Shown here: positions 1 through 64,000 of the stretch, in pieces | How the letters are laid out: each line of letters begins with the position of its first letter | How positions within the stretch are numbered: position 1 is the first letter of the stretch | Assembly (NCBI RefSeq): GCF_050920415.1 | Contig: NZ_CP169309.1 | DNA from: Escherichia coli | GTDB taxonomy: Bacteria; Pseudomonadota; Gammaproteobacteria; Enterobacterales; Enterobacteriaceae | DNA: 64,000 bases | Reading direction: 5' to 3' (one strand) | The notes under the pieces: model-generated | Databases searched by the model: none | What the model saw: only the letters and a program-made list of their open reading frames with translations | What the model was told of the DNA's origin: nothing | Made by a program: the position numbers and the translations under genes

Positions 1-134
1 CCAACGTCATTATCCTTGGCGATATCACGATTGGTAACAACGTCACCGTGGGGGCGGGCAGCGTGGTGCTCGACGCAATCCCGGACAACGCGCTGGTGGT
101 GGGAGAAAAAGCGCGAGTGAAGGTAATTAAATGA
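1..134 (+). CDS. wcaB: Colanic acid biosynthesis acetyltransferase WcaB, C-terminal fragment (5' end outside window)
   Basis: Open frame from the window edge to TGA at 132-134; translation ...NVIILGDITIGNNVTVGAGSVVLDAIPDN... shows hexapeptide-repeat acyltransferase character; stop overlaps the next ATG (ATGA); position upstream of wcaC. Confidence 0.8.
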   Translation, partial: NVIILGDITIGNNVTVGAGSVVLDAIPDNALVVGEKARVKVIK

Positions 135-1348
135 ATATTCTGCAATTTAATGTGCGACTGGCGGAAGGCGGGGCGGCAGGTGTGGCGTTAGATCTCCACC
201 AGCGCGCGCTGCAACAGGGGCTGGCGTCACATTTTGTCTACGGCTACGGCAAAGGTGGCAAAGAGAGCGTCAGCCATCAGAACTATCCGCAGGTCATCAA
301 ACATACGCCGCGGATGACCGCGATGGCGAACATTGCCCTGTTTCGTCTGTTTAATCGCGATCTGTTCGGCAATTTCAATGAGTTATATCGCACCATTACT
401 CGCACACCGGGACCGGTAGTCCTGCATTTTCATGTGCTGCACAGCTACTGGTTGAATCTTAAGAGCGTGGTGCGCTTTTGCGAAAAGGTGAAAAACCACA
501 AACCGGATGTCACTTTGGTCTGGACACTGCACGATCACTGGAGCGTTACCGGACGCTGTGCTTTTACCGACGGTTGCGAAGGCTGGAAAACGGGCTGCCA
601 GAAATGCCCGACCTTAAATAACTATCCGCCGGTGAAGATTGATCGCGCGCACCAGCTGGTGGCGGGCAAACGGCAGTTATTTCGCGAGATGCTGGCGCTG
701 GGCTGTCAGTTTATTTCCCCCAGCCAGCATGTGGCTGATGCTTTCAATAGTCTGTACGGTCCAGGGCGTTGCCGGATTATCAATAATGGCATTGATATGG
801 CAACCGAAGCGATTCTGGCAGACTTGCCTCCGGTGCGCGAAACCCAGGGCAAGCCGAAAATCGCGGTGGTGGCGCATGACCTGCGTTACGACGGCAAAAC
901 TAACCAGCAACTGGTGCGCGAGATGATGGCGCTGGGTGACAAAATCGAACTGCATACCTTTGGTAAGTTTTCGCCGTTCACCGCTGGTAACGTGGTTAAT
1001 CACGGCTTTGAAACTGACAAGCGCAAGTTGATGAGCGCGCTTAATCAGATGGATGCGCTGGTGTTCAGTTCTCGCGTCGATAACTACCCGCTGATTTTGT
1101 GTGAGGCGTTATCAATTGGTGTGCCGGTGATTGCCACCCATAGCGATGCGGCGCGGGAAGTGCTGCAAAAATCCGGCGGTAAAACCGTCAGCGAAGAAGA
1201 CGTGCTGAAACTGGTGCAGTTAAGCAAACCGGAAATCGCGCAGGCGATATTTGGTACCACGCTGGCTGAGTTCAGCCAACGCAGCCGCGCCGCCTACAGT
1301 GGACAACAGATGCTGGAGGAGTATGTCAACTTCTATCAGAATCTGTAG
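131..1348 (+). CDS. wcaC: Colanic acid biosynthesis glycosyltransferase WcaC
   Basis: 405-aa ORF; sequence recognised as WcaC (MNILQFNVRLAEGGAAGVALDL...); conserved wca gene order. Confidence 0.9.
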   Translation: MNILQFNVRLAEGGAAGVALDLHQRALQQGLASHFVYGYGKGGKESVSHQNYPQVIKHTPRMTAMANIALFRLFNRDLFGNFNELYRTITRTPGPVVLHFHVLHSYWLNLKSVVRFCEKVKNHKPDVTLVWTLHDHWSVTGRCAFTDGCEGWKTGCQKCPTLNNYPPVKIDRAHQLVAGKRQLFREMLALGCQFISPSQHVADAFNSLYGPGRCRIINNGIDMATEAILADLPPVRETQGKPKIAVVAHDLRYDGKTNQQLVREMMALGDKIELHTFGKFSPFTAGNVVNHGFETDKRKLMSALNQMDALVFSSRVDNYPLILCEALSIGVPVIATHSDAAREVLQKSGGKTVSEEDVLKLVQLSKPEIAQAIFGTTLAEFSQRSRAAYSGQQMLEEYVNFYQNL

Positions 1349-2543
1349 CTACCTGCTGCTGCCGCTGATTTACCTGCTGGTTAACGTCAAAATTGCCCAG
1401 CTTGGTGAAAGTTTCCCCATCACCATCGTCACTTTTTTACCTGTCTTGTTACTGCTGTTTTTAGAGCGCATCAGCGTTAAAAAATTGATGATTGCCTTAG
1501 GGATTGGTGCGGGACTCACGGCGTTTAACTACTTGTTTGGTCAGTCGTTGGATGCCAGTAAATACGTCACTTCAACCATGCTGTTTGTCTATATTGTGAT
1601 CATTATTGGCATGGTGTGGAGTATTCGCTTTAAAACGATTTCGCCACACAACCATCGCAAGATATTACGTTTCTTTTATCTGGTGGTGGGGCTGGTGGTG
1701 GCGCTGGCGGCGGTGGAGATGGCGCAAATTATCCTCACTGGCGGCAGCAGTATTATGGAGTCGATTTCGAAATATCTGATTTACAGCAACAGCTATGTGC
1801 TGAATTTCATTAAATTCGGCGGCAAGCGCACAACAGCACTTTATTTCGAACCGGCATTTTTCGCTCTGGCATTAATCTCAATTTGGCTCAGCATCAAACA
1901 GTTTGGTATCAAAACGCCTAAAACCGATGCTATGATTCTCGCAGGGATAATATTATCCGGATCGTTTTCAGGGGTTATGACCTTTATCCTGTTTTATTTG
2001 TTGGAGTGGGCGTTTCAATATCTGAACAAAGAGGCGATTAAGAAAAAGTTACCGTTAGCATTGATTTCTCTGGCTGTATTCCTGGTTGGTGTGGTAATCG
2101 CGTTTCCTTATATTTCCACCCGCTTGGGCGATTTAGGTACGGAAGGATCGTCATCGTATTATCGTATTGTCGGTCCACTGGTGATGGTCGGTTATTCTTT
2201 GAGCCATATTGACGGTGTAGTCAGATTTGGCTCACTTTATGAATATGTCGCATCATTCGGAATATTTAACGGTGCGGATGTCGGAAAAACCATAGACAAT
2301 GGTTTGTATCTGCTGATTATTTATTTTTCCTGGTTCGCAGTGCTTTTATCACTGTGGTACATGGGGAAAGTGATAAAAATGATGATCAACGCTTTTGGTG
2401 ATAATCGCAATTTTCGTGTGCAGCTCTATCTTTTTACTCCGGTGTCGCTGTTTTTTACCGGTTCGATATTTAGCCCGGAATATGCATTTTTAATCGTCTG
2501 TCCGTTTATTTTGCGAAAAGCGTTAAATATACACCCTAAATAA
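1323..2543 (+). CDS. wcaD: Colanic acid polymerase WcaD (multi-pass membrane protein)
   Basis: Listed ORF starts at 1251; internal ATG at 1323 (MSTSIRICSYLLLPL...) gives about 406 aa, matching WcaD; highly hydrophobic; overlaps the wcaC 3' end. Confidence 0.85.
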   Translation: MSTSIRICSYLLLPLIYLLVNVKIAQLGESFPITIVTFLPVLLLLFLERISVKKLMIALGIGAGLTAFNYLFGQSLDASKYVTSTMLFVYIVIIIGMVWSIRFKTISPHNHRKILRFFYLVVGLVVALAAVEMAQIILTGGSSIMESISKYLIYSNSYVLNFIKFGGKRTTALYFEPAFFALALISIWLSIKQFGIKTPKTDAMILAGIILSGSFSGVMTFILFYLLEWAFQYLNKEAIKKKLPLALISLAVFLVGVVIAFPYISTRLGDLGTEGSSSYYRIVGPLVMVGYSLSHIDGVVRFGSLYEYVASFGIFNGADVGKTIDNGLYLLIIYFSWFAVLLSLWYMGKVIKMMINAFGDNRNFRVQLYLFTPVSLFFTGSIFSPEYAFLIVCPFILRKALNIHPK

Positions 2544-2623
2544 TTCGAGTTGCAGGAAGTTGGTGACGCAGCGAATCCCCAGGAGCGTACACGAGTACGT
2601 GACTGGGGTGAGCGAGGAAAACC

Positions 2624-2655
<32 letters not shown>

Positions 2656-2669
2656 TACGAGGTAAGAAC

Positions 2670-3416
2670 ATGTTGCTTAGCATAATCACCGTTGCGTTTC
2701 GTAACCTCGAAGGGATAGTCAAAACACACGCCTCGCTGGCGCATCTGGCGCAGGCTGACGATATCAGCTTCGAATGGATTGTTGTCGATGGCGGTTCCAA
2801 TGACGGCACCGGTGAGTATCTGGAAAATCTCAATGGTATCTATAACCTACGCTTTGTCAGTGAACCAGATAAGGGCATCTACGACGCCATGAACAAAGGC
2901 ATTGCGATGGCACAAGGCAAGTTTGCGCTGTTTCTCAACTCGGGCGATATTTTTCATCAGGATGCCGCAAATTTTGTCCGTAGGTTAAAAATGCAAAAAG
3001 ATAACGTGATGATCACCGGCGATGCGCTGCTGGATTTTGGCGACGGGCATAAAATTAAACGTCGCGCCAAACCTGGCTGGTATATTTATCACAGCCTGCC
3101 CGCCAGCCATCAGGCGATATTTTTCCCGGTATCCGGCTTGAAAAAATGGCGTTATGACCTGGAATATAAAGTTTCTTCCGATTATGCGCTGGCGGCCAAA
3201 ATGTATAAAGCCGGTTATGCATTTAAAAAACTCAATGGCCTGGTGTCTGAATTTTCTATGGGTGGGGTATCTACCACCAATAATATGGAATTGTGTGCTG
3301 ACGCGAAAAAAGTCCAACGACAAATATTACATGTGCCTGGCTTCTGGGCTGAATTATCCTGGCATTTACGCCAGCGCACGACGGGTAAGACCAAAGCCTT
3401 ATATAACAAAGTCTGA
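2670..3416 (+). CDS. wcaE: Colanic acid biosynthesis glycosyltransferase WcaE (GT2 family)
   Basis: 248-aa ORF with GT2-like N-terminus ([10 protein letters not shown]...); gene order. Confidence 0.88.
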
Positions 3417-3431
3417 ATATAAGGAATACCA

Positions 3432-3980
3432 ATGCAAGATTTAAGCGGTTTCTCGGTGCCGAAAGGGTTCCGGGGCGGCAACTCTATTAAAGTGCAATTG
3501 TGGTGGGCAGTACAGGCAACATTATTTGCCTGGTCGCCACAAGTATTGTATCGCTGGCGGGCATTTTTATTACGTTTATTCGGCGCAAAAATAGGAAAAA
3601 ACGTAGTTATTCGTCCGTCAGTAAAAATTACCTATCCGTGGAAATTAACCTTAGGTGATTACGCGTGGGTCGGCGATGACGTCAATTTATATACCCTCGG
3701 TGAAATAACCATTGGCGCACATTCGGTGATATCGCAAAAAAGTTATTTATGCACCGGGAGCCACGACCATGCAAGTCGACATTTCACCATAAACGCCACG
3801 CCCATTGTGATTGGCGAGAAATGCTGGCTGGCAACCGATGTTTTTGTTGCTCCTGGCGTCACGATCGGCGACGGCACCGTCGTGGGTGCGCGAAGCAGTG
3901 TTTTTAAATCGCTTCCGGCAAATAGAGTTTGCCGGGGGAATCCCGCAGTGGTGATACGCGAACGCGTTGAAACTGAATAA
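3432..3980 (+). CDS. wcaF: Colanic acid biosynthesis acetyltransferase WcaF
   Basis: 182-aa ORF with left-handed beta-helix hexapeptide repeats (GDGTVVGARSSVF...); gene order. Confidence 0.88.
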   Translation: MQDLSGFSVPKGFRGGNSIKVQLWWAVQATLFAWSPQVLYRWRAFLLRLFGAKIGKNVVIRPSVKITYPWKLTLGDYAWVGDDVNLYTLGEITIGAHSVISQKSYLCTGSHDHASRHFTINATPIVIGEKCWLATDVFVAPGVTIGDGTVVGARSSVFKSLPANRVCRGNPAVVIRERVETE

Positions 3981-4006
3981 ATTCAAAAAATACAGAGGAA
4001 TAAGAC

Positions 4007-5128
4007 ATGTCAAAAGTCGCTCTCATCACCGGTGTAACCGGACAAGACGGTTCTTACCTGGCAGAGTTTCTGCTGGAAAAAGGTTACGAGGTGCATGGTA
4101 TTAAGCGTCGTGCATCGTCATTCAACACCGAGCGCGTGGATCACATTTATCAGGATCCGCATACCTGTAACCCGAAATTCCATCTGCATTATGGCGACCT
4201 GAGTGATACCTCCAACCTGACGCGTATTTTGCGTGAAGTGCAGCCGGATGAAGTGTACAACCTGGGCGCAATGAGCCACGTTGCGGTTTCTTTTGAGTCA
4301 CCGGAATATACCGCAGACGTTGATGCGATGGGCACACTGCGTCTGCTGGAGGCGATCCGCTTCCTTGGTCTGGAAAAGAAAACCCGTTTCTATCAGGCTT
4401 CCACTTCTGAACTGTACGGTCTGGTGCAGGAAATTCCGCAGAAAGAAACCACGCCGTTCTATCCGCGATCTCCATATGCGGTCGCCAAACTGTATGCCTA
4501 CTGGATCACCGTTAACTACCGCGAATCCTACGGCATGTACGCTTGTAACGGCATTCTCTTTAACCATGAATCCCCACGCCGTGGCGAAACCTTCGTGACC
4601 CGCAAAATCACCCGCGCAATCGCCAATATCGCTCAAGGGCTGGAGTCGTGCCTGTACCTCGGCAATATGGATTCCCTGCGTGACTGGGGCCACGCCAAAG
4701 ACTACGTAAAAATGCAGTGGATGATGCTGCAACAGGAACAACCGGAAGATTTCGTTATTGCCACCGGCGTTCAGTACTCCGTGCGTCAGTTCGTGGAAAT
4801 GGCGGCGGCACAACTGGGCATCAAACTGCGCTTTGAAGGCACGGGTGTTGAAGAGAAGGGCATTGTGGTTTCCGTCACCGGGCATGACGCGCCGGGCGTT
4901 AAACCGGGTGATGTGATTATCGCCGTTGACCCGCGCTACTTCCGTCCGGCTGAAGTTGAAACGCTGCTCGGTGACCCGACCAAAGCGCACGAAAAACTGG
5001 GCTGGAAACCGGAAATCACCCTCAGAGAGATGGTGTCTGAAATGGTGGCTAATGACCTCGAAGCGGCGAAAAAACACTCTCTGCTGAAATCTCACGGCTA
5101 CGACGTGGCGATCGCGCTGGAGTCATAA
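4007..5128 (+). CDS. gmd: GDP-mannose 4,6-dehydratase
   Basis: 373-aa [34 protein letters not shown]... Rossmann GxxGxxG; canonical Gmd. Confidence 0.95.
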
Positions 5129-5130
5129 GC

Positions 5131-6096
5131 ATGAGTAAACAACGTATTTTTATCGCTGGCCATCGCGGGATGGTCGGTTCTGCCATCAAGCGACAGCTCG
5201 AACAGCGCGGTGATGTGGAACTGGTATTACGCACCCGCGACGAACTGAACCTGCTGGACAGCCGCGCGGTGCATGATTTCTTTGCCAGCGAGCGCATTGA
5301 CCAGGTCTATCTGGCGGCGGCGAAAGTGGGCGGGATTGTCGCCAACAACACGTATCCGGCGGATTTCATCTACCAGAATATGATGATTGAGAGCAACATC
5401 ATTCACGCTGCGCATCAGAACGACGTGAACAAACTGCTGTTTCTCGGATCGTCCTGCATCTACCCAAAACTGGCAAAACAGCCGATGGCAGAAGGCGAGC
5501 TGTTACAGGGCACGCTGGAGCCGACCAACGAGCCATACGCCATTGCCAAAATCGCCGGGATCAAACTGTGCGAATCTTACAACCGCCAGTATGGACGCGA
5601 TTACCGCTCTGTCATGCCGACCAACCTGTACGGGCTGCACGACAACTTCCATCCGAATAATTCGCATGTGATCCCCGCATTGCTGCGCCGCTTCCACGAG
5701 GCGACGGCACAGAATGCACCGGACGTGGTGGTATGGGGCAGCGGTACGCCGATGCGCGAATTTCTGCATGTCGATGATATGGCGGCGGCAAGCATTCATG
5801 TCATGGAGCTGGCGCACGAAGTCTGGCTGGAGAACACCCAGCCGATGCTGTCGCACATTAACGTCGGCACGGGTGTTGACTGCACTATCCGCGAGCTGGC
5901 GCAAACCATCGCCAAAGTGGTGGGTTACAAAGGCCGGGTGGTTTTTGATGCCAGTAAACCGGATGGCACACCGCGCAAACTGCTGGATGTGACGCGCCTG
6001 CATCAGCTTGGCTGGTATCACGAAATCTCACTGGAAGCGGGGCTTGCCAGCACTTACCAGTGGTTCCTTGAGAATCAAGACCGCTTTCGGGGGTAA
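5131..6096 (+). CDS. fcl: GDP-L-fucose synthase (GDP-4-keto-6-deoxymannose 3,5-epimerase/4-reductase)
   Basis: 321-aa [22 protein letters not shown]...; immediately follows gmd. Confidence 0.95.
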
Positions 6097-6578
6097 TGAT
6101 GTTTTTACGTCAGGAAGACTTTGCCACGGTAGTGCGCTCCACTCCGCTTGTCTCTCTCGACTTTATTGTCGAGAACAGCCGCGGCGAGTTTCTGCTTGGC
6201 AAAAGAACCAACCGCCCGGCACAGGGTTACTGGTTTGTGCCGGGAGGGCGCGTGCAGAAGGACGAAACGCTGGAAGCCGCATTTGAGCGGTTGACGATGG
6301 CGGAACTGGGGCTGCGTCTGCCGATAACAGCAGGCCAGTTTTACGGTGTCTGGCAGCACTTTTATGACGATAACTTCTCCGGCACGGATTTCACCACGCA
6401 CTATGTGGTGCTCGGTTTTCGCTTCAGAGTAGCGGAAGAAGAACTGTTACTGCCGGATGAGCAGCATGACGATTACCGCTGGCTGACGCCGGACGCACTG
6501 CTCGCCAGTGACAATGTTCACCCTAACAGCCGCGCCTATTTTCTCGCTGAGAAGCGTGCCGGAGTACCCGGATTATGA
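6096..6578 (+). CDS. gmm: GDP-mannose mannosyl hydrolase (Nudix)
   Basis: 160-aa ORF with Nudix-like sequence; start overlaps the fcl stop; gene order. Confidence 0.9.
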
Positions 6579-7798
6579 AAATACTGGTCTACGGCATTAA
6601 CTACTCGCCGGAGTTAACCGGCATCGGCAAATACACCGGCGAGATGGTGGAATGGCTTGCGGCACAAGGTCATGAGGTGCGGGTCATTACCGCACCGCCT
6701 TACTACCCGCAGTGGCAGGTGGGCGAGAACTATTCCGCCTGGCGGTACAAACGAGAAGAGGGGGCCGCCACGGTGTGGCGCTGCCCGCTGTACGTGCCAA
6801 AACAGCCGAGCACCCTGAAACGCCTGTTGCATCTCGGCAGTTTTGCCGTCAGCAGTTTTTTCCCGTTGATGGCGCAACGTCGCTGGAAGCCGGATCGCAT
6901 TATCGGCGTAGTGCCAACGCTGTTTTGCACGCCGGGAATGCGCCTGCTGGCGAAACTCTCTGGTGCGCGTACCGTGCTGCATATTCAGGATTACGAAGTA
7001 GATGCCATGCTGGGGCTGGGGCTTGCCGGAAAAGGCAAAGGCGGCAAAGTGGCACAGCTGGCGACAGCCTTCGAACGTAGCGGACTGCATAACGTCGATA
7101 ACGTCTCCACGATTTCGCGTTCGATGATGAATAAAGCCATCGAAAAAGGCGTGGCGGCAGAAAACGTCATCTTCTTCCCCAACTGGTCGGAAATCGCCCG
7201 TTTTCAATATGTTGCAGACGCCGATGTTGATGCCCTTCGTAACCAGCTTGGCCTGCCGGATAACAAAAAAATCATTCTTTACTCCGGCAATATTGGTGAA
7301 AAGCAGGGGCTGGAAAACGTTATTGAAGCTGCCGAACGCCTGCGCGATGAACCGCTGATTTTTGCCATTGTCGGGCAGGGCGGCGGCAAAGCGCGGCTGG
7401 AAAAAATGGCGCAGCAGCGCGGACTGCGCAATATGCAATTTTTCCCGCTGCAATCTTATGACGCCTTGCCTGCACTGCTGAAGATGGGCGACTGCCATCT
7501 GGTGGTGCAAAAACGCGGCGCGGCAGATGCCGTATTGCCGTCGAAACTGACCAATATTCTGGCGGTAGGCGGTAACGCGGTAATTACCGCAGAAGCTCAC
7601 ACAGAACTGGGGCAGCTTTGCGAAACCTTCCCAGGAATTGCGGTTTGCGTAGAACCGGAATCGGTCGAGGCGCTGGTGGCGGGGATTCGTCAGGCGCTCC
7701 TGCTACCCAAACACAACACGGTGGCACGTGAATATGCCGAACGCACGCTCGATAAAGAGAACGTGTTACGTCAATTTATACATGATATTCGGGGATAA
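6575..7798 (+). CDS. wcaI: Colanic acid biosynthesis glycosyltransferase WcaI (GT4 family)
   Basis: 407-aa [27 protein letters not shown]...; gene order. Confidence 0.9.
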
Positions 7799-7800
7799 TT

Positions 7801-9237
7801 ATGTCGCAGTCGAAACTCTATCCAGTTGTGATGGCAGGTGGCTCCGGTAGCCGCTTATGGCCGCTTTCCCGCGTACTTTATCCCAAGCAGTTTTTATGCC
7901 TGAAAGGCGATCTTACCATGCTGCAAACCACCATCTGCCGCCTGAACGGCGTGGAGTGCGAAAGCCCGGTGGTGATTTGCAATGAGCAGCACCGCTTTAT
8001 TGTCGCGGAACAGCTGCGTCAACTGAACAAACTCACCGAGAACATTATTCTCGAACCGGCAGGGCGTAACACTGCACCTGCCATTGCGTTGGCGGCGCTG
8101 GCGGCAAAACGTCATAGTCCGGACAGCGATCCGTTAATGTTGGTCCTGGCGGCAGATCATGTGATTGCCGACGAAGACGCGTTCCGCGCCGCCGTGCGTA
8201 ATGCCATGCCGTATGCCGAAGCGGGCAAGCTGGTGACCTTCGGCATTGTGCCGGATCTACCTGAAACCGGATATGGCTATATTCGTCGCGGTGAAGTGTC
8301 GGCGGGTGAGCAGGATACGGTGGCCTTTGAAGTGGCGCAGTTTGTCGAAAAACCGAATCTGGAAACCGCTCAGGCCTATGTGGCAAGCGGCGAATATTAC
8401 TGGAACAGCGGTATGTTCCTGTTCCGTGCCGGACGTTATCTCGAAGAACTGAAAAAATATCGCCCGGATATTCTCGACGCCTGCGAAAAAGCGATGAGCG
8501 CCGTCGATCCGGATCTCGATTTTATTCGTGTGGATGAAGAGGCGTTTCTTGCCTGCCCGGAAGAGTCGGTGGATTACGCGGTTATGGAACGTACGGCAGA
8601 TGCCGTTGTGGTACCGATGGATGCGGGGTGGAGCGATGTCGGTTCCTGGTCCTCTTTATGGGAGATCAGCGCCCACACCGCGGAAGGCAACGTTTGCCAC
8701 GGCGATGTGATTAATCACAAAACCGAAAACAGCTACGTGTATGCCGAATCTGGCCTGGTCACCACCGTCGGGGTGAAAGATCTGGTAGTGGTGCAGACCA
8801 AAGACGCGGTGCTGATTGCCGACCGTAACGCGGTGCAGGATGTGAAAAAAGTGGTCGAGCAGATCAAAGCCGATGGTCGCCATGAGCATCGGGTGCATCG
8901 CGAAGTGTATCGCCCGTGGGGCAAATATGACTCTATCGACGCGGGCGACCGCTACCAGGTGAAACGTATCACCGTGAAACCGGGCGAGGGCTTGTCGGTA
9001 CAAATGCACCATCACCGCGCGGAACACTGGGTAGTGGTCGCGGGAACGGCAAAAGTCACCATTGACGGTGATATCAAACTGCTTGGTGAAAACGAGTCCA
9101 TTTATATTCCGCTGGGGGCAAAACACTGCCTGGAAAACCCGGGGAAAATTCCCCTCGATTTAATTGAAGTGCGCTCCGGCTCTTATCTCGAAGAGGATGA
9201 TGTGGTGCGCTTCGCGGATCGCTACGGACGGGTGTAG
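7801..9237 (+). CDS. cpsB: Mannose-1-phosphate guanylyltransferase (GDP-mannose pyrophosphorylase)
   Basis: 478-aa [27 protein letters not shown]... with a C-terminal cupin domain. Confidence 0.95.
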
Positions 9238-9338
9238 TAGTTGAATAATCAACCGGAATAAATCTCCGGTAAATAATGACAAAAACAAAATTGGCCGTTT
9301 CGGTCAGGGCCAACTATTGCCTGAAAAAGGGTAACGAT

Positions 9339-10709
9339 ATGAAAAAATTAACCTGCTTTAAAGCCTATGATATTCGCGGAAAATTAGGCGAAGAACTGAA
9401 TGAAGATATCGCCTGGCGTATTGGGCGTGCCTATGGCGAATTTCTCAAACCGAAAACCATTGTTTTAGGCGGTGATGTCCGTCTCACCAGCGAAACCTTA
9501 AAACTGGCGCTGGCAAAAGGGTTACAGGATGCGGGCGTTGACGTGCTGGATATCGGCATGTCCGGCACCGAAGAGATCTATTTCGCCACGTTCCATCTCG
9601 GCGTGGATGGCGGCATCGAAGTTACCGCCAGCCATAATCCGATGGATTACAACGGCATGAAACTGGTGCGCGAAGGGGCTCGCCCGATCAGCGGTGATAC
9701 TGGACTGCGCGACGTCCAGCGTCTGGCAGAAGCCAACGATTTTCCTCCCGTCGATGAAACCAAACGCGGTCGCTATCAGCAAATCAACCTGCGCGACGCT
9801 TACGTTGATCATCTGTTCGGTTATATCAATGTCAAAAACCTTACGCCGCTCAAGCTGGTGATCAACTCCGGGAACGGCGCGGCGGGTCCGGTGGTGGACG
9901 CCATCGAAGCCCGCTTTAAAGCCCTCGGCGCACCCGTGGAATTGATCAAAGTACACAACACGCCGGACGGCAATTTCCCCAACGGTATTCCTAATCCATT
10001 GCTGCCGGAATGCCGCGACGATACCCGCAATGCGGTCATTAAACACGGCGCGGATATGGGTATTGCTTTTGATGGCGATTTTGACCGCTGTTTCCTGTTT
10101 GACGAAAAAGGACAGTTTATCGAGGGCTACTACATTGTCGGCCTGCTGGCAGAAGCGTTCCTCGAAAAAAATCCCGGCGCGAAGATCATCCACGATCCGC
10201 GTCTTTCCTGGAACACCGTTGATGTAGTGACTGCCGCAGGCGGCACCCCGGTGATGTCAAAAACCGGACACGCCTTTATTAAAGAACGTATGCGCAAGGA
10301 AGACGCCATCTACGGTGGCGAAATGAGCGCCCACCATTACTTCCGTGATTTCGCTTACTGCGACAGCGGCATGATCCCGTGGCTGCTGGTCGCCGAACTG
10401 GTGTGCATGAAAGGGAAAACGCTGGGCGAACTGGTGCGCGACCGCATGGCGGCATTCCCGGCAAGCGGTGAGATCAACAGCAAACTGGCGCAACCCGTTG
10501 AGGCGATTAATCGCGTCGAACAGCATTTTAGCCGCGAGGCGCTGGCGGTGGATCGCACCGATGGCATCAGCATGACCTTTGCCGACTGGCGCTTTAATCT
10601 GCGCTCCTCCAACACCGAACCGGTGGTGCGCCTGAATGTGGAATCGCGCGGTGATGTGCCGCTGATGGAAGCGCGAACGCGAACTCTGCTGACGTTGCTG
10701 AACGAGTAA
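9339..10709 (+). CDS. cpsG: Phosphomannomutase
   Basis: Listed ORF starts at 9276; internal ATG at 9339 ([14 protein letters not shown]...) gives 456 aa; phosphohexomutase motifs ([16 protein letters not shown]). Confidence 0.93.
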
Positions 10710-10763
10710 TGTCGGATCTTCCCTTACCCCATTGCGGGTAAGGGGCTAATAACAGGAACAACG

Positions 10764-12158
10764 ATGACAAATCTAAAAAAGCGCGAGCGAGCGAAAACCA
10801 ATGCATCGTTAATCTCTATGGTGCAACGCTTTTCAGATATCACCATCATGTTTGCCGGGCTATGGCTGGTTTGCGAAGTCAGCGGACTGTCATTCCTCTA
10901 CATGCACCTGTTGGTGGCGCTGATTACGCTGGTGGTGTTCCAGATGTTGGGCGGCATCACCGATTTTTATCGCTCATGGCGAGGTGTTCGGGCAACGACA
11001 GAATTTGCCCTGCTGCTGCAAAACTGGACCTTAAGCGTGATTTTTAGCGCCGGACTGGTGGCGTTCAACAATGATTTCGACACGCAACTGAAAATCTGGC
11101 TGGCGTGGTATGGGCTGACCAGCATCGGGTTGGTGGCGTGTCGTTCGTGTATTCGCATTGGTGCGGGCTGGTTGCGTAATCATGGCTATAACAAGCGTAT
11201 GGTTGCCGTAGCGGGGGATTTAGCTGCCGGGCAAATGCTGATGGAGAGCTTCCGTAATCAGCCGTGGTTAGGGTTTGAAGTGGTGGGCGTTTACCACGAC
11301 CCAAAACCGGGCGGCGTTTCTAACGACTGGGCGGGCAATCTGCAACAGCTGGTCGAGGATGCGAAAGCGGGCAAGATTCATAACGTCTATATCGCGATGC
11401 AAATGTGCGACGGCGCACGAGTGAAAAAACTGGTCCATCAACTGGCGGACACCACCTGTTCGGTGCTGCTGATCCCCGACGTCTTTACCTTCAACATTCT
11501 CCATTCACGCCTCGAAGAGATGAACGGCGTTCCGGTGGTGCCGCTGTACGACACGCCGCTTTCCGGGGTTAACCGCCTGATAAAACGTGCGGAAGACATT
11601 GTGCTGGCAACGCTGATCTTGCTGCTGATCTCCCCGGTGCTGTGCTGTATTGCGCTGGCGGTGAAACTCAGTTCACCAGGGCCGGTTATTTTCCGCCAGA
11701 CACGCTACGGCATGGATGGCAAGCCGATCAAAGTGTGGAAGTTCCGTTCCATGAAAGTGATGGAGAACGACAAAGTGGTGACCCAGGCGACGCAGAACGA
11801 TCCGCGCGTCACCAAAGTGGGGAACTTTCTGCGCCGCACCTCGCTGGATGAATTGCCGCAGTTTATCAATGTGCTGACTGGCGGGATGTCGATTGTGGGG
11901 CCACGTCCGCACGCCGTGGCGCATAACGAACAATATCGCCAGCTCATTGAAGGCTACATGCTGCGCCATAAGGTGAAACCGGGCATTACCGGCTGGGCGC
12001 AGATTAACGGCTGGCGCGGCGAAACCGACACGCTGGAGAAAATGGAAAAACGCGTCGAGTTCGACCTTGAGTACATCCGCGAATGGAGCGTCTGGTTCGA
12101 TATCAAAATCGTTTTCCTGACGGTATTCAAAGGCTTCGTTAACAAAGCGGCATATTGA
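10764..12158 (+). CDS. wcaJ: UDP-glucose:undecaprenyl-phosphate glucose-1-phosphate transferase WcaJ
   Basis: 464-aa ORF with N-terminal TM segments and a C-terminal bacterial sugar-transferase domain (...GPRPHAVAHNEQY...). Confidence 0.92.
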   Translation: MTNLKKRERAKTNASLISMVQRFSDITIMFAGLWLVCEVSGLSFLYMHLLVALITLVVFQMLGGITDFYRSWRGVRATTEFALLLQNWTLSVIFSAGLVAFNNDFDTQLKIWLAWYGLTSIGLVACRSCIRIGAGWLRNHGYNKRMVAVAGDLAAGQMLMESFRNQPWLGFEVVGVYHDPKPGGVSNDWAGNLQQLVEDAKAGKIHNVYIAMQMCDGARVKKLVHQLADTTCSVLLIPDVFTFNILHSRLEEMNGVPVVPLYDTPLSGVNRLIKRAEDIVLATLILLLISPVLCCIALAVKLSSPGPVIFRQTRYGMDGKPIKVWKFRSMKVMENDKVVTQATQNDPRVTKVGNFLRRTSLDELPQFINVLTGGMSIVGPRPHAVAHNEQYRQLIEGYMLRHKVKPGITGWAQINGWRGETDTLEKMEKRVEFDLEYIREWSVWFDIKIVFLTVFKGFVNKAAY

Positions 12159-12159
12159 T

Positions 12160-13638
12160 ATGAGCTTACGTGAAAAAACCATCAGCGGCGCGAAATGGTC
12201 GGCGATTGCCACAGTAATCATCATCGGCCTCGGGCTGGTGCAGATGACCGTGCTGGCGCGGATTATCGACAACCACCAGTTCGGTTTGCTTACCGTGTCG
12301 CTGGTGATTATCGCGCTGGCAGACACGCTTTCTGACTTCGGCATCGCTAACTCGATTATTCAGCGAAAAGAAATCAGCCATCTTGAACTCACCACGCTTT
12401 ACTGGCTGAACGTCGGGCTGGGGATCGTGGTGTGCGTGGCGGTGTTTTTGTTGAGTGATGCCATTGGTGACGTGCTGAATAACCCGGATCTGGCACCGTT
12501 GATTAAAACATTGTCGCTGGCGTTTGTGGTGATCCCCCACGGGCAACAGTTTCGCGCGTTGATGCAAAAGGAGCTGGAGTTCAACAAAATCGGCATGATC
12601 GAAACCAGCGCGGTGCTGGCGGGCTTTACTTTTACGGTGGTTAGCGCCCATTTCTGGCCGCTGGCGATGACCGCGATCCTCGGTTATCTGGTCAATAGTG
12701 CGGTAAGAACGCTGCTGTTTGGCTACTATGGTCGAAAAATTTATCGCCCCGGTCTGCATTTCTCGCTGGCGTCTGTTGCGCCGAACTTACGCTTTGGTGC
12801 CTGGCTGACGGCGGACAGCATCATCAACTATCTCAACACCAACCTTTCAACGCTGGTGCTGGCGCGTATTCTCGGCGCGGGCGTGGCAGGGGGGTACAAC
12901 CTGGCGTACAACGTGGCCGTTGTGCCGCCGATGAAACTGAACCCGATCATCACCCGCGTGTTGTTTCCGGCGTTTGCCAAAATTCAGGACGACACCGAAA
13001 AGCTGCGCGTTAACTTCTACAAGCTGCTATCGGTGGTGGGGATTATCAATTTTCCGGCGCTGCTGGGGCTGATGGTGGTGTCGAATAACTTTGTACCGCT
13101 GGTCTTTGGTGAGAAGTGGAACAGCATTATTCCGGTGCTGCAATTGCTGTGTATTGTGGGGCTACTGCGCTCAGTGGGTAACCCGATTGGCTCGCTGCTG
13201 ATGGCGAAAGCGCGGGTGGATATCAGCTTTAAATTCAATGTATTCAAAACCTTTCTGTTTATTCCGGCGATTGTTATTGGCGGGCAGATGGCGGGCGCAA
13301 TCGGCGTCACGCTTGGTTTCCTGCTGGTGCAGATTATCAACACCATTCTGAGTTATTTCGTGATGATTAAACCGGTGCTCGGTTCCAGTTATCGCCAGTA
13401 CATCCTGAGTTTATGGCTGCCGTTTTATCTCTCGCTACCGACGCTGGTGTTCAGTTATGCGCTGGGCATTGTGCTGAAAGGACAACTGACGCTGGGGACG
13501 CTGCTGGCGGTGCAAATAGTCGCGGGCGTGCTGGCATTTGTGGTGATGATTGTGCTGTCGCGCCATCCGCTGGTGGTGGAAGTGAAGCGTCAGTTTTGTC
13601 GCAGCGAAAAAATGAAAATGCTTTTGCGGGCCGGGTGA
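12160..13638 (+). CDS. wzxC: Colanic acid repeat-unit flippase WzxC
   Basis: 492-aa polytopic membrane protein in the expected wca position. Confidence 0.9.
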   Translation: MSLREKTISGAKWSAIATVIIIGLGLVQMTVLARIIDNHQFGLLTVSLVIIALADTLSDFGIANSIIQRKEISHLELTTLYWLNVGLGIVVCVAVFLLSDAIGDVLNNPDLAPLIKTLSLAFVVIPHGQQFRALMQKELEFNKIGMIETSAVLAGFTFTVVSAHFWPLAMTAILGYLVNSAVRTLLFGYYGRKIYRPGLHFSLASVAPNLRFGAWLTADSIINYLNTNLSTLVLARILGAGVAGGYNLAYNVAVVPPMKLNPIITRVLFPAFAKIQDDTEKLRVNFYKLLSVVGIINFPALLGLMVVSNNFVPLVFGEKWNSIIPVLQLLCIVGLLRSVGNPIGSLLMAKARVDISFKFNVFKTFLFIPAIVIGGQMAGAIGVTLGFLLVQIINTILSYFVMIKPVLGSSYRQYILSLWLPFYLSLPTLVFSYALGIVLKGQLTLGTLLAVQIVAGVLAFVVMIVLSRHPLVVEVKRQFCRSEKMKMLLRAG

Positions 13639-13710
13639 ATGGTTGTTTTCGGTTCCGACAACGAACACAACAAACACAGCCTCACCTGGCATCAAATTTA
13701 TGAGGAAAAA

Positions 13711-14991
13711 ATGAAATTACTGATTCTGGGCAACCACACTTGCGGCAATCGCGGCGACAGCGCCATCTTGCGCGGCCTACTTGATGCCATCAACATCCTC
13801 AACCCTCACGCCGAAGTGGACGTAATGAGCCGCTATCCGGTCAGTTCTTCCTGGCTGCTCAACCGCCCGGTAATGGGTGATCCGCTGTTCCTGCAAATGA
13901 AACAACACAACAGCGCGGCGGGCGTTGTCGGGCGCGTAAAAAAAGTCCTCCGTCGCCGCTACCAGCACCAGGTATTGCTCTCACGCGTCACCGACACCGG
14001 CAAGTTGCGTAATATCGCCATTGCCCAGGGATTCACTGACTTTGTGCGCCTGCTGTCAGGTTACGACGCCATTATTCAGGTCGGCGGATCGTTTTTTGTC
14101 GATCTCTACGGCGTGCCGCAGTTTGAACACGCGCTTTGCACGTTTATGGCGAAAAAGCCGCTGTTTATGATTGGTCACAGCGTCGGCCCGTTCCAGGATG
14201 AGCAATTTAACCAACTGGCAAACTACGTATTCGGGCACTGCGACGCGCTGATCCTGCGCGAATCGGTCAGCCTGGATCTAATGAAACGCAGCAATATCAC
14301 TACCGCAAAAGTTGAACATGGCGTCGATACCGCGTGGCTGGTCGATCACCACACCGAAGACTTCACCGCCAGCTATGCTGTTCAACACTGGCTGGATGTA
14401 GCCGCACAGCAGAAAACGGTGGCCATTACCCTGCGCGAACTGGCACCGTTCGACAAACGTCTCGGCACCACTCAACAAGCGTATGAAAAAGCCTTTGCCG
14501 GGGTGGTCAATCGCATTCTCGACGAAGGCTATCAGGTCATTGCGCTCTCCACCTGTACGGGCATCGACAGTTATAACAAAGACGACCGCATGGTGGCGCT
14601 CAACCTGCGTCAGCACATCAGCGATCCTGCCCGTTATCACGTGGTGATGGATGAGCTCAACGATCTGGAAATGGGCAAAATCCTCGGTGCCTGTGAACTC
14701 ACCGTCGGTACGCGCCTGCACTCTGCCATTATCTCGATGAATTTCTCCACTCCGGCAATTGCCATCAACTACGAACACAAATCCGCCGGGATTATGCAGC
14801 AGCTTGGGCTACCTGAGATGGCGATTGATATCCGTCATTTATTAGACGGCAGCCTGCAAGCGATGGTTGCGGATACCTTAGGCCAGCTTCCGGAGCTGAA
14901 TACACGACTTAACGAAGCCGTCAGTCGCGAACGCCAGGCAGGAATGCAGATGGTGCAATCTGTGCTCGAGCGCATCGGGGAGGCGAAATGA
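13711..14991 (+). CDS. wcaK: Colanic acid biosynthesis pyruvyl transferase WcaK
   Basis: Listed ORF starts at 13639; internal ATG at 13711 (MKLLILGNHTCGNRGDSAIL...) gives 426 aa, as for WcaK. Confidence 0.88.
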   Translation: MKLLILGNHTCGNRGDSAILRGLLDAINILNPHAEVDVMSRYPVSSSWLLNRPVMGDPLFLQMKQHNSAAGVVGRVKKVLRRRYQHQVLLSRVTDTGKLRNIAIAQGFTDFVRLLSGYDAIIQVGGSFFVDLYGVPQFEHALCTFMAKKPLFMIGHSVGPFQDEQFNQLANYVFGHCDALILRESVSLDLMKRSNITTAKVEHGVDTAWLVDHHTEDFTASYAVQHWLDVAAQQKTVAITLRELAPFDKRLGTTQQAYEKAFAGVVNRILDEGYQVIALSTCTGIDSYNKDDRMVALNLRQHISDPARYHVVMDELNDLEMGKILGACELTVGTRLHSAIISMNFSTPAIAINYEHKSAGIMQQLGLPEMAIDIRHLLDGSLQAMVADTLGQLPELNTRLNEAVSRERQAGMQMVQSVLERIGEAK

Positions 14992-16208
14992 AGGTCGGCT
15001 TCTTCTTATTGAAATTTCCGCTGTCGTCGGAAACCTTCGTTCTCAACCAAATCACTGCGTTTATTGATATGGGCTTTGAGGTGGAGATTGTCGCACTGCA
15101 AAAAGGCGATACGCAAAACACCCACGCGGCATGGACGAAATATAACCTTGCCGCCAGAACTAGCTGGTTACAGGACGAACCACAAGGCAAAGTGGCGAAA
15201 CTGCGCCACCGCGCCAGCCAGACCTTACGCGGCATTCATCGTAAAAATACCTGGCAGGCGCTCAACCTCAAACGCTATAGTGCTGAGTCGCGGAACCTGA
15301 TTTTGTCTGCCATTTGTGGTCAGGTCGCAACACCGTTTCATGCTGATGTGTTTATCGCACATTTTGGCCCTGCGGGGGTAACCGCAGCAAAACTACGGGA
15401 ACTGGGTGTCATTCGCGGCAAAATTGCCACTATCTTCCACGGCATTGATATCTCCAGTCGGGAAGTGCTCAACCATTACACTCCCGAATATCAACAACTG
15501 TTTCGCCGTGGCGATTTGATGCTACCGATTAGCGATCTGTGGGCCGCAAGGCTGCAAAAAATGGGCTGCCCGAGGGAAAAAATTGCCGTATCGCGCATGG
15601 GTGTAGACATGACGCGCTTTAGCCCGCGTCCGGTAAAAGCGCCTGCAACGCCGCTGGAAATCATTTCCGTCGCACGCTTAACCGAGAAAAAAGGCCTGCA
15701 TGTGGCGATCGAAGCCTGCCGTCAGTTGAAAGAGCAGGGCGTGGCATTTCGCTATCGCATCCTCGGCATTGGCCCGTGGGAACGACGCCTGCGCACCCTC
15801 ATCGAACAATATCAACTGGAAGATGTGGTAGAGATGCCGGGCTTTAAACCAAGCCACGAAGTGAAGGCGATGCTCGACGACGCGGATGTCTTCCTGTTGC
15901 CTTCGGTAACGGGTGCTGACGGTGATATGGAAGGTATTCCGGTGGCGCTAATGGAAGCGATGGCAGTCGGTATTCCGGTTGTTTCTACTCTGCATAGCGG
16001 AATTCCGGAACTGGTGGAGGCCGATAAATCCGGCTGGCTGGTGCCTGAGAACGATGCTCGTGCACTGGCGCAACGTCTGGCGGCGTTTAGCCAGCTGGAC
16101 ACCGACGAACTTACTACGGTTGTCAAACGTGCGCGCGAAAAAGTCGAACACGATTTTAACCAGCAGGTGATTAACCGAGAACTCGCCAGCTTGTTGCAGG
16201 CTTTATAG
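14988..16208 (+). CDS. wcaL: Colanic acid biosynthesis glycosyltransferase WcaL (GT4 family)
   Basis: 406-aa ORF; start overlaps the wcaK stop; gene order. Confidence 0.88.
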
Positions 16209-16218
16209 AGGAGAACGC

Positions 16219-17613
16219 ATGCCATTTAAAAAACTCTCCCGACGCACCTTCCTGACGGCAAGCTCGGTGCTTGCCTTCCTCCATACCCCTTTCGCTCGCG
16301 CACTTCCTGCCCGACAAAGCGTCAATATCAACGACTACAATCCACACGACTGGATCGCCTCATTTAAACAAGCCTTCAGCGAAGGGCAAACGGTCGTCGT
16401 GCCTGCCGGATTGGTTTGCGACAATATCAACACTGGCATCTTCATCCCCCCTGGCAAAACGTTACACATCCTGGGAAGCCTGCGCGGCAACGGCAGAGGG
16501 CGATTTGTCTTACAGGACGGCAGCCAGGTGACAGGGGAGAAGGGCGGCAGTATGCATAACATCACCCTGGATGTGCGCGGTTCTGACTGCACCATCAAAG
16601 GGCTGGCGATGAGCGGCTTTGGCCCGGTAACGCAGATTTATATCGGTGGCAAAAACAAACGGGTCATGCGCAACCTGACCATCAATAACCTCACCGTTAG
16701 CCACGCTAACTACGCTATCTTACGCCAGGGATTTCATAACCAGATTATCGGTGCCAACATCACCAACTGTAAGTTCAGCGACTTACAGGGCGACGCCATT
16801 GAATGGAACGTGGCAATTAACGACAGTGATATTTTGATCTCCGACCATGTCATCGAGCGCATCAACTGTACTAACGGCAAAATCAACTGGGGCATTGGCA
16901 TAGGCCTTGCGGGAAGCACTTACGATAATAATTACCCGGAAGATCAGGCAGTGAAAAACTTTGTCGTGGCGAATATCACGGGATCGGATTGTCGGCAGTT
17001 GATACATGTTGAAAATGGTAAACATTTTGTTATTCGTAATATCAAAGCCCGCAATATCACGCCGGATTTCAGTAAGAAAGCAGGCATTGATAACGCCACA
17101 GTCGCTATTTACGGTTGTGACAATTTCGTGATTGATAATATTGAAATGATTAATAGCGCCGGGATGTTAATCGGCTATGGGGTAATTAAAGGCAAATATC
17201 TCTCGATACCGCAAAATTTCCGAGTGAATAATATTCAGCTGGATAACACCTACCTTGCTTACAAATTGCGCGGCATCCAAATCTCTGCCGGGAATGCCGT
17301 CTCCTTTGTGGCACTGACTAACATTGAGATGAAGCGTGCGTCGCTTGAGCTACACAATAAACCGCAACACCTTTTTATGCGAAATATCAATGTGATGCAG
17401 GAATCCTCTGTTGGACCTGCATTGAGCATGAACTTCGACATGCGCAAAGACATTCGTGGCGTCTTTATGGCGAAAAAAGAAACACTGCTGTCTCTTGCAA
17501 ATGTTCATGCGGTGAATGAAAGAGGGCAAAGCTCCGTCGATATCGACAGGATAAATCACCATATTGTTAATGTGGAAAAGATTAACTTTAGATTGCCGGA
17601 ACGGAGGGAGTAG
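16219..17613 (+). CDS. wcaM: Colanic acid biosynthesis protein WcaM (predicted Tat-exported, beta-helix-like)
   Basis: 464-aa ORF; N-terminus [21 protein letters not shown] carries a twin-arginine (RR-x-FLT) signal motif; last gene of the wca operon. Confidence 0.88.
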
Positions 17614-17787
17614 ATTTGCGACCATTCCTGGAAAAATGGAGCCATACTTAGGAACAATGCTACTGCAATCCACAACGAAGCGGCGTAACATCACAAGTAA
17701 TTCAGTAATCAATTCAGGGTAATTGATGCTGGCGAAAAAAATCGAACAAGCTATAATTCAGCAACCATTTTACAGGTGGATGAAATA

Positions 17788-18681
17788 ATGACGAATTTAA
17801 AAGCAGTTATTCCTGTAGCGGGTCTTGGGATGCATATGTTGCCTGCCACTAAGGCGATTCCCAAAGAGATGCTACCGATCGTCGACAAGCCAATGATTCA
17901 GTACATTGTTGACGAGATTGTGGCTGCAGGGATCAAAGAAATCCTCCTGGTAACTCACGCGTCCAAGAACGCGGTCGAAAACCACTTCGACACCTCGTAT
18001 GAATTAGAATCTCTCCTTGAGCAGCGCGTGAAGCGTCAACTGCTGGCGGAAGTTCAGTCCATCTGCCCGCCGGGCGTGACCATTATGAACGTGCGTCAGG
18101 GCGAACCTTTAGGTTTAGGCCACTCCATTTTATGTGCACGACCCGCCATTGGTGACAATCCATTTGTCGTGGTACTGCCAGACGTTGTGATCGACGACGC
18201 GAGTGCCGATCCGCTGCGTTACAACCTTGCTGCCATGATTGCGCGCTTCAATGAAACAGGCCGTAGCCAGGTGCTGGCAAAACGTATGCCGGGTGACCTC
18301 TCTGAATACTCGGTCATCCAGACCAAAGAACCGCTGGATCGCGAAGGTAAAGTCAGCCGCATTGTTGAATTCATCGAAAAACCGGATCAGCCGCAAACAC
18401 TGGACTCAGACATCATGGCCGTTGGTCGCTATGTGCTTTCTGCCGATATTTGGCCGGAACTTGAACGCACTCAGCCTGGTGCATGGGGACGTATTCAACT
18501 GACTGATGCCATCGCTGAACTGGCGAAAAAACAGTCCGTTGATGCCATGCTGATGACAGGTGACAGCTACGACTGCGGTAAAAAAATGGGTTATATGCAG
18601 GCATTTGTGAAGTATGGACTACGCAACCTCAAAGAAGGGGCGAAGTTCCGTAAAGGGATTGAGAAGCTGTTAAGCGAATAA
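17788..18681 (+). CDS. galF: UTP-glucose-1-phosphate uridylyltransferase-like regulatory subunit GalF
   Basis: ATG at 17788 ([39 protein letters not shown]...) gives 297 aa; nucleotidyltransferase fold; marks the 5' flank of the O-antigen locus. Confidence 0.93.
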
Positions 18682-18939
18682 TGAAAATCTGACCGGATGT
18701 AACGGTTGATAAGAAAATTATAACGGCAGTGAAGATTCGTGGCGAAAGTAATTTGTTGCGAATATTCCTGCCGTTGTTTTATATAAACAATCAGAATAAC
18801 AACGAGTTAGCAATAGGATTTTAGTCAAAGTTTTCCAGGATTTTCCTTGTTTCCAGAGCGGATTGGTAAGACAATTAGCGTTTGAATTTTTCGGGTTTAG
18901 CGCGAGTGGGTAACGCTCGTCACATCGTAGGCATGCATG

Positions 18940-18978
18940 CAGTACTCTGGTAGCTGTAAAGCCAGGGGCGGTAGCGTG
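18940..18978 (+). promoter_or_regulatory. JUMPstart element with ops site (GGCGGTAGCGTG) for RfaH-dependent antitermination of the O-antigen operon
   Basis: Exact ops consensus GGCGGTAGCGTG at 18967-18978 within cagtactctggtagctgtaaagccaggggcggtagcgtg, about 75 bp upstream of rmlB. Confidence 0.85.
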
Positions 18979-19052
18979 CATTAATACCTCTATTAATCAA
19001 ATCTGGAGCAGTCTATTTCACAGCATGCTCTCTGGCTATATGGAATAAAAAA

Positions 19053-20138
19053 GTGAAGATACTTGTTACTGGTGGCGCAGGATTTATTGGTTCTGCTGTT
19101 GTTCGTCACATAATAAATAATACGCAAGATAGTGTTGTTAATGTCGATAAATTAACCTACGCCGGAAATCTGGAATCGCTCGCTGAAATTTCTGATTCTG
19201 AACGTTATTCATTTGAGCATGCAGATATCTGTGATGCCGCAGCGATGGCTCGTATTTTTTCACAACACCAGCCAGATGCGGTAATGCACCTGGCGGCTGA
19301 GAGCCACGTTGACCGCTCAATAACTGGTCCGGCGGCATTCATTGAAACTAATATTGTAGGTACTTACGTACTTTTAGAAGCAGCGCGCAATTATTGGTCT
19401 GGTCTGGATGATGAAAAGAAAAAAAACTTTCGCTTTCATCATATTTCTACTGATGAAGTGTATGGTGACTTACCCCATCCGGATGAAGTAAATAGCAATG
19501 AAACATTGCCGTTATTTACGGAAACGACAGCATACGCGCCAAGTAGTCCATATTCTGCTTCTAAAGCGTCAAGCGATCATTTGGTTCGCGCATGGAAACG
19601 TACTTATGGTTTACCGACAATCGTGACTAATTGCTCGAACAACTATGGCCCTTATCATTTCCCGGAAAAGCTTATTCCACTGGTTATTCTTAATGCACTG
19701 GAAGGTAAGGCATTACCTATTTATGGCAAAGGAGATCAAATTCGCGACTGGTTGTATGTAGAGGATCATGCTCGTGCGCTATATACCGTAGTTACTGAAG
19801 GTAAAGCGGGTGAAACCTATAACATTGGCGGACACAACGAAAAGAAAAACATCGATGTTGTGCTGACTATTTGTGATTTGTTGGATGAGATAGTCCCGAA
19901 AGAGAAATCTTATCGTGAGCAAATTACTTATGTTGCTGATCGCCCAGGACACGATCGCCGTTATGCGATTGATGCTGAGAAGATTAGTCGCGAATTGGGT
20001 TGGAAACCACAGGAAACGTTTGAGAGCGGGATTCGGAAGACAGTAGAATGGTACCTGTCCAATACAAAATGGGTTGATAATGTGAAAAGTGGCGCCTATC
20101 AATCGTGGATTGAACAAAACTATGAGGGACGCCAGTAA
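19053..20138 (+). CDS. rmlB: dTDP-glucose 4,6-dehydratase
   Basis: 361-aa [23 protein letters not shown]...; SDR family with YxxxK; first gene after galF. Confidence 0.93.
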
Positions 20139-21037
20139 TGAATATCCTCCTATTCGGCAAAACAGGGCAGGTAGGTTGGGAACTACAGCGTGCTCTGGCA
20201 CCTCTGGGTAATTTGATTGCTCTTGATGTTCACTCCACTGATTATTGTGGTGATTTTAGTAATCCTGAAGGTGTAGCTGAAACCGTAAGAAGCATTCGGC
20301 CTGATATTATTGTCAACGCAGCCGCTCACACCGCAGTTGACAAAGCAGAATCAGAACCGGAGTTTGCACAATTACTTAACGCGACAAGTGTCGAAGCGAT
20401 TGCGAAAGCAGCCAATGAAGTCGGCTCCTGGGTTATTCACTACTCTACTGACTACGTATTTCCGGGAACCGGTGAAATACCATGGCAGGAGGCGGATGCA
20501 ACCGCACCGCTAAATGTTTACGGTGAAACCAAGTTAGCCGGAGAAAAAGCATTACAAGAGCATTGTGTGAAGCACCTTATTTTCCGGACCAGCTGGGTCT
20601 ATGCAGGTAAAGGAAATAACTTCGCCAAAACGATGTTACGTCTGGCAAAAGAGCGTGAAGAATTGGCCGTTATTAACGATCAGTTTGGTGCGCCAACAGG
20701 TGCTGAGCTGCTGGCTGATTGTACAGCACATGCCATTCGTGTCGCACTGAATAAACCAGAAGTCGCAGGCTTGTACCATTTGGTAGCCAGTGGTACCACA
20801 ACCTGGCACGATTATGCTGCGCTGGTTTTTGAAGAGGCGCGCAAAGCAGGCATTCCCCTCGCACTCAACAAACTCAATGCGGTACCAACAACAGCCTATC
20901 CTACACCAGCTCGTCGTCCACATAACTCTCGCCTTAATACAGAAAAATTTCAGCAGAACTTTGCGCTTGTCTTGCCTGACTGGCAGGTTGGCGTGAAACG
21001 CATGCTCAACGAATTATTTACGACTACAGCAATTTAA
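20138..21037 (+). CDS. rmlD: dTDP-4-dehydrorhamnose reductase
   Basis: 299-aa [23 protein letters not shown]...; start overlaps the rmlB stop. Confidence 0.92.
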   Translation: MNILLFGKTGQVGWELQRALAPLGNLIALDVHSTDYCGDFSNPEGVAETVRSIRPDIIVNAAAHTAVDKAESEPEFAQLLNATSVEAIAKAANEVGSWVIHYSTDYVFPGTGEIPWQEADATAPLNVYGETKLAGEKALQEHCVKHLIFRTSWVYAGKGNNFAKTMLRLAKEREELAVINDQFGAPTGAELLADCTAHAIRVALNKPEVAGLYHLVASGTTTWHDYAALVFEEARKAGIPLALNKLNAVPTTAYPTPARRPHNSRLNTEKFQQNFALVLPDWQVGVKRMLNELFTTTAI

Positions 21038-21094
21038 TAGTTTTTGCATCTTGTTCGTGATGGTGGAACAAGATGAATTAAAAGGAATGATGAA

Positions 21095-21970
21095 ATGAAA
21101 ACGCGTAAAGGTATTATTTTAGCAGGTGGTTCTGGTACTCGTCTTTATCCTGTGACTATGGCAGTCAGTAAACAGCTGTTACCTATTTATGATAAACCGA
21201 TGATCTATTACCCGCTCTCTACACTGATGTTGGCGGGTATTCGCGATATTCTAATTATAAGTACGCCACAGGATACTCCTCGTTTTCAACAACTGCTGGG
21301 TGACGGGAGTCAGTGGGGCCTTAATCTTCAGTACAAAGTGCAACCGAGCCCAGATGGTCTTGCGCAGGCATTTATCATCGGTAAAGAGTTTATCGGTAGT
21401 GATGATTGTGCTCTGGTTCTCGGTGATAATATCTTCTACGGTCACGATCTGCCGAAGTTAATGGATGCCGCTGTTAACAAAGAAAGTGGTGCAACGGTAT
21501 TTGCCTATCACGTTAATGATCCTGAACGCTATGGTGTCGTTGAGTTTGACAAAAACGGTACGGCAATTAGCCTGGAAGAAAAACCGCTACAGCCAAAAAG
21601 TAATTATGCGGTAACTGGGCTTTATTTCTATGATAACGACGTTGTAGAAATGGCAAAAAATCTTAAGCCATCTGCCCGAGGTGAACTGGAAATTACCGAT
21701 ATTAATCGTATCTATATGGAACAGGGGCGTTTGTCTGTCGCTATGATGGGGCGTGGTTATGCATGGCTGGATACAGGGACGCATCAAAGCCTTATTGAAG
21801 CAAGTAACTTCATTGCCACCATTGAAGAGCGTCAGGGATTAAAAGTATCTTGCCCGGAAGAGATTGCTTATCGTAAAGGGTTTATTGATGCTGAGCAGGT
21901 AAAAGTATTAGCCGAACCGCTTATCAAGAATCAATATGGTCAATATTTGCTGAAAATGATCAGCGAATAG
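21095..21970 (+). CDS. rmlA: Glucose-1-phosphate thymidylyltransferase
   Basis: 291-aa [24 protein letters not shown]... Confidence 0.93.
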
Positions 21971-21984
21971 TATGTGGGAACTCA

Positions 21985-22398
21985 ATGATGGATATTAAAT
22001 TAATCTCTTTGCAAAAACATGGGGATGAGCGTGGTGCATTAATTGCTCTTGAAGAGCAACGAAATATACCTTTCGAAGTCAAAAGAATATATTACATACT
22101 CGAGACTCTTAAGGGAGTAAGACGCGGATTTCATGCGCACAAGGTTACTCGTCAGTTAGCTATTGTAGTCAAGGGAGCTTGTAAATTTCATCTGGATAAT
22201 GGTAAAGAAACAAAGCAGGTGGAACTTAATGATCCAACAATTGCGTTGCTGATAGAACCCTATATATGGCATGAAATGTATGATTTTAGTGATGATTGTG
22301 TGCTGCTTGTAATTGCGGATGATTTCTATAAAGAGTCTGATTATATACGCAATTATGATGATTTTATTAGAAGAGTAAATTCAATTGAGAATTCATAA
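21985..22398 (+). CDS. fdtA: dTDP-4-keto-6-deoxyglucose 3,4-ketoisomerase (FdtA/QdtA-type cupin)
   Basis: 137-aa ORF; small cupin of the WxcM C-terminal/FdtA type (...RGFHAHK...WHEMYDFS...); sits between rmlA and an acetyltransferase/aminotransferase pair. Galacto- versus gluco-configured product cannot be told by eye. Confidence 0.7.
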
Positions 22399-22852
22399 GC
22401 TAAGTGACGTCCAGACAACATCAATTGGTGATGGAACAACTATCTGGCAGTTTGTTGTAATACTAAAAGGTGCTGTAATTGGTAATAATTGCAACATCTG
22501 TGCAAATACCTTGATTGAAAATAACGTTGTAATTGGTAACAATGTCACAGTCAAAAGCGGTGTGTATATTTGGGATGGCGTTAAAATAGAGGATAATGTT
22601 TTTATTGGTCCTTGTGTAGCATTTACAAATGATAAGTATCCTCGCTCTAAAGTCTATCCTGATGAATTTTTGCACACAATAATACGCAAAGGAGCATCAA
22701 TAGGTGCTAATGCAACCATCCTGCCAGGAATTGAAATTGGTGAAAAAGCAATCGTTGGTGCGGGGAGTGTCGTAACCAAAAATGTACCGCCATGCGCAAT
22801 AGTAGTAGGTAATCCAGCTCGATTTATTAAATGGGTAGAGGATAATGAATAA
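22385..22852 (+). CDS. fdtC: dTDP-3-amino-3,6-dideoxyhexose N-acetyltransferase (hexapeptide-repeat, FdtC-type)
   Basis: 155-aa ORF with left-handed beta-helix repeats ([23 protein letters not shown]...); probable TTG start at 22385 overlapping the fdtA 3' end, start uncertain. Confidence 0.7.
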
Positions 22853-23951
22853 AATTGATTTTTTAGATCTTTTTGCAATTAACCAGCGACAGCACAAAGA
22901 ATTAGTCTCTGCGTTTAGTAGGGTGCTAGATTCTGGTTGGTATATCATGGGCGAAGAACTTGAGCAGTTCGAGAAAGAGTTCGCAGAATACTGTGGAGTT
23001 AAGTATTGCATTGGTGTAGCAAATGGCCTTGATGCGTTGATACTAGTATTGAGGGCATGGAAAGAACTCGGCTATCTAGAAGACGGTGACGAGGTATTAG
23101 TACCGGCAAATACATATATTGCTTCTATTCTTGCTATAACAGAGAACAAACTTGTTCCTGTTCTTGTTGAACCAGATATAGAAACTTATAATATTAATCC
23201 TGCTTTAATTGAAAATTACATTACGGAAAAAACTAAAGCAATATTACCGGTTCACTTATATGGTCTATTGTGCAATATGCCAGAAATTAGTGCAATCGCA
23301 AGAAAATATAATCTGTTGATTCTTGAAGATTGTGCACAAGCACATGGTGCAATACGTGATGGTCGCAAAGCTGGAGCTTGGGGGGATGCTGCAGGATTTA
23401 GTTTTTATCCAGGAAAAAACCTTGGAGCTTTGGGGGATGCGGGAGCTGTTACTACAAATAATGCAGAATTATCCTCAACTATAAAAGCTTTGCGAAATTA
23501 TGGGTCACATAAGAAATATGAAAATATTTATCAGGGATTGAATAGTCGATTGGATGAACTGCAAGCAGCCTTATTGCGTGTAAAAATCCATACATTACCG
23601 GAAGATACTGCGATTCGGCAAAGGATTGCTGAAAAATATATTCGTGAAATAAAAAACCCTGCGATTACGTTACCAGTGTACGAAGGCCAAGGTGCGCACG
23701 TTTGGCATTTATTTGTAGTAAGAATCGCTAATCGTGAAAAATTCCAGTCATACTTATCAGAGAAGGGTATCCAAACCTTAATTCACTATCCATTACCACC
23801 CCATAAGCAGCAAGCATATCAAAATATGTCTAGTCTTAGCCTTCCAATTACTGAGCAAATTCATGATGAAGTCATTTCTTTACCTATAAGTCCGGTAATG
23901 AGTGAAGATGATGTCAATTATGTAATCAAAGTGGTCAATGATTACAAGTAA
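22845..23951 (+). CDS. fdtB: dTDP-3-keto-6-deoxyhexose 3-aminotransferase (DegT/DnrJ/EryC1 family, PLP-dependent)
   Basis: 368-aa ORF of DegT/ArnB aminotransferase type; context with fdtA/fdtC. Confidence 0.78.
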
Positions 23952-25213
23952 TGAAAAAATTTCTTCAGGTAACTATATTATCCGCTATCTATACATTCAT
24001 TAAAATGATTGCGGGTTTTATCATCGGTAAGGTAGTAGCAATTTATACAGGGCCATCAGGGGTAGCAATGCTTGGCCAAGTGCAAAGTTTAATCACAATA
24101 GTTGCAGGTACTACTTCTGCACCTGTAAGCACCGGTCTTGTTCGATATACTGCGGAAAATTGGCAAGAAGGACAGGAAGCATGCGCGCCATGGTGGCGCG
24201 CATGCTTAAGGGTTACTCTGTTTTTATTCTTGCTTATTATTCCCGTTGTTATTTTATTGTCGAAAAATATTAGCGAGTTACTTTTTAGCGATGGACAATA
24301 CACATGGTTAATCATTTTCGCATGTTGTATATTGCCATTCTCCATTTTAAATACATTGATCGCTTCAGTTTTAAATGGTCAACAATTCTATAAGCAATAT
24401 ATATTGGTTGGGATGTTTTCTGTATTCATTTCTACTATGTTTATGATTTTGTTGATTGTAGCTTATAATCTTAAAGGTGCATTGATTGCCACGGCTATAA
24501 ATAGTGCTATTGCTGGTCTTGTATTAGTTTTATTTTGTCTCAATAAATCTTGGTTTAGATTTAAATATTGGTGGGGTAAAACGGATAAAGACAAAATTAT
24601 AAAAATTATTCATTATACTCTGATGGCTTTGGTTTCTGTTATCTCCATGCCTACAGCATTGATGTGTATTAGAAAAATATTGATTGCTAAAACTGGTTGG
24701 GAGGATGCAGGGCAATGGCAGGCCGTATGGAAGATATCTGAGGTCTATCTTGGTGTTGTGACAATTGCTTTGTCAACATATTTCTTACCAAGATTGACAA
24801 TTATAAAAACAAGTTTCCTTATAAAAAAAGAGGTAAATAGTACTATATTATACATAGTATCTATTACTTCATTCATGGCGTTGAGTATCTATTTATTCCG
24901 CGATTTGGTAATAACAGTTTTATTTACTGAACAGTTTCGCTCAGCTCGTGAATTATTTTTGTTACAACTCGTAGGGGATGTAATAAAAATTGCTGGTTTT
25001 CTTTATGCATACCCTCTTCAAAGTCAGGGGCATACTAAACTATTCATCAGTTCAGAAGTGATTTTTTCTATGCTCTTTATCGTTACCACCTATATTTTTG
25101 TTGTAAATTATGGAGTACATGGTGCTAACATAAGTTATGTCATTACATATAGTTTATATTTTGTGTTTGCATTTGTGTTTACTAATTTTATTAATGTCAG
25201 AAGAATTAATTAA
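23951..25213 (+). CDS. wzx: O-antigen flippase Wzx
   Basis: 420-aa, about 12-TM, AT-rich membrane protein immediately after the sugar-nucleotide genes. Confidence 0.8.
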   Translation: MKKFLQVTILSAIYTFIKMIAGFIIGKVVAIYTGPSGVAMLGQVQSLITIVAGTTSAPVSTGLVRYTAENWQEGQEACAPWWRACLRVTLFLFLLIIPVVILLSKNISELLFSDGQYTWLIIFACCILPFSILNTLIASVLNGQQFYKQYILVGMFSVFISTMFMILLIVAYNLKGALIATAINSAIAGLVLVLFCLNKSWFRFKYWWGKTDKDKIIKIIHYTLMALVSVISMPTALMCIRKILIAKTGWEDAGQWQAVWKISEVYLGVVTIALSTYFLPRLTIIKTSFLIKKEVNSTILYIVSITSFMALSIYLFRDLVITVLFTEQFRSARELFLLQLVGDVIKIAGFLYAYPLQSQGHTKLFISSEVIFSMLFIVTTYIFVVNYGVHGANISYVITYSLYFVFAFVFTNFINVRRIN

Positions 25214-25222
25214 AAACAGAGG

Positions 25223-26278
25223 TTGAAATTGAAAATAATTATACCTGTCTTAGGATTTGGCAGGGCTGGTGGTGAAAGAGTTCTTTCTAAGCTGGCAACT
25301 GAATTGATGAATTATGGACATGATGTAAGTTTTGTTGTTCCAGATAATAGAACTAATCCATATTATGCTACCACAGCAAAAATCGTCACGAGTAAATCTA
25401 GTCAAAACCGTGTAAAAATATTGAGAATCATTAAAAATTACTATAATCTGTGGCGTAAATGCATAGAATTAAATCCTGATGCTGTAGTTGCTAGTTTTCA
25501 TTTGACTGCCTATCTTGTCGCATTATTACCAATCACCCGTCGTAAGAAATATTATTATATTCAGGCGTATGAAGTTAATTTTTTTGATAATATAATATGG
25601 AAATTAATAGCGGGTTTAACATATTATTTACCGCTTAAAAAAATACTAAATAGTCCTAATTTGCTTCCTCATAAACATGATGATTTTATAGGAGTAGTTC
25701 CTGCAGGAGTAGATTTAAACGTTTTCTATCCGAAACCATCAAATAGGTTATTAAATGGTCACACATCAATAGGGATTATTGGTAGAAAAGAGAAGCACAA
25801 AGGAACTAGCGAAATTATTTCAGTATTGTGTTCACTGGAAAATAAAGTTGGAATTATAATTAATATTGCGATCTATCTTGAAGAAGTTGATAAGGAGCGT
25901 TTAATTGCTGCCGGGTTTCAGGTTAATTTTTTTCCGATTACTTCTGATTTAGAATTGGCATCTTTTTATCGAAGCAATGACATCATGATTGCAGCTGGGT
26001 TAATTGAAGATGGCGCTTTCCATTATCCTTGTGCTGAATCAATGGCTTGTGGTTGTCTTGTTATTTCAAATTATGCGCCACTTACTGAAACTAACAGTGT
26101 ACTTAAATTAGTCAAGTTTGATGCTTGCAAACTTGGTAAAGCAATTAATCTTTGTCTCAATCTTGACCTAGAAGAAAAAAGCAAAGAAATCCAATCTAAT
26201 ATTTCTGTGTTGAATAAATATGACTGGAAAATTGTTGGTGAAACTTTCAATAGTTTATTGTTAGATGCAAATAAATAG
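25223..26278 (+). CDS. O-antigen glycosyltransferase (GT1/GT4-like)
   Basis: About 350-aa ORF with non-ATG start (TTG at 25223 or 25229; AGAGG RBS at 25217-25221 favours 25229); N-terminus KIIIPVLGFGRAGGERV... typical of GT4-like transferases. Confidence 0.7.
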   Translation: MKLKIIIPVLGFGRAGGERVLSKLATELMNYGHDVSFVVPDNRTNPYYATTAKIVTSKSSQNRVKILRIIKNYYNLWRKCIELNPDAVVASFHLTAYLVALLPITRRKKYYYIQAYEVNFFDNIIWKLIAGLTYYLPLKKILNSPNLLPHKHDDFIGVVPAGVDLNVFYPKPSNRLLNGHTSIGIIGRKEKHKGTSEIISVLCSLENKVGIIINIAIYLEEVDKERLIAAGFQVNFFPITSDLELASFYRSNDIMIAAGLIEDGAFHYPCAESMACGCLVISNYAPLTETNSVLKLVKFDACKLGKAINLCLNLDLEEKSKEIQSNISVLNKYDWKIVGETFNSLLLDANK

Positions 26279-26298
26279 TATACGTTGATGGGGAAAAT

Positions 26299-26856
26299 AT
26301 GAATATTGTTAAAACTGATATTCCAGATCTGATCGTTCTTGAACCAAAAGTGTTTAGTGATGAACGCGGCTTTTTTATGGAGAGTTATAATCAGATTGAA
26401 TTTGAGAAGACAATAGGAAGGCACGTAAATTTTGTTCAGGATAATCATTCAAAATCTAGTAAAGGCGTACTACGTGGGTTACATTATCAATTAGCACCGT
26501 ATGCACAGGCTAAATTAGTTCGATGTGTTGTAGGTCAGGTATTTGATGTTGCTGTTGATCTTAGAAAAAATTCACCAACGTTCAAAAAATGGTTTGGAAT
26601 AACCCTTTCCGCAGAAAATAAACGACAATTATGGATACCTGAAGGATTTGCTCATGGTTTCTTGGTGACCAGTGATGAAGCTGAGTTCATTTATAAAACA
26701 ACGAACTACTATGCTCCTGGTCATCAGCAAGCAATTATTTACAATGATCCTATTTTAAACATCGATTGGCCTTTCTGCAGTAGTGCTCTGTCATTATCGC
26801 AAAAAGATCAAGAAGCAAAATTATTTTCAGAATTATTGGACAGTGAACTGTTCTAA
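26299..26856 (+). CDS. rmlC: dTDP-4-dehydrorhamnose 3,5-epimerase
   Basis: 185-aa ORF MNIVKTDIPDLIVLEPKVFSDERGFFMESYN...; canonical RmlC cupin; separated from rmlBDA. Confidence 0.92.
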   Translation: MNIVKTDIPDLIVLEPKVFSDERGFFMESYNQIEFEKTIGRHVNFVQDNHSKSSKGVLRGLHYQLAPYAQAKLVRCVVGQVFDVAVDLRKNSPTFKKWFGITLSAENKRQLWIPEGFAHGFLVTSDEAEFIYKTTNYYAPGHQQAIIYNDPILNIDWPFCSSALSLSQKDQEAKLFSELLDSELF

Positions 26857-26923
26857 TAAAGTGTGCCACCTTATCCGTCTGAAGGATAGGTGGTTGCTTA
26901 TATTTTTTGAGTATGTTTGTATA

Positions 26924-27886
26924 ATGACAGAAAATAGTCCGAAATATAAACACGATAAAAGCTTAATAAGTTTTATCTACTTATTTTTTATATTTACACT
27001 TATTGTAGGCTTCATTATCGCAAATACCCAGTTTTTGGGGCGAAGTAGAGACTATGATAATTATATACAGATCTTTTCTGGTGAAGAAGGGGAGGGGGTT
27101 CTTGAATTATTTTATCGCGGATTGATGTTAATAACGACCAGCTATGAAATTATCATTTTTATAATTTTAACATGTTCTTTTTTTATAAAGGCAAGGTTTC
27201 TTGCTAACTATTCGCGTAATTTTTCAGGCTTGACCTTATTCTTTGTTTATTATGCAAGCGTTGCACTTTGGGTTTTAGATTATACTCAATTCAGAAATGG
27301 TCTATGTATTTCCATTTTAATGTTTTCCGTATACTATTTATTTATAAATAAACCGACTTATTTTTATTTCTCGCTATTATGTGCAATTGCAACTCATTGG
27401 TCTGCTTTGCCTTTTTTGCTTTTATATCCTTTTGTCTATTCAAAAAAAATAAGACACCTTGGTTATTTTTGTTTCAGTATTCTTGTTTTGATTGCGATCT
27501 CAGGAGAAGGAAAAGAGATCATTTCTTTTATAAGAAATTTTGGAGTGGGACAAAAAATAGGAAACGAAGCTGGTGTAAATTTAATAAATTCATTATCCCT
27601 TACCGCTATTTTCTGGTTTGTTATTAGTTACATATCAAGCATTGGAAATGAAAGGAGAAATTTAAGACTTTTCTTTTGTTATGGTGTCATGCAATACGTG
27701 ACTTTTAGCCTTTTCTCTCTACCTGTTATGGCTTTCCGTATTTTGGAAATGTATTTTTTCCTTATGTTAACCATTGGGGTGTTTATTAAGCAAAAAAAGA
27801 ATTATTATTTTGTTTTTTGCAAAGTGTTAATTTTATTGTATCTAACATACTATTATCATATGGTTTTTGGAGTGATTAATGTGTAA
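26924..27886 (+). CDS. wzy: O-antigen polymerase Wzy
   Basis: Listed ORF starts at 26783; ATG at 26924 (MTENSPKYKHDKSLISFIYLFF...) gives about 320 aa; very AT-rich, multi-TM, with a large predicted loop. Confidence 0.7.
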   Translation: MTENSPKYKHDKSLISFIYLFFIFTLIVGFIIANTQFLGRSRDYDNYIQIFSGEEGEGVLELFYRGLMLITTSYEIIIFIILTCSFFIKARFLANYSRNFSGLTLFFVYYASVALWVLDYTQFRNGLCISILMFSVYYLFINKPTYFYFSLLCAIATHWSALPFLLLYPFVYSKKIRHLGYFCFSILVLIAISGEGKEIISFIRNFGVGQKIGNEAGVNLINSLSLTAIFWFVISYISSIGNERRNLRLFFCYGVMQYVTFSLFSLPVMAFRILEMYFFLMLTIGVFIKQKKNYYFVFCKVLILLYLTYYYHMVFGVINV

Positions 27887-28766
27887 GGCTAAGGTGTTGG
27901 CTATAATTGTTACTTACAACCCGGAAATTATTCGTTTGACGGAATGTATTAACTCTTTAGCCCCACAAGTTGAGAGAATAATTCTTGTAGATAATGGCTC
28001 AAATAATAGTCATTTGATAAAAAATATCATTATTAATAACCTTGAAATTATTTTGCTTTCGGAAAACAAAGGCATTGCATTTGCTCAGAACCATTGTGTT
28101 AAGAAGGGTCTGGAAGCAAAAGAGTTTGACTATTTATTTTTCTCAGATCAGGATACTTGCTTTCCTAGCGATGTTATTGAAAAACTTAAGAGTACATTTA
28201 CGAAAAATAATAAAAAAGGTAAAAATGTTGCTTGTGCTTCTCCTTTTTTTAAAGACCATCGTTCAAATTATATGCATCCGTCAGTCAGCCTAAATATTTT
28301 TACGAGTACAAAAGTTATATGTAGTGAAGTAGACGATGATCTTTATCCCTCGCATGTTATTGCTTCTGGGATGTTAATGTCTCGCGAGGCATGGCGCGTC
28401 GTCGGACCATTTTGTGAAAAACTCTTTATAGACTGGGTTGATACAGAATGGTGTTGGCGTGCATTAGCTAATAGTATGATTATTGTTCAGACACCATCAG
28501 TCATCATTTCTCATGAACTTGGGTATGGGCAGAAAATTTTTGCTGGTCGATCTGTTACAATACATAATTCTTTCAGAAATTTTTATAAAATACGTAATGC
28601 AATATACTTAATGCTGCATTCAAATTATAGCTTCAAGTATCGTTATCATGCTTTTTTTCATGCGACAAAGAATATTGTATTTGAAATTTTATATTCGAAA
28701 GAAAAATTAAATTCACTGAAGGTTTGTTTTAAAGCTGTACGTGATGGTATGTTCAATAATTTTTAA
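27879..28766 (+). CDS. O-antigen glycosyltransferase, GT2 family (probable rhamnosyltransferase)
   Basis: 295-aa ORF; N-terminus LAIIVTYNPE...VDNGSNNS and a DxD-like region (FFSDQDT) typical of GT2. Confidence 0.72.
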   Translation: MCKAKVLAIIVTYNPEIIRLTECINSLAPQVERIILVDNGSNNSHLIKNIIINNLEIILLSENKGIAFAQNHCVKKGLEAKEFDYLFFSDQDTCFPSDVIEKLKSTFTKNNKKGKNVACASPFFKDHRSNYMHPSVSLNIFTSTKVICSEVDDDLYPSHVIASGMLMSREAWRVVGPFCEKLFIDWVDTEWCWRALANSMIIVQTPSVIISHELGYGQKIFAGRSVTIHNSFRNFYKIRNAIYLMLHSNYSFKYRYHAFFHATKNIVFEILYSKEKLNSLKVCFKAVRDGMFNNF

Positions 28767-28796
28767 TACAAAAATAGTTAGGCTCAAGGTGTTTAA

Positions 28797-29873
28797 ATGG
28801 AAGAAAATAATATGAAGACGGTCGCTGTAGTTGGCACAGTGGGTGTTCCTGCTTGTTATGGTGGGTTTGAATCACTTGTTCAGAATCTAATTGATTATCA
28901 ATCTGATGGTATACAATATCAGATATTTTGCTCTTCAAAAAAATATAATAAAAAATTAAAAAATTATAAAAATGCAGAATTAATCTATTTGCCGATAAAT
29001 GCCAATGGCGTCTCTAGCATAATTTATGACATTATGTGTTTAATTATTTGTTTATTCAAAAGGCCAGATGTTGTTTTAATATTGGGGGTATCTGGTTGTT
29101 TATTTCTACCAATTTATAAACTATTTTCAAAATCAAAGATCATTGTCAACATCGATGGGCTTGAATGGCGTAGAAATAAATGGGGAACGTTTGCTAAGAA
29201 ATTTCTCAAAATATCTGAGGCGATATCTATTAGAATAGCTGATATTATCATTTCAGATAATCAAGCAATAGCTGATTATGTGGAAAATAAGTACAATAAA
29301 AAAAGCGTAGTTATAGCTTATGGGGGAGATCATGCTACTAATCTTAGTACACCGATAGACGATGATCAAAAAAAAGATGGTTATTATTTGGGGCTTTGTA
29401 GGATAGAGCCTGAGAATAATATAGAAATGATTTTGAATGCCTTCATTAATACAGATAAAAAAATTAAATTTATGGGTAATTGGGATAATAGCGAGTATGG
29501 GCGCCAGCTAAAAAAATATTATTCAAACTATCCAAATATCACACTACTAGAACCTAACTATAATATCGAAGAACTTTATAAACTAAGAAAAAATTGCCTT
29601 GCATACATTCATGGACACTCGGCTGGTGGAACAAACCCTTCTTTAGTTGAAGCGATGCATTTTAATATTCCTATTTTTGCTTTCGATTGTGACTTTAATC
29701 GTTACACAACTAATAATTTAGCTCATTACTTTAATGATTCTGAACAACTGACCTCATTAGCAGACAGTTTGTCTTTTGGAAATCTTAAATGTCAAGTATT
29801 AGATTTAAAAAAATATGCTGAAGATATGTATAACTGGAGGCATATAGCTGCTATGTATGAATCTATTTATTAA
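28797..29873 (+). CDS. O-antigen glycosyltransferase (GT1-like)
   Basis: 358-aa ORF (alternative start MKTVAVVG at 28812); GT1-like C-terminal motifs; last gene of the O-unit block. Confidence 0.68.
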   Translation: MEENNMKTVAVVGTVGVPACYGGFESLVQNLIDYQSDGIQYQIFCSSKKYNKKLKNYKNAELIYLPINANGVSSIIYDIMCLIICLFKRPDVVLILGVSGCLFLPIYKLFSKSKIIVNIDGLEWRRNKWGTFAKKFLKISEAISIRIADIIISDNQAIADYVENKYNKKSVVIAYGGDHATNLSTPIDDDQKKDGYYLGLCRIEPENNIEMILNAFINTDKKIKFMGNWDNSEYGRQLKKYYSNYPNITLLEPNYNIEELYKLRKNCLAYIHGHSAGGTNPSLVEAMHFNIPIFAFDCDFNRYTTNNLAHYFNDSEQLTSLADSLSFGNLKCQVLDLKKYAEDMYNWRHIAAMYESIY

Positions 29874-30039
29874 ACGCATTAACAATAATATAATTGACCT
29901 TATATAGCTATCAGAGTAAAAATGTAACGCTGATTTTTTTGTTAAATGATGCGCATTATATATTTAATGATTAAAATACTCTTGATCAAATAAAACTATT
30001 TAATTAATAATGTAAAATTTCATTATGCTATTTAAGATG

Positions 30040-30108
30040 TGAAAAATAACTTAAATAAATGATGGGATATATTTATATTATCCCGGTTATAGACAAGCCC
30101 AGGGAAAG
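30040..30108 (+). repeat. Degenerate duplicate of the 5' end of the H-repeat (ISAs1) transposase gene
   Basis: 30057-30108 (aaatgatgggatatatttatattatcccggttatagacaagcccagggaaag) is about 85% identical to 30257-30308 inside the transposase ORF; the ATG equivalent is mutated. Confidence 0.6.
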
Positions 30109-30244
30109 ATCATCAGAAGTACACTTTTTGTACTAAATAATTCGCATTTTATGTTTAAAAATATGAGATATTCCTCATTACCTGAAGCTGTTTTTTATTG
30201 CTTATACATGATCAAATACTCCTTACATAATTAAGGAGAACAAA

Positions 30245-31381
30245 ATGGAACTTAAAAAATTGATGGAACATATTTCTATTATCCCCGATTACAGACAAGC
30301 CTGGAAAGTGGAACATAAATTATCGGATATTCTACTGTTGACTATTTGTGCCGTCATTTCTGGTGCAGAAGGCTGGGAAGATATAGAGGATTTTGGAGAA
30401 ACACATCTCGATTTTTTGAAGCAATATGGTGATTTTGAAAATGGTATTCCTGTTCACGATACCATTGCCAGAGTTGTATCCTGTATCAGTCCTGCAAAAT
30501 TTCACGAGTGCTTTATTAACTGGATGCGAGATTGCCATACTTCAGATGATAAAGACGTCATCGCAATTGATGGAAAAACACTCCGGCATTCTTATGACAA
30601 GAGTCGCCGTAAGGGAGCGATTCATGTCATTAGTGCGTTCTCAACAATGCACAGTCTGGTCATCGGACAGATCAAGACGGATGAGAAATCCAATGAGATT
30701 ACAGCCATCCCTGAACTTCTTAACATGTTGGATATTAAAGGGAAAATTATCACAACTGATGCGATGGGTTGCCAGAAAGATATTGCAGAGAAGATACAAA
30801 AACAGGGAGGTGATTATTTATTCGCTGTAAAAGGAAATCAGCGTCGGCTTAATAAAGCCTTTGAAGAAAAATTCCCACTGAAAGAATTAAATAATCCAGA
30901 GCATGACAGTTATGCAATTAGTGAAAAGAGTCACGGCAGAGAAGATATCCGTCTTCATATTGTTTGCGATGACCCTGATGAACTTATTGATTTCACGTTT
31001 GAATGGAAAGGACTGAAAAAATTATGCGTGGCAGTCTCCTTTCGCTCAATAATAGCAGAGCAAAAGAAAGAGCCCGAAATGATGGTCAGATATTATATCA
31101 GTTCTGCTGATTTAACCGCTGAGAAGTTTGCGACAGCGATTTGAAATCACTGGCACGTGGAGAATAAGCTGCACTGGCGTCTGGACGTGGTAATGAATGA
31201 AGACGATTGTAAAATAAGAAGAGGAAATGCAGCAGAATTATTTTCTGGGATACGGCACATTGCTATTAATATTTTGACGAATGATAAGGTATTCAAGACA
31301 GGATTAAGACGTAAGATGCGAAAAGCAGCCATGGACAGAAACTATCTCGCGTCAGTCCTTGCGGGGAGCGGGCTTTACTAG
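30245..31381 (+). mobile_element. ISAs1-family (H-repeat-associated) transposase gene interrupted by a single in-frame TGA (pseudogene)
   Basis: 299-aa ORF (30245-31144) and 74-aa ORF (31157-31381) are in the same frame, separated only by TGA at 31142-31144; the combined about 378-aa product has the ISAs1 motif ...[21 protein letters not shown]... with the stop at a conserved Arg position. Confidence 0.8.
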
Positions 31382-31453
31382 TCCTTCCTCGCTCAGTGAC
31401 AGAATATTGAATGAATAGCATTAAAATTATTAAATAATATGGTTTAATTCGAC

Positions 31454-33081
31454 ATGAACTTTAAGAATATAATTAGAATAATACTACCTTTTTTTATTTT
31501 CTTGAGTATTTTACTTTACTCAGGAAGGGCGGATAGTGTTTTGTTATTTACTATCGAATACACACTTGCAAGTATGGCAATCTTTCTGATAAAAAGAAAG
31601 TTTATAAGCAATATCTTGTGGGGGATTTATCTCTCAATTTTAGGTGTACAGGCAGCATCGCTATTTAGTTCAGGACAATATTTGATGCCTCTTGCCTTGT
31701 CGAATGCTGCAGAAGTTGAATCGCTAGGCATTGGCGAGGTAATCAAGGTTTTTTCTATTTTTATTTTATTTGTTATAGTTTCATTCGTTACGATGCCTTC
31801 TGGTGCTCTAGTCGGCCGTATTAAATATTATAAATTTAATTTTTTCTGTATAGTATTATTGCTTGTGTGTTCTTTCATAAGCACGGGACCGGTATATGCT
31901 TTTTATGAAACAGCAAAATTGTACTATTTACAGCAAACCTTTAAGCCTAGTGAGAAGATCGGTGATGCCGGGAAATCTTTTTTAAAAACAAGTGTTTTTA
32001 TTAACCCTCTACAGAATAACAACAACTTCAAAGGGCGTAATGTTATTGTAATCTTTGCTGAGGGATTTTCATCGGAGATTATTGGTAATTCAAAAATGGC
32101 GCATTTTCCAATTACGCCTAATTTAGATAAGTTATCTACTGAAGCACTAAGTTTTAAAAATTATTATAACCATACAGCAGTAACCTTTCGAGGTTTAAGA
32201 GGCCAGTTAACTTCTGGCTATCAATTTCGTGATGGGTTAACTGATGCTGGTACTGGTATTGCACAATTATCTAACGTAGAAATTAATAATATTTATCTTC
32301 ATCGTCAAACATCTTTGCCGAATATATTGAAAGAGTATGGCTATAAAAGTTATTTTATAGCGTCTACAGAAAAAATAGCCCACTCAACACTATGTTGAAA
32401 ACGCTTAATTTTGATAAAGTTCTTGGTATGGGAGATTTTATTGGTTATCAACGCGACAGAATGACTGATAAGCAAACATTTAATGCACTGCAATATTTTT
32501 TACGTTCTCAAGAAAATAAAAACGAACGCTTTTTTATTGGTGTGTACCCATCTGGTACTCATCATGGTCAAGATAGTCCAAATGAAAAATATTTTGATGG
32601 TAGCAATCCTCTCTACAATAAATTCTATAACTATGATTTTCAGTTGGGGAAGTTTGTTGATTTTTTTCGGCGCAGTTCATTTTATGGCAATACGTTGTTG
32701 ATAATTACATCGGATCATTCTACATTTCCTTCGACAGAATATAAGAAATCATTTAACAGCGATTCTCGTTATTTTGTGGACAAAATACCATTTCTGATCA
32801 TTGGGAAAAATATTACGCCTGAAGTTTTAGATGCAGGAGGTGAAAATTCTTTAAGTTTCGCGCCAACAATATTGCACATGTTAGGGATTCAGTATTCAAT
32901 GAATTATTTTTTGGGGTGTTCTCTTTTTGATAAGACGTGCACATCACCATTCTCACATCTTTCTGCTATTGGTAGTGATTATTTCAATACAGGCAAAGAA
33001 AATCATGTTGAACTAATTCAAAATAATAGTGGTAATGAATTAATAAAATTAGCCGAACGTTTTTATAACATTAGTGGCTAA
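31454..33081 (+). pseudogene. Sulfatase/alkaline-phosphatase-superfamily membrane enzyme (LtaS/phosphoglycerol- or phosphoethanolamine-transferase-like), frameshifted
   Basis: 314-aa ORF (31454-32398) has N-terminal TM helices then a sulfatase-like domain (NVIVIFAEGFSSE...); the domain continues in another frame as a 229-aa ORF (32392-33081; ...LLIITSDHSTFPS...); frame change lies near an A6 run at 32370-32375. Confidence 0.6.
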
Positions 33082-33215
33082 ATATAAAAATGTACAAGTT
33101 ACAAGCAATTTCCTAATTAGGAAATATATGACTGTAAAAGAAGATATAAATTAAGCTATTCTTTATCTTCAATAAGCCGCAACCCCGCGGTGATCACCCC
33201 TGACAGGAGTAAACA

Positions 33216-34622
33216 ATGTCAAAGCAACAGATTGGCGTAGTCGGTATGGCAGTGATGGGGCGCAACCTTGCGCTCAACATCGAAAGCCGTGGTTATACCG
33301 TCTCTATTTTCAACCGTTCCCGTGAGAAGACGGAAGAAGTGATTGCCGAAAATCCAGGCAAAAAACTGGTTCCTTACTATACGGTGAAAGAGTTTGTTGA
33401 ATCTCTGGAAACGCCTCGTCGCATCCTGTTAATGGTGAAAGCAGGTGCAGGCACGGATGCTGCTATTGATTCCCTCAAGCCATACCTCGATAAAGGTGAC
33501 ATCATCATTGATGGTGGTAATACCTTCTTCCAGGACACCATTCGTCGTAACCGTGAGCTTTCTGCCGAAGGCTTTAACTTTATCGGTACCGGTGTCTCCG
33601 GTGGTGAAGAAGGTGCGCTGAAAGGTCCTTCCATTATGCCTGGTGGCCAGAAAGAAGCCTATGAACTGGTTGCACCGATCCTGACCAAAATCGCCGCCGT
33701 TGCTGAAGACGGCGAGCCATGCGTTACCTATATTGGTGCCGATGGTGCTGGCCACTATGTGAAGATGGTTCATAACGGTATTGAATACGGCGATATGCAG
33801 CTGATTGCTGAAGCCTATTCACTGCTTAAAGGTGGCCTGAGCCTCACCAACGAAGAACTGGCTCAGACCTTTACCGAGTGGAATAACGGTGAACTAAGCA
33901 GCTACCTGATCGACATCACCAAAGATATCTTCACCAAAAAAGATGAAGACGGTAACTACCTGGTTGATGTGATTTTGGATGAAGCAGCAAACAAAGGTAC
34001 AGGCAAATGGACCAGCCAGAGTGCGCTAGATCTCGGCGAACCGCTGTCGCTGATTACCGAGTCTGTGTTTGCACGTTATATCTCTTCTCTGAAAGATCAG
34101 CGTGTTGCCGCATCTAAAGTTCTCTCTGGCCCGCAAGGACAGCCAGCAGGCGACAAGGCTGAGTTCATCGAAAAAGTTCGCCGTGCGCTGTATCTTGGCA
34201 AAATCGTTTCTTACGCTCAGGGCTTCTCTCAGCTGCGTGCTGCGTCTGAAGAGTACAACTGGGATCTGAACTACGGCGAAATCGCGAAGATTTTCCGTGC
34301 TGGCTGCATCATTCGTGCGCAGTTCCTGCAGAAAATCACCGATGCTTATGCCGAAAATCCGCAGATCGCTAACCTGTTGCTGGCTCCTTACTTCAAGCAA
34401 ATTGCCGATGACTACCAGCAGGCGCTGCGTGATGTCGTTGCTTATGCAGTACAAAATGGTATCCCGGTTCCGACCTTCGCTGCTGCGGTTGCCTATTATG
34501 ATAGCTACCGTGCCGCTGTTTTGCCTGCGAACCTGATCCAGGCACAGCGTGACTATTTCGGTGCGCATACTTATAAGCGCATTGATAAAGAAGGTGTGTT
34601 CCATACCGAATGGCTGGATTAA
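33216..34622 (+). CDS. gnd: 6-phosphogluconate dehydrogenase, decarboxylating
   Basis: 468-aa [33 protein letters not shown]...; canonical Gnd; 3' flank of the O-antigen locus. Confidence 0.97.
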
Positions 34623-34647
34623 TCTGATTTAACCAACAATAAATTGA

Positions 34648-34679
34648 AGCCCGGCGTGTATTGCGCCGGTTTTTTTTTG
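34648..34679 (+). terminator. Rho-independent terminator downstream of gnd
   Basis: GC-rich hairpin gaagcccggcgtgtattgcgccgg followed by a T9 run. Confidence 0.7.
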
Positions 34680-34859
34680 CCGATTATCTTATAGACTAAA
34701 TTTCACTGCTTAATATTAACTTAATAAATATCAGCTATTCTTATAAAGAAAATCTGAATTGTTTTTTGTTGCGTTGACCATCTGACAACGTAGCGTTAAA
34801 ACTTTTAGCTCTTATCAGGATGCTAAAAACATCATGATTCACAGTTAAGTTAATTCTGA

Positions 34860-36035
<1,176 letters not shown>

Positions 36036-36181
36036 CATCCTGTTATCAGGGCGATTTTCGCCCTGATTCTCTCATGTTCCCTTTGTAATAATTCATTATT
36101 TTTATCATTTATCCTATAGCATTCATGGCGATTATCGCTAAACTATGGCGACTTAAAATTATTTCGTCCGTTAGGGTAATG

Positions 36182-37159
36182 ATGAGAGTAGAAAATAATA
36201 ATGTTTCTGGGCAAAACCATGACCCGGAACAGATTGATTTGATTGATTTACTGGTCCAACTATGGCGTGGCAAGATGACAATCATCATTTCTGTCATTGT
36301 GGCTATAGCTCTGGCTATTGGATATTTGGCAGTAGCGAAGGAGAAATGGACGTCAACAGCAATTATCACTCAGCCCGATGTGGGGCAAATTGCTGGCTAT
36401 AACAATGCCATGAATGTTATCTATGGTCAGGCTGCACCGAAAGTATCGGATTTGCAGGAGACGTTAATTGGTCGCTTCAGTTCTGCCTTCTCTGCATTAG
36501 CAGAAACGCTGGATAATCAGGAAGAACCAGAAAAACTTACCATCGAACCTTCTGTTAAGAACCAGCAATTACCATTGACTGTTTCTTATGTTGGGCAAAC
36601 TGCAGAGGGCGCACAAATGAAGTTGGCCCAATACATTCAGCAAGTTGACGATAAAGTGAATCAAGAGCTAGAAAAGGATCTCAAGGACAACATTGCTCTG
36701 GGACGGAAAAACTTGCAGGACTCTTTAAGAACACAGGAAGTGGTTGCGCAGGAACAGAAAGATCTGCGTATCCGTCAGATTCAGGAAGCGTTGCAGTATG
36801 CGAATCAGGCGCAGGTGACAAAGCCACAAGTTCAGCAGACTGAAGATGTGACACAAGATACGTTGTTCCTTTTGGGGAGCGAAGCGCTGGAGTCGATGAT
36901 TAAGCACGAGGCGACCCGTCCGTTGGTGTTCTCGCCAAACTACTATCAGACTCGTCAAAACCTGCTGGATATCGAAAACTTAAAGGTTGATGATCTTGAT
37001 ATTCATGCTTACCGTTATGTGATGAAACCGACGTTACCTATTCGTCGCGATAGCCCGAAAAAGGCAATTACCTTGATTCTGGCGGTGCTGCTGGGCGGCA
37101 TGGTTGGCGCGGGGATTGTGCTGGGGCGTAACGCGCTGCGTAATTACAACGCGAAATAA
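36182..37159 (+). CDS. wzzB: O-antigen chain-length determinant Wzz (polysaccharide co-polymerase)
   Basis: Listed ORF starts at 36125; ATG at 36182 (MRVENNNVSGQNHDPEQIDLIDLL...) gives 325 aa (36179 alternative); TM-periplasmic coiled coil-TM architecture. Confidence 0.9.
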   Translation: MRVENNNVSGQNHDPEQIDLIDLLVQLWRGKMTIIISVIVAIALAIGYLAVAKEKWTSTAIITQPDVGQIAGYNNAMNVIYGQAAPKVSDLQETLIGRFSSAFSALAETLDNQEEPEKLTIEPSVKNQQLPLTVSYVGQTAEGAQMKLAQYIQQVDDKVNQELEKDLKDNIALGRKNLQDSLRTQEVVAQEQKDLRIRQIQEALQYANQAQVTKPQVQQTEDVTQDTLFLLGSEALESMIKHEATRPLVFSPNYYQTRQNLLDIENLKVDDLDIHAYRYVMKPTLPIRRDSPKKAITLILAVLLGGMVGAGIVLGRNALRNYNAK

Positions 37160-37180
37160 TATTATTGTGCATTTAAGAGA

Positions 37181-37217
37181 AACGGGCAGGGTGGTGACAC
37201 CATGCCCGTTTTTTTTG
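37181..37217 (+). terminator. Rho-independent terminator downstream of wzzB
   Basis: Hairpin aaacgggcagggtggtgacaccatgcccgtttttttt. Confidence 0.7.
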
Positions 37218-37300
37218 CCGGATGCGATGCTGGCGCATCTTATCCGGCCTACGTGTGTTGAGATAATGTGTAGGCACGATAAGCTTGCGCATCGGGCAAT
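37218..37300. repeat. REP (repetitive extragenic palindromic) elements between wzzB and hisI
   Basis: gccggatgcgatgctggcgcatcttatccggcctac and tgtaggcacgataagcttgcgcatcgggca match the E. coli REP consensus family. Confidence 0.65.
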
Positions 37301-37344
37301 GGCTCCGGGTGTGACAACAACATCACACCTGCTCAGCCCGCAAC

Positions 37345-37949
37345 TCACTGATGCCGTTTACGCAGGTTCTCAATTACCGTCGTTAAATCCAGATCCTGAT
37401 CCTGCAACAGCACCAGCAGGTGATACATCAAATCAGACGCCTCGTTGGTCAGCTCAAAGCGGTCATGTACCGTTGCTGCCAGTGCGGTTTCCACGCCTTC
37501 TTCGCCCACTTTCTGCGCAATGCGTTTAGTGCCGCTGGCATACAGTTTGGCGGTGTAAGAGGTTTCCGGGTCGGCAGATTTCCGTTCGGCGAGCAGTTGT
37601 TCCAGTTGATACAGGAACAGCCACTGGTGAGCGGTGTTGCCGAAGCAGCTGTTGGTGCCTTTGTGGCAGGTCGGGCCGATGGGATTCGCCAGCACCAGCA
37701 ATGTGTCGTTGTCGCAGTCCGGCGCAATGCTCACTACGTCGAGGAAATTGCCGGACGTTTCACCTTTGGTCCACAGTCGCTGTTTAGTGCGCGAGAAGAA
37801 GGTGACTTTGCCGCTTTCGATGGTTTTGTCCAGAGCTTCCGGATTCATATAGCCCAGCATTAGCACTTCGCCGGATACCGCGTGTTGAACAATTACCGGC
37901 ATCAATCCGTCGGTTTTTTCCCAGTCCAGTTCGCGACGTTGTTGTTCTG

Positions 37950-37956
<7 letters not shown>
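37345..37956 (-). CDS. hisI: Bifunctional phosphoribosyl-AMP cyclohydrolase / phosphoribosyl-ATP pyrophosphatase
   Basis: 203-aa [28 protein letters not shown]...; last gene of the his operon. Confidence 0.95.
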
Positions 37957-40034
<2,078 letters not shown>

Positions 40035-40035
<1 letters not shown>

Positions 40036-41101
40036 TACAGCACTCCTTTAGACGAGGGCAGGGTATCGCCTTCCACGCGGATGGCCTGGCGCAGGGTGCG
40101 ACCAAAAGCTTTGAACAGGCTCTCTACACGGTGGTGATCATTTTTACCTTTGGTTTTCAGGTGCAGGGTCACGCCCATGGTGTATGAGAGCGAACGGAAG
40201 AAGTGCTCGATCATTTCGGTGCTGAGATCGCCTACACGCTGGTAGGTAAACTCGGCTTTATATTCCAGGTGCGGGCGACCAGAGATATCCAGCGCGCAGC
40301 GGGCAAGACATTCGTCCATCGGCAGCACAAAACCGAAGCGGCAAATACCGCGTTTGTCGCCAAGAGCTATTTTTAACGCTTCGCCCAGCGCCAGACCGGT
40401 ATCTTCGACAGTGTGGTGATCGTCGATATAGAGGTCGCCTTTAACGTTGATTTCCATCCGGAAGCCGCCGTGGGTAGCAATCTGATCCAGCATGTGATCA
40501 AAGAAGCCAACGCCGGTGTTAATCTTGCTGCCGCCTTCGCGATCCAGCCACACCTGAACGTCAATCTGCGTCTCTTTGGTATTACGCACTACGTGAGCGT
40601 AACGATCGCGTTTAGTGAGCTGTTCGCCAATCATTGGCCAGTTCAGGGTTTCGCGGTCGTAGCGTAAACCATTAATGCCCATGTTTTCCGCCAGTTGAAT
40701 ATCGGTCGCGCGATCGCCAATTACATAACTGTTAGCGCGATCCATCGCTTGCTCAGCCAGGTAACGTTCCACCAGTTTTACTTTCGGCTTACGGCAGTCG
40801 CACTCATCGGCGGGCAAGTGCGGGCAAATCAGCACTTCATCAAACTGCACGCCTTGCGAGGTGAAGATCTGCATCATCAGATTGTGCGGGCCATCGAAAT
40901 CCGCCTGCGGGAAACTTTGTGTTCCCAGACCATCCTGATTAGTGATCATCACCAGCTTGTAGCCCGCTTTTTGCAGCCTCAGCAGTTCCGGGATCACGCC
41001 CGGTTCAAAGGCGAGTTTGTCAAAACGGTCCACCTGAAAATCACTCGGCGGTTCGCTAATCAGGGTTCCATCGCGATCAATAAAAAGATACTTCTGACTC
41101 A

Positions 41102-41102
<1 letters not shown>
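40035..41102 (-). CDS. hisB: Bifunctional histidinol-phosphatase / imidazoleglycerol-phosphate dehydratase
   Basis: [19 protein letters not shown]...; 355 aa from the second Met. Confidence 0.95.
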
Positions 41103-43473
<2,371 letters not shown>

Positions 43474-43478
43474 GGCGA

Positions 43479-44378
43479 TCACTCCATCATCTTCTCAATC
43501 GGCAGGACCAGGATTGAACTGGCACCCAGCGCTTTCAGTTTTTCCATCGTTTCCCAGAACAGGGTTTCGCTGCTGACCATGTGCATCGCTACGCGCTGTT
43601 GATCACCCGCCAGCGGTAGAATGGTTGGGCGTTCGGCACCTGGCAGCAGGGCGATGACTTCATCCAGTCGGTCGGTTGGTGCGTGCATCATGATGTATTT
43701 TGATTCGCGCGCCTGGATCACGCCCTGAATACGCGTCAGCAGTTTGTCGATCAGTTGCTGTTTGGATTCTTCCATTTCGCCATCGCGTTGGATCAGGCAG
43801 GCTTTCGAGCGGTAGATAACTTCGACTTCGCGCAGGCCGTTAGCTTCCAGCGTGGCACCGGTGGAAACCAGATCGCAAATCGCATCCGCCAGTCCGGCGC
43901 GCGGCGCAACTTCGACAGAACCGTTCAGTAAGCAGGATTTAAAAGAGATGCCTTTCTGATCGAGATAACGCTTGAGCAGGTGAGGATAAGAGGTGGCGAT
44001 ACGTTTACCGTTTAAGGAGAGCGGGCCGTCCCAGGCTTCATCAACCGGCGTTGCCAGCGAAAGGCGGCAGCCGCCGAAATCCAGACGACGCAGGGTAAAG
44101 TAGCGAGGATCTTCACCCTGGGCGCGGCGGTTAAGCAGCTCTTCTTCCAGCACGTTTTCGCCGATAATCCCAAGGTCAACCACGCCGTCCATTACCAGAC
44201 CGGGAATGTCGTCGTCACGCACGCGCAGAATATCAATCGGCATGTTTTCTGCCATCGCGATCAGGCGCTGGGTGTGAAGATTAATTTTAATGCCGCAGCG
44301 CGCCAGTAATTCGCGTGAGTCATCACTTAAACGGCCGGATTTCTGCATAGCTATGCGTAAACGAGTGTTGTCTGTCAT
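43479..44378 (-). CDS. hisG: ATP phosphoribosyltransferase
   Basis: [29 protein letters not shown]...; 299 aa from the ATG at 44378. Confidence 0.95.
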
Positions 44379-44424
44379 TTTCTTATTCCTCTTTAAACCT
44401 GTCTGAACCGTTATCAACCGCGCA

Positions 44425-44461
44425 ATAAAAAAGCCCCCGGAAGGTGATCTTCCGGGGGCTT
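44425..44461 (-). terminator. his operon attenuator (leader terminator hairpin)
   Basis: On the minus strand agcccccggaagatcaccttccgggggct followed by a U-run, between hisL and hisG. Confidence 0.85.
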
Positions 44462-44523
44462 TCTCATACGTTCATGCACCACTGGAAGATCTGAATGTCT
44501 TCCAGCACACATCGCCTGAAAGA

Positions 44524-44574
44524 CTAGTCAGGATGATGGTGATGATGGTGGTGTTTAAATTGAACGCGTGTCAT
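44524..44574 (-). CDS. hisL: his operon leader peptide (7 consecutive His codons)
   Basis: Reverse complement reads ATG ACA CGC GTT CAA TTT AAA CAC CAC CAT CAT CAC CAT CAT CCT GAC TAG = MTRVQFKHHHHHHHPD*. Confidence 0.92.
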   Translation of the reverse strand: MTRVQFKHHHHHHHPD

Positions 44575-44797
44575 AAAAGTCTCTGTGAATGTTTATTCAA
44601 CTGATGTCTTTTAACCTAAACCACTTTCACGTTAGAAAGCAAGGGCTTTTTTATATATTTTATGGCGATGGATTTGTTTAATGAATGAGCGGGGAAAGGA
44701 GAGGGCCAGGAGTGGCTACGTTAAAAAAGTAATCGTGAAAATATGTCTTTAAAACCCTCAAGAACATTGTGTTCTGTAACTAAAGTGGGCTTGGTTC

Positions 44798-44905
44798 CTG
44801 CCGGATGCGGCGTGAATGCCTTATCTGGTCTACAAATGTTGCCTAAATTCAATATATTGATGTTTTTGTAGGACTGATAAGCGGAGCGCATCAGGCAATT
44901 GTATA
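44798..44905. repeat. REP/BIME-type palindromic repeats between hisL and yeeZ
   Basis: gcctgccggatgcggcgtgaatgccttatctggtctaca and tgtaggactgataagcggagcgcatcaggca resemble the REP consensus. Confidence 0.6.
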
Positions 44906-45000
44906 TTTGCTAACAGTTTCGATTTCATTCATAGAATGAATTGTCAGTTTTGATACGCTAGCGTAGCCTTATAGATCTAAGGTGTATCAGGAGATAACGG

Positions 45001-45825
45001 ATGAAAAAGGTCGCAATTGTCGGGTTAGGGTGGTTAGGTATGCCGCTAGCGATGTCACTTTCAGCGCGAGGCTGGCAAGTCACCGGGAGTAAAACCACAC
45101 AAGATGGCGTCGAAGCGGCCCGAATGAGTGGCATTGATAGTTATCTGCTTCGCATGGAACCTGAGTTAGTTTGCGATTCTGACGATCTGGATGCCCTGAT
45201 GGATGCTGATGCGCTGGTCATCACGCTTCCGGCACGTCGTAGCGGCCCCGGCGATGAGTTCTATTTACAAGCGGTACAAGAGTTAGTGGATAGTGCGCTG
45301 GCTCATCATATTCCCCGCATTATTTTTACCAGCTCAACGTCTGTCTATGGCGACGCACAAGGCACCGTTAAAGAAACGACCCCGCGTAATCCGGTGACCA
45401 ACAGTGGACGAGTATTAAAAGAACTTGAAGACTGGCTGCACAATTTACCCGGTACTTCAGTCGATATTCTGCGTCTTGCGGGCCTGGTCGGGCCGGAACG
45501 TCATCCTGGTCGCTTTTTTGCCGGAAAAACCGCGCCTGATGGTGAACATGGTGTCAATTTAGTCCATTTAGAAGATGTTATTGGCGCTATCACCCTGTTG
45601 TTACAGGCACCTAAAGGCGGACACATCTATAATATATGTGCGCCAGCTCACCCTGCGCGTAATGTTTTCTATCCGCAGATGGCCCGTTTACTGGGACTGG
45701 AACCTCCGCAGTTCAGAAATAGTCTGGACAGCGGCAAAGGTAAGATTATTGATGGCAGTCGGATTTGTAATGAACTGGGATTTGAATACCAGTATCCCGA
45801 TCCGCTGGTAATGCCGCTGGAGTAA
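45001..45825 (+). CDS. yeeZ: NAD(P)-binding epimerase/dehydratase-family protein YeeZ
   Basis: 274-aa ORF MKKVAIVGLGWLGMPLAMSL... with Rossmann GxGxxG; position next to the his operon. Confidence 0.85.
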   Translation: MKKVAIVGLGWLGMPLAMSLSARGWQVTGSKTTQDGVEAARMSGIDSYLLRMEPELVCDSDDLDALMDADALVITLPARRSGPGDEFYLQAVQELVDSALAHHIPRIIFTSSTSVYGDAQGTVKETTPRNPVTNSGRVLKELEDWLHNLPGTSVDILRLAGLVGPERHPGRFFAGKTAPDGEHGVNLVHLEDVIGAITLLLQAPKGGHIYNICAPAHPARNVFYPQMARLLGLEPPQFRNSLDSGKGKIIDGSRICNELGFEYQYPDPLVMPLE

Positions 45826-45870
45826 ACGATCACGCCAGCAGGACGCCGCATGCACTGCAAGGGGGCGTGT

Positions 45871-46800
45871 ATGAAACCACTGCTGGATGTGTTGATGATC
45901 CTCGATGCCTTAGAAAAAGAAGGCAGTTTTGCGGCGGCGTCGGCCAAACTCTATAAGACGCCGTCTGCTCTGAGTTACACCGTTCACAAGCTGGAAAGCG
46001 ACCTTAATATTCAATTGCTTGATCGTAGCGGTCACCGCGCAAAATTCACCCGCACCGGAAAAATGTTATTAGAGAAGGGGCGGGAAGTTCTGCATACCGT
46101 GCGAGAACTGGAAAAACAGGCGATAAAACTGCATGAAGGCTGGGAAAACGAGCTGGTGATTGGCGTGGACGACACGTTTCCTTTTTCTCTGCTTGCGCCA
46201 CTCATTGAAGCTTTTTATCAACATCATAGCGTGACGCGCCTGAAGTTTATCAATGGCGTACTCGGTGGTTCATGGGATGCCCTGACTCAGGGGCGAGCGG
46301 ATATTATTGTTGGCGCGATGCATGAGCCACCATCTTCCAGTGAGTTTGGTTTCTCACGGTTGGGCGATCTTGAACAAGTCTTTGCGGTCGCGCCCCATCA
46401 TCCGTTAGCCCAGGAAGAAGAACCGTTAAACCGTCGTATCATTAAGCGATATAGGGCGATTGTGGTAGGGGATACTGCGCAGGCAGGCGCTTCTACGGCC
46501 TCGCAACTTCTCGACGAACAAGAAGCCATTACCGTTTTCGATTTTAAAACCAAGCTGGAGCTGCAAATTAGCGGCCTCGGCTGCGGCTATTTACCCCGTT
46601 ATCTGGCACAACGTTTTCTCGATAGTGGCGCGTTAATCGAGAAGAAAGTGGTCGCCCAAACTCTCTTTGAACCTGTCTGGATTGGCTGGAACGAACAGAC
46701 CGCAGGACTTGCCAGCGCCTGGTGGCGAGACGAGATTTTAGCAAATAGTGCGATCGCCGGTGTTTATGCAAAATCTGATGACGGAAAATCAGCCATTTAA
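45871..46800 (+). CDS. yeeY: LysR-family transcriptional regulator YeeY
   Basis: ATG at 45871 (MKPLLDVLMILDALEKEGSFAAASAKLYKTPSALSYTVHKLE...) gives 309 aa; HTH LysR N-terminus. Confidence 0.85.
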   Translation: MKPLLDVLMILDALEKEGSFAAASAKLYKTPSALSYTVHKLESDLNIQLLDRSGHRAKFTRTGKMLLEKGREVLHTVRELEKQAIKLHEGWENELVIGVDDTFPFSLLAPLIEAFYQHHSVTRLKFINGVLGGSWDALTQGRADIIVGAMHEPPSSSEFGFSRLGDLEQVFAVAPHHPLAQEEEPLNRRIIKRYRAIVVGDTAQAGASTASQLLDEQEAITVFDFKTKLELQISGLGCGYLPRYLAQRFLDSGALIEKKVVAQTLFEPVWIGWNEQTAGLASAWWRDEILANSAIAGVYAKSDDGKSAI

Positions 46801-47066
46801 AGAAAAATTATTATGACAAGCCTCTCATTCTCTTGTCATTTCCCCCCCATTTAGGCACAATGCGCCGCTGTCAAAAAATGACTAAAAACCGACGTTTAAT
46901 TAGCGTCGGTTATTTTTTGCTTCAAACCAATCATTCATACCAAGAGGCCGGGCTTCGTACCGGATAGATATTTACTAAAAATCGACAGTTGTTGTCGCTG
47001 AGGAATCCAAAAAAATGGGGCAATTTTTTGCTTACGCGACGGTTATTACCGTAAAGGAGAATGACC

Positions 47067-48425
47067 ATGTCGCATAACGTTACTCCAAACACCTCTCGCG
47101 TGGAATTGCGTAAAACGCTTACGTTAGTTCCGGTTGTAATGATGGGTCTTGCCTATATGCAGCCGATGACGCTGTTTGATACATTTGGTATCGTTTCAGG
47201 CCTCACGGATGGTCATGTGCCGACAGCCTATGCGTTCGCATTGATTGCGATCCTGTTTACGGCTCTGAGCTACGGGAAGCTGGTTCGCCGCTATCCTTCT
47301 GCTGGCTCTGCATACACTTACGCCCAGAAATCCATTAGCCCGACCGTCGGCTTTATGGTGGGTTGGTCTTCTCTGCTCGACTATCTGTTCGCGCCGATGA
47401 TCAACATTCTGCTGGCGAAAATCTATTTTGAAGCTCTGGTGCCTTCCATCCCATCGTGGATGTTTGTGGTGGCGCTGGTGGCCTTTATGACCGCCTTTAA
47501 CCTGCGTAGTCTGAAATCCGTAGCGAACTTCAACACCGTCATCGTGGTGTTGCAGGTAGTGCTGATCGCGGTGATTCTGGGCATGGTTGTTTATGGCGTA
47601 TTTGAAGGTGAAGGCGCTGGTACGCTGGCGAGCACTCGTCCGTTCTGGTCTGGCGATGCGCATGTTATTCCGATGATTACCGGGGCGACAATCCTGTGCT
47701 TCTCCTTTACCGGCTTTGACGGCATCAGCAACCTGTCGGAAGAAACCAAAGATGCAGAGCGCGTGATCCCGCGTGCGATTTTCCTGACCGCGCTGATCGG
47801 CGGCATGATCTTCATCTTTGCAACTTACTTCCTGCAACTGTATTTCCCGGATATCTCTCGCTTTAAAGATCCGGATGCGTCACAGCCTGAAATCATGCTG
47901 TACGTTGCGGGTAAAGCGTTCCAGGTTGGCGCGCTGATCTTCTCCACCATTACCGTACTGGCGTCCGGTATGGCGGCGCACGCAGGCGTGGCGCGTCTGA
48001 TGTACGTAATGGGTCGTGACGGCGTATTCCCGAAAAGCTTCTTCGGTTATGTGCACCCGAAATGGCGTACTCCGGCAATGAACATCATCCTGGTTGGCGC
48101 GATTGCTCTGCTGGCAATCAACTTCGACCTGGTAATGGCTACGGCGCTGATTAACTTTGGTGCGCTGGTGGCGTTCACCTTCGTTAACCTGTCGGTTATC
48201 TCGCAGTTCTGGATCCGTGAGAAGCGTAACAAGACGCTGAAAGATCACTTCCAGTATCTGTTCCTGCCGATGTGTGGTGCGCTGACTGTAGGTGCGCTGT
48301 GGGTTAACCTGGAAGAAAGCTCAATGGTTCTGGGGCTGATCTGGGCGGCAATCGGTCTGATTTACCTGGCTTGCGTCACCAAGAGCTTCCGTAACCCGGT
48401 TCCGCAGTACGAAGACGTTGCATAA
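47067..48425 (+). CDS. plaP: Putrescine importer PlaP (APC-family amino acid/polyamine permease)
   Basis: [32 protein letters not shown]...; 452 aa, polytopic. Confidence 0.88.
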
Positions 48426-48464
48426 TCTTACAAGCCGGATGACATAATCATCCGGTAAATCTCA

Positions 48465-48497
48465 AAAAGCCGGAGTTTGTCGCTCCGGCTTTTTTGT
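48465..48497. terminator. Bidirectional rho-independent terminator between convergent plaP and sbcB
   Basis: aaaaagccggagtttgtcgctccggcttttttg: perfect hairpin flanked by A-run and T-run. Confidence 0.75.
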
Positions 48498-48498
48498 T

Positions 48499-49926
48499 TC
48501 AGACGATCTCTTCCGCGTACTGCCAAAGCGCTTTTAACAGCGCCACTTTCTCTTTGTCATCGGCATATTGTTGTGCCAGCATCTGCAATTCATCTGCATA
48601 GCCCTGCAAAAACTCTGGCGTGAAGACCTGGCGGCGGTGCTCCAGCCAGCGTTGCTGCTCGGCATAATCCAGCGTCCCCGGGAAGTTGCGTGCTCGATAA
48701 TTGAACAACAGCTTTTCAATCCGTTTATCAACAAAAGTGATATCCAGTGCCGGTAAATTACGCGGCTCGGTTTCAAGCACAATTTTCATTGCTGCACGAT
48801 CGGCGTCACTGAAAAAGCCATTATAAAGCTGTGCATCCACGTTATCTGAAGGCGTAAACGGTTCGGCTTCGGCGAATATCGCCACCACTTTTTCACGCAC
48901 TTGCGGATTTTCACGCAGAATTTTCAGGTTATCGAGGCAATGCTGACGATTAATTCCCAGTCGGTCGGCATCTTCCGGGCGTAGCGTATTCGCCTGGGCC
49001 AGCACCGGACATTTATTGATATGCACCAGTTTAACCGGAACGGCGGCGTTATCGCCAAGATCGGCTTTTGCGGTATATAAACGCTCGCGCAATGTGTCGC
49101 TATCCAGCTCCAGTAATGGCGAAATGTCTCCTGCCAAATCCACCATAATTACGGCATTGCGATTTTCAGGATGCCACGCCAGCGGTGCTACCCAGCTGGT
49201 ATTGCCGCGCCATGCCCCAAACATTCCGGAAACGTGAACCAGGGGTTTCATCTGCGGAACATCAATCAACGCCATCAGTTTGTGTTTATTGCGATGGGTA
49301 AAGAGATAATCAAATAGGCGTGGCTGACGCATTTTTACCAGCTTTGCCATCGCAATAGTGGCGTACACATCAGCCATCGCATCGTGGGCGTTGCTATGTT
49401 CAATACCATTCGCTTTGGTTAAATGCTCAAGGCGAAAGCTCGGTAGACCGTCATCATTTTCAGGCCAGTTTATTCCTTCCGGGCGCAGGGCATAACAGGC
49501 ACGCATAACATCCAGTAAATCCCAGCGCGAGTTATCATGCTGCCAGCTCCAGGCGTAAGGATCGTAGAAATTACGATAAAAAACGTTGCGTGTGACTTCG
49601 TCGTCGAAACGCACATTGTTGTAGCCCAGAATACAGGTCTTCGGTACGGTAAAAAGCGAGTGAATACGGGCGGCAAACGCGGCTTCGTTTTCTCCTTTCG
49701 CCCGTGCTTCCTGCGGGGTAATACCGGTAATTAATACTGCTCCAGGCTGCGGTAAATAGTCATCCGCGGGCTTGCAGTAAAAAACTTCGGGTTCGCCGAT
49801 GACGTTGAATTCGTTATCAGTGCGAATGGCTGCGAACTGTGCAGGGCGATCTAACGCGGGGTGCGTTCCAAAGGTTTCGTAATCGTGAAACAAAAAGGTA
49901 GATTGTTGCTTACCGTCATTCATCAT
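48499..49926 (-). CDS. sbcB: Exodeoxyribonuclease I
   Basis: Listed ORF 48499-49974; Met at 49926 (MMNDGKQQSTFLFHDYETFGTHPALDRPAQFAAIRTD...) gives 475 aa. Confidence 0.93.
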   Translation of the reverse strand: MMNDGKQQSTFLFHDYETFGTHPALDRPAQFAAIRTDNEFNVIGEPEVFYCKPADDYLPQPGAVLITGITPQEARAKGENEAAFAARIHSLFTVPKTCILGYNNVRFDDEVTRNVFYRNFYDPYAWSWQHDNSRWDLLDVMRACYALRPEGINWPENDDGLPSFRLEHLTKANGIEHSNAHDAMADVYATIAMAKLVKMRQPRLFDYLFTHRNKHKLMALIDVPQMKPLVHVSGMFGAWRGNTSWVAPLAWHPENRNAVIMVDLAGDISPLLELDSDTLRERLYTAKADLGDNAAVPVKLVHINKCPVLAQANTLRPEDADRLGINRQHCLDNLKILRENPQVREKVVAIFAEAEPFTPSDNVDAQLYNGFFSDADRAAMKIVLETEPRNLPALDITFVDKRIEKLLFNYRARNFPGTLDYAEQQRWLEHRRQVFTPEFLQGYADELQMLAQQYADDKEKVALLKALWQYAEEIV

Positions 49927-50134
49927 TAGGTTAAATCCGTTATTTCTGCTGTCTGCCAGAGTATCAAATATCACCGTGCTAATCAGCTTTAGCGCGACAA
50001 TTTGGCAGCGAGTGGCAACAGATCATGTCAGATAAAAATGAGATAGTAGTCACATTTTCTTGCACTTTATTCCAGCCAGTTCATAAGTATTTCCGTAAAA
50101 AGAACAGCTATTTGAAACACCTGAGGGTTTGCTG

Positions 50135-51301
50135 TTGAAACGCCGTCTTATTATTGCTGCTTCTTTGTTCGTTTTTAACTTATCGTCTGGTTTTGCGGCG
50201 GAAAACATTCCTTTTTCACCTCAGCCTCCAGAGATTCATGCCGGGTCCTGGGTACTGATGGATTACACCACCGGTCAGATTCTCACCGCGGGTAATGAGC
50301 ATCAACAGCGCAATCCCGCCAGCCTGACAAAGCTGATGACGGGCTATGTTGTGGATCGCGCTATCGATAGTCATCGCATTACGCCAGATGATATTGTCAC
50401 CGTGGGGCGCGATGCGTGGGCGAAAGATAATCCGGTGTTTGTCGGTTCTTCACTGATGTTTCTGAAAGAGGGCGATCGCGTATCGGTACGTGATTTAAGC
50501 CGTGGTTTAATTGTGGATTCCGGAAATGACGCTTGTGTTGCACTGGCTGACTATATTGCCGGTGGGCAACGGCAGTTTGTTGAAATGATGAACAACTATG
50601 CCGAGAAGCTGCATCTCAAGGATACGCATTTTGAAACAGTGCATGGTCTGGATGCACCTGGCCAGCATAGCTCGGCTTATGATTTAGCTGTGCTTTCTCG
50701 CGCTATCATCCACGGCGAGCCCGAGTTTTATCATATGTACAGTGAGAAAAGCCTCACCTGGAACGGTATTACCCAGCAAAACCGTAACGGGTTATTGTGG
50801 GATAAAACCATGAATGTTGACGGCCTGAAAACGGGTCATACTTCTGGTGCCGGGTTTAATCTCATTGCTTCGGCTGTGGATGGGCAGCGTCGTCTCATTG
50901 CAGTGGTAATGGGGGCTGACAGTGCAAAAGGTCGTGAGGAAGAGGCAAGAAAATTACTGCGTTGGGGGCAACAAAACTTTACTACAGTGAAAATTTTGCA
51001 CCGTGGGAAAAAGGTCGGGACGGAACGTATCTGGTATGGCGATAAAGAAACTATCGCCCTGGGAACGGAACAAGAGTTCTGGATGGTGCTACCTAAAGCC
51101 GAAATTCCACATATCAAAGCCAAATATACCCTTGATGGTAAAGAACTCACTGCGCCAATTAGCGCCCATCAGCGGGTAGGGGAAATTGAACTTTACGACC
51201 GTGATAAACAGGTGGCGCACTGGCCGCTGGTTACCCTGGAATCTGTCGGGGAAGGCAGCATGTTTTCCCGCCTGAGTGATTATTTCCACCATAAGGCCTG
51301 A
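50135..51301 (+). CDS. dacD: D-alanyl-D-alanine carboxypeptidase DacD (PBP6b)
   Basis: Probable TTG start (ttgctgttgaaacgccgt); signal peptide and SxxK-type serine peptidase (...NPASLTKLMT...). Confidence 0.88.
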   Translation: MKRRLIIAASLFVFNLSSGFAAENIPFSPQPPEIHAGSWVLMDYTTGQILTAGNEHQQRNPASLTKLMTGYVVDRAIDSHRITPDDIVTVGRDAWAKDNPVFVGSSLMFLKEGDRVSVRDLSRGLIVDSGNDACVALADYIAGGQRQFVEMMNNYAEKLHLKDTHFETVHGLDAPGQHSSAYDLAVLSRAIIHGEPEFYHMYSEKSLTWNGITQQNRNGLLWDKTMNVDGLKTGHTSGAGFNLIASAVDGQRRLIAVVMGADSAKGREEEARKLLRWGQQNFTTVKILHRGKKVGTERIWYGDKETIALGTEQEFWMVLPKAEIPHIKAKYTLDGKELTAPISAHQRVGEIELYDRDKQVAHWPLVTLESVGEGSMFSRLSDYFHHKA

Positions 51302-51419
51302 CCTTTCTTTTGCAGCAGACTGGCAGGAGTGCGAGTCTGCTCGCATAATCAACACTCATTCCTTGTGGTTTTAATATTGCAACTATGCTGTATATAAAAA
51401 CAGTATTAATGGAGGCGTC

Positions 51420-51893
51420 ATGAACTACGAGATTAAGCAGGAAGATAAACGTACCGTTGCAGGTTTCCATCTTGTTGGCCCGTGGGAGCAGACGGTAAAG
51501 AAAGGTTTTGAGCAGTTGATGATGTGGATAGATAGCAAAAATATTGTGCCGAAGGAGTGGGTTGCTGTCTATTACGACAATCCAGATGAAACACCCGCCG
51601 AAAAATTACGCTGCGACACCGTCGTGACGGTGCCGAATAACTTTACGCTCCCTGAAAACAGTGAGGGCATCATTCTGACAGAAATTTCAGGTGGTCAGTA
51701 TGCGGTGGCGGTGGCTCGTGTAGTCGGTGATGATTTTGCTAAACCCTGGTATCAGTTCTTTAATAGCCTCTTGCAGGACAGTGCTTATGAAATGTTACCA
51801 AAGCCCTGCTTTGAGGTTTATTTGAACAATGGCGCGGAAGAGGGGTACTGGGATATCGAAATGTATGTTGCGGTGCAGCCAAAACATCACTAA
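51420..51893 (+). CDS. sbmC: DNA gyrase inhibitor SbmC (GyrI)
   Basis: 157-aa [39 protein letters not shown]... Confidence 0.9.
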
Positions 51894-52091
51894 TTCATCT
51901 CAGGGCGGTGTGTTAACGCGATGACCACTCTTTTTTTGAAAGCGAAAAGAGTAAGATGCGCCTTTCAAATTTTTCGCTCCTGCCGGGAAATTACACTGTT
52001 CCCGGTATGTCCGTCGGATAATTCAGAGGCGCGCCTTCTGGCCGACAGATGTGTTATGAGCGCTTTTAATCTTCATTAACGGAGTTTCTGC

Positions 52092-53150
52092 GTGCGTGCC
52101 GATAAGTCATTAAGCCCGTTTGAAATCCGGGTATACCGCCATTACCGCATTGTGCATGGTACTCGGGTCGCGCTGGCATTCCTGCTCACTTTTCTCATTA
52201 TCCGCCTGTTTACTATCCCGGAAAGCACCTGGCCGCTGGTCACCATGGTGGTGATTATGGGGCCAATCTCGTTCTGGGGTAACGTTGTCCCTCGCGCATT
52301 CGAACGTATTGGCGGTACGGTGTTGGGGTCGATTTTAGGTCTTATCGCTCTGCAACTGGAGTTAATCTCGTTACCGCTGATGTTAGTCTGGTGCGCGGCG
52401 GCTATGTTTCTTTGCGGTTGGCTGGCGCTGGGCAAGAAACCGTATCAAGGTTTATTGATTGGGGTGACGCTGGCAATTGTTGTTGGTTCCCCGACAGGTG
52501 AAATTGATACGGCGTTATGGCGAAGCGGCGATGTGATCCTCGGCTCTTTACTGGCAATGTTGTTTACCGGTATCTGGCCACAACGGGCGTTCATCCACTG
52601 GCGCATTCAACTGGCGAAAAGTCTGACCGAGTATAATCGGGTCTATCAATCTGCATTCTCACCGAACTTACTCGAACGCCCACGTCTGGAAAGCCATCTA
52701 CAAAAACTCCTGACCGATGCCGTGAAAATGCGTGGGCTGATTGCGCCCGCCAGCAAAGAAACCCGTATTCCCAAATCGATATATGAAGGTATCCAGACCA
52801 TTAATCGCAATCTGGTTTGTATGCTGGAGTTGCAAATCAATGCATACTGGGCCACGCGCCCCAGCCATTTCGTGTTATTGAACGCGCAAAAACTTCGTGA
52901 TACCCAGCACATGATGCAGCAAATACTGCTGAGCCTTGTTCATGCGCTGTACGAAGGTAATCCGCAGCCGGTTTTTGCCAATACGGAAAAATTGAACGAT
53001 GCTGTGGAAGAGCTGCGTCAGTTGCTCGATAACCACCATGACCTGAAGGTCGTGGAAACACCAATCTATGGCTATGTGTGGCTGAACATGGAAACGGCAC
53101 ATCAGCTTGAGTTGCTATCGAATCTGATTTGCCGGGCCTTGCGCAAATAA
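52092..53150 (+). CDS. yeeA: Inner-membrane protein YeeA (fusaric-acid-resistance/aromatic acid exporter-like)
   Basis: 352-aa ORF with TM N-terminal half; position after sbmC. Confidence 0.82.
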   Translation: MRADKSLSPFEIRVYRHYRIVHGTRVALAFLLTFLIIRLFTIPESTWPLVTMVVIMGPISFWGNVVPRAFERIGGTVLGSILGLIALQLELISLPLMLVWCAAAMFLCGWLALGKKPYQGLLIGVTLAIVVGSPTGEIDTALWRSGDVILGSLLAMLFTGIWPQRAFIHWRIQLAKSLTEYNRVYQSAFSPNLLERPRLESHLQKLLTDAVKMRGLIAPASKETRIPKSIYEGIQTINRNLVCMLELQINAYWATRPSHFVLLNAQKLRDTQHMMQQILLSLVHALYEGNPQPVFANTEKLNDAVEELRQLLDNHHDLKVVETPIYGYVWLNMETAHQLELLSNLICRALRK

Positions 53151-53321
53151 TTCCTGAACTTCAGAATCATCTTGCTGCTGCTTCGATTCAGCAAGGATAA
53201 AGGGTATGATAGTGAAAAGGGATAAAAGCATTGTCATCTGCGGCAGCTATGAGTAATGTTGGCCCTAACGAATAGCGGTTGCTTAAACGAATCCGACTCT
53301 CACATTATCAGGGGTATAAAA

Positions 53322-53651
53322 ATGGAAACTACCAAGCCTTCATTCCAGGATGTACTGGAATTTGTTCGTCTGTTCCGTCGTAAGAACAAACTGCAACGTG
53401 AAATTCAGGACGTTGAGAAAAAGATCCGTGACAACCAGAAGCGCGTCCTGCTGCTGGACAACCTGAGTGATTACATCAAGCCGGGGATGAGCGTTGAAGC
53501 AATCCAGGGCATCATCGCCAGCATGAAAGGTGACTATGAAGATCGCGTTGACGATTACATCATCAAAAATGCCGAGCTCTCCAAAGAACGCCGCGATATC
53601 TCCAAAAAGCTGAAAGCTATGGGCGAAATGAAAAACGGCGAAGCGAAGTAA
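53322..53651 (+). CDS. yeeX: UPF0265-family protein YeeX
   Basis: ATG at 53322 ([29 protein letters not shown]...) gives 109 aa. Confidence 0.85.
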
Positions 53652-53751
53652 TTCCTGTTTTATTCAATGAGGGTTGCCCGGTAACCCTCATTGCTCATTG
53701 TTTCTTTTCTGTGTATCACCGTCATCATTCCCATCTGATAACCTATTGAAA

Positions 53752-54048
53752 TTAGCGATAGCCTTCTTCTGTATGCAGCAAGGCAAAAAGTTCTGCAACT
53801 CCATTGTTATTAACCGCACTGGTTACTAACACATTGTGCGCTCCAGCTTCCCGTAACCAACTTTTCACCAAAGATATTTGTTCCATACTGGCTAAATCTG
53901 CTTTGGTGACTACTCCAATGACCGGGCGATTCATTGACGAGGTAAAGCCTGGCGAAAAAGGTGACCACGGTGCGTCCGCATTAAGTACCAGCGCGATAAT
54001 GTCTGCTTCGCAGGCACTGACTAACAGAGCACTGTAGAGGCTGCGGTT
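53752..54048 (-). pseudogene. yoeF: EutP/PduV-family GTPase remnant lacking the N-terminal P-loop (yoeF-like)
   Basis: Stop-to-stop frame on the minus strand: ...[84 protein letters not shown]; has C-terminal EutP/PduV character but no GxxxxGKT/S. Confidence 0.6.
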
Positions 54049-54519
54049 TTATCGGTGAGGACTGGCAGCAAGATTTCCAGCCTTTTGACGGTGGGCCTGT
54101 GCAATCGTTATCAGATTCGTATAGCGATTATTCAGTGCTGCTATTGATAGCAGCTGAAAGCGAGATATCCGTACCAGAATAGCTCCCTCATTCTGAGGGA
54201 ACGACGGTAATTTTGATTGCAGAACACAATGCCCGTTTGCTGAATGGTCCGGCTGGTGGGGCTGTAGCATTAATCCATTATTTGAATGAAATCAGTCATG
54301 CCAGAGAAACCGCTGTCAATGACGCATTTTGTCGGACGTTAACACGAGGAAGTCTGGCTATTCCGCAATGCCATCTTCTTTCGTAATGGATTGAGAATGC
54401 TGGATTTTTAATTATATTACGCGCAGTATTAATCGCGTAAATGTTTTGCGGTCAGCAACAGTGGGGGAACCATTGTTCTGTTCAATGAATACCATCATAC
54501 AATTGAATCAGGAGTCGGT

Positions 54520-55065
54520 ATGATGATTTTGGTGACAGGTGGAGCACGGAGCGGGAAGAGTCGCCACGCAGAGGCGCTTATTGGGGACTCTTCACAGGTT
54601 CTGTATATCGCCACCTCGCAAATCCTTGATGATGAGATGGCTGCACGGATAGAACATCATCGGCAAGGCCGCCCGGCTCACTGGCGCACAGTGGAGCGCT
54701 GGCAACATCTTGATGAATTAATTCATGCAGACATTAACCCGAATGAGGCTGTGTTGCTGGAATGCGTTACCACAATGGTGACTAATCTGTTGTTTGATTA
54801 TGGCGGCGATAAAGACCCTGATGAATGGGATTATCAGGCGATGGAACAGGCGATTAATGCTGAGATTCAGTCGTTGATTGCTGCCTGCCAACGTTGCCCC
54901 GCAAAGGTTGTATTAGTGACTAACGAAGTGGGAATGGGGATTGTGCCGGAGAGTCGTCTGGCACGACATTTTCGTGATATTGCCGGGCGGGTAAATCAGC
55001 AGTTGGCCGCTGCGGCAAATGAAGTATGGCTGGTGGTTTCGGGTATTGGAGTAAAAATCAAATGA
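54520..55065 (+). CDS. cobU: Adenosylcobinamide kinase / adenosylcobinamide-phosphate guanylyltransferase
   Basis: 181-aa [25 protein letters not shown]... with P-loop. Confidence 0.93.
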
Positions 55066-55805
55066 GTAAATTATTTTGGGCGATGCTCTCATTTATTACG
55101 CGTCTGCCTGTACCGCGTCGCTGGTCCCAGGGACTGGATTTCGAGCATTATTCTCGCGGTATTATTGCTTTTCCTTTAATTGGATTATTGCTTGGCGCGA
55201 TTAGCGGGCTGGTCTTCATGGTGCTGCAGGCATGGTGTGGCGTACCACTGGCGGCATTGTTTAGCGTACTTGTGCTGGCGCTGATGACCGGGGGATTCCA
55301 CCTGGACGGCCTCGCTGATACCTGTGATGGCGTATTTTCTGCACGTAGCCGCGATCGCATGTTGGAAATCATGCGTGATAGCCGTTTAGGCACCCACGGC
55401 GGTCTGGCATTGATTTTTGTTGTACTGGCAAAGATTCTGGTGTTAAGCGAGCTGGCTTTGCGTGGCGAACCGATCCTTGCATCGCTGGCGGCAGCATGCG
55501 CGGTCAGCCGCGGGACTGCCGCATTATTGATGTATCGTCATCGTTATGCCCGAGAAGAAGGGCTTGGCAATGTGTTCATTGGCAAAATTGATGGGCGACA
55601 AACCTGCGTCACACTCGGTTTAGCCGCTATTTTTGCTGCCGTATTATTGCCTGGTATGCATGGCGTGGCTGCTATGTTGGTGACGATGGTGGCGATCTTC
55701 ATCCTCGGTCAGCTTCTCAAACGGACTCTGGGCGGGCAAACCGGCGATACGCTGGGAGCAGCCATAGAGCTTGGTGAACTGGTCTTCCTGCTGGCACTGC
55801 TATAA
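55062..55805 (+). CDS. cobS: Adenosylcobinamide-GDP ribazoletransferase (cobalamin synthase)
   Basis: ATG at 55062 ([18 protein letters not shown]...) gives 247 aa; membrane protein; start overlaps the cobU stop. Confidence 0.92.
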
Positions 55806-55816
55806 AGAGACGTGAC

Positions 55817-56896
55817 ATGCAAACACTTGCCAATTTACTGAATACGATCCCTGCCATCGATCCTGCCGCTATGTCGCGTGCACAACGGCATATTGACGGG
55901 TTGCTCAAACCTGTTGGTAGCCTGGGAAGGCTGGAGGCGCTTGGCGTACAACTGGCGGGAATGCCGGGGTTGAATGGCATACCGCATGTGGGCAAAAAAG
56001 CGGTACTGGTTATGTGTGCCGATCACGGCGTCTGGGAGGAAGGGGTCGCTATTTCCCCAAAAGAAGTGACAGCCATTCAGGCTGAAAATATGACCCGCGG
56101 AACAACCGGCGTGTGTGTGCTGGCAGCACAAGCGGGCGCTTACGTCCACGTAATTGATGTTGGTATTGATACTGCTGAGCCTATCCCCGGGCTTATCAAC
56201 ATGCGTGTCGCACGAGGTAGCGGCAATATTGCTTCAGCTCCGGCAATGAGTCGCCGTCAGGCTGAAACGTTGCTTTTGGACGTCATATGCTATACGCGGG
56301 AGCTGGCAAAAAACGGTGTCACGCTGTTTGGTGTAGGTGAACTGGGGATGGCAAACACGACACCGGCAGCGGCGATAGTGAGCACAATCACTGGCCGGGA
56401 TCCTGAAGAAGTGGTTGGGATTGGCGCAAACCTGCCGACAGATAAACTGGCTAATAAAATTGATGTTGTGCGACGGGCGATTACGTTGAATCAACCAAAT
56501 CCGCAGGATGGCGTTGATGTCCTGGCAAAAGTGGGTGGATTTGATTTGGTCGGAATGGCTGCCGTGATGTTAGGCGCTGCGTCCTGCGGTTTACCGGTGT
56601 TGCTGGATGGATTTCTTTCTTATGCTGCCGCGCTCGCAGCCTGCCAGATGTCTCCTGCAATCAAACCGTATCTCATTCCTTCTCACCTGTCGGCAGAAAA
56701 AGGGGCGCGTATAGCGTTGTCGCATTTGGGGCTGGAGCCTTATCTCAATATGGATATGCGTTTAGGTGAGGGAAGTGGCGCAGCTCTGGCGATGCCCATC
56801 ATCGAAGCTGCCTGTGCGATATACAACAGCATGGGCGAACTTGCTGCCAGTAATATTGTTCTACCGGGGAATACGACTTCTGATTTGAACAGTTAA
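55817..56896 (+). CDS. cobT: Nicotinate-nucleotide--dimethylbenzimidazole phosphoribosyltransferase
   Basis: 359-aa [43 protein letters not shown]... Confidence 0.93.
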
Positions 56897-56957
56897 AAAC
56901 GAAAAGTCTGATAAAAGCTATACTTATCGGATAGTATTCGCGACTTAGGAAAGGGAC

Positions 56958-57640
56958 ATGATGCGTCGTGTAAATATTTTTTGCTCATTTGCTCTACTTT
57001 TTGCCAGCCATAATAGCCTGGCGGTAACTTATCCATTACCTCCAGAGGGTAGCCGTTTAGTGGGACAGTCGCTTACTGTAACTGTTCCTGATCACAATAC
57101 CCAGCCGCTGGAGACTTTTGCCGCACAATACGGGCAAGGGTTAAGTAACATGCTGGAAGCGAATCCGGGGGCTGATGTCTTCTTACCGAAGTCTGGCTCG
57201 CAACTCACCATTCCGCAGCAACTGATTTTGCCCGCCACTGTTCGTAAAGGGATTGTGATTAACGTCGCTGAGATGCGTCTTTATTACTACCCGCCAGACA
57301 GTAATACTGTGGAAGTCTTTCCTATTGGTATCGGCCAGGCTGGGCGAGAAACCCCGCGTAACTGGGTGACTACCGTTGAACGTAAACAAGAAGCACCAAC
57401 CTGGACGCCAACGCCGAACACCCGGCGCGAATATGCGAAACGAGGGGAGAGTTTGCCCGCATTTGTTCCTGCGGGGCCTGATAATCCCATGGGGCTGTAC
57501 GCGATTTATATTGGCAGGCTATATGCCATCCACGGTACCAATGCCAATTTTGGTATTGGGCTCCGGGTAAGTCAGGGCTGTATTCGTCTGCGCAATGACG
57601 ATATCAAATATCTGTTTGATAATGTTCCTGTAGGTACTCG
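56958..57640 (+). pseudogene. ldtA: L,D-transpeptidase LdtA (ErfK), 5' portion, interrupted by an IS element
   Basis: [36 protein letters not shown]... with the catalytic region (...[24 protein letters not shown]...); after ...NVPVGTR the frame runs into IS sequence. Confidence 0.85.
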
Positions 57641-57694
57641 TGAACCGCCCCGGAAATCCTGGAGACTAAACTTCCTGAGAAAGAGGTAAACAGG

Positions 57695-58021
57695 ATGACT
57701 AAAAATACTCGTTTTTCCCCCGAAGTCCGTCAACGCGCAGTTCGTATGGTTCTGGAAAGTCAGGGCGAATATGACTCACAATGGGCGGCAATTTGTTCCA
57801 TTGCTCCAAAGATTGGCTGTACGCCAGAGACTCTGCGTGTCTGGGTTCGCCAGCATGAGAGGGATACCGGGAGCGGTGATGGTGGGCTCACCACCGCTGA
57901 ACGTCAGCGTCTGAAAGAGCTGGAACGTGAAAATCGTGAACTGCGCCGCAGTAACGATATCCTTCGCCAGGCTTCCGCTTATTTTGCGAAGGCGGAGTTC
58001 GACCGCCTCTGGAAAAAATAA
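57695..58021 (+). CDS. IS3-family transposase OrfA (HTH DNA-binding)
   Basis: 108-aa [45 protein letters not shown]...; ends in the A-rich run ctggaaaaaataa at the orfA/orfB overlap. Confidence 0.9.
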
Positions 58022-58908
58022 TGCCACTGCTGGATAAGCTGCGTGAGCAGTACGGGGTCGGACCGGTATGCAGTGAACTGCATATTGCCCCGTCAACGTA
58101 TTACCATTGTCAGCAGCAGCGGCATCATCCTGATAAACGCAGTGCCCGTGCGCAGCGCGATGACTGGCTGAAGAGAGAGATACAGCGCGTATACGATGAA
58201 AATCATCAGGTGTACGGTGTGCGTAAAGTCTGGCGTCAGTTGTTACGGGAAGGAATCAGGGTGGCCAGATGTACAGTGGCGCGCCTCATGGCGGTTATGG
58301 GACTTGCCGGTGTTCTCCGGGGTAAAAAGGTCCGCACTACCGTCAGCCGGAAAACCGTTGCCACAGGTGACCGCGTAAACCGTCAGTTCGTGGCAGAACG
58401 TCCTGACCAGCTGTGGGTGGCTGATTTTACTTACGTCAGCACATGGCAGGGCTTCGTCTATGTGGCGTTCATCATTGATGTGTTTGCCGGATACATCGTG
58501 GGGTGGCGGGTCTCATCGTCTATGGAAACGACATTCGTGCTGGATGCGCTGGAGCAGGCGTTGTGGGCCCGTCGTCCGTCTGGCACCATCCATCACAGCG
58601 ATAAAGGCTCTCAGTATGTGTCACTGGCCTATACGGAGCGACTAAAAGAAGCAAAACTGCTGGCATCAACAGGGAGTACAGGCGACTCGTATGACAACGC
58701 GATGGCTGAGAGCATCAATGGTCTTTACAAAGCGGAGGTAATACACCGTAAGAGCTGGAAAAACCGTGCAGAAGTGGAACTGGCCACACTCACGTGGGTG
58801 GACTGGTATAACAATCGACGATTGCTGGGAAGGCTGGGCCATACTCCTCCGGCAGAAGCAGAAAAAGCTTATTATGCTTCCATCGGAAACAATGATCTGG
58901 CAGCCTGA
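58021..58908 (+). CDS. IS3-family transposase OrfB (DDE integrase domain), probably expressed as an OrfAB -1 frameshift fusion
   Basis: 295-aa ORF in the -1 frame relative to orfA; DDE/integrase-core motifs (...HHSDKGSQYVS...DNAMAESINGLYKAE...). Confidence 0.9.
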   Translation: MPLLDKLREQYGVGPVCSELHIAPSTYYHCQQQRHHPDKRSARAQRDDWLKREIQRVYDENHQVYGVRKVWRQLLREGIRVARCTVARLMAVMGLAGVLRGKKVRTTVSRKTVATGDRVNRQFVAERPDQLWVADFTYVSTWQGFVYVAFIIDVFAGYIVGWRVSSSMETTFVLDALEQALWARRPSGTIHHSDKGSQYVSLAYTERLKEAKLLASTGSTGDSYDNAMAESINGLYKAEVIHRKSWKNRAEVELATLTWVDWYNNRRLLGRLGHTPPAEAEKAYYASIGNNDLAA

Positions 58909-58950
58909 GTTCACAGATAAAACACTCTCCAGGAAACCCGGGGCGGTTCA

Positions 58951-59208
58951 ACTCGTGTACAAATTATTGATCAGCCAGTGAAATACACAACGGAACCGGA
59001 TGGATCAAAGTGGCTGGAAGTTCATGAGCCACTGTCGCGCAACCGTGCGGAATATGAGTCAGACCGAAAAGTGCCTTTGCCAGTAACGCCATCTTTGCGG
59101 ACGTTCATTAACGGGCAAGAAGTTGATGTGAATCGCGCAAATGCTGCATTGCAGCGCCGATCAGGAATGCCTGTGCAAATTAGTTCTGGTTCAAGACAGA
59201 TGTTTTAA
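58951..59208 (+). pseudogene. ldtA: L,D-transpeptidase LdtA (ErfK), 3' portion downstream of the IS insertion
   Basis: Continues the ldtA frame after the IS: (T)RVQIIDQPVKYTTEPDGSKWLEVHEPLSRNRAEYESDRKVPLPVTPSLRTFINGQEVDVNRANAALQRRSGMPVQISSGSRQMF*. Confidence 0.85.
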
Positions 59209-59221
59209 GAGCGTTGTTAAT

Positions 59222-59258
59222 TAGAAAGCAAAAAGCCTGCTCGAAAGCAGGCTTTTTT
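59222..59258. terminator. Rho-independent terminator (bidirectional) between ldtA and asnV
   Basis: aaaaagcctgctcgaaagcaggcttttttg hairpin with flanking A/T runs. Confidence 0.75.
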
Positions 59259-59263
59259 GAATT

Positions 59264-59339
59264 TGGCTCCTCTGACTGGACTCGAACCAGTGACATACGG
59301 ATTAACAGTCCGCCGTTCTACCGACTGAACTACAGAGGA
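59264..59339 (-). tRNA. asnV: tRNA-Asn (anticodon GUU)
   Basis: Reverse complement is TCCTCTGTAGTTCAGTCGGTAGAACGGCGGACTGTTAATCCGTATGTCACTGGTTCGAGTCCAGTCAGAGGAGCCA; cloverleaf with GTT anticodon and encoded CCA. Confidence 0.95.
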
Positions 59340-59592
59340 ATCGTGTGAACGGGGCGCATATTAATGGCAGTGCATGGTGATGTCAAAGGGTGAAATGCAT
59401 TTTTTTGTTTGTTTGCTGCCAATTTCGACAAAATGGTGAGCTTTCAATCTTTTTGGTAATGAACCATCGTGGTGCATACCTTTCTGTCTTGGGGCAGAGA
59501 ACGCGAGTTCTAATAAAAAGATCGAGTGACAAAACTATCATAATCTCTTATTTGACCGTTGGTTAGCTTGCATATCAACACAAAATTAAAAC

Positions 59593-59608
59593 TGGCAAGT
59601 ATCTTGCA
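59593..59608 (+). promoter_or_regulatory. Sigma-54 (-24/-12) promoter of nac
   Basis: TGGCAAGTATCTTGCA matches TGGCAC-N5-TTGCA spacing, about 55 bp upstream of the nac ATG; nac is known to be sigma54/NtrC-dependent. Confidence 0.8.
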
Positions 59609-59663
59609 ATCTGGTTGTAAGTAATGGCGGCACTTGGGCCGATTCTTATAAACCGGAGGCAAC

Positions 59664-60581
59664 ATGAACTTCAGACGCCTGAAATACTTCGTAAAAATTG
59701 TAGATATTGGTAGCCTGACCCAGGCTGCTGAAGTGTTGCATATCGCGCAACCCGCGCTCAGCCAGCAGGTTGCCACGCTGGAAGGTGAGTTGAATCAACA
59801 ACTTTTGATTCGCACAAAACGGGGCGTTACGCCAACAGACGCCGGAAAAATTCTCTATACCCATGCGCGGGCCATTTTACGTCAGTGTGAGCAGGCCCAA
59901 CTGGCGGTGCATAACGTTGGTCAGGCATTATCGGGGCAAGTCTCGATTGGCTTTGCACCAGGAACAGCGGCCTCATCTATCACCATGCCTTTATTGCAGG
60001 CGGTTCGCGCTGAATTCCCGGAAATTGTTATTTATCTCCATGAAAATAGCGGTGCTGTGCTCAACGAAAAACTGATAAGCCACCAACTCGATATGGCAGT
60101 AATTTATGAGCATTCTCCTGTGGCTGGTGTTTCCAGTCAGGCTTTGCTGAAAGAAGATCTTTTCCTGGTAGGAACGCAAGATTGCCCGGGGCAAAGCGTT
60201 GATGTTAATGCTATTGCGCAAATGAACCTCTTTCTCCCCAGCGATTACAGTGCCGTTAGACTTCGTGTTGATGAGGCTTTTTCCCTACGGCGACTCACGG
60301 CAAAAGTCATTGGTGAAATTGAGTCTATTGCCACGCTTACCGCAGCAATTGCCAGCGGCATGGGCGTTGCAGTATTACCCGAATCGGCCGCGCGTTCGTT
60401 ATGTGGCGCAGTAAACGGATGGATGTCACGCATTACCACACCTTCAATGAGTCTCTCTTTGTCATTAAATTTACCCGCCAGAGCGAACTTATCACCACAG
60501 GCGCAAGCAGTGAAAGAGTTGTTAATGTCAGTGATGAGTTCTCCAGTGATGGAAAAAAGGCAGTGGCAATTGGTGAGCTAA
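59664..60581 (+). CDS. nac: Nitrogen assimilation control protein Nac (LysR family)
   Basis: 305-aa ORF MNFRRLKYFVKIVDIGSLTQAAEVLHIAQPALSQQVATLE... Confidence 0.93.
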   Translation: MNFRRLKYFVKIVDIGSLTQAAEVLHIAQPALSQQVATLEGELNQQLLIRTKRGVTPTDAGKILYTHARAILRQCEQAQLAVHNVGQALSGQVSIGFAPGTAASSITMPLLQAVRAEFPEIVIYLHENSGAVLNEKLISHQLDMAVIYEHSPVAGVSSQALLKEDLFLVGTQDCPGQSVDVNAIAQMNLFLPSDYSAVRLRVDEAFSLRRLTAKVIGEIESIATLTAAIASGMGVAVLPESAARSLCGAVNGWMSRITTPSMSLSLSLNLPARANLSPQAQAVKELLMSVMSSPVMEKRQWQLVS

Positions 60582-60682
60582 GCGTTATATCGGGATGGAA
60601 TAAGATGCGGGTTTTTATTATTTGTTATGCCGGGCATTAAACTTTAACAATAACGTGATATCTGAACTGCCCGGAGTTTACC

Positions 60683-61633
60683 GTGAATTTCCAACAACTA
60701 AAGATAATCCGCGAGGCTGCACGTCAGGATTACAACCTGACAGAGGTTGCGAATATGCTTTTTACCTCACAGTCAGGCGTCAGCCGTCACATTCGGGAAC
60801 TGGAGGATGAACTTGGCATCGAAATATTTGTTCGACGAGGTAAGCGACTGCTGGGCATGACTGAACCGGGCAAAGCATTACTGGTCATTGCAGAACGTAT
60901 TCTGAATGAAGCCAGTAATGTTCGTCGGCTTGCAGACCTGTTTACCAACGATACGTCTGGCGTTCTCACTATTGCAACGACGCATACTCAGGCACGTTAT
61001 AGCTTGCCTGAGGTCATTAAAGCTTTTCGCGAACTTTTCCCGGAGGTTCGGCTGGAGCTAATCCAGGGTACACCACAGGAAATTGCGACGTTGTTGCAAA
61101 ATGGCGAAGCTGATATTGGTATCGCCAGCGAGCGTTTAAGTAATGACCCGCAGCTCGTCGCCTTCCCGTGGTTTCGTTGGCACCATAGTTTGCTTGTTCC
61201 ACTCGATCATCCCTTGACGCAAATTATACCGTTGACGCTGGAATCAATAGCGAAGTGGCCGTTAATCACTTACCGACAGGGGATTACGGGGCGCTCACGT
61301 ATTGATGACGCATTTGTCCGCAAAGGTTTGCTGGCAGATATTGTATTAAGTGCGCAGGATTCTGATGTCATTAAAACCTATGTTGCACTCGGGCTGGGGA
61401 TTGGATTAGTTGCCGAACAATCCAGCGGTGAACAAGAGGAAAAGAATTTAATCCGTCTGGATACGCGGCATCTTTTCGATGCTAATACTGTCTGGTTGGG
61501 ACTCAAGCGAGGACAACTTCAGCGTAACTATGTCTGGCGCTTTCTGGAACTTTGTAATGCAGGACTGTCAGTTGAGGATATCAAGCGCCAGGTGATGGAG
61601 AACAGTGAAGAGGAAATTGATTATCAGATATAG
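60683..61633 (+). CDS. cbl: Cys-regulon accessory regulator Cbl (LysR family)
   Basis: 316-aa ORF MNFQQLKIIREAARQDYNLTEVANMLFTSQSGVSRHIRELE... Confidence 0.93.
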   Translation: MNFQQLKIIREAARQDYNLTEVANMLFTSQSGVSRHIRELEDELGIEIFVRRGKRLLGMTEPGKALLVIAERILNEASNVRRLADLFTNDTSGVLTIATTHTQARYSLPEVIKAFRELFPEVRLELIQGTPQEIATLLQNGEADIGIASERLSNDPQLVAFPWFRWHHSLLVPLDHPLTQIIPLTLESIAKWPLITYRQGITGRSRIDDAFVRKGLLADIVLSAQDSDVIKTYVALGLGIGLVAEQSSGEQEEKNLIRLDTRHLFDANTVWLGLKRGQLQRNYVWRFLELCNAGLSVEDIKRQVMENSEEEIDYQI

Positions 61634-61635
61634 CA

Positions 61636-61660
61636 AAAAGCCCGCTATAAAAGCGGGCTT
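61636..61660. terminator. Rho-independent terminator between cbl and asnU
   Basis: aaaaagcccgctataaaagcgggctttt hairpin. Confidence 0.7.
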
Positions 61661-61670
61661 TTCAGAAATT

Positions 61671-61746
61671 TGGCTCCTCTGACTGGACTCGAACCAGTGA
61701 CATACGGATTAACAGTCCGCCGTTCTACCGACTGAACTACAGAGGA
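61671..61746 (-). tRNA. asnU: tRNA-Asn (anticodon GUU)
   Basis: 76-nt sequence identical to the asnV copy, on the minus strand. Confidence 0.95.
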
Positions 61747-61906
61747 ATCGCTGTTGAGGCACATCTTAACGGCGAAAAATCTTTTGTCAAACCCGATTTT
61801 TAAATTTCCCAACTGTTTGCCGTTTCTATCAACAGTTTGTTGCATTTGCAGACAATTTGTTGGCGAAAATCTTTGCAGCTTTGCTGATTCTCCCTCATCA
61901 TTTGAA

Positions 61907-63394
61907 ATGTGGTTTCACTTTTTGCAATTAAGGTCGGCTTTGAATATCTCCTCTGCTTTACGCCAGGTTGTTCACGGCACTCGCTGGCACGCCAAACGCA
62001 AGAGCTACAAGGTGTTGTTCTGGCGCGAGATAACCCCGCTTGCTGTTCCTATCTTCATGGAGAATGCCTGTGTCCTGTTGATGGGTGTTTTGAGTACTTT
62101 TCTGGTCAGCTGGCTGGGAAAAGATGCGATGGCCGGCGTGGGATTGGCGGACAGCTTCAATATGGTCATTATGGCTTTTTTTGCAGCTATCGATCTTGGT
62201 ACTACTGTCGTTGTGGCATTTAGTCTCGGTAAGCGGGATCGACGACGAGCGAGGGTGGCGACGCGGCAGTCATTGGTGATCATGACGTTGTTTGCCGTAC
62301 TGTTGGCAACGCTTATTCATCATTTTGGCGAACAAATTATTGATTTCGTCGCAGGTGATGCCACGACAGAAGTTAAAGCACTGGCGTTGACTTATCTGGA
62401 GCTGACGGTACTCAGTTATCCAGCAGCTGCCATCACTTTGATTGGTAGCGGGGCACTTCGTGGTGCAGGGAATACGAAAATACCGCTACTGATTAACGGT
62501 AGCCTGAATATTCTTAATATTATTATTAGCGGCATATTGATTTACGGCCTTTTCTCCTGGCCGGGACTGGGATTTATCGGGGCTGGGTTGGGGTTAACCA
62601 TTTCTCGTTATATTGGCGCAGTGGCAATTTTGTGGGTGCTGGCGATTGGTTTTAATCCTGCGCTAAGGATTTCGTTAAAGAGCTATTTTAAACCGCTGAA
62701 TTTTAGCATTATCTGGGAAGTCATGGGGATTGGCATTCCTGCGAGTGTCGAATCAGTATTATTTACCAGTGGTCGGTTATTAACCCAAATGTTCGTTGCC
62801 GGGATGGGGACCAGTGTTATTGCCGGGAATTTTATCGCGTTTTCAATTGCGGCTCTTATCAACTTACCCGGAAGTGCGCTCGGCTCTGCTTCTACAATCA
62901 TTACAGGCCGAAGGTTGGGGGTAGGGCAGATAGCGCAAGCAGAGATTCAGTTGCGGCATGTGTTCTGGCTGTCCACTCTTGGATTAACGGCCATCGCCTG
63001 GCTAACGGCTCCCTTTGCTGGGGTTATGGCATCGTTTTACACCCAGGATCCACAGGTTAAACATGTCGTTGTGATTCTGATTTGGCTAAATGCTTTATTT
63101 ATGCCTATTTGGTCTGCCTCATGGGTGCTACCCGCTGGATTTAAGGGGGCTCGCGATGCCCGTTACGCCATGTGGGTTTCTATGTTGAGCATGTGGGGTT
63201 GCCGGGTTGTAGTCGGTTATGTGCTGGGAATCATGCTTGGCTGGGGTGTGGTTGGTGTCTGGATGGGAATGTTTGCCGACTGGGCTGTGCGGGCCGTGCT
63301 GTTTTACTGGCGCATGGTTACTGGACGTTGGCTGTGGAAATACCCTAGACCTGAGCCGCAAAAGTGTGAAAAAAAGCCAGTTGTGTCGGAATAA
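61907..63394 (+). CDS. yeeO: MATE-family efflux transporter YeeO (flavin/dipeptide exporter)
   Basis: Listed ORF starts at 61754; ATG at 61907 (MWFHFLQLRSALNISSALRQ...) gives 495 aa; 12-TM MATE topology. Confidence 0.85.
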   Translation: MWFHFLQLRSALNISSALRQVVHGTRWHAKRKSYKVLFWREITPLAVPIFMENACVLLMGVLSTFLVSWLGKDAMAGVGLADSFNMVIMAFFAAIDLGTTVVVAFSLGKRDRRRARVATRQSLVIMTLFAVLLATLIHHFGEQIIDFVAGDATTEVKALALTYLELTVLSYPAAAITLIGSGALRGAGNTKIPLLINGSLNILNIIISGILIYGLFSWPGLGFIGAGLGLTISRYIGAVAILWVLAIGFNPALRISLKSYFKPLNFSIIWEVMGIGIPASVESVLFTSGRLLTQMFVAGMGTSVIAGNFIAFSIAALINLPGSALGSASTIITGRRLGVGQIAQAEIQLRHVFWLSTLGLTAIAWLTAPFAGVMASFYTQDPQVKHVVVILIWLNALFMPIWSASWVLPAGFKGARDARYAMWVSMLSMWGCRVVVGYVLGIMLGWGVVGVWMGMFADWAVRAVLFYWRMVTGRWLWKYPRPEPQKCEKKPVVSE

Positions 63395-63494
63395 ACGACA
63401 AAGTGCAGATTATTTCAGCAAACGATTTCAAATTTAAAAAACAGGCTTTGACATTAAGGATGGGCATCGCTAATATTCGCCTCGTTCTCACGAT

Positions 63495-63570
63495 TCCTCT
63501 GTAGTTCAGTCGGTAGAACGGCGGACTGTTAATCCGTATGTCACTGGTTCGAGTCCAGTCAGAGGAGCCA
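63495..63570 (+). tRNA. asnW: tRNA-Asn (anticodon GUU)
   Basis: Plus-strand copy of the same 76-nt tRNA-Asn sequence, with CCA end. Confidence 0.95.
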
Positions 63571-63635
63571 AATTTTAGTTTTGAGACATCTCTATAAGTC
63601 TCAAAACAGTTAAAAAATAAAAATTATTTTTACCC

Positions 63636-63668
63636 GGTTACTTTGTAAAAAAGTGACCGGGTTTTTTG
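63636..63668 (+). terminator. Rho-independent terminator downstream of asnW
   Basis: aaaaaagtgaccgggttttttg hairpin; a second hairpin (gagacatctctataagtctc) lies at 63586-63606. Confidence 0.6.
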
Positions 63669-64000
63669 ATTTCTGTGTTTCGTGCGCTTAATCGAGTCTC
63701 ACGCTTCAGTGAGCAAATTGCCCCTCCCCAACAGACATCACGATTCGCAAGGTCAAAAACTCTGTTCCATGAAGTACCGTACAAAGATAAAGAGAAAAAT
63801 GCCTTATGCGGGATGTCGCTATCGCGTCTTTATCGGGAAACTATGCGTAATTGCCACTTTGCCTTCTGTAATCAGAAAAAGAAGAACTGGAATTTTAATA
63901 AATATTATTTCTCTGGGACCGGTATTTTTATAATCAATATGACGAGTTGAATATTATGTTTATTATAAGATTTATATGAAATTAAAGAAATCTGCCATAA

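What the first reader, a model, noticed from the sequence alone, without database searches (positions are those of the whole stretch)
16219..16320. WcaM N-terminus carries a twin-arginine (Tat) export motif
The first about 30 residues ([31 protein letters not shown]) contain an RR-x-FLT motif, a hydrophobic core and an AxA-like cleavage site, suggesting WcaM is exported folded to the periplasm. The mature protein is rich in N/I/T repeats consistent with a beta-helix polysaccharide-binding or processing fold; its precise role in colanic acid synthesis is still poorly defined.
Basis: partly seen in the sequence, partly recalled or inferred. Interest (0 to 1): 0.25.

Follow-up and report, generated by a model that had tools for sequence, protein, structure and literature searches.

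The report
WcaM's known Tat export signal
The last gene of the E. coli colanic-acid operon (wcaM) does start with a textbook twin-arginine export signal and encodes a beta-helix protein related to phage enzymes that cut colanic acid, but the signal is already on published lists of Tat substrates, so the finding is correct and ordinary.

Summary
The ORF at 16219-17613 (+) is WcaM (NCBIfam equivalog, 1020 bits) and is 100% identical to an E. coli chromosomal wcaM. It is the last gene of the wca operon, just before galF.

Residues 1-28 ([28 protein letters not shown]) form a canonical Tat signal:
- a +4 n-region;
- S7-R8-R9-T-F-L-T at the n/h boundary;
- a 16-residue, moderately hydrophobic h-region;
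- an A26-R27-A28 cleavage site.

The strict motif occurs once in the window's six-frame translation. RR is invariant in 116 of 116 orthologues. Most short, cell-encoded relatives at 25-40% identity also have RR N-termini.

One detail is off: N and I are enriched, but T is not, and there is no significant sequence periodicity.

Published E. coli and Salmonella tables already list WcaM as a Tat substrate, so this is not new. The most likely function is a periplasmic colanic-acid glycanase. That function is inferred, not demonstrated.

The parts
16208..16213 (+). Shine-Dalgarno sequence GAGGAG, 5 nt upstream of the wcaM ATG; it overlaps the wcaL stop codon (16206-16208)
   Evidence: Read directly from the sequence; wcaL ORF end at 16208.
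16219..17613 (+). wcaM coding sequence (464 codons plus stop), the last gene of the colanic acid (wca/cps) operon
   Evidence: ORF list. NCBIfam NF007517 at 1020 bits and TIGR04004 at 970 bits, both above their cut-offs. 100% identical to the annotated wcaM of E. coli MFDS1022581.
16219..16302 (+). Tat signal peptide, residues 1-28 ([28 protein letters not shown]); predicted signal peptidase I cleavage after A28 (between 16302 and 16303)
   Evidence: Anatomy. Residues 1-28 are the only segment of the AF2 model with pLDDT below 50. PMC7549933 prints the same peptide, apart from A17V, as the WcaM Tat signal.
16237..16257 (+). Twin-arginine motif S7-R8-R9-T10-F11-L12-T13
   Evidence: The only match to [ST]RR.F[LIVM] in the six-frame translation. 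RR is invariant in 116 of 116 orthologues. This stretch is 85% identical across orthologues, against 55-59% for its flanks.
16246..16293 (+). h-region, residues 10-25 ([16 protein letters not shown]), moderately hydrophobic
   Evidence: Mean Kyte-Doolittle value 1.19, within the range of nine accepted Tat signal peptides.
16294..16302 (+). c-region cleavage motif A26-R27-A28, with a basic residue (Sec-avoidance type)
   Evidence: A-x-A is found in 93 of 116 orthologues, with ARA the commonest form (45). 76 of those 93 also have K or R in the first six mature residues.
16303..17610 (+). Mature WcaM, residues 29-464: a single right-handed parallel beta-helix domain
16705..17262 (+). Residues 163-348: the core that aligns by sequence alone with the phage Phi92 colanidase tailspike gp150
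   Evidence: phmmer against the PDB: 6e0v_A, E 1.2e-24.
16792..17013 (+). Residues 192-265: three consecutive stretches holding the family-wide conserved polar residues (D192, E195, N197; W224, G225; Q260, H263, E265). This is the candidate active site.
   Evidence: Alignment of 95 sequences including phage relatives: G225, H263 and E265 are invariant; D192, E195, N197, W224 and Q260 are conserved in at least 90%. Sequence contexts. The catalytic role is inferred, not tested.

Best explanation
wcaM encodes a precursor whose first 28 residues are a twin-arginine (Tat) signal peptide.

Proposed mechanism:
1. The S-R-R-T-F-L-T motif at the n/h boundary is recognised by TatBC.
2. The beta-helix domain, already folded in the cytoplasm, crosses the inner membrane through the Tat translocase.
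3. Signal peptidase I cleaves after A26-R27-A28.
4. This releases a 436-residue soluble periplasmic right-handed beta-helix protein.

The mature protein is the cell's own homologue of phage colanidase tailspikes. It lacks their N-terminal virion-attachment domain. It most likely binds colanic acid along the beta-helix groove and cleaves it. It would then act as a chain-length or quality-control glycanase of the Wzx/Wzy-dependent colanic acid pathway. Known analogues are WceF (stewartan) and, from my own knowledge, PslG, BcsZ and AlgL.

Shown here: the gene identity, the signal anatomy and its selective conservation, the fold, and the homology to phage colanidases.
Taken from the literature: WcaM's status as a Tat substrate.
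Inferred: folding before export, the exact cleavage site, and catalytic activity on colanic acid with D192, E195, H263 and E265 as candidate active-site residues.

My confidence is about 0.9 for 'Tat-exported periplasmic beta-helix protein' and about 0.55 for 'active colanic-acid glycanase'. The confidence value given for this explanation refers to the export and fold claim.
For: Identity and context:
- WcaM equivalog HMMs.
- Annotated wcaM at the end of wza...wcaL-wcaM, followed by galF.

Signal:
- Motif, charge, h-region and AxA site.
- Single occurrence in the window, with about 0.005 expected by chance at an N-terminus.
- RR invariant in 116 of 116 orthologues.
- The motif is more conserved than the rest of the signal peptide.
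- Of 20 full-length cell-sized relatives (about 400-500 aa, 25-70% identity) among the 50%-identity representatives, 11 have an RR N-terminus on reading and about 4 a Sec- or lipoprotein-type one. The 580-1016 aa phage-type relatives, with one exception (P0183, 605 aa, SRRKFIT), have no signal peptide.
- Published tables list WcaM as a Tat substrate: PMC7549933 (signal peptide printed), PMC3027627, PMC8262268.

Fold and function:
- AF2 pLDDT 92.9, with only residues 1-28 disordered.
- phmmer E 1.2e-24 to the same chain.
- PHROG 'colanic acid degradation', E 3.8e-52.
- 245 phage genomes carry relatives. Most infect hosts from genera known to make colanic acid (my own knowledge). Their annotations include colanic acid-degrading protein and tailspike colanidase.
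- Conserved D, E and H residues lie in the segment shared with gp150.
- Three distant Tat-bearing relatives lie next to glycosyltransferase, WcaJ-type, WcaD-type or pyruvyltransferase genes.

Analogy: WceF of Pantoea stewartii has a Tat signal and a beta-helix, is encoded in an EPS cluster and cleaves stewartan, and its knockouts make longer chains (PMC7949094).
Against: - No dedicated Tat predictor could be run.
- The Pfam TAT_signal score is below its gathering cut-off. Most accepted Tat signals also fall below it.
- The primary experimental paper on E. coli Tat signal peptides could not be read, so experimental Tat dependence rests on secondary tables.
- Nothing here shows why Tat would be needed. 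No cofactor-binding motif was found, and oligomerisation was not tested.
- No enzymatic data exist for WcaM in the searched literature.
- Salmonella delta-wcaM strains are used as 'colanic acid-deficient' mutants (PMC8171120). That suggests a role needed for production rather than only trimming.
- The next-best structural neighbours are epimerases and lyases, so the chemistry is not fixed by the fold.
Confidence: 0.85

Rival explanations
1. The N-terminus is an ordinary Sec signal peptide, or one that uses both Tat and Sec, and the RR pair is incidental or only partly used. WcaM would then cross the membrane unfolded and fold in the periplasm.
For: The peptide also has every feature of a Sec signal: a positive n-region, a hydrophobic core and an AxA site. 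Its h-region (maximum 10-residue hydrophobicity 1.97) is at the upper end of the Tat set. The window's allele carries A17V relative to the published peptide, which makes it slightly more hydrophobic. A few distant relatives have clear Sec or lipoprotein-type N-termini, for example P0187, P0207 and P0231, so the fold can evidently be exported without Tat. PMC8262268 notes that some native Tat signals can route through Sec.
Against: RR is invariant in 116 of 116 orthologues. The full S/T-R-R-x-F-L/I/V motif is kept in 113 while the flanking residues drift. A basic residue in the c-region (R27) and another in the early mature region (R32) are the features described as Sec-avoidance signals (my own knowledge). 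RR N-termini recur in relatives at 25-40% identity. Published lists classify WcaM as a Tat substrate.
Confidence: 0.1
2. The signal peptide is not cleaved. It acts as an N-terminal membrane anchor that tethers the beta-helix to the periplasmic face of the inner membrane, next to the Wzy (WcaD)/Wzc machinery.
For: Some Tat substrates keep their signal as an anchor (my own knowledge). Tethering would place the enzyme close to und-PP-linked polymer. The AF2 model leaves residues 1-28 unstructured and detached from the domain.
Against: The h-region is only about 11-16 residues long and contains S, T, H and P, which is short for a stable transmembrane helix. A small-x-small cleavage motif is conserved at the same place in most orthologues. 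PMC7549933 prints the peptide as a cleavable signal ending at ARA.
Confidence: 0.05
3. The export part is right, but mature WcaM is not a hydrolase. It could be a lyase acting at the glucuronic acid residue, an epimerase or modifying enzyme, or a non-catalytic polysaccharide-binding or scaffold protein required for polymerisation or export.
Against: The closest relatives by a wide margin are phage proteins annotated as colanic-acid-degrading or colanidase. Acidic and histidine residues are invariant between the cell and phage branches, which argues for retained catalysis rather than binding alone. The analogue WceF is a demonstrated glycosidase.
Confidence: 0.25

Closest known systems
E. coli / Salmonella WcaM as listed among Tat substrates (b2043 / STM2099)
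   Same: This is the same protein. It matches NCBIfam equivalogs NF007517 and TIGR04004. The signal peptide is identical to the published [28 protein letters not shown] apart from A17V. The operon position is the same.
   Different: It is only an allelic variant. The window's allele is 98% identical or less to all but one of 4,639 E. coli genomes that carry the gene.
Phage Phi92 gp150 colanidase tailspike (PDB 6E0V/6E0W) and PHROG 6117 'colanic acid degradation'
   Different: gp150 is a 626-residue virion protein with an N-terminal attachment domain and no signal peptide. WcaM replaces that domain with a Tat signal and is chromosomal and operon-encoded. Overall identity is only about 21-22%. 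WcaM's activity and oligomeric state are untested.
Pantoea stewartii WceF (PDB structure described in PMC7949094)
   Same: It has a Tat signal peptide of 28 residues and a right-handed beta-helix with a tailspike-like fold. It is encoded inside a Wzx/Wzy-type exopolysaccharide cluster. It cleaves its own EPS, and its knockouts give longer chains. It is the best functional model for WcaM.
   Different: No sequence similarity to WcaM was detectable (phmmer at E <= 10 and profile at E <= 1 against the PDB). WceF is not among the top 50-60 structural hits. It is 736 residues long, trimeric and three-domain. It is an analogue, not a family member.
Periplasmic glycanases and lyases encoded in other exopolysaccharide operons (AlgL, PslG, BcsZ; RbmB of Vibrio cholerae)
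   Different: These enzymes have different folds (AlgL, PslG, BcsZ) or different families, generally use Sec rather than Tat export, and act on different polymers.

Membership tests
Tat (twin-arginine) signal peptides | Consensus (S/T)-R-R-x-F-L-K at the boundary of the n- and h-regions, near the N-terminus | tested here: met
   S7-R8-R9-T10-F11-L12-T13 matches 6 of 7 consensus positions (K replaced by T). It is the only occurrence in the window's six-frame translation.
Tat (twin-arginine) signal peptides | Positively charged n-region; h-region of about 12-20 residues, less hydrophobic than typical Sec signals | tested here: met
   Net charge +4 in residues 1-9. The h-region is 16 residues with a mean Kyte-Doolittle value of 1.19, within the 0.60-1.44 range of nine accepted E. 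coli Tat signals. No Sec comparison set was run.
Tat (twin-arginine) signal peptides | c-region with an A-x-A signal peptidase I site, often with a basic 'Sec-avoidance' residue | tested here: met
   A26-R27-A28. A-x-A is found in 93 of 116 orthologues, and 49 of those have a basic residue in the c-region.
Tat (twin-arginine) signal peptides | The RR pair is conserved among orthologues | tested here: met
   116 of 116 full-length orthologues keep RR. The motif is 85% identical against 55-59% for the flanking signal residues. Distant cell-encoded relatives also carry RR.
Tat (twin-arginine) signal peptides | Score above threshold with a curated Tat-signal model (Pfam PF10518; TIGR01409) | tested here: inconclusive
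   PF10518 gives 11.9 bits on the whole protein and 16.5 bits on the peptide, against a cut-off of 22.7. There was no TIGR01409 hit at E <= 1. SufI, AmiA, AmiC, FdnG, MdoD, FhuD, YcbK and YahJ also fall below the cut-off, and only CueO passes.
Tat (twin-arginine) signal peptides | Export depends on TatABC and on the RR pair (experiment); TatP or SignalP call | not testable with these tools
   The only support is secondary: published Tat substrate tables. The primary reporter-fusion study was not retrievable.
WcaM family (NCBIfam NF007517 / TIGR04004; Pfam PF27800) | Full-length match above the curated cut-off | tested here: met
   1020 bits against a cut-off of 808, and 969.7 bits against 794.6, covering residues 1-464. 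Homologues carry the precomputed PF27800 label, named WcaM.
WcaM family (NCBIfam NF007517 / TIGR04004; Pfam PF27800) | Position as the last gene of the colanic acid wca operon, upstream of galF | tested here: met
   The annotated context is wzb-wzc-wcaA...wcaK-wcaL-wcaM-galF. The window differs from that record at 7 of 37,613 bases.
Right-handed parallel beta-helix (pectin-lyase-like) superfamily | Three-dimensional fold superposable on known right-handed beta-helices | tested here: met
Phage colanidase tailspikes (Phi92 gp150 type; PHROG 6117) | Homologous catalytic beta-helix | tested here: met
Phage colanidase tailspikes (Phi92 gp150 type; PHROG 6117) | N-terminal virion-attachment domain and residence in a phage genome | tested here: not met
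   The WcaM homology starts right after the signal peptide, whereas in the long relatives it starts at about residues 100-470. The gene is chromosomal and lies in the wca operon. WcaM is therefore a cellular homologue, not a tailspike.
Phage colanidase tailspikes (Phi92 gp150 type; PHROG 6117) | Depolymerises colanic acid; trimeric assembly | not testable with these tools
Only a monomer was modelled.
WceF-type EPS-cluster beta-helix glycosidases | Sequence homology to WceF | tested here: not met
   WceF chains do not appear in the phmmer (E <= 10) or profile (E <= 1) searches of the PDB, nor in the top structural hits.
WceF-type EPS-cluster beta-helix glycosidases | Tat signal plus beta-helix, encoded within the EPS biosynthesis cluster | tested here: met
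   The WceF features come from PMC7949094. WcaM resembles WceF in design without belonging to its family.

The most novel reading that the evidence does not exclude
WcaM is an active, Tat-exported periplasmic endo-colanidase, the host's own copy of the enzyme that phages use to drill through colanic acid. It would trim or release nascent polymer and so set chain length or prevent periplasmic jamming. The cell-encoded Tat-bearing branch and the phage tailspike branch would share a recent common origin by gene capture. No paper in the searched library states or tests this.
Probability: 0.5. Interest if true: 0.4.

Novelty: already known. Interest (0 to 1): 0.15.

Why it matters
The Tat signal itself changes nothing. 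WcaM has appeared in published E. coli and Salmonella Tat substrate tables since at least 2011 (PMC3027627). It is routinely deleted in Tat-substrate screens, with no virulence phenotype on its own (competitive index 0.89, not significant; PMC7549933).

The useful by-product is a concrete, testable function for the one wca gene product that no paper in the searched library assigns an activity. WcaM would be a periplasmic beta-helix glycanase homologous to phage colanidases, with D192, E195, H263 and E265 as candidate catalytic residues. If confirmed, colanic acid synthesis would join the exopolysaccharide systems that carry a built-in depolymerase. It would also give a simple recombinant colanidase for biofilm work. 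This is a modest gain, not a surprise to specialists.

Tried and rejected
- Primary literature. I could not retrieve the E. coli Tat signal-peptide reporter study, the Phi92 tail paper, the 1996 wca cluster paper or the 2015 phage colanic-acid-degrading-enzyme paper. Experimental Tat dependence and colanidase activity therefore rest on secondary citations and on my own knowledge.
- Local Pfam copy. It gave no beta-helix domain for WcaM, only a sub-threshold TAT_signal hit. I considered this as evidence against a Tat signal and rejected it after calibration.
- Sequence repeats. Autocorrelation of hydrophobic and Asn positions showed no significant period (maximum z 2.4). The 'repeat' description is structural, not sequence-based.
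- Promoter and terminator scan of 16000-17900. It gave nothing above the shuffle expectation, so there is no evidence for a separate wcaM promoter or an operon-end terminator.
- WceF as a homologue. Rejected, because no sequence hit was found. I kept it as a functional analogue.
- Lipoprotein signal. Rejected, because there is no cysteine in residues 1-66.
- Catalytic residues of gp150.

Full report
**Observation.** The window has an ORF at 16219..17613 on the + strand, 464 codons long. The ATG at 16219 is the first start codon after an in-frame stop. A GAGGAG Shine-Dalgarno sequence at 16208-16213 lies 5 nt upstream and overlaps the stop codon of the preceding gene, so the N-terminus is not in doubt.

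**Gene identity.** The protein matches both NCBIfam equivalog models for WcaM over its full length (1020 and 970 bits, both above their cut-offs). The DNA is 100% identical to the annotated wcaM of E. coli strain MFDS1022581. There it is the last gene of wzb-wzc-wcaA...wcaL-wcaM, followed by galF and an O2/O50-type O-antigen cluster. The window differs from that record at 7 of 37,613 compared bases.

**Is the Tat motif more than chance?** The anatomy is as follows:
- n-region: residues 1-9, net charge +4.
- Motif: S7-R8-R9-T10-F11-L12-T13, which matches 6 of the 7 positions of (S/T)-R-R-x-F-L-K.
- h-region: residues 10-25, with a mean Kyte-Doolittle value of 1.19. This lies inside the range (0.60-1.44) that I computed for nine accepted E. 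coli Tat signal peptides taken from PMC7549933.
- c-region: ends in A26-R27-A28, with a basic residue.

The pattern [ST]RR.F[LIVM] occurs once in the 127,996 positions of the six-frame translation. From the amino-acid composition, about 0.005 occurrences are expected within the first 30 residues of the window's 45 long ORFs.

Conservation is the stronger argument. Among 116 full-length orthologues from Escherichia, Citrobacter, Salmonella, Enterobacter, Kosakonia and Leclercia, all keep RR and 113 keep the strict motif. Across 26 diverse orthologues, residues 7-12 are 85% identical, against 59% for residues 1-6, 55% for residues 13-28 and 79% for the mature protein. An A-x-A site is present in 93 of 116 orthologues.

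The family reaches further out. A scan of 1.84 billion representatives found only 186 relatives. Of 20 full-length relatives of about 400-500 residues, at 25-70% identity, 11 have an RR N-terminus on reading and about 4 a Sec- or lipoprotein-type one. The 580-1016-residue relatives have the WcaM-like region internally. With one exception (P0183, 605 aa, SRRKFIT) they have phage-tail-like N-termini without any signal.

**One negative result, and why it does not count.** The Pfam TAT_signal model scores WcaM below its cut-off of 22.7 bits (11.9 bits in the whole protein, 16.5 bits on the isolated peptide). I calibrated the model on nine accepted signal peptides:

| Signal peptide | Score (bits) |
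|---|---|
| CueO | 27.0 (passes) |
| MdoD | 22.1 |
| AmiA | 18.9 |
| SufI | 17.7 |
| AmiC | 14.4 |
| FdnG | 13.3 |
| FhuD, YcbK, YahJ | no hit |

The model is too strict to be informative, and WcaM sits in the middle of the accepted set. TatP and SignalP were not available.

**What is already known.** WcaM is listed as a Tat substrate of E. coli and Salmonella in several papers:
- PMC7549933 prints its signal peptide as [28 protein letters not shown], which differs from the window's only by A17V and ends at the same ARA. It also reports a delta-wcaM mutant with no significant virulence defect (competitive index 0.89).
- PMC3027627 lists wcaM as predicted Tat-dependent in both species.
- PMC8262268 lists it among molybdopterin-independent substrates.

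From memory, a 2007 reporter-fusion survey of 29 E. coli Tat signal peptides included WcaM. I could not retrieve it and do not rely on it.

**The mature protein.** I predicted the structure with AlphaFold2 from a 95-sequence alignment that included the distant relatives. The model is confident (mean pLDDT 92.9, pTM 0.90) and all-beta. The only segment with pLDDT below 50 is residues 1-28, which is exactly the proposed signal peptide.

The fold comparisons agree with each other:
- Foldseek against the PDB ranks the 'colanidase tailspike protein gp150 of phage Phi92' (6E0V) first (E 1.5e-16, TM 0.66). After it come AlgE4, RbmB, GH28 and GH87 enzymes and the Sf6 and HK620 tailspikes.

The relation to gp150 is visible by sequence alone (E 1.2e-24 over residues 163-348). 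PHROG 6117, 'colanic acid degradation', matches residues 86-460 at E 3.8e-52. In all, 245 phage genomes carry a relative. Their hosts are mostly Escherichia, Salmonella, Cronobacter, Klebsiella, Enterobacter and Kosakonia. The annotations include colanic acid-degrading protein and tailspike colanidase.

The beta-helix prediction is therefore confirmed. The detail 'N/I/T repeats' is only partly right. Asn (10.6% against 4.2% background) and Ile (10.8% against 7.2%) are enriched, but Thr is not (4.1% against 5.0%). No sequence periodicity is significant.

**Mechanism.** Across cellular and phage members, G225, H263 and E265 are invariant. D192, E195, N197, W224 and Q260 are at least 90% conserved. 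These residues fall in three stretches about 32-36 residues apart (192-197, 224-232, 260-265). That spacing is about one helical turn, so they probably stack on consecutive rungs along one face, as active sites do in beta-helix glycanases. This is an inference, because I could not inspect the coordinates.

The most likely sequence of events is this:
1. The precursor folds in the cytoplasm.
2. TatBC recognises the SRRTFLT motif.
3. The folded beta-helix is translocated.
4. Signal peptidase I cuts after ARA.
5. The 436-residue periplasmic enzyme binds and cleaves colanic acid.

The best-studied analogue is WceF of Pantoea stewartii. It has a 28-residue Tat signal and a tailspike-like beta-helix, and it is encoded in the stewartan cluster. 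It cleaves stewartan, and its knockouts make longer chains (PMC7949094). WceF is not detectably homologous to WcaM, so it is a design analogue rather than a family member.

Three distant Tat-bearing WcaM relatives also lie next to polysaccharide-synthesis genes. P0123 (41% identity) is in a colanic-acid-like cluster with WcaD-type polymerase, WcaJ-type transferase, GDP-fucose genes and a pyruvyltransferase. P0184 and P0176 are beside glycosyltransferases. This supports a general link between this protein family and exopolysaccharide gene clusters.

**Uncertainties.**
- Export by Tat rests on sequence features plus secondary literature.
- Nothing here explains why Tat is needed. No cofactor motif was found, and oligomerisation was not tested.
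- A few distant relatives use Sec-type signals.
- No paper in the searched library reports an activity for WcaM.
- Salmonella delta-wcaM is used as a 'colanic acid-deficient' strain (PMC8171120). That could mean WcaM is needed for production, as some operon-encoded depolymerases are, rather than only for trimming.
- The second-tier structural neighbours include epimerases and lyases, so hydrolysis is not guaranteed.

I put about 0.9 on 'Tat-exported periplasmic beta-helix protein' and about 0.55 on 'active colanic-acid glycanase'.

**Verdict.** Interest is low. The only forward-looking element is the untested but now well-motivated hypothesis that WcaM is the host's own colanidase.

Noticed in passing
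window 16219-17613: The window's wcaM allele is rare. Only 1 of 4,639 E. coli genomes carrying the gene is at least 99% identical, 2,170 are 95-99% identical and 2,378 are 90-95%. This diversity is unusually high for a core-like gene. It probably reflects recombination hitch-hiking with the adjacent O-antigen locus. 787 of 5,426 complete genomes have no wcaM match at all.
   Followed up: no
window 16267-16269 (codon 17): The signal peptide carries Val17, where the published E. coli peptide (PMC7549933) and the common clusters have Ala (SSVLAF against SSALAF). The change is conservative and slightly raises h-region hydrophobicity.
   Followed up: partly
window about 22385-22576 and 22700-22831 (from L001 26167-26358 and 26482-26613): In the near-identical record, the O2/O50-type O-antigen cluster downstream contains two fragments of an acyltransferase / DapH-like gene annotated as pseudogenes. 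This suggests a disrupted O-antigen acetyl- or acyl-transferase.
   Followed up: no
window about 30245-33081 (from L001 34027-36863): An ISAs1-family transposase pseudogene with an internal stop lies between the O-antigen cluster and gnd. It is followed by two adjacent 'sulfatase-like hydrolase/transferase' ORFs that look like one split gene.
   Followed up: no
protein P0081: A 761-residue metagenomic protein combines a 95%-identical WcaM region with WcaJ-type domains (PF13727, PF02397). It is probably an assembly or gene-calling chimera rather than a real fusion.
   Followed up: no
protein P0071; phage hits H24 and others: There are some odd taxonomic labels. A 75%-identical WcaM is attributed to 'Vagococcus sp. 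WN89Y', a Firmicute. Five phages of about 146 kb labelled as Campylobacter jejuni phages carry the colanidase-like gene. These are likely contamination or host mis-assignment, as PMC11126041 discusses for an 'Acinetobacter' phage with the same gene.
   Followed up: no
L002 10001-11344 (GCA_000737915.1): A 41%-identical WcaM relative with an SRRNFF N-terminus lies in a colanic-acid-like cluster but on the opposite strand. It sits between a gnd-like gene and a WcaJ-type gene rather than at the operon end.
   Followed up: partly
window 17776-17790: The mechanical ORF for galF starts at a GTG at 17776. The RefSeq annotation starts 12 nt downstream, at about window 17788. This is a trivial start-site ambiguity.
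   Followed up: no

Follow-up and report, generated by a model that had tools for sequence, protein, structure and literature searches.

A Wzx/Wzy-type O-antigen gene cluster, very probably of serogroup O2, with rmlB, rmlD and rmlA alleles of another type in Escherichia coli

Results

Gene content between galF and gnd

The window (the whole stretch of Escherichia coli DNA analysed, 64,000 nucleotides) carried 12 intact ORFs at 19053-29873 between galF and gnd, all on the + strand, in the order rmlB-rmlD-rmlA-fdtA-fdtC-fdtB-wzx-GT4-rmlC-wzy-GT2-DUF1972/GT. Three more ORFs followed before gnd (33216), namely an ISAs1 transposase interrupted by a stop codon and two halves of wekS; the cluster thus reached about 3.2 kb past 29873, the earlier end coordinate, up to gnd. 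The features were as follows.

18967-18978, + strand: ops element (GGCGGTAGCGTG; exact motif found by script) in a JUMPstart-like sequence ahead of the operon, in the galF-rmlB spacer
19053-20138, + strand: rmlB (rfbB), dTDP-glucose 4,6-dehydratase (NF007490, 795 bits, cut-off 649); non-O2-type allele
20138-21037, + strand: rmlD (rfbD), dTDP-4-dehydrorhamnose reductase (NF007440, 656 bits, cut-off 308); non-O2-type allele
21095-21970, + strand: rmlA (rfbA), glucose-1-phosphate thymidylyltransferase (NF012024, 671 bits, cut-off 588)
21985-22398, + strand: fdtA, dTDP-6-deoxy-3,4-keto-hexulose isomerase, cupin (PDB 2PA7 FdtA, E=5e-42; QdtA 4ZU7, E=2.6e-37); start at 21988 in the NCBI annotation
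22385-22852, + strand: fdtC, hexapeptide-repeat N-acetyltransferase for dTDP-3-amino-3,6-dideoxyhexose (intact 155-aa ORF, TTG start)
22845-23951, + strand: fdtB, PLP-dependent sugar 3-aminotransferase (PDB 5U1Z, E=2e-142; QdtB 3FRK, E=1e-119)
23951-25213, + strand: wzx, O-unit flippase, O2/O50 family (NCBI name on near-identical genomes)
25223-26278, + strand: GT4-family glycosyltransferase, the first after wzx (Pfam Glyco_transf_4 and Glycos_transf_1); 'glycosyltransferase family 4 protein' in NCBI, start 25229
26299-26856, + strand: rmlC (rfbC), dTDP-4-dehydrorhamnose 3,5-epimerase (TIGR01221, 263 bits, cut-off 156)
26924-27886, + strand: wzy, O-antigen polymerase, O2/O50 family (Pfam EpsG family, E=1e-17; NCBI name)
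27879-28766, + strand: GT2-family glycosyltransferase, putative rhamnosyltransferase (TIGR01556 'rhamnosyltransferase', 179 bits, under the cut-off of 200.6; Pfam Glycos_transf_2)
28797-29873, + strand: DUF1972 plus Glycos_transf_1 glycosyltransferase (Pfam DUF1972, E=7.5e-32)
30245-31381, + strand: ISAs1-family (H-repeat) transposase pseudogene (NF033564, 332 bits; stop at codon 300)
31454-33081, + strand: wekS, membrane LTA-synthase/sulfatase-family gene, frameshifted (ORFs 31454-32398 and 32392-33081)
33216-34622, + strand: gnd, 3' boundary gene (NF006765, 772 bits)
36125-37159, + strand: wzzB, O-antigen chain-length regulator, outside the cluster but working with it (NF012015, 610 bits)

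The 12-gene order and coordinates given in the preliminary description were confirmed, all ORFs being present and co-oriented; its claim that this order fills the galF-gnd interval held for the 12 genes but not for completeness, as the ISAs1 transposase and wekS also lie there. The coordinates agreed with the NCBI annotation of the cluster of strain N96, which differed from the window by 4 SNPs, and the same layout was seen in annotated O2 genomes. The G+C content was about 0.45 for the rml genes and decreased to 0.30-0.37 in the stretch that starts with fdtA and closes with the last transferase. A decrease of this kind is typical of O-antigen clusters. The ops element would be expected, from established knowledge, to act in RfaH-dependent antitermination; the O2/O50 reference alignment begins with the same ops/JUMPstart sequence (Delannoy 2017, Table S4).

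Genes for nucleotide sugars

RmlA, RmlB, RmlC and RmlD formed the full pathway set, each above its NCBIfam equivalog or subfamily cut-off, which bears out the dTDP-L-rhamnose pathway proposed earlier. The RmlC protein was identical in the O2:K2:H1 strain C 237-04.

The cupin 3,4-ketoisomerase, the DegT-type PLP aminotransferase and the hexapeptide N-acetyltransferase were all encoded by intact ORFs directly 3' of rmlA, and belonged to the same three enzyme families as FdtA, FdtB and FdtC of Aneurinibacillus thermoaerophilus and the related Qdt pathway (2PA7, 3FRK, 3FS8, 4MZU). Searches with these ORFs returned FdtA/QdtA, FdtC-type acetyltransferases and FdtB/QdtB aminotransferases, in agreement with the preliminary description; these family assignments, like those of the Rml enzymes, were much stronger than chance would give. 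The histidine pair in GFHAHK of FdtA (aligned with solved homologues) and the VHLYG motif of the aminotransferase were conserved as in the Fdt/Qdt structures. Residues 3-154 of FdtC aligned with residues 2-153 of 4MZU (E=7e-71), an alignment of the full-length protein with one domain, the N-terminal acetyltransferase domain of a bifunctional WxcM-like protein of Shewanella; further matches were 7S43 and QdtC (3FS8). The FdtC of the window was of the short type (155 aa), whereas the QdtC type is longer.

Transferases and O-unit processing

The Wzx/Wzy-type assembly set was complete (wzx, wzy, wzzB), and no wzm/wzt (ABC transporter genes) were present among the ORFs of the mapped region. Wzx showed family-level similarity to WzxE (196 bits). 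The DUF1972 transferase was similar over its full length to the beta-1,4-rhamnosyltransferase Cps2T family (201 bits, under the cut-off of 500). Because both the rhamnosyltransferase and the Cps2T-family scores lay below the curated cut-offs, the transferase specificities are given as predictions: the DUF1972 transferase would put the first L-Rha on GlcNAc-PP-Und, the GT2 transferase would add alpha-L-Rha residues, probably in two linkages, and the GT4 transferase is the candidate alpha-D-Fuc3NAc transferase. The preliminary description had set three transferases against four linkages and suggested a bifunctional enzyme or an unlinked transferase; the former matches the review of Liu et al. 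(PMC7685785), in which one transferase is proposed, rather than demonstrated, for both O2 and O50, to form two Rha-Rha linkages.

Relationship to O2 and O50 clusters

Of 5426 complete E. coli genomes, 131 contained the whole 14.2 kb (megablast); their wzx and wzy are called 'O2/O50 family' by NCBI. From fdtA to the DUF1972 transferase, each gene was 99.2-100% identical to that of C 237-04; fdtA was 100% identical, wzx 99.5% and wzy 99.4%, the wzy copy of C 237-04 itself being frameshifted. The segment 21907-24946 (about 3 kb) was 98.95% identical to the U18-41 (O50) type-strain sequence; the comparison with the printed type-strain reference covered these 3 kb, and for wzy, rmlC and the three transferases the comparison was with O2 genome sequences only. 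Within this segment, the O2 references G1674 and EU549863 differed from U18-41 solely at the diagnostic fdtB base. The window was about 1% off the type-strain reference, with 14 differences in the first 996 nt of wzx from the printed O2/O50 sequence and with amino acid changes in FdtB, Wzx, the GT2 transferase (4 changes compared with C 237-04) and others.

The E. coli O2 cluster (G1674, GU299792; EU549863; C 237-04, NC101) occupies the same locus with the same 12 genes in the same order, and shares the downstream ISAs1 transposase and wekS, and FdtB His137, with the window; it differs in rmlB, rmlD and most of rmlA, which are another allele in the window (89-94% identity). The O50 cluster (U18-41, KY115227/AB811624) is more than 99% identical to O2 and indistinguishable by gene order, wzx and wzy. 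In the O2-related cluster of EPEC080 (PMC9705854), the first nine genes are ordered alike (rmlBDA, fdtACB, wzx, GT4, rmlC), but DNA identity per gene to O2/O50 is below 90% and manB and manC are present; unlike it, the present cluster truly belongs to O2/O50. The proposal of an O2-like cluster was therefore upheld by gene order and content, by the 131 genomes and by the identity from fdtA to the last transferase; wzx and wzy best matched O2/O50, a serogroup with Rha and Fuc3NAc, as had been anticipated.

Codon 137 of fdtB (23253-23255) was CAC (His), the O2 state; at the corresponding alignment column 4308, the references show CGC for O50 and CAC for O2 (Delannoy 2017, Table S4). The loss of Fuc3NAc in O50 has been ascribed to this His to Arg change in FdtB (CAC to CGC; PMC7685785). 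His137 was conserved within the VHLYG/VHLFG motif in the five best solved homologues.

Mosaic structure and 3' accessory genes

Overall identity to the O2:K2:H1 strain was 94.4% for rmlB, 89.4% for rmlD and 91.1% for rmlA, and no differences from O2 strains occurred in rmlA after 21727; differences started again at 33233. The copy in the window is a mosaic, with rmlB, rmlD and rmlA recombined in from another rhamnose-containing serogroup; the pattern of differences places the 5' breakpoint within the last part of rmlA (about 21727-21970) and the 3' breakpoint at the start of gnd.

The 3' accessory part (ISAs1 transposase and wekS) is decayed in the window. Codon 300 of the transposase was changed from Arg to a stop relative to the intact copy of MS1657, and in N96 the gene is annotated 'internal stop' by NCBI. 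In wekS (name from Delannoy 2017), alignment with the intact 542-aa MS1657 gene placed a 1-nt deletion (A7 to A6) at about 32364-32369, which splits the ORF that would encode the membrane segment and sulfatase-type domain. The intact WekS protein of MS1657 matched Pfam Sulfatase (E=3e-26) and was weakly similar to phosphoglycerol transferase I. At least 56 complete genomes had the A7 form, as did divergent homologues from other serogroups; A6 was present in only 7 genomes, scattered over unrelated strains and including near relatives of A7 strains. The frameshift occurs in some, not most, O2 genomes. Since the wekS segment was missing or degraded in about half of the O2 genomes, wekS appears dispensable.

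Discussion

The locus is very probably, on comparison with typed and annotated genomes, an E. coli O-antigen gene cluster of serogroup O2 and of the Wzx/Wzy-dependent type, with a functionally complete gene set and the O2-type fdtB allele. It was assigned to O2 and not to O50 because codon 137 of fdtB is CAC. Gene order, wzx and wzy do not separate O2 from O50 clusters, which share more than 99% identity (PMC7685785; Delannoy 2017), and the FdtB of the window carries three further substitutions relative to the reference (S305, Q310 and V363); an O50 form, in which inactive FdtB would leave a linear Rha3-GlcNAc unit lacking the Fuc3NAc branch, is nevertheless extremely unlikely. His137Arg, the sole change reported to cause O50, was absent, and CGC was found at codon 137 in none of the 131 complete genomes. 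Beyond that codon, S305 was compared directly with the two sequenced O2 genomes, both of which have L305 like the reference, and Q310 is apparently shared with O2:K2:H1. The preliminary description had allowed either dTDP-Fuc3NAc or dTDP-Qui3NAc; the enzyme families stood, and the sugar was narrowed to Fuc3NAc because of the identity of the cluster with that of O2, whose antigen has been characterised chemically, and not by sequence in itself. The chance that the amino sugar is instead D-Qui3NAc (gluco rather than galacto), made through QdtA, is next to negligible: the isomerase matched QdtA (131 bits) almost as well as FdtA (146 bits, slightly ahead), the aminotransferase strongly matched QdtB and C4 configuration is not fixed by sequence alone, but O2, with a cluster about 99% identical to the present one, has D-Fuc3NAc in its polysaccharide (PMC7685785, PMC8969423), and O2 strains encode an identical isomerase protein.

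The mosaic structure and the divergence of about 1% might be taken to indicate an antigenically distinct O2 sub-variant, arising from changed transferase or polymerase specificity or from loss of a WekS-dependent modification. Just 2 of the 131 genomes share the exact configuration of the window, amino acid differences occur in the GT2, GT4 and DUF1972 transferases and in Wzy, and wekS is frameshifted here and intact in most genomes carrying it. Such a sub-variant is very unlikely, however. The divergence falls in rmlB, rmlD and rmlA, housekeeping-type pathway genes whose exchange leaves the structure unchanged, the specific genes are nearly identical to those of typed O2 strains, the O2:K2:H1 strain has the same wekS frameshift, and the cited O2 repeat-unit mass counts no phosphate substituent (PMC8969423). 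It is unlikely, although conceivable, that WekS functions in the periplasm as a phosphoglycerol (or phosphoethanolamine) transferase that A7 slippage turns on and off; it would place a labile substituent on the O2 antigen or on some other glycan of the envelope, and would be 'off' (A6) in the window. A6 may just as well reflect an assembly error in the homopolymer or simple decay. We know of no phosphate substituent in the O2 structure; a WekS substituent on the O2 antigen would, if true, be so far unreported.

With the cluster read as O2, RmlA and RmlB would form dTDP-4-keto-6-deoxy-D-glucose, from which RmlC and RmlD would produce dTDP-L-rhamnose, and FdtA (3,4-ketoisomerase), FdtB (aminotransferase) and FdtC (N-acetyltransferase) would produce dTDP-D-Fuc3NAc. 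The exact O2 linkages were reportedly described by Jansson et al. in 1987. The unlinked WecA would make GlcNAc-PP-undecaprenol as the base of the O-unit, on which the three transferases, one rhamnosyltransferase acting twice, would assemble a five-sugar unit containing three Rha and one GlcNAc, with Fuc3NAc as a side branch; the mass given for the O2 repeat unit, 828.34 Da, corresponds to 3 Rha + GlcNAc + Fuc3NAc (PMC8969423). Wzx would then flip the O-unit, Wzy polymerise it and WzzB set the chain length. The pairing of linkages with transferases follows the predicted specificities, and the O antigen is presumably expressed. On this reading, the cluster is a well-described, ordinary O2 O-antigen locus of a kind already known.

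Cluster Layout and Gene Families

Twelve co-oriented ORFs without notable gaps occupied 19053-29873, and the ORF map confirmed the coordinates that the preliminary description had assigned to all of them. Their order was rmlB, rmlD, rmlA, fdtA, fdtC, fdtB, wzx, a GT4 transferase gene, rmlC, wzy, a GT2 transferase gene and a DUF1972 transferase gene. G+C content was about 0.45 in the first three cluster genes and decreased to 0.30-0.37 in the remaining genes; O-antigen clusters between galF and gnd usually show such a drop. The preliminary description had ended the cluster at 29873, but it continued to gnd with an ISAs1-family transposase gene and wekS.

Features flanking and extending the cluster
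17788-18681: galF, 5' flank of the O-antigen cluster
18967: ops element in a JUMPstart-like sequence
30245-31381, + strand: ISAs1-family transposase gene, internal stop at codon 300
31454-33081, + strand: wekS, membrane LTA-synthase/sulfatase-family gene, frameshifted
33216-34622, + strand: gnd, 3' flank of the O-antigen cluster
36125-37159, + strand: wzzB, chain-length step, Wzz

RmlB, RmlD, RmlA and RmlC scored above the curated NCBIfam cut-offs. The three ORFs described earlier as fdt-like matched the expected families. FdtA, a 137-aa cupin, had the solved Aneurinibacillus thermoaerophilus FdtA as its top match (2PA7, E = 5e-42) and QdtA as a close second; the histidine pair was kept. FdtC, a 155-aa hexapeptide-repeat protein, aligned over residues 3-154 with bifunctional 4MZU in its acetyltransferase domain (E = 7e-71); QdtC was a further match. 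FdtB, a DegT-type aminotransferase, matched 5U1Z (E = 2e-142) and QdtB (3FRK, E = 1e-119). The wzy product and the transferase next to wzx had no family in the NCBIfam search, and Pfam assigned them to the EpsG-family membrane proteins and to GT4, respectively. Similarity to the TIGR01556 rhamnosyltransferases (GT2 transferase) and full-length similarity to the Cps2T beta-1,4-rhamnosyltransferase family (DUF1972 plus GT1-domain transferase) were both below the curated NCBIfam cut-offs.

Serogroup Assignment

The whole stretch 19053-33216 was present in 131 of 5426 complete E. coli genomes (megablast), typed strains among them including C 237-04 (O2:K2:H1), O2:H6 and O2:K1:H5 strains. Identity to C 237-04 was 99.2-100% per gene from fdtA through the last transferase, and 94.4% in rmlB, 89.4% in rmlD and 91.1% in rmlA. 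The window was 98.95% identical to the type-strain sequence over the 3040 nt transcribed from an 11-part printed reference alignment (Delannoy 2017, Table S4), a segment that covered the rmlA end, fdtA, fdtC, fdtB and most of wzx. Judged by nucleotide sequence, the cluster is the O2/O50 cluster: identity of the specific genes and of the type-strain segment placed there what had been called an O2-like gene order, and the identity of at least 99% to O2 in the specific genes ruled out a novel serogroup. Among the complete genomes, the window had only two near-identical relatives, a food isolate and strain N96, which came from a Tibetan pig.

The O2 and O50 clusters share more than 99% identity, and the absence of the Fuc3NAc branch from O50 is due to replacement of a His of FdtB by Arg (PMC7685785). 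In Table S4 of Delannoy (2017), the sole fdtB difference between two O50 and two O2 sequences was at column 4308 (CGC in O50, CAC in O2); that paper also mentions a second SNP discriminating O2 from O50. The window had CAC at 23253-23255, encoding His137 of FdtB, within a VHLYG/VHLFG motif kept in the five best solved homologues. His137 ruled out an O50 identity, and by this codon the window is predicted to be of the O2 type. An 81-mer with the O50 base had one mismatch in 131 of 131 genomes and an exact match in none of them; the O50 allele was therefore absent from the complete-genome set.

Mosaic Structure

Differences from O2 strains were dense up to 21727 in rmlA and then almost nil until 33233 at the start of gnd, with sharp breakpoints at the rmlA 3' end and the start of gnd. 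By this distribution, the copy of the O2 cluster in the window is a mosaic. Apart from the two near-identical genomes, the closest rmlBDA allele was that of strain Z0117EC0005 (98.6% identical), in a different O cluster, one carrying wecB. Swapping of the rml genes that O clusters share at their 5' ends is well known, and should leave the O unit unaltered.

Annotation of fdtC

The fdtC gene (22385-22852, + strand) was an intact 155-aa ORF with a TTG start. The NCBI pipeline split the acetyltransferase gene into two "incomplete" pseudogene fragments in all O2 genomes inspected.

Acetyltransferase gene annotated as fragments in comparison loci from other E. coli genomes
L001: 6333-6779
L002: 6406-6780
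L003: 4906-5280
L004: 4906-5280
L005: 10172-10618

A defective fdtC, as this annotation would have it, was ruled out by the intact ORF, full length against the solved 4MZU domain. The pseudogene call appears to be a systematic error of annotation rather than a sign that the gene has decayed.

3' End of the Cluster

Identity to other O2 strains was about 96-97.5% across 29874-31400, which comprises the ISAs1 region and its preceding spacer, versus more than 99% on both sides, with a 6-7 bp indel near 30094-30099; gene conversion involving other copies of ISAs1 may account for the divergence.

The name wekS is from Delannoy (2017), and the nearest named family was phosphoglycerol transferase I. 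In strain MS1657 wekS was an intact ORF of 542 aa; alignment with it showed that the gene in the window was split into 31454-32398 and 32392-33081, one A having been lost from an A7 run at about 32364-32369. The A7 version had an exact match in 42 complete genomes, about 14 more had A7 with one SNP, and wekS was intact in at least 56. The A6 state was scattered over seven complete genomes, and could result from slippage, decay or assembly error. A homologue about 90% identical occurred in seven genomes of other serogroups, and the segment was missing or degraded in about 60 O2-cluster genomes (e.g., APEC IMT5155). The O2 antigen is not known to carry a phosphate substituent. The preliminary description had given the names wekP, wekQ and wekR to genes of the O2 cluster; a literature search by these names and wekS returned unrelated matches only, which leaves wekS as the one confirmed name.

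Other Genomes and Remainder of the Window

In C 237-04, wzy was frameshifted (L002, 10874-11835), and in IMT5155 the GT2 transferase was split into two ORFs (L005, 15668-16497); these are either assembly errors or "O2" genomes with defective O-antigen genes.

Positions 1-19000 and 34600-64000 were ordinary E. coli chromosome, with the colanic acid (wca) cluster upstream of the O cluster and ugd, wzzB, the his operon, yeeZ to sbmC and cobUST downstream. The flanks were colinear with N96, but without its IS621 and IS66 insertions. An IS3-family element of 1308 bp (57643-58950; terminal inverted repeats TGAACCGCCCCGG...; transposase ORF 58021-58908), absent from N96, lay inside ldtA (L,D-transpeptidase) and cut it to 243 aa. 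Compared with N96, the colanic acid cluster carried a 132-bp insertion around the wcaD-wcaE junction (2531-2662; ...AATCCCCAGGAGCGTACACGAGTACGTGACTGGGGTGAGCG...), by its sequence a candidate ERIC (enterobacterial repetitive intergenic consensus) element.

Discussion

RmlA and RmlB form dTDP-4-keto-6-deoxyglucose, which is converted to dTDP-L-Rha by RmlC and RmlD and to dTDP-D-Fuc3NAc by FdtA, FdtB and FdtC. The exact O2 linkages were reportedly established by Jansson et al. in 1987. The mass of the O2 repeat unit, 828.34 Da (PMC8969423), matches the sum of three Rha, one GlcNAc and one Fuc3NAc, which confirms the O2 composition and leaves no room for a phosphate substituent.

Once GlcNAc-P has been transferred to the lipid carrier by WecA, four glycosidic bonds are required; the cluster encoded only three transferases. 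One bifunctional transferase, the first of the alternatives raised earlier, has already been proposed: O2 and O50 are listed with other clusters where a single transferase "is probably responsible" for both of two distinct Rha-Rha linkages (Liu et al. review, PMC7685785), as a proposal and not a demonstration. The initial Rha would be attached to GlcNAc by the Cps2T-like DUF1972 enzyme, the two alpha-Rha residues by the inverting GT2 enzyme, and alpha-Fuc3NAc by the retaining GT4 enzyme, whose gene adjoins wzx. Wzx, Wzy and WzzB carry out the remaining steps.

Earlier literature already covers the cluster with its sugar pathways, the way in which O2 and O50 differ, and the transferase shortage; the window is one more copy. 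The O2 cluster is also said to have been treated by Iguchi in 2015 and DebRoy in 2016. It was described by Li (2010) and Fratamico (2010), both cited by Delannoy (2017), and the O2/O50 relationship by Yang (2018; O50 structure), as relayed in PMC7685785.

An O cluster can exchange its rmlBDA genes and keep its serogroup. In practice, the intact fdtC of the O2 cluster is systematically marked a pseudogene by the NCBI pipeline. Gene order or wzx/wzy typing does not separate O2 from O50, and FdtB codon 137 does. The O2 assignment of the window refers to the predicted O antigen. Serogroup O2 is common among extraintestinal and avian pathogenic E. coli and features in candidate O-antigen conjugate vaccines; for epidemiology it is therefore useful to type the strain as O2 and not O50.

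Follow-up and report, generated by a model that had tools for sequence, protein, structure and literature searches.

Base composition and proposed layered history of the low-GC block in an Escherichia coli O2/O50 O-antigen gene cluster

Between galF and gnd of the E. coli genome studied here lies a block of AT-rich DNA that ends with an H-repeat and a sulfatase-like gene, and it raises the question of what its composition can tell about the origin of its genes. The original prediction, made on the 64-kb stretch of DNA analysed here (the window), placed the AT-rich block at 21985-33100 and read its composition as a sign that all of its genes were co-acquired or shared a similar donor, an interpretation that proved only partly supported. 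The shift is real but textbook, as both the composition phenomenon and the O2 cluster were known before. We regard it as highly probable that the low GC is the standing composition of an O-antigen gene pool circulating in Enterobacterales, not the signature of one recent donor, and that the block has a history of three layers.

Composition steps and gene content

Likelihood-ratio segmentation of the window led to GC change points at 16636, 21921, 33176 and 37079, which delimit five tiers of 54.5, 45.0, 33.6, 45.1 and 55.0% GC. The likelihood ratio was 199 at the left edge of the block and 687 at the right edge, the maximum under the sole null (an iid shuffle of the block itself) being 11.9. 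The predicted borders lie 64 and 75 bp from the change points, and a 500-bp GC profile has the expected steps: near 22.0 kb the GC drops from 40-44% to 29-39%, and at 33.0-33.5 kb it climbs from 34% to 50%. On the left, GC goes down in two stages, and the edge of the block is the second of them; the 33.6% inside the block agrees with the 30-35% expected, but the adjoining flanks have about 45% instead of about 50%. Specifically, rmlB, rmlD and rmlA, which had been called GC-balanced, are intermediate (42.8, 47.8 and 43.0% GC; GC3 35-40%), and the other flanking genes range from 43.3% (ugd), 45.6% (wzz) and 49.8% (gnd) to 48-54% (wca) and 52-56% (his). Codons inside the block are AT-biased as predicted (GC 30-39% and GC3 22-36% per gene), and the CAI, computed with the Sharp and Li weights, drops there to 0.16-0.24, whereas rmlBDA have 0.30-0.33, the his genes 0.41-0.43 and gnd 0.50. 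The block does extend past the last glycosyltransferase (GT) gene, but it is not uniform: fdtA, fdtC and fdtB (21921-24220) have 37.7% GC, the following segment (24221-30282) 31.2% and the sulfatase-like gene wekS (31403-33175) 31.8%, and the H-repeat, an ISAs1 element, forms an island of 41.1% (30283-31402). The features of the locus are:

16636-21920, plus strand: left intermediate-GC zone (45.0%; GC segmentation) with the 3' part of wcaM, galF, the JUMPstart region and rmlB-rmlD-rmlA
18967-18974, plus strand: ops element GGCGGTAG in the galF-rmlB intergenic region (JUMPstart; exact motif search)
19053-21970, plus strand: rmlB (19053-20138), rmlD (20138-21037) and rmlA (21095-21970), dTDP-L-rhamnose pathway (RefSeq annotation)
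21921-33175, plus strand: low-GC block (33.6% GC; maximum-likelihood change points)
21985-23951, plus strand: fdtA (21985/21988-22398), fdtC (22385-22852, TTG start) and fdtB (22845-23951), dTDP-D-Fuc3NAc pathway
23951-25213, plus strand: wzx, O2/O50-family O-unit flippase (RefSeq name; GC 33.3%, GC3 28.5%)
25229-26278, plus strand: GT4-family glycosyltransferase (RefSeq annotation; weak Pfam Glyco_transf_4 match)
26299-26856, plus strand: rmlC, apart from rmlBDA (Pfam dTDP_sugar_isom; GC 35.3%, GC3 25%)
26924-27886, plus strand: wzy, O2/O50-family O-antigen polymerase (RefSeq name; Pfam EpsG)
27879-29873, plus strand: GT2-family glycosyltransferase (27879-28766) and DUF1972/GT1 glycosyltransferase (28797-29873) (Pfam)
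29898-30099, plus strand: degenerate remnant of an older ISAs1 copy, its 5' ~200 bp (direct repeats)
30100-31380, plus strand: ISAs1-family insertion sequence, H-repeat (NCBIfam transpos_ISAs1, E 1e-124, on the intact copy of genome L002)
31454-33081, plus strand: wekS, predicted LtaS/Opt-type membrane phosphotransferase gene (Pfam Sulfatase; split)
33176-37078, plus strand: right intermediate-GC zone (45.1%; segmentation and annotation) with gnd (33216-34622), ugd (34869-36035) and wzzB (36182-37159)

The products of fdtA, fdtC and fdtB match Pfam FdtA, Hexapep and DegT_DnrJ_EryC1, and a Pfam search of the wzx product gave no match. Where Pfam and NCBIfam assigned a family, it is consistent with the name of the gene. 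The ops element of the galF-rmlB region is presumably linked to RfaH. Within the E. coli O2/O50 O-antigen cluster, located between galF and gnd, this block is the O-unit-specific part, with the order fdtA-fdtC-fdtB-wzx-GT4-rmlC-wzy-GT2-DUF1972 GT, followed by an ISAs1 pseudogene and a frameshifted wekS. At 21985-33100 it is 99.1-100% identical to many O2 genomes (the annotation comes from a RefSeq genome identical across these queried positions), and a match spanning at least 80% of it was found in 131 of 5426 E. coli genomes. The O2/O50 references (G1674 GU299792, U18-41; PMC5293828, PMC4732683, PMC7685785) have the same galF-gnd genes in the same order, also with rmlC set apart from rmlBDA (noted in PMC4732683) and wekS as the final gene; unlike them, the window has a stop codon in the ISAs1 transposase and a frameshift in wekS. 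The His-to-Arg change in FdtB reported for O50 was not present relative to three O2 genomes.

Orthologous clusters in other genera and the ISAs1 element

In a Citrobacter cluster (L017), eleven genes are arranged as in the window, rmlA-fdtA-fdtC-fdtB-wzx-GT4-rmlC-wzy-GT2-DUF1972 GT-wekS, and are followed by gnd, without an IS and with a GT-wekS spacer of about 47 bp. Its core proteins are 53-80% identical to those of the window (FdtA 69, FdtC 80 and FdtB 72%) and its WekS 61%, and its GC of 32-40% steps to 52.7% at gnd. Silvania (L008) has wzy-GT2-GT-wekS-gnd at 49-62% identity, and the WekS identity in the two genera (59-61%) lies within the range of the core proteins (49-80%). WekS homologs with 44-46% identity are also encoded by the final gene before gnd in low-GC clusters of two Rahnella species and Pseudenterobacter, and wekS is located directly upstream of gnd in six genera. 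Judged by this synteny, wekS has long belonged to clusters of this type, and to that extent the co-acquisition proposed for the sulfatase-like gene holds. Since the diverged Citrobacter cluster is equally AT-rich, the low GC is far older than any single transfer into E. coli.

Alternatively, selection or local mutation bias (membrane-protein composition, low expression, silencing or antitermination) could hold the GC low, which would then reflect function and not foreign origin. The orthologous clusters of E. coli, Citrobacter and Silvania all have a GC3 of 22-37% despite proteins only 49-80% identical, so that no amelioration is visible; the lowest GC1 values are those of wzx, wzy and the membrane-encoding part of wekS, and PMC3715488 says of the first two genes that their very low GC "needs explanation". 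However, the soluble enzymes FdtA, FdtC and FdtB have an equally low GC3 (26-27%), and amino-acid composition is therefore not the cause. Moreover, rml genes of the same function have 43-48% GC near the flank and 35% (rmlC) inside the block, a gradient which PMC3715488 takes as an argument against a functional need for low GC, and the divergence patterns described below are those of real horizontal exchange of the block. Such a force can coexist with a standing gene-pool composition, but we consider it unlikely to be the explanation in its own right.

Concerning ISAs1, the original prediction included it in the co-acquired set, whereas it is a separate, later insertion: besides being a GC island, it is multicopy in E. 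coli (median of 5 matching places per genome) and has no match in the Citrobacter and Silvania clusters. Its transposase ORF (30245-31381) is a pseudogene, with Arg300 changed to a stop at 31142-31144. The older remnant at its left is defined by direct repeats of the resident element's start, at an offset of about 200 bp, and has an 88% match to positions 12648-12853 of genome L003. O2 lineages A, B and C and the O1-variant cluster share the register of the junction where the ISAs1 3' end meets wekS, and the IS copy beside it is 88-90% identical, the same distance as wekS; contigs of cryptic Escherichia end inside the wekS-adjoining IS end. Terminal inverted repeats and a target duplication could not be defined, so a simple insertion is not proven, and, as no IS-free E. 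coli O2 cluster was found, the pre-insertion state is deduced from the other genera only.

Divergence within E. coli and the proposed history

Lineages were compared through one representative genome each plus summary counts; by its tail allele, the window falls in lineage 'A'. Against L002, an O2 genome of another background, divergence is low from 21728 to 33232 (0.45-0.9%; 3.4% in the 5' part of ISAs1), with flanks differing by 4.6-12.7%, in agreement with the view of the block as a horizontally exchanged, serogroup-specific part. As this tract is continuous, the last exchange between the two backgrounds carried fdtA-wekS whole, ISAs1 included. Divergence change points at 21.73-21.90 kb and 29.8-29.96 kb recurred in 3/3 lineage comparisons, the latter where the conserved O2 core ends with the DUF1972 GT. 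K4 is 0.011, 0.040 and 0.082 in the core as opposed to 0.36-0.40 in wekS (Fisher p 7e-20, 4e-14), and NG86 dS between O2 lineages is 0.046 and 0.097 as opposed to 0.41-0.50; core and tail have separate histories within E. coli, at odds with the single one that co-acquisition would imply. In lineage B the wekS divergence of about 12% runs unbroken into gnd and ugd, and this tail may have travelled with a foreign gnd-ugd segment, with no crossover in ISAs1. The tail of lineage C is 99.8% identical to that of O10, and the ISAs1-wekS module also ends the O10 and O1-variant clusters. Beyond the block, the left zone is a mosaic of 3-17% divergence from other O2 genomes with internal change points (K4 0.17-0.73), and the right zone is also highly divergent and mosaic. 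Pairwise dN/dS of the wekS alleles (0.11-0.24) indicates that the gene remained functional after the IS insertion.

The shared IS-wekS junction at the end of the O2, O10 and O1-variant clusters and the discordant core and tail divergence could also suggest an independent mobile cassette, carried by the IS to gnd-proximal cluster ends with no ancestral tie to the O2 core; opt, a homolog, is carried by a plasmid beside an IS1, and PMC5293828 handles the gene as a separate module. This is quite improbable in view of the Citrobacter and Silvania clusters, where wekS directly follows wzy-GT2-DUF1972 GT without an IS and with core-typical divergence, and of its constant position upstream of gnd across the six genera. 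Within E. coli, wekS was found in 161 genomes, 132 of them with at least 80% of the O2 core, and all 161 matches are chromosomal and single-copy; furthermore, wekS is IS-flanked on one side only and hence has no composite-transposon structure. Least probable of all is that composition records a single event from one low-GC donor for the whole 11 kb, since the continuous tract shared with lineage A, the codon usage of wekS (closest to the core, distance 0.55-0.56) and its colinearity in Citrobacter are opposed by the features of ISAs1 noted above, a wekS dS 5-10x that of the core and a Citrobacter cluster just as AT-rich with proteins 20-47% different. Composition cannot reveal whether the donor was shared, because codon usage is the same in O-specific genes of unrelated serogroups: those of the O10 and O1-variant clusters lie at 0.62-0.86 from the O2 core and, like wekS, within its leave-one-out range (0.52-1.17).

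Under the gene-pool explanation, the first layer would be an old colinear unit, fdtA-fdtC-fdtB-wzx-GT4-rmlC-wzy-GT2-DUF1972 GT-wekS, directly upstream of gnd, represented in full by Citrobacter and in its right half by Silvania. Secondly, a single insertion would have placed ISAs1 in the short spacer that separates wekS from the last GT gene, probably in an Escherichia ancestor prior to the divergence of the present wekS alleles. Thirdly, in the order that we infer, later homologous recombination with crossovers at the rmlA 3' end, around ISAs1 and at the gnd start would have joined one young O2 core (at most 3% diverged) to old ISAs1-wekS alleles, at least three in number and 11-13% diverged, and attached the same module to the ends of O10 and O1-variant cores. 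In the window strain, the latest exchange probably brought the 21.73-33.23 kb piece as one unit, after which the transposase would have acquired its stop codon and wekS its frameshift. An alternative is that the core was swept in beside tails that had been resident for longer; what the data give is decoupling without direction.

The wekS product and comparison with known systems

The loss of one base from an A7 run at 32369 causes the frameshift in wekS and leaves ORFs 31454-32398 and 32428-33081; the L002 allele is intact (542 aa). The closest solved folds to WekS are VP1736 (3LXQ), PbgA (6XLP) and LtaP/LtaS (4UOP, 2W8D, 4UOR, 2W5R), with MCR-1 also among the neighbours and true sulfatases ranking behind the LtaS/PbgA type, and the formylglycine motif C/S-x-P-x-R is absent from WekS. 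The membrane-anchored alkaline-phosphatase-superfamily proteins LtaS, OpgB and PbgA are its fold kin, yet with only 14-20% sequence identity, and its best NCBIfam matches are phosphoglycerol transferases at 30-36 bits, far under the cut-offs of 572-574 bits. WekS has 38% identity over 477 residues (E 1e-89) with Opt (Lpt-O), the plasmid-encoded O-antigen phosphoethanolamine transferase of Shigella flexneri (PMC3458804, PMC3728103). In both proteins a sulfatase-superfamily domain comes after N-terminal membrane segments, and they share an identical NYYNHTAATFRGLRGQLTS block and the ITSDH motif. Both genes are very low in GC (opt 29.3%) and inactivated in nature by single-base deletions; unlike opt, wekS is chromosomal, inside an O-antigen cluster, and encodes 36 more residues. 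We take the O2 main chain to consist of three L-Rha plus GlcNAc, like the Opt substrate. More than one L-Rha in the O2 unit is given in the literature; Opt adds phosphoethanolamine to rhamnose in S. flexneri, and its substrate is described as an O unit with three L-Rha plus GlcNAc (PMC3458804). WekS is most likely, from its relatedness to Opt, a periplasmic phosphotransferase decorating the O antigen, a role weakened by a 2019 review with no mention of phosphoethanolamine on any E. coli O antigen, and none has been reported on O2.

Among mosaic clusters, those of Salmonella enterica show the same GC tiers, and group D2 arose there from D1 and E (PMC3715488; Reeves et al. 2013). As in that species, GC is 28-37% in GT genes, wzx and wzy and intermediate in rml genes, where it increases toward the housekeeping flank, and an H-repeat (ISAs1-family) remnant lies at the junction of segments with different histories. 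In contrast to Salmonella, the IS described here lies between the last GT gene and a modification-type gene and not between two GT/wzy segments, a single IS-gene junction is common to several serogroups, and the gene order before insertion is defined by orthologous, IS-free clusters of other genera. The mosaic O1-variant cluster of E. coli strain A47 has an O10-like second module and, as third and last module, a single gene 91% identical to O2 wekS that was read as "derived from the O2 cluster" (PMC5293828; Delannoy et al. 2017); N18-04097 (L005) has the same layout (rmlBDAC, flippase, wecB, GT genes, ISAs1 remnant, wekS). The wekS alleles of O2-A, O2-B, O2-C/O10 and the O1 variant are up to 13% apart and all equidistant from the Citrobacter and Silvania orthologs, which points to an old allele family and not to a recent loan from O2. 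The three parts of the block, an old core, a later IS and a reshuffled last gene, are separable by comparative evidence only.

Base composition and identity of the low-GC block

In a sliding GC profile, the AT-rich stretch begins near 22 kb and ends abruptly at 33.0-33.5 kb. Likelihood-ratio segmentation was applied to the whole window, with the following outcome.

GC content of the window by segment and of the sub-segments of the low-GC block
1-4192: 48.1% GC
4193-16635: 54.5% GC
16636-21920: 45.0% GC
21921-33175, the low-GC block: 33.6% GC
33176-37078: 45.1% GC
37079-44272: 55.0% GC
44273-63569: 49.1% GC
Sub-segment with fdtA, fdtC and fdtB: 37.7% GC
Sub-segment from wzx to the last glycosyltransferase gene: 31.2% GC
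Sub-segment with the ISAs1 element, 30283-31402: 41.1% GC
Sub-segment with wekS, the last gene: 31.8% GC

The low-GC block is real and far beyond chance, because the likelihood ratio was 199 at the left change point (21921) and 687 at the right one (33176), against a maximum of 11.9 in the sole null, an iid shuffle of the block itself. The original prediction had drawn its limits at 21985 and 33100, only 64 and 75 bp from these change points, and the codon adaptation index that it proposed as a check also drops, being 0.16-0.24 in the block versus 0.30-0.33 in rmlBDA, 0.50 in gnd and 0.41-0.43 in the his genes (approximate values, with Sharp and Li weights). GC3 within the block is 22-36%. Composition and codon usage are atypical relative to the flanks (33.6% vs. 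45-55% GC), as in a genomic island. Flanks of about 50% GC had been expected, whereas the immediate flanks measure about 45%: rmlB, rmlD and rmlA have 42.8, 47.8 and 43.0% GC (GC3 35-40%), ugd 43.3% and wzz 45.6%, so that GC has already stepped down once before the left edge of the block. The block is also less uniform than had been described, as it falls into the four sub-segments listed. The same segmentation picks out two further stretches, one of 34% GC at the window's end (63570-64000) and one of 48% GC that covers wcaC-wcaF (1-4192).

Concerning identity, the block matches two E. coli genomes at 100% and many others at 99.1%, several of them labelled O2, and its wzx and wzy carry the RefSeq names of 'O2/O50 family' flippase and polymerase. 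The core, from fdtA to the DUF1972 glycosyltransferase gene, is 98.3-99.9% identical to 132 genomes, several with an O2 label. The neighbouring genes are wca, galF, rmlBDA, gnd, ugd, wzzB and his; annotation of identical and near-identical genomes places the block between galF and gnd, with the wca genes upstream and ugd-wzz-his downstream. Pfam domains were assigned to FdtA, FdtC (hexapeptide acyltransferase), FdtB (DegT-type aminotransferase), RmlC, Wzy (EpsG-type) and three glycosyltransferases (GT4, GT2 and DUF1972/GT1). Sugar pathways are present for L-Rha (rmlBDAC) and D-Fuc3NAc (fdtA/fdtB/fdtC), and an ops motif lies at 18967, 5' of rmlB. There are three glycosyltransferase genes, a count that PMC7685785 attributes to one enzyme making differing linkages between L-Rha residues. 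On sequence grounds, we classify the block as a Wzx/Wzy-dependent O-antigen cluster of serogroup O2/O50 at the galF-gnd locus. The marker separating O50 from O2 is, as Yang et al. (2018) are quoted in PMC7685785, a His-to-Arg change in FdtB. No His/Arg difference was found between the window and three O2-type genomes; only V294I and L305S were seen. O50 identity was not adopted, and by this comparison the window looks like O2.

The fdtC gene (22385-22852) is an unbroken hexapeptide-acyltransferase ORF of 155 aa with a TTG start, and its Citrobacter counterpart is 157 aa long and 80% identical. In every O2 genome examined, RefSeq breaks fdtC up into two partial pseudogenes, an annotation that probably results from the unusual start codon. 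The left 22 kb of the window differs by 2 bases from strain MFDS1022581; compared position by position, the right half shows 4256 mismatches, probably from an indel offset, and is uninformative. In E. coli N96, whose block is identical, an IS621 sits between wzzB and hisIE (21382-22362 of that locus); the window has none there (wzz end 37159, hisIE start 37345). In E. coli E89, an IS1 occupies the cluster's place between galF and gnd (13288-14130), and just the last 130 bp of a wekS of the window's type are kept (99.2% identical); this strain seems to have arisen from an O2-type strain by deletion.

Relatives in other genera and the ISAs1 element

The last gene of the block (31454-33081) is named wekS in the literature (PMC5293828, PMC4013041). 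Outside Escherichia, the closest WekS proteins are 59-64% identical (Silvania, Citrobacter), followed by a group at 42-50% (Buttiauxella, Rahnella, Enterobacter, Salmonella, Leclercia). A WekS homolog ends a low-GC O-antigen cluster just 5' of gnd in Silvania, two Rahnella species and Pseudenterobacter. Specifically, a Citrobacter locus has the complete order rmlD-rmlA-fdtA-fdtC-fdtB-wzx-GT4-rmlC-wzy-GT2-DUF1972 GT-wekS-gnd, with only about 47 bp from the last glycosyltransferase gene to wekS and without a transposase. Its core proteins, from FdtA to the DUF1972 glycosyltransferase, are 69, 80, 72, 64, 53, 71, 53, 64 and 64% identical to those of the window and its WekS 61%, while its GC content is 32-40% with a step to 52.7% at gnd. 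Silvania carries wzy-GT2-GT-wekS at 49-62% identity. In Silvania confinis (3352-6969), homology to O2 is confined to the right half, wzy-GT2-GT-wekS, and the left half encodes another aminotransferase, a flippase of 508 aa and a protein of 309 aa without a Pfam match; this cluster is therefore itself a mosaic. Within E. coli, a DUF1972 glycosyltransferase of H605 type stands at 88% identity.

The Citrobacter and Silvania proteins are equally distant from all four E. coli wekS alleles (59.4-61.0% identity). Because an IS-free orthologous order exists in other genera and the alleles are equidistant from them, wekS is an ancestral part of clusters of this type, and ISAs1 would have entered the spacer later. 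Outgroups do not reveal which tail allele is 'cognate' to the O2 core, as all four alleles fall within the same narrow range.

The element after the last glycosyltransferase gene encodes an ISAs1-family (H-repeat) transposase (NCBIfam NF033564, E 1e-124 for the intact copy of a lineage A O2 genome, L002). The window copy is 97.5% identical to it in DNA and its transposase is interrupted by a stop at Arg300. An ISAs1-containing query matched 24,933 places in 5339 genomes, with a median of 5 per genome, unlike the core and wekS, which match once per genome. The ends of the element (about 30100 and 31380) were taken as the limits of homology to other copies; a search for terminal inverted repeats and a target-site duplication gave weak AT-rich inverted repeats only. 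About 200 bp of an older ISAs1 5' end are left at 29898-30099 and lineages B and C hold two or three IS copies or remnants, which indicates repeated IS activity at this putative insertion site. A promoter and terminator scan of 29800-33300, bearing on whether the IS uncouples wekS from the operon, returned counts equal to shuffle expectation and was uninformative.

The original prediction had taken the shared low GC as an argument that the H-repeat and the sulfatase-like gene were acquired together with the glycosyltransferase genes or come from a similar donor. That interpretation is half right. For wekS, co-acquisition finds support in the synteny of other genera; for the H-repeat it is wrong, as ISAs1 would be a later insertion and the Citrobacter cluster exists without a transposase. 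Composition itself does not carry the argument. In codon usage, no gene set comes nearer to the O2 core than wekS (distance 0.55-0.56), the unrelated O10 and O1-variant clusters give 0.62-0.86 for their O-specific genes, and the core's own leave-one-out spread (0.52-1.17) contains all of these values; ISAs1 lies at 0.98 and the flanking genes at 1.2-2.0. Since O-specific genes of unrelated serogroups are alike, shared low GC failed to discriminate co-acquisition in this case. All relatives' loci examined show a low-GC cluster against higher-GC flanks, with proteins 49-80% identical, and low GC is a shared property of this O-antigen gene pool. It does not date any one transfer or donor, because it is kept in orthologous clusters whose proteins are half to four-fifths identical. 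No donor of matching composition was identified; the closest named non-Escherichia relatives (Citrobacter, Silvania, Leclercia) are Enterobacterales, and a few metagenome proteins come closer (70-80%). The methodological lesson is that the three layers could be told apart only by synteny in other genera and by synonymous divergence.

Proposed recombination of core and tail in E. coli

The window was compared with three O2 lineages, one locus each, by identity per segment and by change points in SNP density. All three comparisons place the left limit of the conserved core at the 3' end of rmlA (21728-21902) and its right limit shortly after the last glycosyltransferase gene (29793-29964).

Divergence of the window from three O2 lineages
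Lineage A (L002): core 0.45%; wekS under 1% (0.8% over the gene)
Lineage B (L003): core 1.46%; wekS about 12%
Lineage C (L004): core 3.05%; wekS about 13%

For the same genome pairs, rmlBDA and gnd diverge by 4-17% versus 0.45-3% for the core, which is incongruent with its flanks. Selection does not account for the discordance between core and wekS, because the discordance is present at silent sites. Divergence at fourfold-degenerate sites (K4) is 0.011, 0.040 and 0.082 in the core versus 0.36-0.39 in wekS when the A allele is set against B or C (p 7e-20 and 4e-14, Fisher test), and NG86 dS is 0.046 and 0.097 versus 0.41-0.50. In lineage B, represented by the O2:K1:H4 strain APEC E12053, ugd is only 82.8% identical to the window (K4 0.95) and wzz 86.6% (both within 17418-19709 of L003). 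This far exceeds the normal E. coli range and suggests that its gnd-ugd-wzz flank was imported from outside the species. Since the divergence of about 12% continues unbroken into gnd and ugd, the lineage B tail may have travelled along with a foreign gnd-ugd segment.

Matches to wekS occur in 161 genomes and at least 80% of the O2 core in 132. The further carriers include an O10 cluster, with a truncated copy 99.8% identical to the lineage C allele, and a cluster laid out as the published O1-variant A47 mosaic. An ISAs1 sequence lies directly 5' of wekS in every E. coli context. The junction of the IS 3' end with wekS keeps one register across contexts and the adjacent IS copy is 88-90% identical, equal to wekS's own distance; in cryptic Escherichia contigs with a 93% identical WekS, the contig breaks inside that IS end. 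These three features argue that ISAs1-wekS is one old module from a single insertion, later joined to different cores.

The wekS gene is intact (542 aa) in the 99.1% relatives of the block. In the window its frame is split by loss of one A at 32369 from an A7 run (32363-32369), and all wekS disruptions examined are losses of one base from a homopolymer run. Strain SCU-101 carries an independent A7-to-A6 change (1 substitution from L002 vs. 12 for the window allele), TUM13773 C4-to-C3 and T7-to-T6 changes and MS 110-3 an A6-to-A5 change. They could reflect recurrent slippage or decay, or long-read assembly error. Between alleles dN/dS is 0.11-0.24, and because the alleles diverged under purifying selection, wekS stayed in use after the ISAs1 insertion.

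The most likely history is as follows. An old O2-like unit from fdtA to wekS stood beside gnd, and a single ISAs1 insertion between the last glycosyltransferase gene and wekS would have occurred in an Escherichia ancestor. The ISAs1-wekS alleles then diverged under purifying selection. Homologous recombination, crossing over in rmlA, around ISAs1 and where gnd begins, would have left one young O2 core on several old tails and placed such tails behind other cores. Relative to L002, the last exchange carried 21728-33232 in one piece, after which transposase and wekS were inactivated in the window's lineage. The old unit, the allele divergence and the last exchange rest directly on sequence comparison; we infer the order of events and the role of ISAs1 as crossover site.

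Three or more wekS alleles, differing by as much as 13%, exist among O2 genomes, which touches on typing. The published 'O2-specific' reverse primer ECO2-R is sited in wekS (PMC4013041), at 32929-32948 in the window, 15477 in the lineage B and C loci and 14427 in the O10 cluster. It has 0 mismatches to the B and C alleles and to the truncated wekS of O10, 1 to the O1-variant allele and 4 to the A-type allele of the window. Because of this pattern, the assay may miss A-lineage O2 strains and cross-react with O10. We regard the primer mismatch, the multiple tail alleles and the link of WekS with Opt described below as modest by-products.

WekS and comparison with known systems

WekS has several hydrophobic N-terminal segments (within residues 2-151) followed by a PF00884 domain (Pfam, residues 195-479). 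Its AlphaFold (AF2) model (pTM 0.82) shows helices to about residue 162 and then an alpha/beta domain. By sequence, the PDB offered no more than an uncharacterised protein of Vibrio and weak matches to sulfatases. The fold search was more informative, with VP1736, PbgA, LtaP/LtaS and MCR-1 closest and true sulfatases behind. The C/S-x-P-x-R formylglycine motif of true sulfatases was not found in WekS by motif search. Six residues are invariant in 28 homologs (E203, T241, T244, H370, D421 and H422) and are candidates for the metal-binding and Thr-nucleophile residues of an LtaS-type active site.

In a translated plasmid search, WekS was 38% identical (E 9e-75) to the sole enzyme-like gene of S. 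flexneri pSFxv_2 (6850 bp). That gene is opt (PMC3728103, PMC3458804), encoding the Shigella O-antigen phosphoethanolamine transferase, and the opt paper's remark on E. coli relatives is limited to 'sulfatase proteins (31-38% identity)'. On the plasmid, opt (2851-4371) has 29.3% GC and a GC3 of 23.7% within a stretch of 42.7% GC, and adjoins an IS1 transposase gene. WekS is a sulfatase-superfamily membrane protein of the Opt/LtaS phosphotransferase family and not a glycosyltransferase, as its gene is termed in PMC4013041.

Given the homology with Opt, a candidate Opt-like decoration of the rhamnose-rich O2 unit, absent from published structures per the 2019 review on E. coli O antigens, is a reasonable hypothesis; the text of that review makes no mention of ethanolamine phosphate. 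We consider a fuller version improbable as a whole: WekS would be the chromosomal counterpart of Opt inside an O-antigen cluster and, when intact, would decorate rhamnose residues in the O antigens of O2, O10 and the O1 variant with phosphoethanolamine or a similar phospho-substituent, which the published structures lack, and its gene would ride on an ISAs1-wekS module recombining between serogroups and repeatedly switched off by homopolymer frameshifts. If true, genomes typed 'O2' would differ antigenically, with subtypes set by the wekS allele (A, B or C) and by whether it is intact or broken. An active WekS would mean that O2 and related serogroups may bear an unreported O-antigen decoration, relevant to serotyping and to glycoconjugate vaccines directed at extraintestinal and avian pathogenic O2 strains.

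Compared with Shigella flexneri Opt, WekS shares 38% identity over 477 residues (pairwise BLASTP, E 1e-89) and an identical NYYNHTAATFRGLRGQLTS Thr block, whereas opt is plasmid-borne and wekS lies in an O-antigen cluster. The composition shift itself is an accurate sighting of a known, textbook phenomenon, and both the O2/O50 cluster and the modular wekS are already published. In Salmonella, O-antigen clusters show GC tiers, rml genes of intermediate composition and an H-repeat remnant at the junction of segments with different history (PMC3715488), and all three features are common to those clusters and the one described here.

Follow-up and report, generated by a model that had tools for sequence, protein, structure and literature searches.

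An old separation of rmlC from rmlBDA in the Escherichia coli O2/O50 O-antigen gene cluster, found also in Enterobacter and Citrobacter

The window analyzed here (the whole stretch of 64,000 nucleotides from E. coli contig NZ_CP169309.1) harbours the O2/O50 O-antigen gene cluster already known from E. coli, which is Wzx/Wzy-dependent and in which rmlC lies apart from rmlB, rmlD and rmlA. This split is real but old, occurs in Enterobacter and Citrobacter as well, and has been described before; it is hence ordinary. With a high degree of confidence, we propose that the split is ancestral to this type of cluster, that rmlC forms part of its central block, and that rmlBDA has been homogenised by recombination.

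Results

Gene content of the locus

The region between 16 and 36 kb of the window corresponds to a standard enterobacterial polysaccharide locus, with colanic-acid genes (wcaM) and galF (17776-18681) followed by a low-GC gene cluster and then by gnd (33216-34622) and ugd. Profile searches of the ORFs of the window gave the order galF-rmlB-rmlD-rmlA-fdtA-fdtC-fdtB-wzx-GT4-rmlC-wzy-GT2-GT-(ISAs1)-wekS-gnd, with all the ORFs of the cluster on the + strand. An ops element (GGCGGTAGCGTG; 18967-18978, + strand) was detected by pattern match in the JUMPstart region of the galF-rmlB intergenic leader. Such an element in the JUMPstart is the signal for RfaH-dependent antitermination and is expected upstream of an O-antigen operon. 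A promoter scan of the sequence was uninformative, as it produced 63 matches compared to 59.7 expected in shuffles.

The first three genes of the cluster are rmlB (rfbB, dTDP-glucose 4,6-dehydratase; 19053-20138; NF007490, 795 bits), which is species-typical with a mosaic sequence, rmlD (rfbD, dTDP-4-dehydrorhamnose reductase; 20138-21037; NF007440, 655.6 bits), also species-typical, and rmlA (rfbA, glucose-1-phosphate thymidylyltransferase; 21095-21970; NF012024, 670.8 bits), and all three scores exceed the respective equivalog cut-offs. They are followed by fdtA (21988-22398), with a match to PF05523 FdtA (E=1.7e-46) and annotated by PGAP as a sugar 3,4-ketoisomerase, by the hexapeptide-repeat N-acetyltransferase gene fdtC (22385-22852; PF00132/PF14602), and by fdtB, encoding a DegT-family aminotransferase (22845-23951; PF01041, E=4.4e-108). 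PGAP splits fdtC into two pseudogene pieces despite its uninterrupted ORF of 155 aa. Orthologues of 154-157 aa with 80-90% aa identity are found in Enterobacter, Citrobacter and L020 (a metagenome contig), and a dN/dS of about 0.05-0.07 indicates purifying selection on this gene.

Downstream of fdtB lies wzx (23951-25213), which PGAP labels as an O2/O50 family O-antigen flippase in an identical record and which shows a WzxE-like match. Between wzx and rmlC, directly 5' of the latter, there is a gene (25229-26278) annotated by PGAP as a family 4 glycosyltransferase, with weak matches to PF13439/PF00534; our guess is that it may be the published wekP. A stem-loop followed by a T-rich stretch occupies the rmlC-wzy spacer (26866-26893, + strand; MFE -19.5 kcal/mol, z=-3.1). 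Then come wzy (26924-27886; PF14897), an EpsG-family O-antigen polymerase of the O2/O50 family according to PGAP, a GT2-family gene with PF00535 and a match to the rhamnosyltransferase subfamily that falls below the family cut-off (27879-28766; TIGR01556, E=8.1e-53), and a DUF1972/GT1 glycosyltransferase gene resembling Cps2T beta-1,4-rhamnosyltransferases, likewise below the cut-off (28797-29873; NF046071, E=1.8e-59; PF09314), which is the last gene of the co-inherited central block.

At the 3' end of the cluster, an ISAs1-family transposase pseudogene (30245-31381; NF033564; PGAP, internal stop) marks the edge of the O2-specific block, and is absent in the Enterobacter and Citrobacter versions. 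It is followed by a wekS-like gene of the sulfatase/LTA-synthase family (31454-33081; PF00884), which is split into ORFs 31454-32398 and 32428-33081 by a deletion of 1 nt near 32,366, as seen by comparison with the unbroken gene of ExPEC XM. The gene is intact (539-543 aa) in Enterobacter and in other O2 strains, between which it is only 87-89% identical.

The assignment to O2/O50 follows from the location of the cluster between galF and gnd, from its O2/O50 wzx and wzy, and from its agreement with the published gene content. Positions 18700-33200 of the window (14.5 kb) show 100% identity with the E. coli N96 chromosome, in whose record wzx and wzy are annotated as "O2/O50 family". At least 80% of the cluster segment is present in 131 of 5,426 complete E. 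coli genomes. Both the O2 and the O50 clusters have been published and are >99% identical to each other, with strain G1674 (GU299792) as O2 reference and strain U18-41 (KY115227) for O50; the genes named in G1674 include rmlBDAC, fdtA/B/C and wekS, the last gene of the cluster (PMC5293828).

The rmlC gene and its product

The preliminary description had reported that the canonical rmlBDAC block is split, with rmlC about 4.3 kb downstream of the other rml genes, and this is correct: 4,328 nt separate the rmlA stop codon from the start of rmlC (rfbC, dTDP-4-dehydrorhamnose 3,5-epimerase; 26299-26856), with wzx and one glycosyltransferase gene in between. Comparison with the contiguous rmlBDAC clusters (L002, L003, L004, L012, L013 and L014) bore out as well that the fdt module occupies the usual rmlC slot. 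The encoded protein is full length, matching TIGR01221 with 262.9 bits (equivalog cut-off 155.75) over residues 2-178 of 185, PF00908 with E=1.9e-75, and the RmlC of S. enterica (PDB 1DZR) with E=3.7e-76. Residues His63, Lys73, Tyr133 and Asp170 (S. enterica numbering), which we take to be the catalytic residues, are identical at all four aligned positions, and a dN/dS of 0.07-0.14 indicates purifying selection. Scores and residues fit an active enzyme, and rmlC is predicted to be an intact, selectively maintained epimerase gene.

Genes at least 95% identical to this rmlC were found in only ~130 E. coli genomes, and genes of 60-80% identity in ~2,340. Outside E. coli, the nearest proteins are those of Enterobacter mori, E. 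cloacae and Enterobacter sp. (83-86% aa), followed by proteins with about 66-72% identity in Escherichia, Citrobacter, Lelliottia, Xenorhabdus and others. As the closest relatives all belong to the Enterobacterales, an exotic donor for rmlC was discarded.

Predicted sugar pathways

We assume that the fifth sugar of the O2 unit is D-Fuc3NAc, a 3-acetamido-3,6-dideoxyhexose. Following established pathways, RmlA and RmlB would make dTDP-4-keto-6-deoxy-D-glucose, which RmlC and RmlD would convert to dTDP-L-rhamnose and which FdtA, FdtB and FdtC would also take to dTDP-D-Fuc3NAc. The roles of the enzymes of both dTDP-sugar branches are listed in PMC7685785. The predicted ketoisomerase, PLP aminotransferase and N-acetyltransferase (PF05523, PF01041 and PF00132) are encoded together 3' of rmlA/rmlB, and the assignment of the product as Fuc3N (galacto) instead of Qui3N (gluco) rests on the published O2 structure, since FdtA and QdtA are not told apart by Pfam. 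The composition published for the O2 unit is three L-Rha, GlcNAc and a fifth sugar, written as N-acetyl-D-galactosamine (PMC5293828).

A recombination breakpoint inside rmlA

Sliding-window and base-level alignments showed that the sequence changes from E. coli-typical to O2-type at about 21,920-21,930, inside rmlA and ~45 nt before its stop codon, the only breakpoint found. Over the 100 nt from 21,926 onward, identity with E. coli clusters drops to 50-55% and that to Enterobacter rises to 89%; at base level, differences from E. coli rmlA start near 21,920, and the mismatch profiles between O2 strains give the same boundary. On the 3' side, the near identity to E. mori continues over the rmlA stop codon and the short spacer that leads to fdtA, which makes the adjacency of rmlA and fdtA a part of the O2-type block. 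The final ~45 nt of rmlA are thus inherited with fdtA, and the breakpoint is a boundary of homologous recombination within a gene that both sequence types have, not an insertion scar; it marks where species-typical rmlBDA sequence recombined in. A junction had previously been suspected around 21970-21985; a real breakpoint does exist close by, but the true recombination boundary is now placed inside rmlA.

The second suspected junction, at 26,279-26,298, did not hold up, as this stretch is colinear with Enterobacter except for a 5-nt indel, and the flanking coding sequence is well conserved. Searches around the 4.3-kb block (21,971-26,298) found no direct or inverted repeats bracketing it. All the repeats reported are short matches in two copies, as is typical of AT-rich DNA. 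An 8-nt sequence (AATAGTAT) follows the stop codon of rmlA as well as that of GT4, and was considered as a possible duplication scar; not being conserved at the orthologous junctions of Enterobacter, it was treated as a chance match.

Composition and divergence of rmlC compared to rmlBDA

GC3 values were 0.35 for rmlB, 0.40 for rmlD and 0.37 for rmlA, compared to 0.27, 0.26 and 0.27 for fdtA, fdtC and fdtB, 0.25 for rmlC, and 0.22-0.29 for wzx, the glycosyltransferase genes and wzy. We looked for a change in composition from the fdt module to rmlC and found none, as GC3 (0.26-0.27 vs 0.25) and dS are similar on both sides. In five E. coli clusters with contiguous rmlBDAC, GC3 was 0.26-0.34 for rmlC and 0.35-0.41 for rmlBDA.

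Sequence affinities were compared across 13 full loci, covering a handful of serogroups and genera. In pairwise matrices, rmlB, rmlD and rmlA group by species, with 86-98% identity among E. coli serogroups and 73-83% to Enterobacter. At the nucleotide level, rmlB is 86-93% identical to that of other E. coli serogroups and 73-74% to that of Enterobacter O2-like clusters, and rmlD 89-97% within E. coli and 73-75% to Enterobacter. The rmlBDA genes of the window match thousands of E. coli genomes at about 88-93%. By contrast, rmlC groups by O type, with 63-82% identity among E. coli serogroups even when it is contiguous with rmlA. Relative to other E. coli serogroups, the rmlBDA genes of the window are 87-97% identical and its rmlC only 64-72%, and this rmlC is 82-83% identical (nt) to that of Enterobacter O2-like clusters.

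The divergence of rmlC runs in parallel with that of the central genes through three tiers of relatives. In other E. coli O2 strains the central genes are 95-100% identical (aa) and RmlC 98-99%; in Enterobacter the corresponding values are 72-90% and 83-86%, and in Citrobacter and L020 they are 50-83% and 70-71%. RmlB, RmlD and RmlA show 79-95% aa identity in both cross-genus tiers. When E. coli O2 is compared with Enterobacter, nucleotide identity is 75-86% for the central genes and 73-75% for rmlB and rmlD. Synonymous divergence between both genera is 0.7-1.8 for the central genes and 0.75-1.17 for rmlC, comparable to that of galF (1.2) and gnd (0.8-0.9), and is saturated for rmlB and rmlD; these cross-genus dS values are near saturation, and are affected by the difference in GC3 (0.35 vs 0.5 for rmlB). 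Neither composition nor divergence sets rmlC apart from the fdt module and the remaining central genes.

The O2 strains themselves show the same partition. From fdtA to the last glycosyltransferase gene, rmlC included, the window is 96-99% identical to APEC O2-211 and ExPEC XM, with galF and gnd at 90-97%. Between O2 strains, identity is 88-94% for rmlB, 87-95% for rmlD and 87-95% for rmlB, rmlD and rmlA together, a divergence as high as that between serogroups. Since the O2 strains share the central block but not rmlBDA, the 5' genes have evidently been swapped by homologous recombination together with the flank.

These results confirm that rmlC and rmlBDA differ in composition and phylogenetic affinity. 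The possibility, raised previously, that two parts of the locus have different origins is supported in so far as GC3 is 0.25 in rmlC and 0.35-0.40 in rmlBDA and their affinities differ, but contiguous clusters behave alike: the discordance is not specific to the split, as it is seen in every E. coli rml set examined. On the other hand, the idea that the fdt module is an insert of separate origin was not supported, as rmlC and the fdt genes share both GC3 (within the 0.22-0.29 range of the block) and the three-tier divergence. As rmlC matches the central genes, the part with a different history is rmlB, rmlD and most of rmlA, and not the fdt module.

The same gene order in other genera

The order galF-rmlB-rmlD-rmlA-fdtA-fdtC-fdtB-wzx-GT4-rmlC-wzy-GT2-GT-sulfatase-gnd was found in the clusters of Enterobacter mori, E. 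cloacae and Enterobacter sp. (L006-L011), and the same architecture is present in L017, L019 and L020, which correspond to Citrobacter freundii (RmlC 71%) and to metagenome contigs (70% and 84%). In a neighbour-joining tree of 27 RmlC sequences, built on a protein of 185 aa, all eight split-type proteins form a single clade with 96% bootstrap, and the contiguous-type ones (6/6) fall outside it. The monophyly of the split-type RmlCs implies that the split arose once, before these lineages separated. The order rmlA-fdtACB-wzx-GT4-rmlC-wzy-GT2-GT is ancestral in a family that includes Escherichia, Enterobacter, Citrobacter and metagenome contigs. The central block is more divergent from that of Citrobacter than the housekeeping flanks are, so that an old polymorphism inherited vertically and old lateral transfers are not separable. 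Nothing specific on a link between E. coli O2 and the O-antigen clusters of Enterobacter or Citrobacter was found in the literature searched.

Discussion

The explanation that we regard as highly probable is that rmlC belongs to the serotype-specific, low-GC central block and diverges with it. The sequence of rmlB, rmlD and rmlA, except for the final ~45 nt of the latter, is species-typical. The 5' rml sequence and the galF flank have been exchanged repeatedly among rml-containing E. coli clusters by homologous recombination, and the contrast between rmlC and rmlBDA reflects this homogenisation of the 5' genes instead of a recent arrival of the fdt genes.

How the ancestral order was assembled is a separate question. 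The preliminary description had suggested that the 3-amino-sugar module was inserted by recombination into an ancestral rml operon, and this is only partly supported: the split order is ancestral across genera, so any insertion was ancient and is indistinguishable from a relocation or gain of rmlC. One plausible scenario, though not quite a probable one, is that a distant ancestor with a contiguous rmlBDAC cluster received fdtA-fdtC-fdtB-wzx, perhaps with GT4, by insertion in the space from rmlA to rmlC, an event compatible with our preferred explanation. The recurrence of an fdtA-(fdtC)-fdtB-wzx cassette in the same order in L002-L005, with Fdt proteins 54-69% identical to those of the window, suggests movement as a unit; the Wzx proteins of these clusters are 42-48% identical to that of the window in L002-L004 and only 28% in the O5 cluster (L005). 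However, in L002-L004 the cassette sits after rmlC and not before it, and a homologue of GT4 was not detectable in them; moreover, no trace of a junction survives, and neither composition nor divergence separates the cassette from rmlC.

A rather unlikely alternative is that a rhamnose-less ancestor of the O5 type, with rmlB-rmlA-fdtACB-wzx, gained rmlC together with wzy and two rhamnosyltransferase-like genes in its central region, and rmlD through rml recombination; in a variant of this scenario, rmlC moved downstream from an rmlBDAC-fdtACB-wzx arrangement. In its favor, the O5 cluster has the order rmlB-rmlA-fdtA-fdtC-fdtB-wzx, devoid of rmlC and rmlD, and it fits that the O2 rmlC adjoins genes with matches to rhamnosyltransferase families (TIGR01556, Cps2T-like) and that the 3' end of rmlA is co-inherited with fdtA. 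Against it, the RmlA of O5 is of a different type (63% aa), which makes it a poor partner for recombination, the rhamnosyltransferase assignments lie below the family cut-offs, and the event left no direct trace. As insertion, movement and addition of rmlC all lead to the same final order and no trace of them remains, the route is not distinguishable.

It is also conceivable, though improbable, that the O2-type cluster with its split is a trans-genus form of great age whose architecture may be kept for regulation through the hairpin in the rmlC-wzy spacer. Flagged as terminator-like, this hairpin is conserved in Enterobacter with one compensatory change of a C-G to a U-A pair; in Citrobacter a different sequence forms a hairpin at this position, and L020 lacks one. 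The role of the hairpin could be that of an internal attenuator or of an element for RNA processing or stability. If so, it would separate a nucleotide-sugar and flippase half, ending with rmlC, from a wzy and glycosyltransferase half, with low dosage of wzy. Neither the hairpin nor the distribution of this cluster type across genera was found in the literature searched.

Co-transcription with RfaH antitermination would be the expected mode of expression, judging from the single strand and from the ops element (GGCGGTAGnnTG) at 18967-18978 in the leader 5' of rmlB, in a cluster where both wzx and wzy are present; with all genes on one strand behind this leader, the position of rmlC should not affect the pathway.

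Finally, that the fdt module, wzx and GT4 were inserted into an E. coli rmlBDAC in this very lineage, leaving rmlC as a residual 3' end that shares the origin of rmlBDA, is hardly credible, for although the gene order itself, the end of similarity to other E. coli rmlBDA near the rmlA stop codon, and the AATAGTAT sequence after the rmlA and GT4 stops could be read in its favor, rmlC matches the fdt, wzx and glycosyltransferase genes and not rmlBDA in GC3 and in every tier of divergence, at least three genera have this gene order, positions 26,279-26,298 are colinear between genera with the 8-mer not conserved and no flanking repeats, and the breakpoint lies inside rmlA, whose 3' end is carried with fdtA.

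Under our preferred explanation of an ancestral split with homogenised rmlBDA, discordance in composition or phylogeny between rmlC and rmlBDA should not be taken as a sign of recent insertion. The presence of the O2-type architecture in Enterobacter and Citrobacter also bears on the specificity of molecular serotyping based on wzx/wzy or rmlC across the Enterobacteriaceae. Beyond such bookkeeping the case is of little importance, as the cluster, its gene order and the split are found in the literature, and the rml genes follow their textbook pattern of evolution. Indeed, the rmlBDAC grouping was described in 49 E. coli O-antigen clusters, and O2/O50 was listed among eight serogroups with rmlC apart from rmlBDA (DebRoy et al. 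2016, PMC4732683), so the separation of rmlC, including its wording as an insertion, was already on record.

With respect to the O2/O50 reference (G1674), the window has the same genes in the same order from galF to gnd. This strain differs from other O2 strains in that its wekS-like gene is frameshifted and theirs is intact, in having one ISAs1 remnant compared to two in ExPEC XM and APEC O2-211, and in its rmlBDA alleles, which differ by 5-13% from theirs. Two E. coli clusters (L002 and L003) and a third one labelled E. coli but with Enterobacter-like flanks (L004) also carry both dTDP-sugar branches, with the same internal fdt-wzx order as O2, with Fdt proteins 54-65% identical and Wzx 42-48%. 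Unlike in O2, their rmlC is located directly after rmlA and before fdtA, and their RmlCs are only 59-62% identical to that of O2 and fall outside the split-type clade.

The same kind of rmlC split was reported for O54, O62, O71, O109, O119 and O177 (DebRoy et al. 2016, PMC4732683). In O62, an insertion element is located near the end of rmlA, at its third-last codon (PMC4732683), which represents a different and recent mechanism. In Salmonella, rmlB tracks the subspecies and rmlC the O antigen, with a gradient in GC, and recombination junctions fall within the rml genes (Reeves et al. 2013, PMC3715488, citing previous work on 35 strains in 13 serogroups of S. enterica). The rml gradient described for Salmonella and E. 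coli (PMC3715488) is reproduced here, with rmlB following the species and rmlC, of lower GC, following the O type. The difference is that rmlC is here embedded in the central block, so that the junction is found at the 3' end of rmlA and not within a contiguous rmlA-rmlC stretch.

Mosaic rmlB and the probable 3' edge of the block

The rmlB gene (19053-20138) is visibly mosaic. Between about 19,150 and 19,700, its identity to three E. coli loci with a contiguous rmlBDAC (L002, L003 and L014) is 76–87%, compared to 91–99% to the O16 locus; the O25 locus shows 90–98% identity within this segment from about 19,330 onwards. This pattern suggests that rmlB has undergone more than one crossover in the past.

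At the opposite end of the cluster (29874-33081), an ISAs1 transposase pseudogene (30245-31381) seems, from sequence comparison, to mark the 3' limit of the co-inherited block, because the terminal wekS-like gene preceding gnd is less conserved: its identity between O2 strains is only 87–89%, versus 96–99% for the central block (fdtA to the last glycosyltransferase gene), and its amino acid identity between E. coli and Enterobacter is only 49–64%. The window carries one ISAs1 copy, ExPEC XM and APEC O2-211 carry two remnants, and Enterobacter and Citrobacter carry none. The wekS-like gene (31454-33081), of the sulfatase/LTA-synthase family, is frameshifted in the window, where a 1-nt deletion near 32366 splits it into ORFs of 314 and 217 aa; it is unbroken (539–543 aa) in APEC O2-211, ExPEC XM and Enterobacter. 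A split wekS-like gene was also seen in one E. mori contig.

Inverted repeats within the central block

The spacer between rmlC and wzy (26857-26923), the sole sizeable intergenic gap within the central block, contains a stem-loop (26866-26893; -19.5 kcal/mol, z=-3.1) and, downstream of it, a T-rich stretch. Enterobacter keeps this hairpin with one compensatory change (C-G to U-A); at the equivalent position, Citrobacter carries a hairpin of 11 bp whose sequence is unrelated. The rmlC-wzy spacer of one metagenome contig with the split gene order (L020) has no hairpin. The element may act as an attenuator or in RNA stability. A perfect GC-rich palindrome (AAGCATGCGCGCCA TGG TGGCGCGCATGCTT; 24177-24207), whose 14-nt arms enclose a 3-nt loop, lies in frame inside wzx, surrounded by AT-rich coding sequence, and is largely retained in Enterobacter wzx.

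Annotation of fdtC and fdtB and species assignment of a compared genome

In every O2 genome seen, PGAP calls fdtC (22385-22852 in the window) as two "incomplete" pseudogene fragments. The ORF is unbroken, encoding 155 aa from a TTG start, and keeps 80–90% amino acid identity in other genera, with a dN/dS of about 0.05–0.07; the pseudogene call is probably an annotation artefact. In ExPEC XM, fdtB is annotated as frameshifted (locus coordinates 6047-7152); if this frameshift is real, that strain could not make dTDP-Fuc3NAc.

The seawater genome MB06173 (NZ_CM129884.1), labelled "E. coli" and carrying contiguous rmlBDAC plus an fdt locus, is probably not E. coli, as suggested by the comparisons: its flanking genes share only 74% (wcaM), 81% (galF) and 86% (gnd) identity with the window, and its rmlB and rmlD cluster with those of Enterobacter (87–93%).

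Follow-up and report, generated by a model that had tools for sequence, protein, structure and literature searches.

A relic H-repeat left end abutting an ISEc1-like element in an Escherichia coli O2/O50 O-antigen gene cluster: probable trace of a nested insertion

A diverged repeat in front of an H-repeat transposase

How did a diverged copy of the 5′ end of an H-repeat come to lie immediately upstream of a full-length H-repeat in an E. coli O-antigen gene cluster? The stretch of DNA analysed here, 64 kb in length and referred to below as the window, contains a gene cluster of the O2/O50 family that extends from galF to gnd. The clusters of O2 and O50 are nearly identical (PMC5293828, PMC7685785). 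The region at 29874-31450 shares 100% identity with two complete genomes and 97.2% identity with classical O2 strains, e.g. NGF1 and NC101. The window and these two strains share the same gene order, namely a DUF1972 glycosyltransferase gene, an ISAs1-family transposase gene, wekS (LTA-synthase-like) and gnd, and the H-repeat site is the spacer between the glycosyltransferase gene and wekS. The last gene of the cluster, wekS (31454-33081, LTA-synthase/sulfatase-like), is split into ORFs at 31454-32398 and 32392-33081. Compared with the O2 strain NGF1, in which the 1629-bp gene is intact, one base has been lost from an A run at about 32370 (A7 to A6), and PGAP annotates two sulfatase-like CDSs at wekS in a window-identical genome. 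Upstream, an fdtC-like acyltransferase gene is present as two partial pseudogene fragments according to PGAP (4512-4958 in L001, the window-identical genome; 511-957 in L002, the locus of NGF1), a fragmentation common to both.

The initial annotation described 30040-30108 as a diverged duplicate of 30240-30308. Our analysis confirmed that the repeat is real. A repeat search paired 30048-30084 with 30249-30285 (86% identity) and 30082-30099 with 30284-30301 (89%), with a 1-bp indel offsetting the pair. In a gapped local alignment of 30048-30109 with 30249-30308, 52 of the 62 columns were identical and the score was 66, compared with 23.6 ± 2.8 (maximum 39) in 500 shuffles. When the entire 64-kb window was searched by BLAST, the 64-bp segment had a single secondary match (57 bits, E=2e-11), the next being at 26.5 bits. 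The homology is also longer than this segment, as shown by an alignment of 29936-30099 to 30125-30301 with 71% identity in 181 columns (score 136; shuffles 49.5 ± 6.8). The two copies are direct repeats approximately 201 bp apart.

While the repeat itself stood, its interval was wrong at both ends. On the 3′ side, positions 30100-30108 (CAGGGAAAG) belong to the left inverted repeat of the intact element, and the part related by descent ends at 30099; CAGGGAAAG does resemble TGGAAAG at 30302-30308, but not through common descent. The repeat proper, by descent, is thus 30048-30099 versus 30249-30301, with about 84% identity (82-85%). On the 5′ side the limit was drawn too short, and homology continues upstream to 29912. 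Counting a degenerate terminal repeat at that position, the relic extends over 29912-30099 (188 bp). The possibility that the segment is part of a known ISAs1 terminal inverted repeat, which the initial annotation named as a ground for refutation, holds for 30100-30108 only. The segment as a whole was ruled out as an inverted repeat of the intact element, since all of it but 30100-30108 lies outside 30100-31391.

The relic and the full-length element beside it

The relic lies on the plus strand and corresponds by homology to positions 1-201, at the 5′ end, of an older ISAs1-family H-repeat, which we call element A. It comprises a degenerate left terminal repeat at 29912-29922 (CAGAGTAAAAA, identical to the canonical CAGGGAAAGAT at 7 of 11 positions in our alignments), a 5′ UTR, and transposase codons 2-19 at 30048-30099. 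The coding part lacks an ATG, contains an in-frame TAA at 30055-30057, and has lost 1 bp from a C run at 30082-30084. Neither strand of the relic holds an ORF of at least 30 amino acids, no match to Rfam was obtained, and no promoter or terminator signal rose above shuffled expectation. The relic is ordinary decayed IS debris, and we found no support for a functional role.

The relic's last base abuts the left inverted repeat (CAGGGAAAGAT, 30100-30110) of element B, a full-length ISEc1-like H-repeat with a body of 1292 bp on the same strand (30100-31391). These ends come from alignment with six other copies (CAGGGAAAGAT on the left, AATCTTGCCCTG on the right), and the matches of thousands of other genomic copies start at window positions 30098-30101. 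Element B is approximately 95% identical to yhhI-type and Rhs-associated ISEc1. Its left end and length fit the ISAs1 family, whose members have CAGGG ends and measure about 1.2-1.5 kb (PMC11946415). It resembles the ISEc1/H-rpt elements of Rhs loci (yhhI, ydcC) in its CAGGG-type left end, its 378-codon ISAs1 transposase and its 1292 bp, whereas the relic, at 64% identity in the UTR, is far more diverged than any dispersed E. coli copy. The ISAs1-family transposase gene (30245-31381, plus strand) is a pseudogene. Codons 2-19, the counterpart of the relic's, were placed at 30249-30301 by local alignment. An in-frame TGA occurs at 31142-31144, where O2 strains have CGA (Arg); PGAP reports an "internal stop", while the NGF1 copy is annotated as intact. 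The two halves match NCBIfam NF033564 (transpos_ISAs1) with E=3.9e-99 over residues 29-299 and E=5e-17 past the stop, and the Pfam domains are DDE_Tnp_1_assoc (PF13808) and DDE_Tnp_1 (PF01609).

Besides CAGGG ends, the ISAs1 family signature includes a 10-bp direct repeat (PMC11946415). A search for such a target duplication at the ends of element B was negative: the flanks read TAGACAAGCC and CTCAGTGACA, and no 10-bp copy of TAGACAAGCC occurs 3′ of the right end. Later recombination would explain the missing duplication. The right end is degenerate as well (reverse complement CGAGGAAGGACTAGT versus CAGGGCAAGATTACG), and the divergence is concentrated in the last 15 bp (31377-31391, plus strand), where ACTAGTCCTTCCTCG replaces the canonical CGTAATCTTGCCCTG with 7 mismatches in 15 positions, compared with 51 in 1277 for the element body (Fisher p=1.2e-6). 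Judging from this pattern, the tip is probably the decayed right inverted repeat of old element A, kept through recombination. The right tip of the A-type element in the sister lineage is canonical, and the window tip differs from it by 7/15, so assigning the tip to A means that the sister copy must have been converted later by another H-repeat. Alternatively, the tip may simply have mutated. The right flank (31392-31453) was also considered as the place of the rest of the old element and was rejected, as it has no target duplication and aligns with the sister lineage's non-IS flank (about 75-80% identity, estimated by eye in a four-locus alignment); BLAST of this 62-bp flank did not detect it in the locus of WP5-S18-ESBL-07 (L014).

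With respect to the origin of the relic, the closest relative was found at the same site in sister O2/O50 clusters. Strain MS8345 (L013, NZ_CP025401, 4710-7295) carries two complete H-repeats in tandem, of which the second, IS-2 (6015-7295), follows the spacer that is also seen in the window and opens with the identical degenerate end, CAGAGTAAAAA. The relic is 88% identical to IS-2 in the UTR (122/139) and 85% identical in codons 2-19 (45/53); its identity to both canonical ISEc1 and the adjacent element is 64% and 82% in the same parts. This indicates that the relic derives from an older resident element and is not a copy of its neighbor. The earlier suggestion of a remnant of an older H-repeat copy is thus borne out: the relic is collinear with the start of the second, complete H-repeat in those clusters and 88% identical to it there. 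When E. coli genomes were searched with 29874-30099 alone, 62 genomes of the window or O2 type were recovered, together with 74 genomes in which positions 25-226 matched at 87.9% beneath an annotated ISAs1 transposase, and weaker generic ISEc1 matches of about 71%. The relic was found only at the O2/O50 locus.

A parallel at an Rhs locus and a proposed history

The same junction, ACAGACAAGCC followed directly by CAGGGAAAGATC, also occurs elsewhere: about 30 other E. coli genomes and three metagenome contigs have it at an Rhs locus, where the partial copy is nearly identical to ISEc1. In total, 33 E. coli genomes carry the junction and two of these are of the window type. Five Rhs-type loci were opened, and a single upstream Rhs context was common to all five. 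The most informative is the Rhs/yafV locus of STEC1575 (L012, NZ_CP116044, 3828-6431), in which a complete 1291-bp ISEc1 is nested in another ISEc1. Positions 1-201 of the host are followed by the guest, by a repetition of the 10 bp CAGACAAGCC, and by the host from position 202 to its own right end, so that the host sums to full length (201 + 1090 = 1291 bp). This nested insertion is a true transposition that duplicated 10 bp of its target. The counterpart of the duplicated target in element B is at 30292-30301 on the plus strand, as located by alignment.

Other strains with the Rhs junction have lost the 3′ part of the host and represent a resolved form. In one of these (L003, about 2990-4493), the retained element carries guest variants at 511-1066 and host variants at 1229-1289, and this order of variants shows that it arose when the guest recombined with the 3′ part of the host that it had displaced. 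A stack of end fragments precedes the Rhs copy: the 18-bp CAGGGAGAGATTATCGTG, then the 12-bp CAGGGAAAGATC, then CAGGGAAAGATCATC. Successive H-repeat insertions thus seem to have hit the same left end at this locus. A scan for the junction AGACAAGCCCAGGGAAAGATC in one genome per species (GTDB) gave no matches, and a scan of metagenomes gave three, all in the same Rhs context, plus one unrelated chance match; a third independent junction context was found in neither the GTDB species set nor the metagenomes. Plasmid copies of ISEc1 were also checked for fresh target duplications and none had any, many of these "plasmid" records being pieces of chromosome.

Recombination can resolve nested IS insertions into a solo end and a chimeric copy. 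Our locus shares with that pattern a 5′ fragment of the host, a complete guest and a lost host 3′ part, and the corresponding intermediate is seen at the Rhs locus. Based on the homology of the relic and its extent, its abutment on the inverted repeat of element B, the A-type element of the sister lineage and the divergence of the right tip, all of which are observed directly, we consider it probable that the relic is the fossil left end of A, that an ISEc1-type element B transposed into A, and that recombination then removed A's 3′ part. In this history, a resident element A would have sat between the last glycosyltransferase gene and wekS. Element B would then have transposed into A at positions 192-201 (codons 16-19), which would bring B's CAGGG end against AGACAAGCC. 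Next, B and the displaced 3′ part of A would have formed direct repeats, and homologous recombination between them would have deleted one element length along with the second copy of the 10-bp target duplication. This would leave A's 5′ relic and a chimeric element with the body of B and the decayed right tip of A. Later decay would account for the TGA in the transposase gene and, in classical O2 strains, for a 6-bp deletion at the junction.

For the transposition and recombination steps at the O-antigen locus, we reason by analogy with the Rhs locus, where intermediate and product can both be observed. The end state of the window, with its old 5′ relic, a body approximately 95% canonical, no target duplication and a diverged last 15 bp, is like the resolved form at the Rhs locus, and the decay of the right tip is similar to that of the relic's terminal repeat. 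No genome was found to carry the intermediate (5′ part of A, B, duplication, 3′ part of A) at the O-antigen locus.

An alternative is that the junction of A and B arose by illegitimate or microhomology recombination, with the internal AAGCC-TGGAAAG of one H-repeat crossing over with CC-CAGGGAAAG, the flank and end of another, at the microhomology CC(T/AG)GGAAAG; in this case the relic would still be an older copy. The element's internal sequence past the junction (CCTGGAAAG, 30300-30308) does resemble its own end preceded by C or CC (CCAGGGAAAG), and most H-repeat copies have C or CC directly before CAGGG. Further, most copies lack target duplications, which indicates that recombination between copies is common. 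However, the identical junction at the Rhs locus has a perfect 10-bp duplication after which the host resumes at the next base, and this is the signature of transposition rather than of a microhomology crossover. In addition, the inverted repeat begins precisely at the join in the window. We therefore regard this alternative as unlikely, though it is the strongest of those considered.

Considerably less probable, and rejected on the relative identities, is a tandem partial duplication, an origin that the initial annotation had also offered. Here slippage or an unequal exchange between sisters would have doubled the first ~200 bp of element B, and the upstream copy would then have decayed. The geometry is indeed head-to-tail, with direct repeats at this spacing and a relic that stops where the full element starts. 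Against this, the UTR of the relic is closer to IS-2, a separate complete element that another lineage carries at this site, than to the adjacent element. The adjacent element is itself approximately 95% identical to dispersed ISEc1 copies. Decay so unequal in two adjacent non-coding copies is implausible. The left ends also differ. Two left-end variants that diverge beyond the first 13 bp, ATCAGAAGTTCAC (yhhI type) and ACGTAACGCTGC, are common among the H-repeats of E. coli and were seen in K-12 and most E. coli genomes (MS8345 offers an example at 4710-4735). The left end of the relic (ATGTAACGCTGA) resembles the ACGTAACGCTGC variant, with which it shares the motif GTAACGCTG; the adjacent element has TCAGAAGTACAC there.

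It is slightly more improbable still that the relic is a retained functional module, serving either as an extra transposase-binding left end by which a longer, 1.48-kb unit could move or as a promoter or regulatory duplication for the transposase gene or wekS. Conservation of the relic between window-type and O2 clusters is 98%, the relic precedes the transposase gene, and weak σ70-like matches occur at 29894-29923 and 29982-30011. However, the surrounding cluster is conserved to the same degree, which indicates no extra constraint, and the 10 promoter-like sites do not exceed the 7.1 ± 2.4 found in shuffles. The degenerate terminal repeat, the transposase pseudogene, the degenerate right end, the lack of an Rfam match and the confinement of the relic to this locus also argue against a function. 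Lastly, chance likeness of AT-rich sequences, conceivable in a region of 22-28% G+C, can be dismissed as next to impossible, given self-alignment scores 12-15 standard deviations above shuffles, a match that is the only secondary one in 64 kb, and collinearity with the 5′ end of a complete element elsewhere.

H-repeat turnover at the O-antigen locus

Having weighed these alternatives, we return to insertion of B into A and subsequent recombination as the probable history, and to how the site differs among genomes. At least four architectures occur between the glycosyltransferase gene and wekS: the window type, the O2 type with a 6-bp deletion, a tandem of IS-1 and A, and a single hybrid. In classical O2 strains, the architecture is that of the window minus the 6 bp CAAGCC at the junction, where AGA is joined to CAGGG instead of AGACAAGCC; the deletion lies at about 8215-8221 of the NGF1 locus (L002) and corresponds to window positions 30094-30099. 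These strains also lack one A at window position ~30165. Since they represent the same architecture with a 6-bp deletion, the window type, which is rare (2 of 5,426 E. coli genomes), keeps the older junction.

In MS8345, IS-1 is a 1291-bp ISEc1 flanked on both sides by a perfect 10-bp duplication, CCTTATATAG. The corresponding sequence in the window is at 29898-29907 (plus strand), in the spacer after the DUF1972 glycosyltransferase gene and 4 bp upstream of A's end. A single hybrid element is found in WP5-S18-ESBL-07 (NZ_AP022159, 6035-7324), with its left part from IS-1 and its right part from IS-2, and is a recombinant of the two. IS-2 is a mosaic as well, with a canonical identity of 58-70% in the first 200 bp, 93-97% at 200-700 and 87-93% beyond. 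The identities fit two origins of IS-2: it could be ancestor A, still intact, or it could have formed by a deletion from one of the two repeats to the other. All H-repeat copies here are mosaics and gene conversion among them is evidently frequent, which blurs the detailed order of events. With regard to the further suggestion that short repeats could mediate local deletions, H-repeat recombination has occurred at this site, as the WP5-S18-ESBL-07 hybrid indicates, and the O2 deletion falls exactly at the junction. However, no deletion between these two particular repeats has been demonstrated, and the idea is plausible but unproven.

The H-repeat site also coincides with a sharp change in the relatedness of two O2/O50 lineages. 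When the window was compared with lineage II (WP5-S18-ESBL-07) over 24000-36040, wzx through the glycosyltransferase genes showed 97.2-98.8% identity, whereas 3′ of the H-repeat the identity was 87.7% for wekS, 90.9% for gnd and 82.8% for ugd, a fall from about 98% to about 88%. This suggests that the segment downstream of the site differs in ancestry from the one upstream, the coincidence of the change with the H-repeat being a correlation only. An H-repeat remnant at an O-antigen recombination junction has been described in Salmonella groups D2/D3 (PMC3715488). The present locus is similar in that an H-repeat or remnant lies within the O-antigen cluster where relatedness changes. It differs in having two H-repeat generations, a relic and a full copy, at one site, and no change of O-unit genes can be attributed to it and no cointegrate-type event has been demonstrated. 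O-antigen clusters are well known to carry H-repeats and remnants of them; our literature search turned up neither this relic nor any nested ISEc1 insertion.

Transposition activity of H-rpt has reportedly not been observed, according to one genome paper (PMC3032704). The two perfect 10-bp duplications (CAGACAAGCC in STEC1575 and CCTTATATAG in MS8345) constitute evidence, at the level of sequence, that ISEc1 does transpose. Target duplications were present in 2 of the 15 full copies examined, and both lie in or beside the left end of another H-repeat. Together with the junction in the window and the stacked end fragments at the Rhs locus, they suggest a preference for left ends. As a tentative proposal, which we think less likely than not to hold in full, ISEc1 does transpose and prefers sites in or just upstream of the left ends of resident H-repeats, with a hot spot at codons 16-19. 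We hypothesize that the hot spot consists of the target CAGACAAGCC followed by the end-like TGGAAAG, and that it was hit independently at the Rhs locus and in the old O2/O50 element. The sample behind this proposal is small (3-4 events) and was gathered by homology to the query. In Frankia, an ISAs1-family element has been reported to insert repeatedly at a single locus (PMC11946415). For the ISAs1 family, we know of no work that establishes targeting of an element's own ends, and to our knowledge its mechanism and target choice are essentially unstudied. Insertion next to sequences resembling its own ends has been described for IS30.

In conclusion, the relic itself matters little, and the synthesis of the O2/O50 antigen is unchanged by it. 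The junction between relic and IS can nevertheless be used as a marker of cluster history, by which the architectures at this site can be told apart, and the switch in identity at the H-repeat site fits the long-standing idea that H-repeats help to assemble O-antigen clusters. The Rhs comparison, in turn, contributes sequence-level evidence of ISEc1 transposition and a hint of self-targeting in the ISAs1 family. If the latter is true, repeated self-insertion and recombination would build "stacks" of left-end relics, and O-antigen and Rhs loci would stay seeded with recombination substrates.
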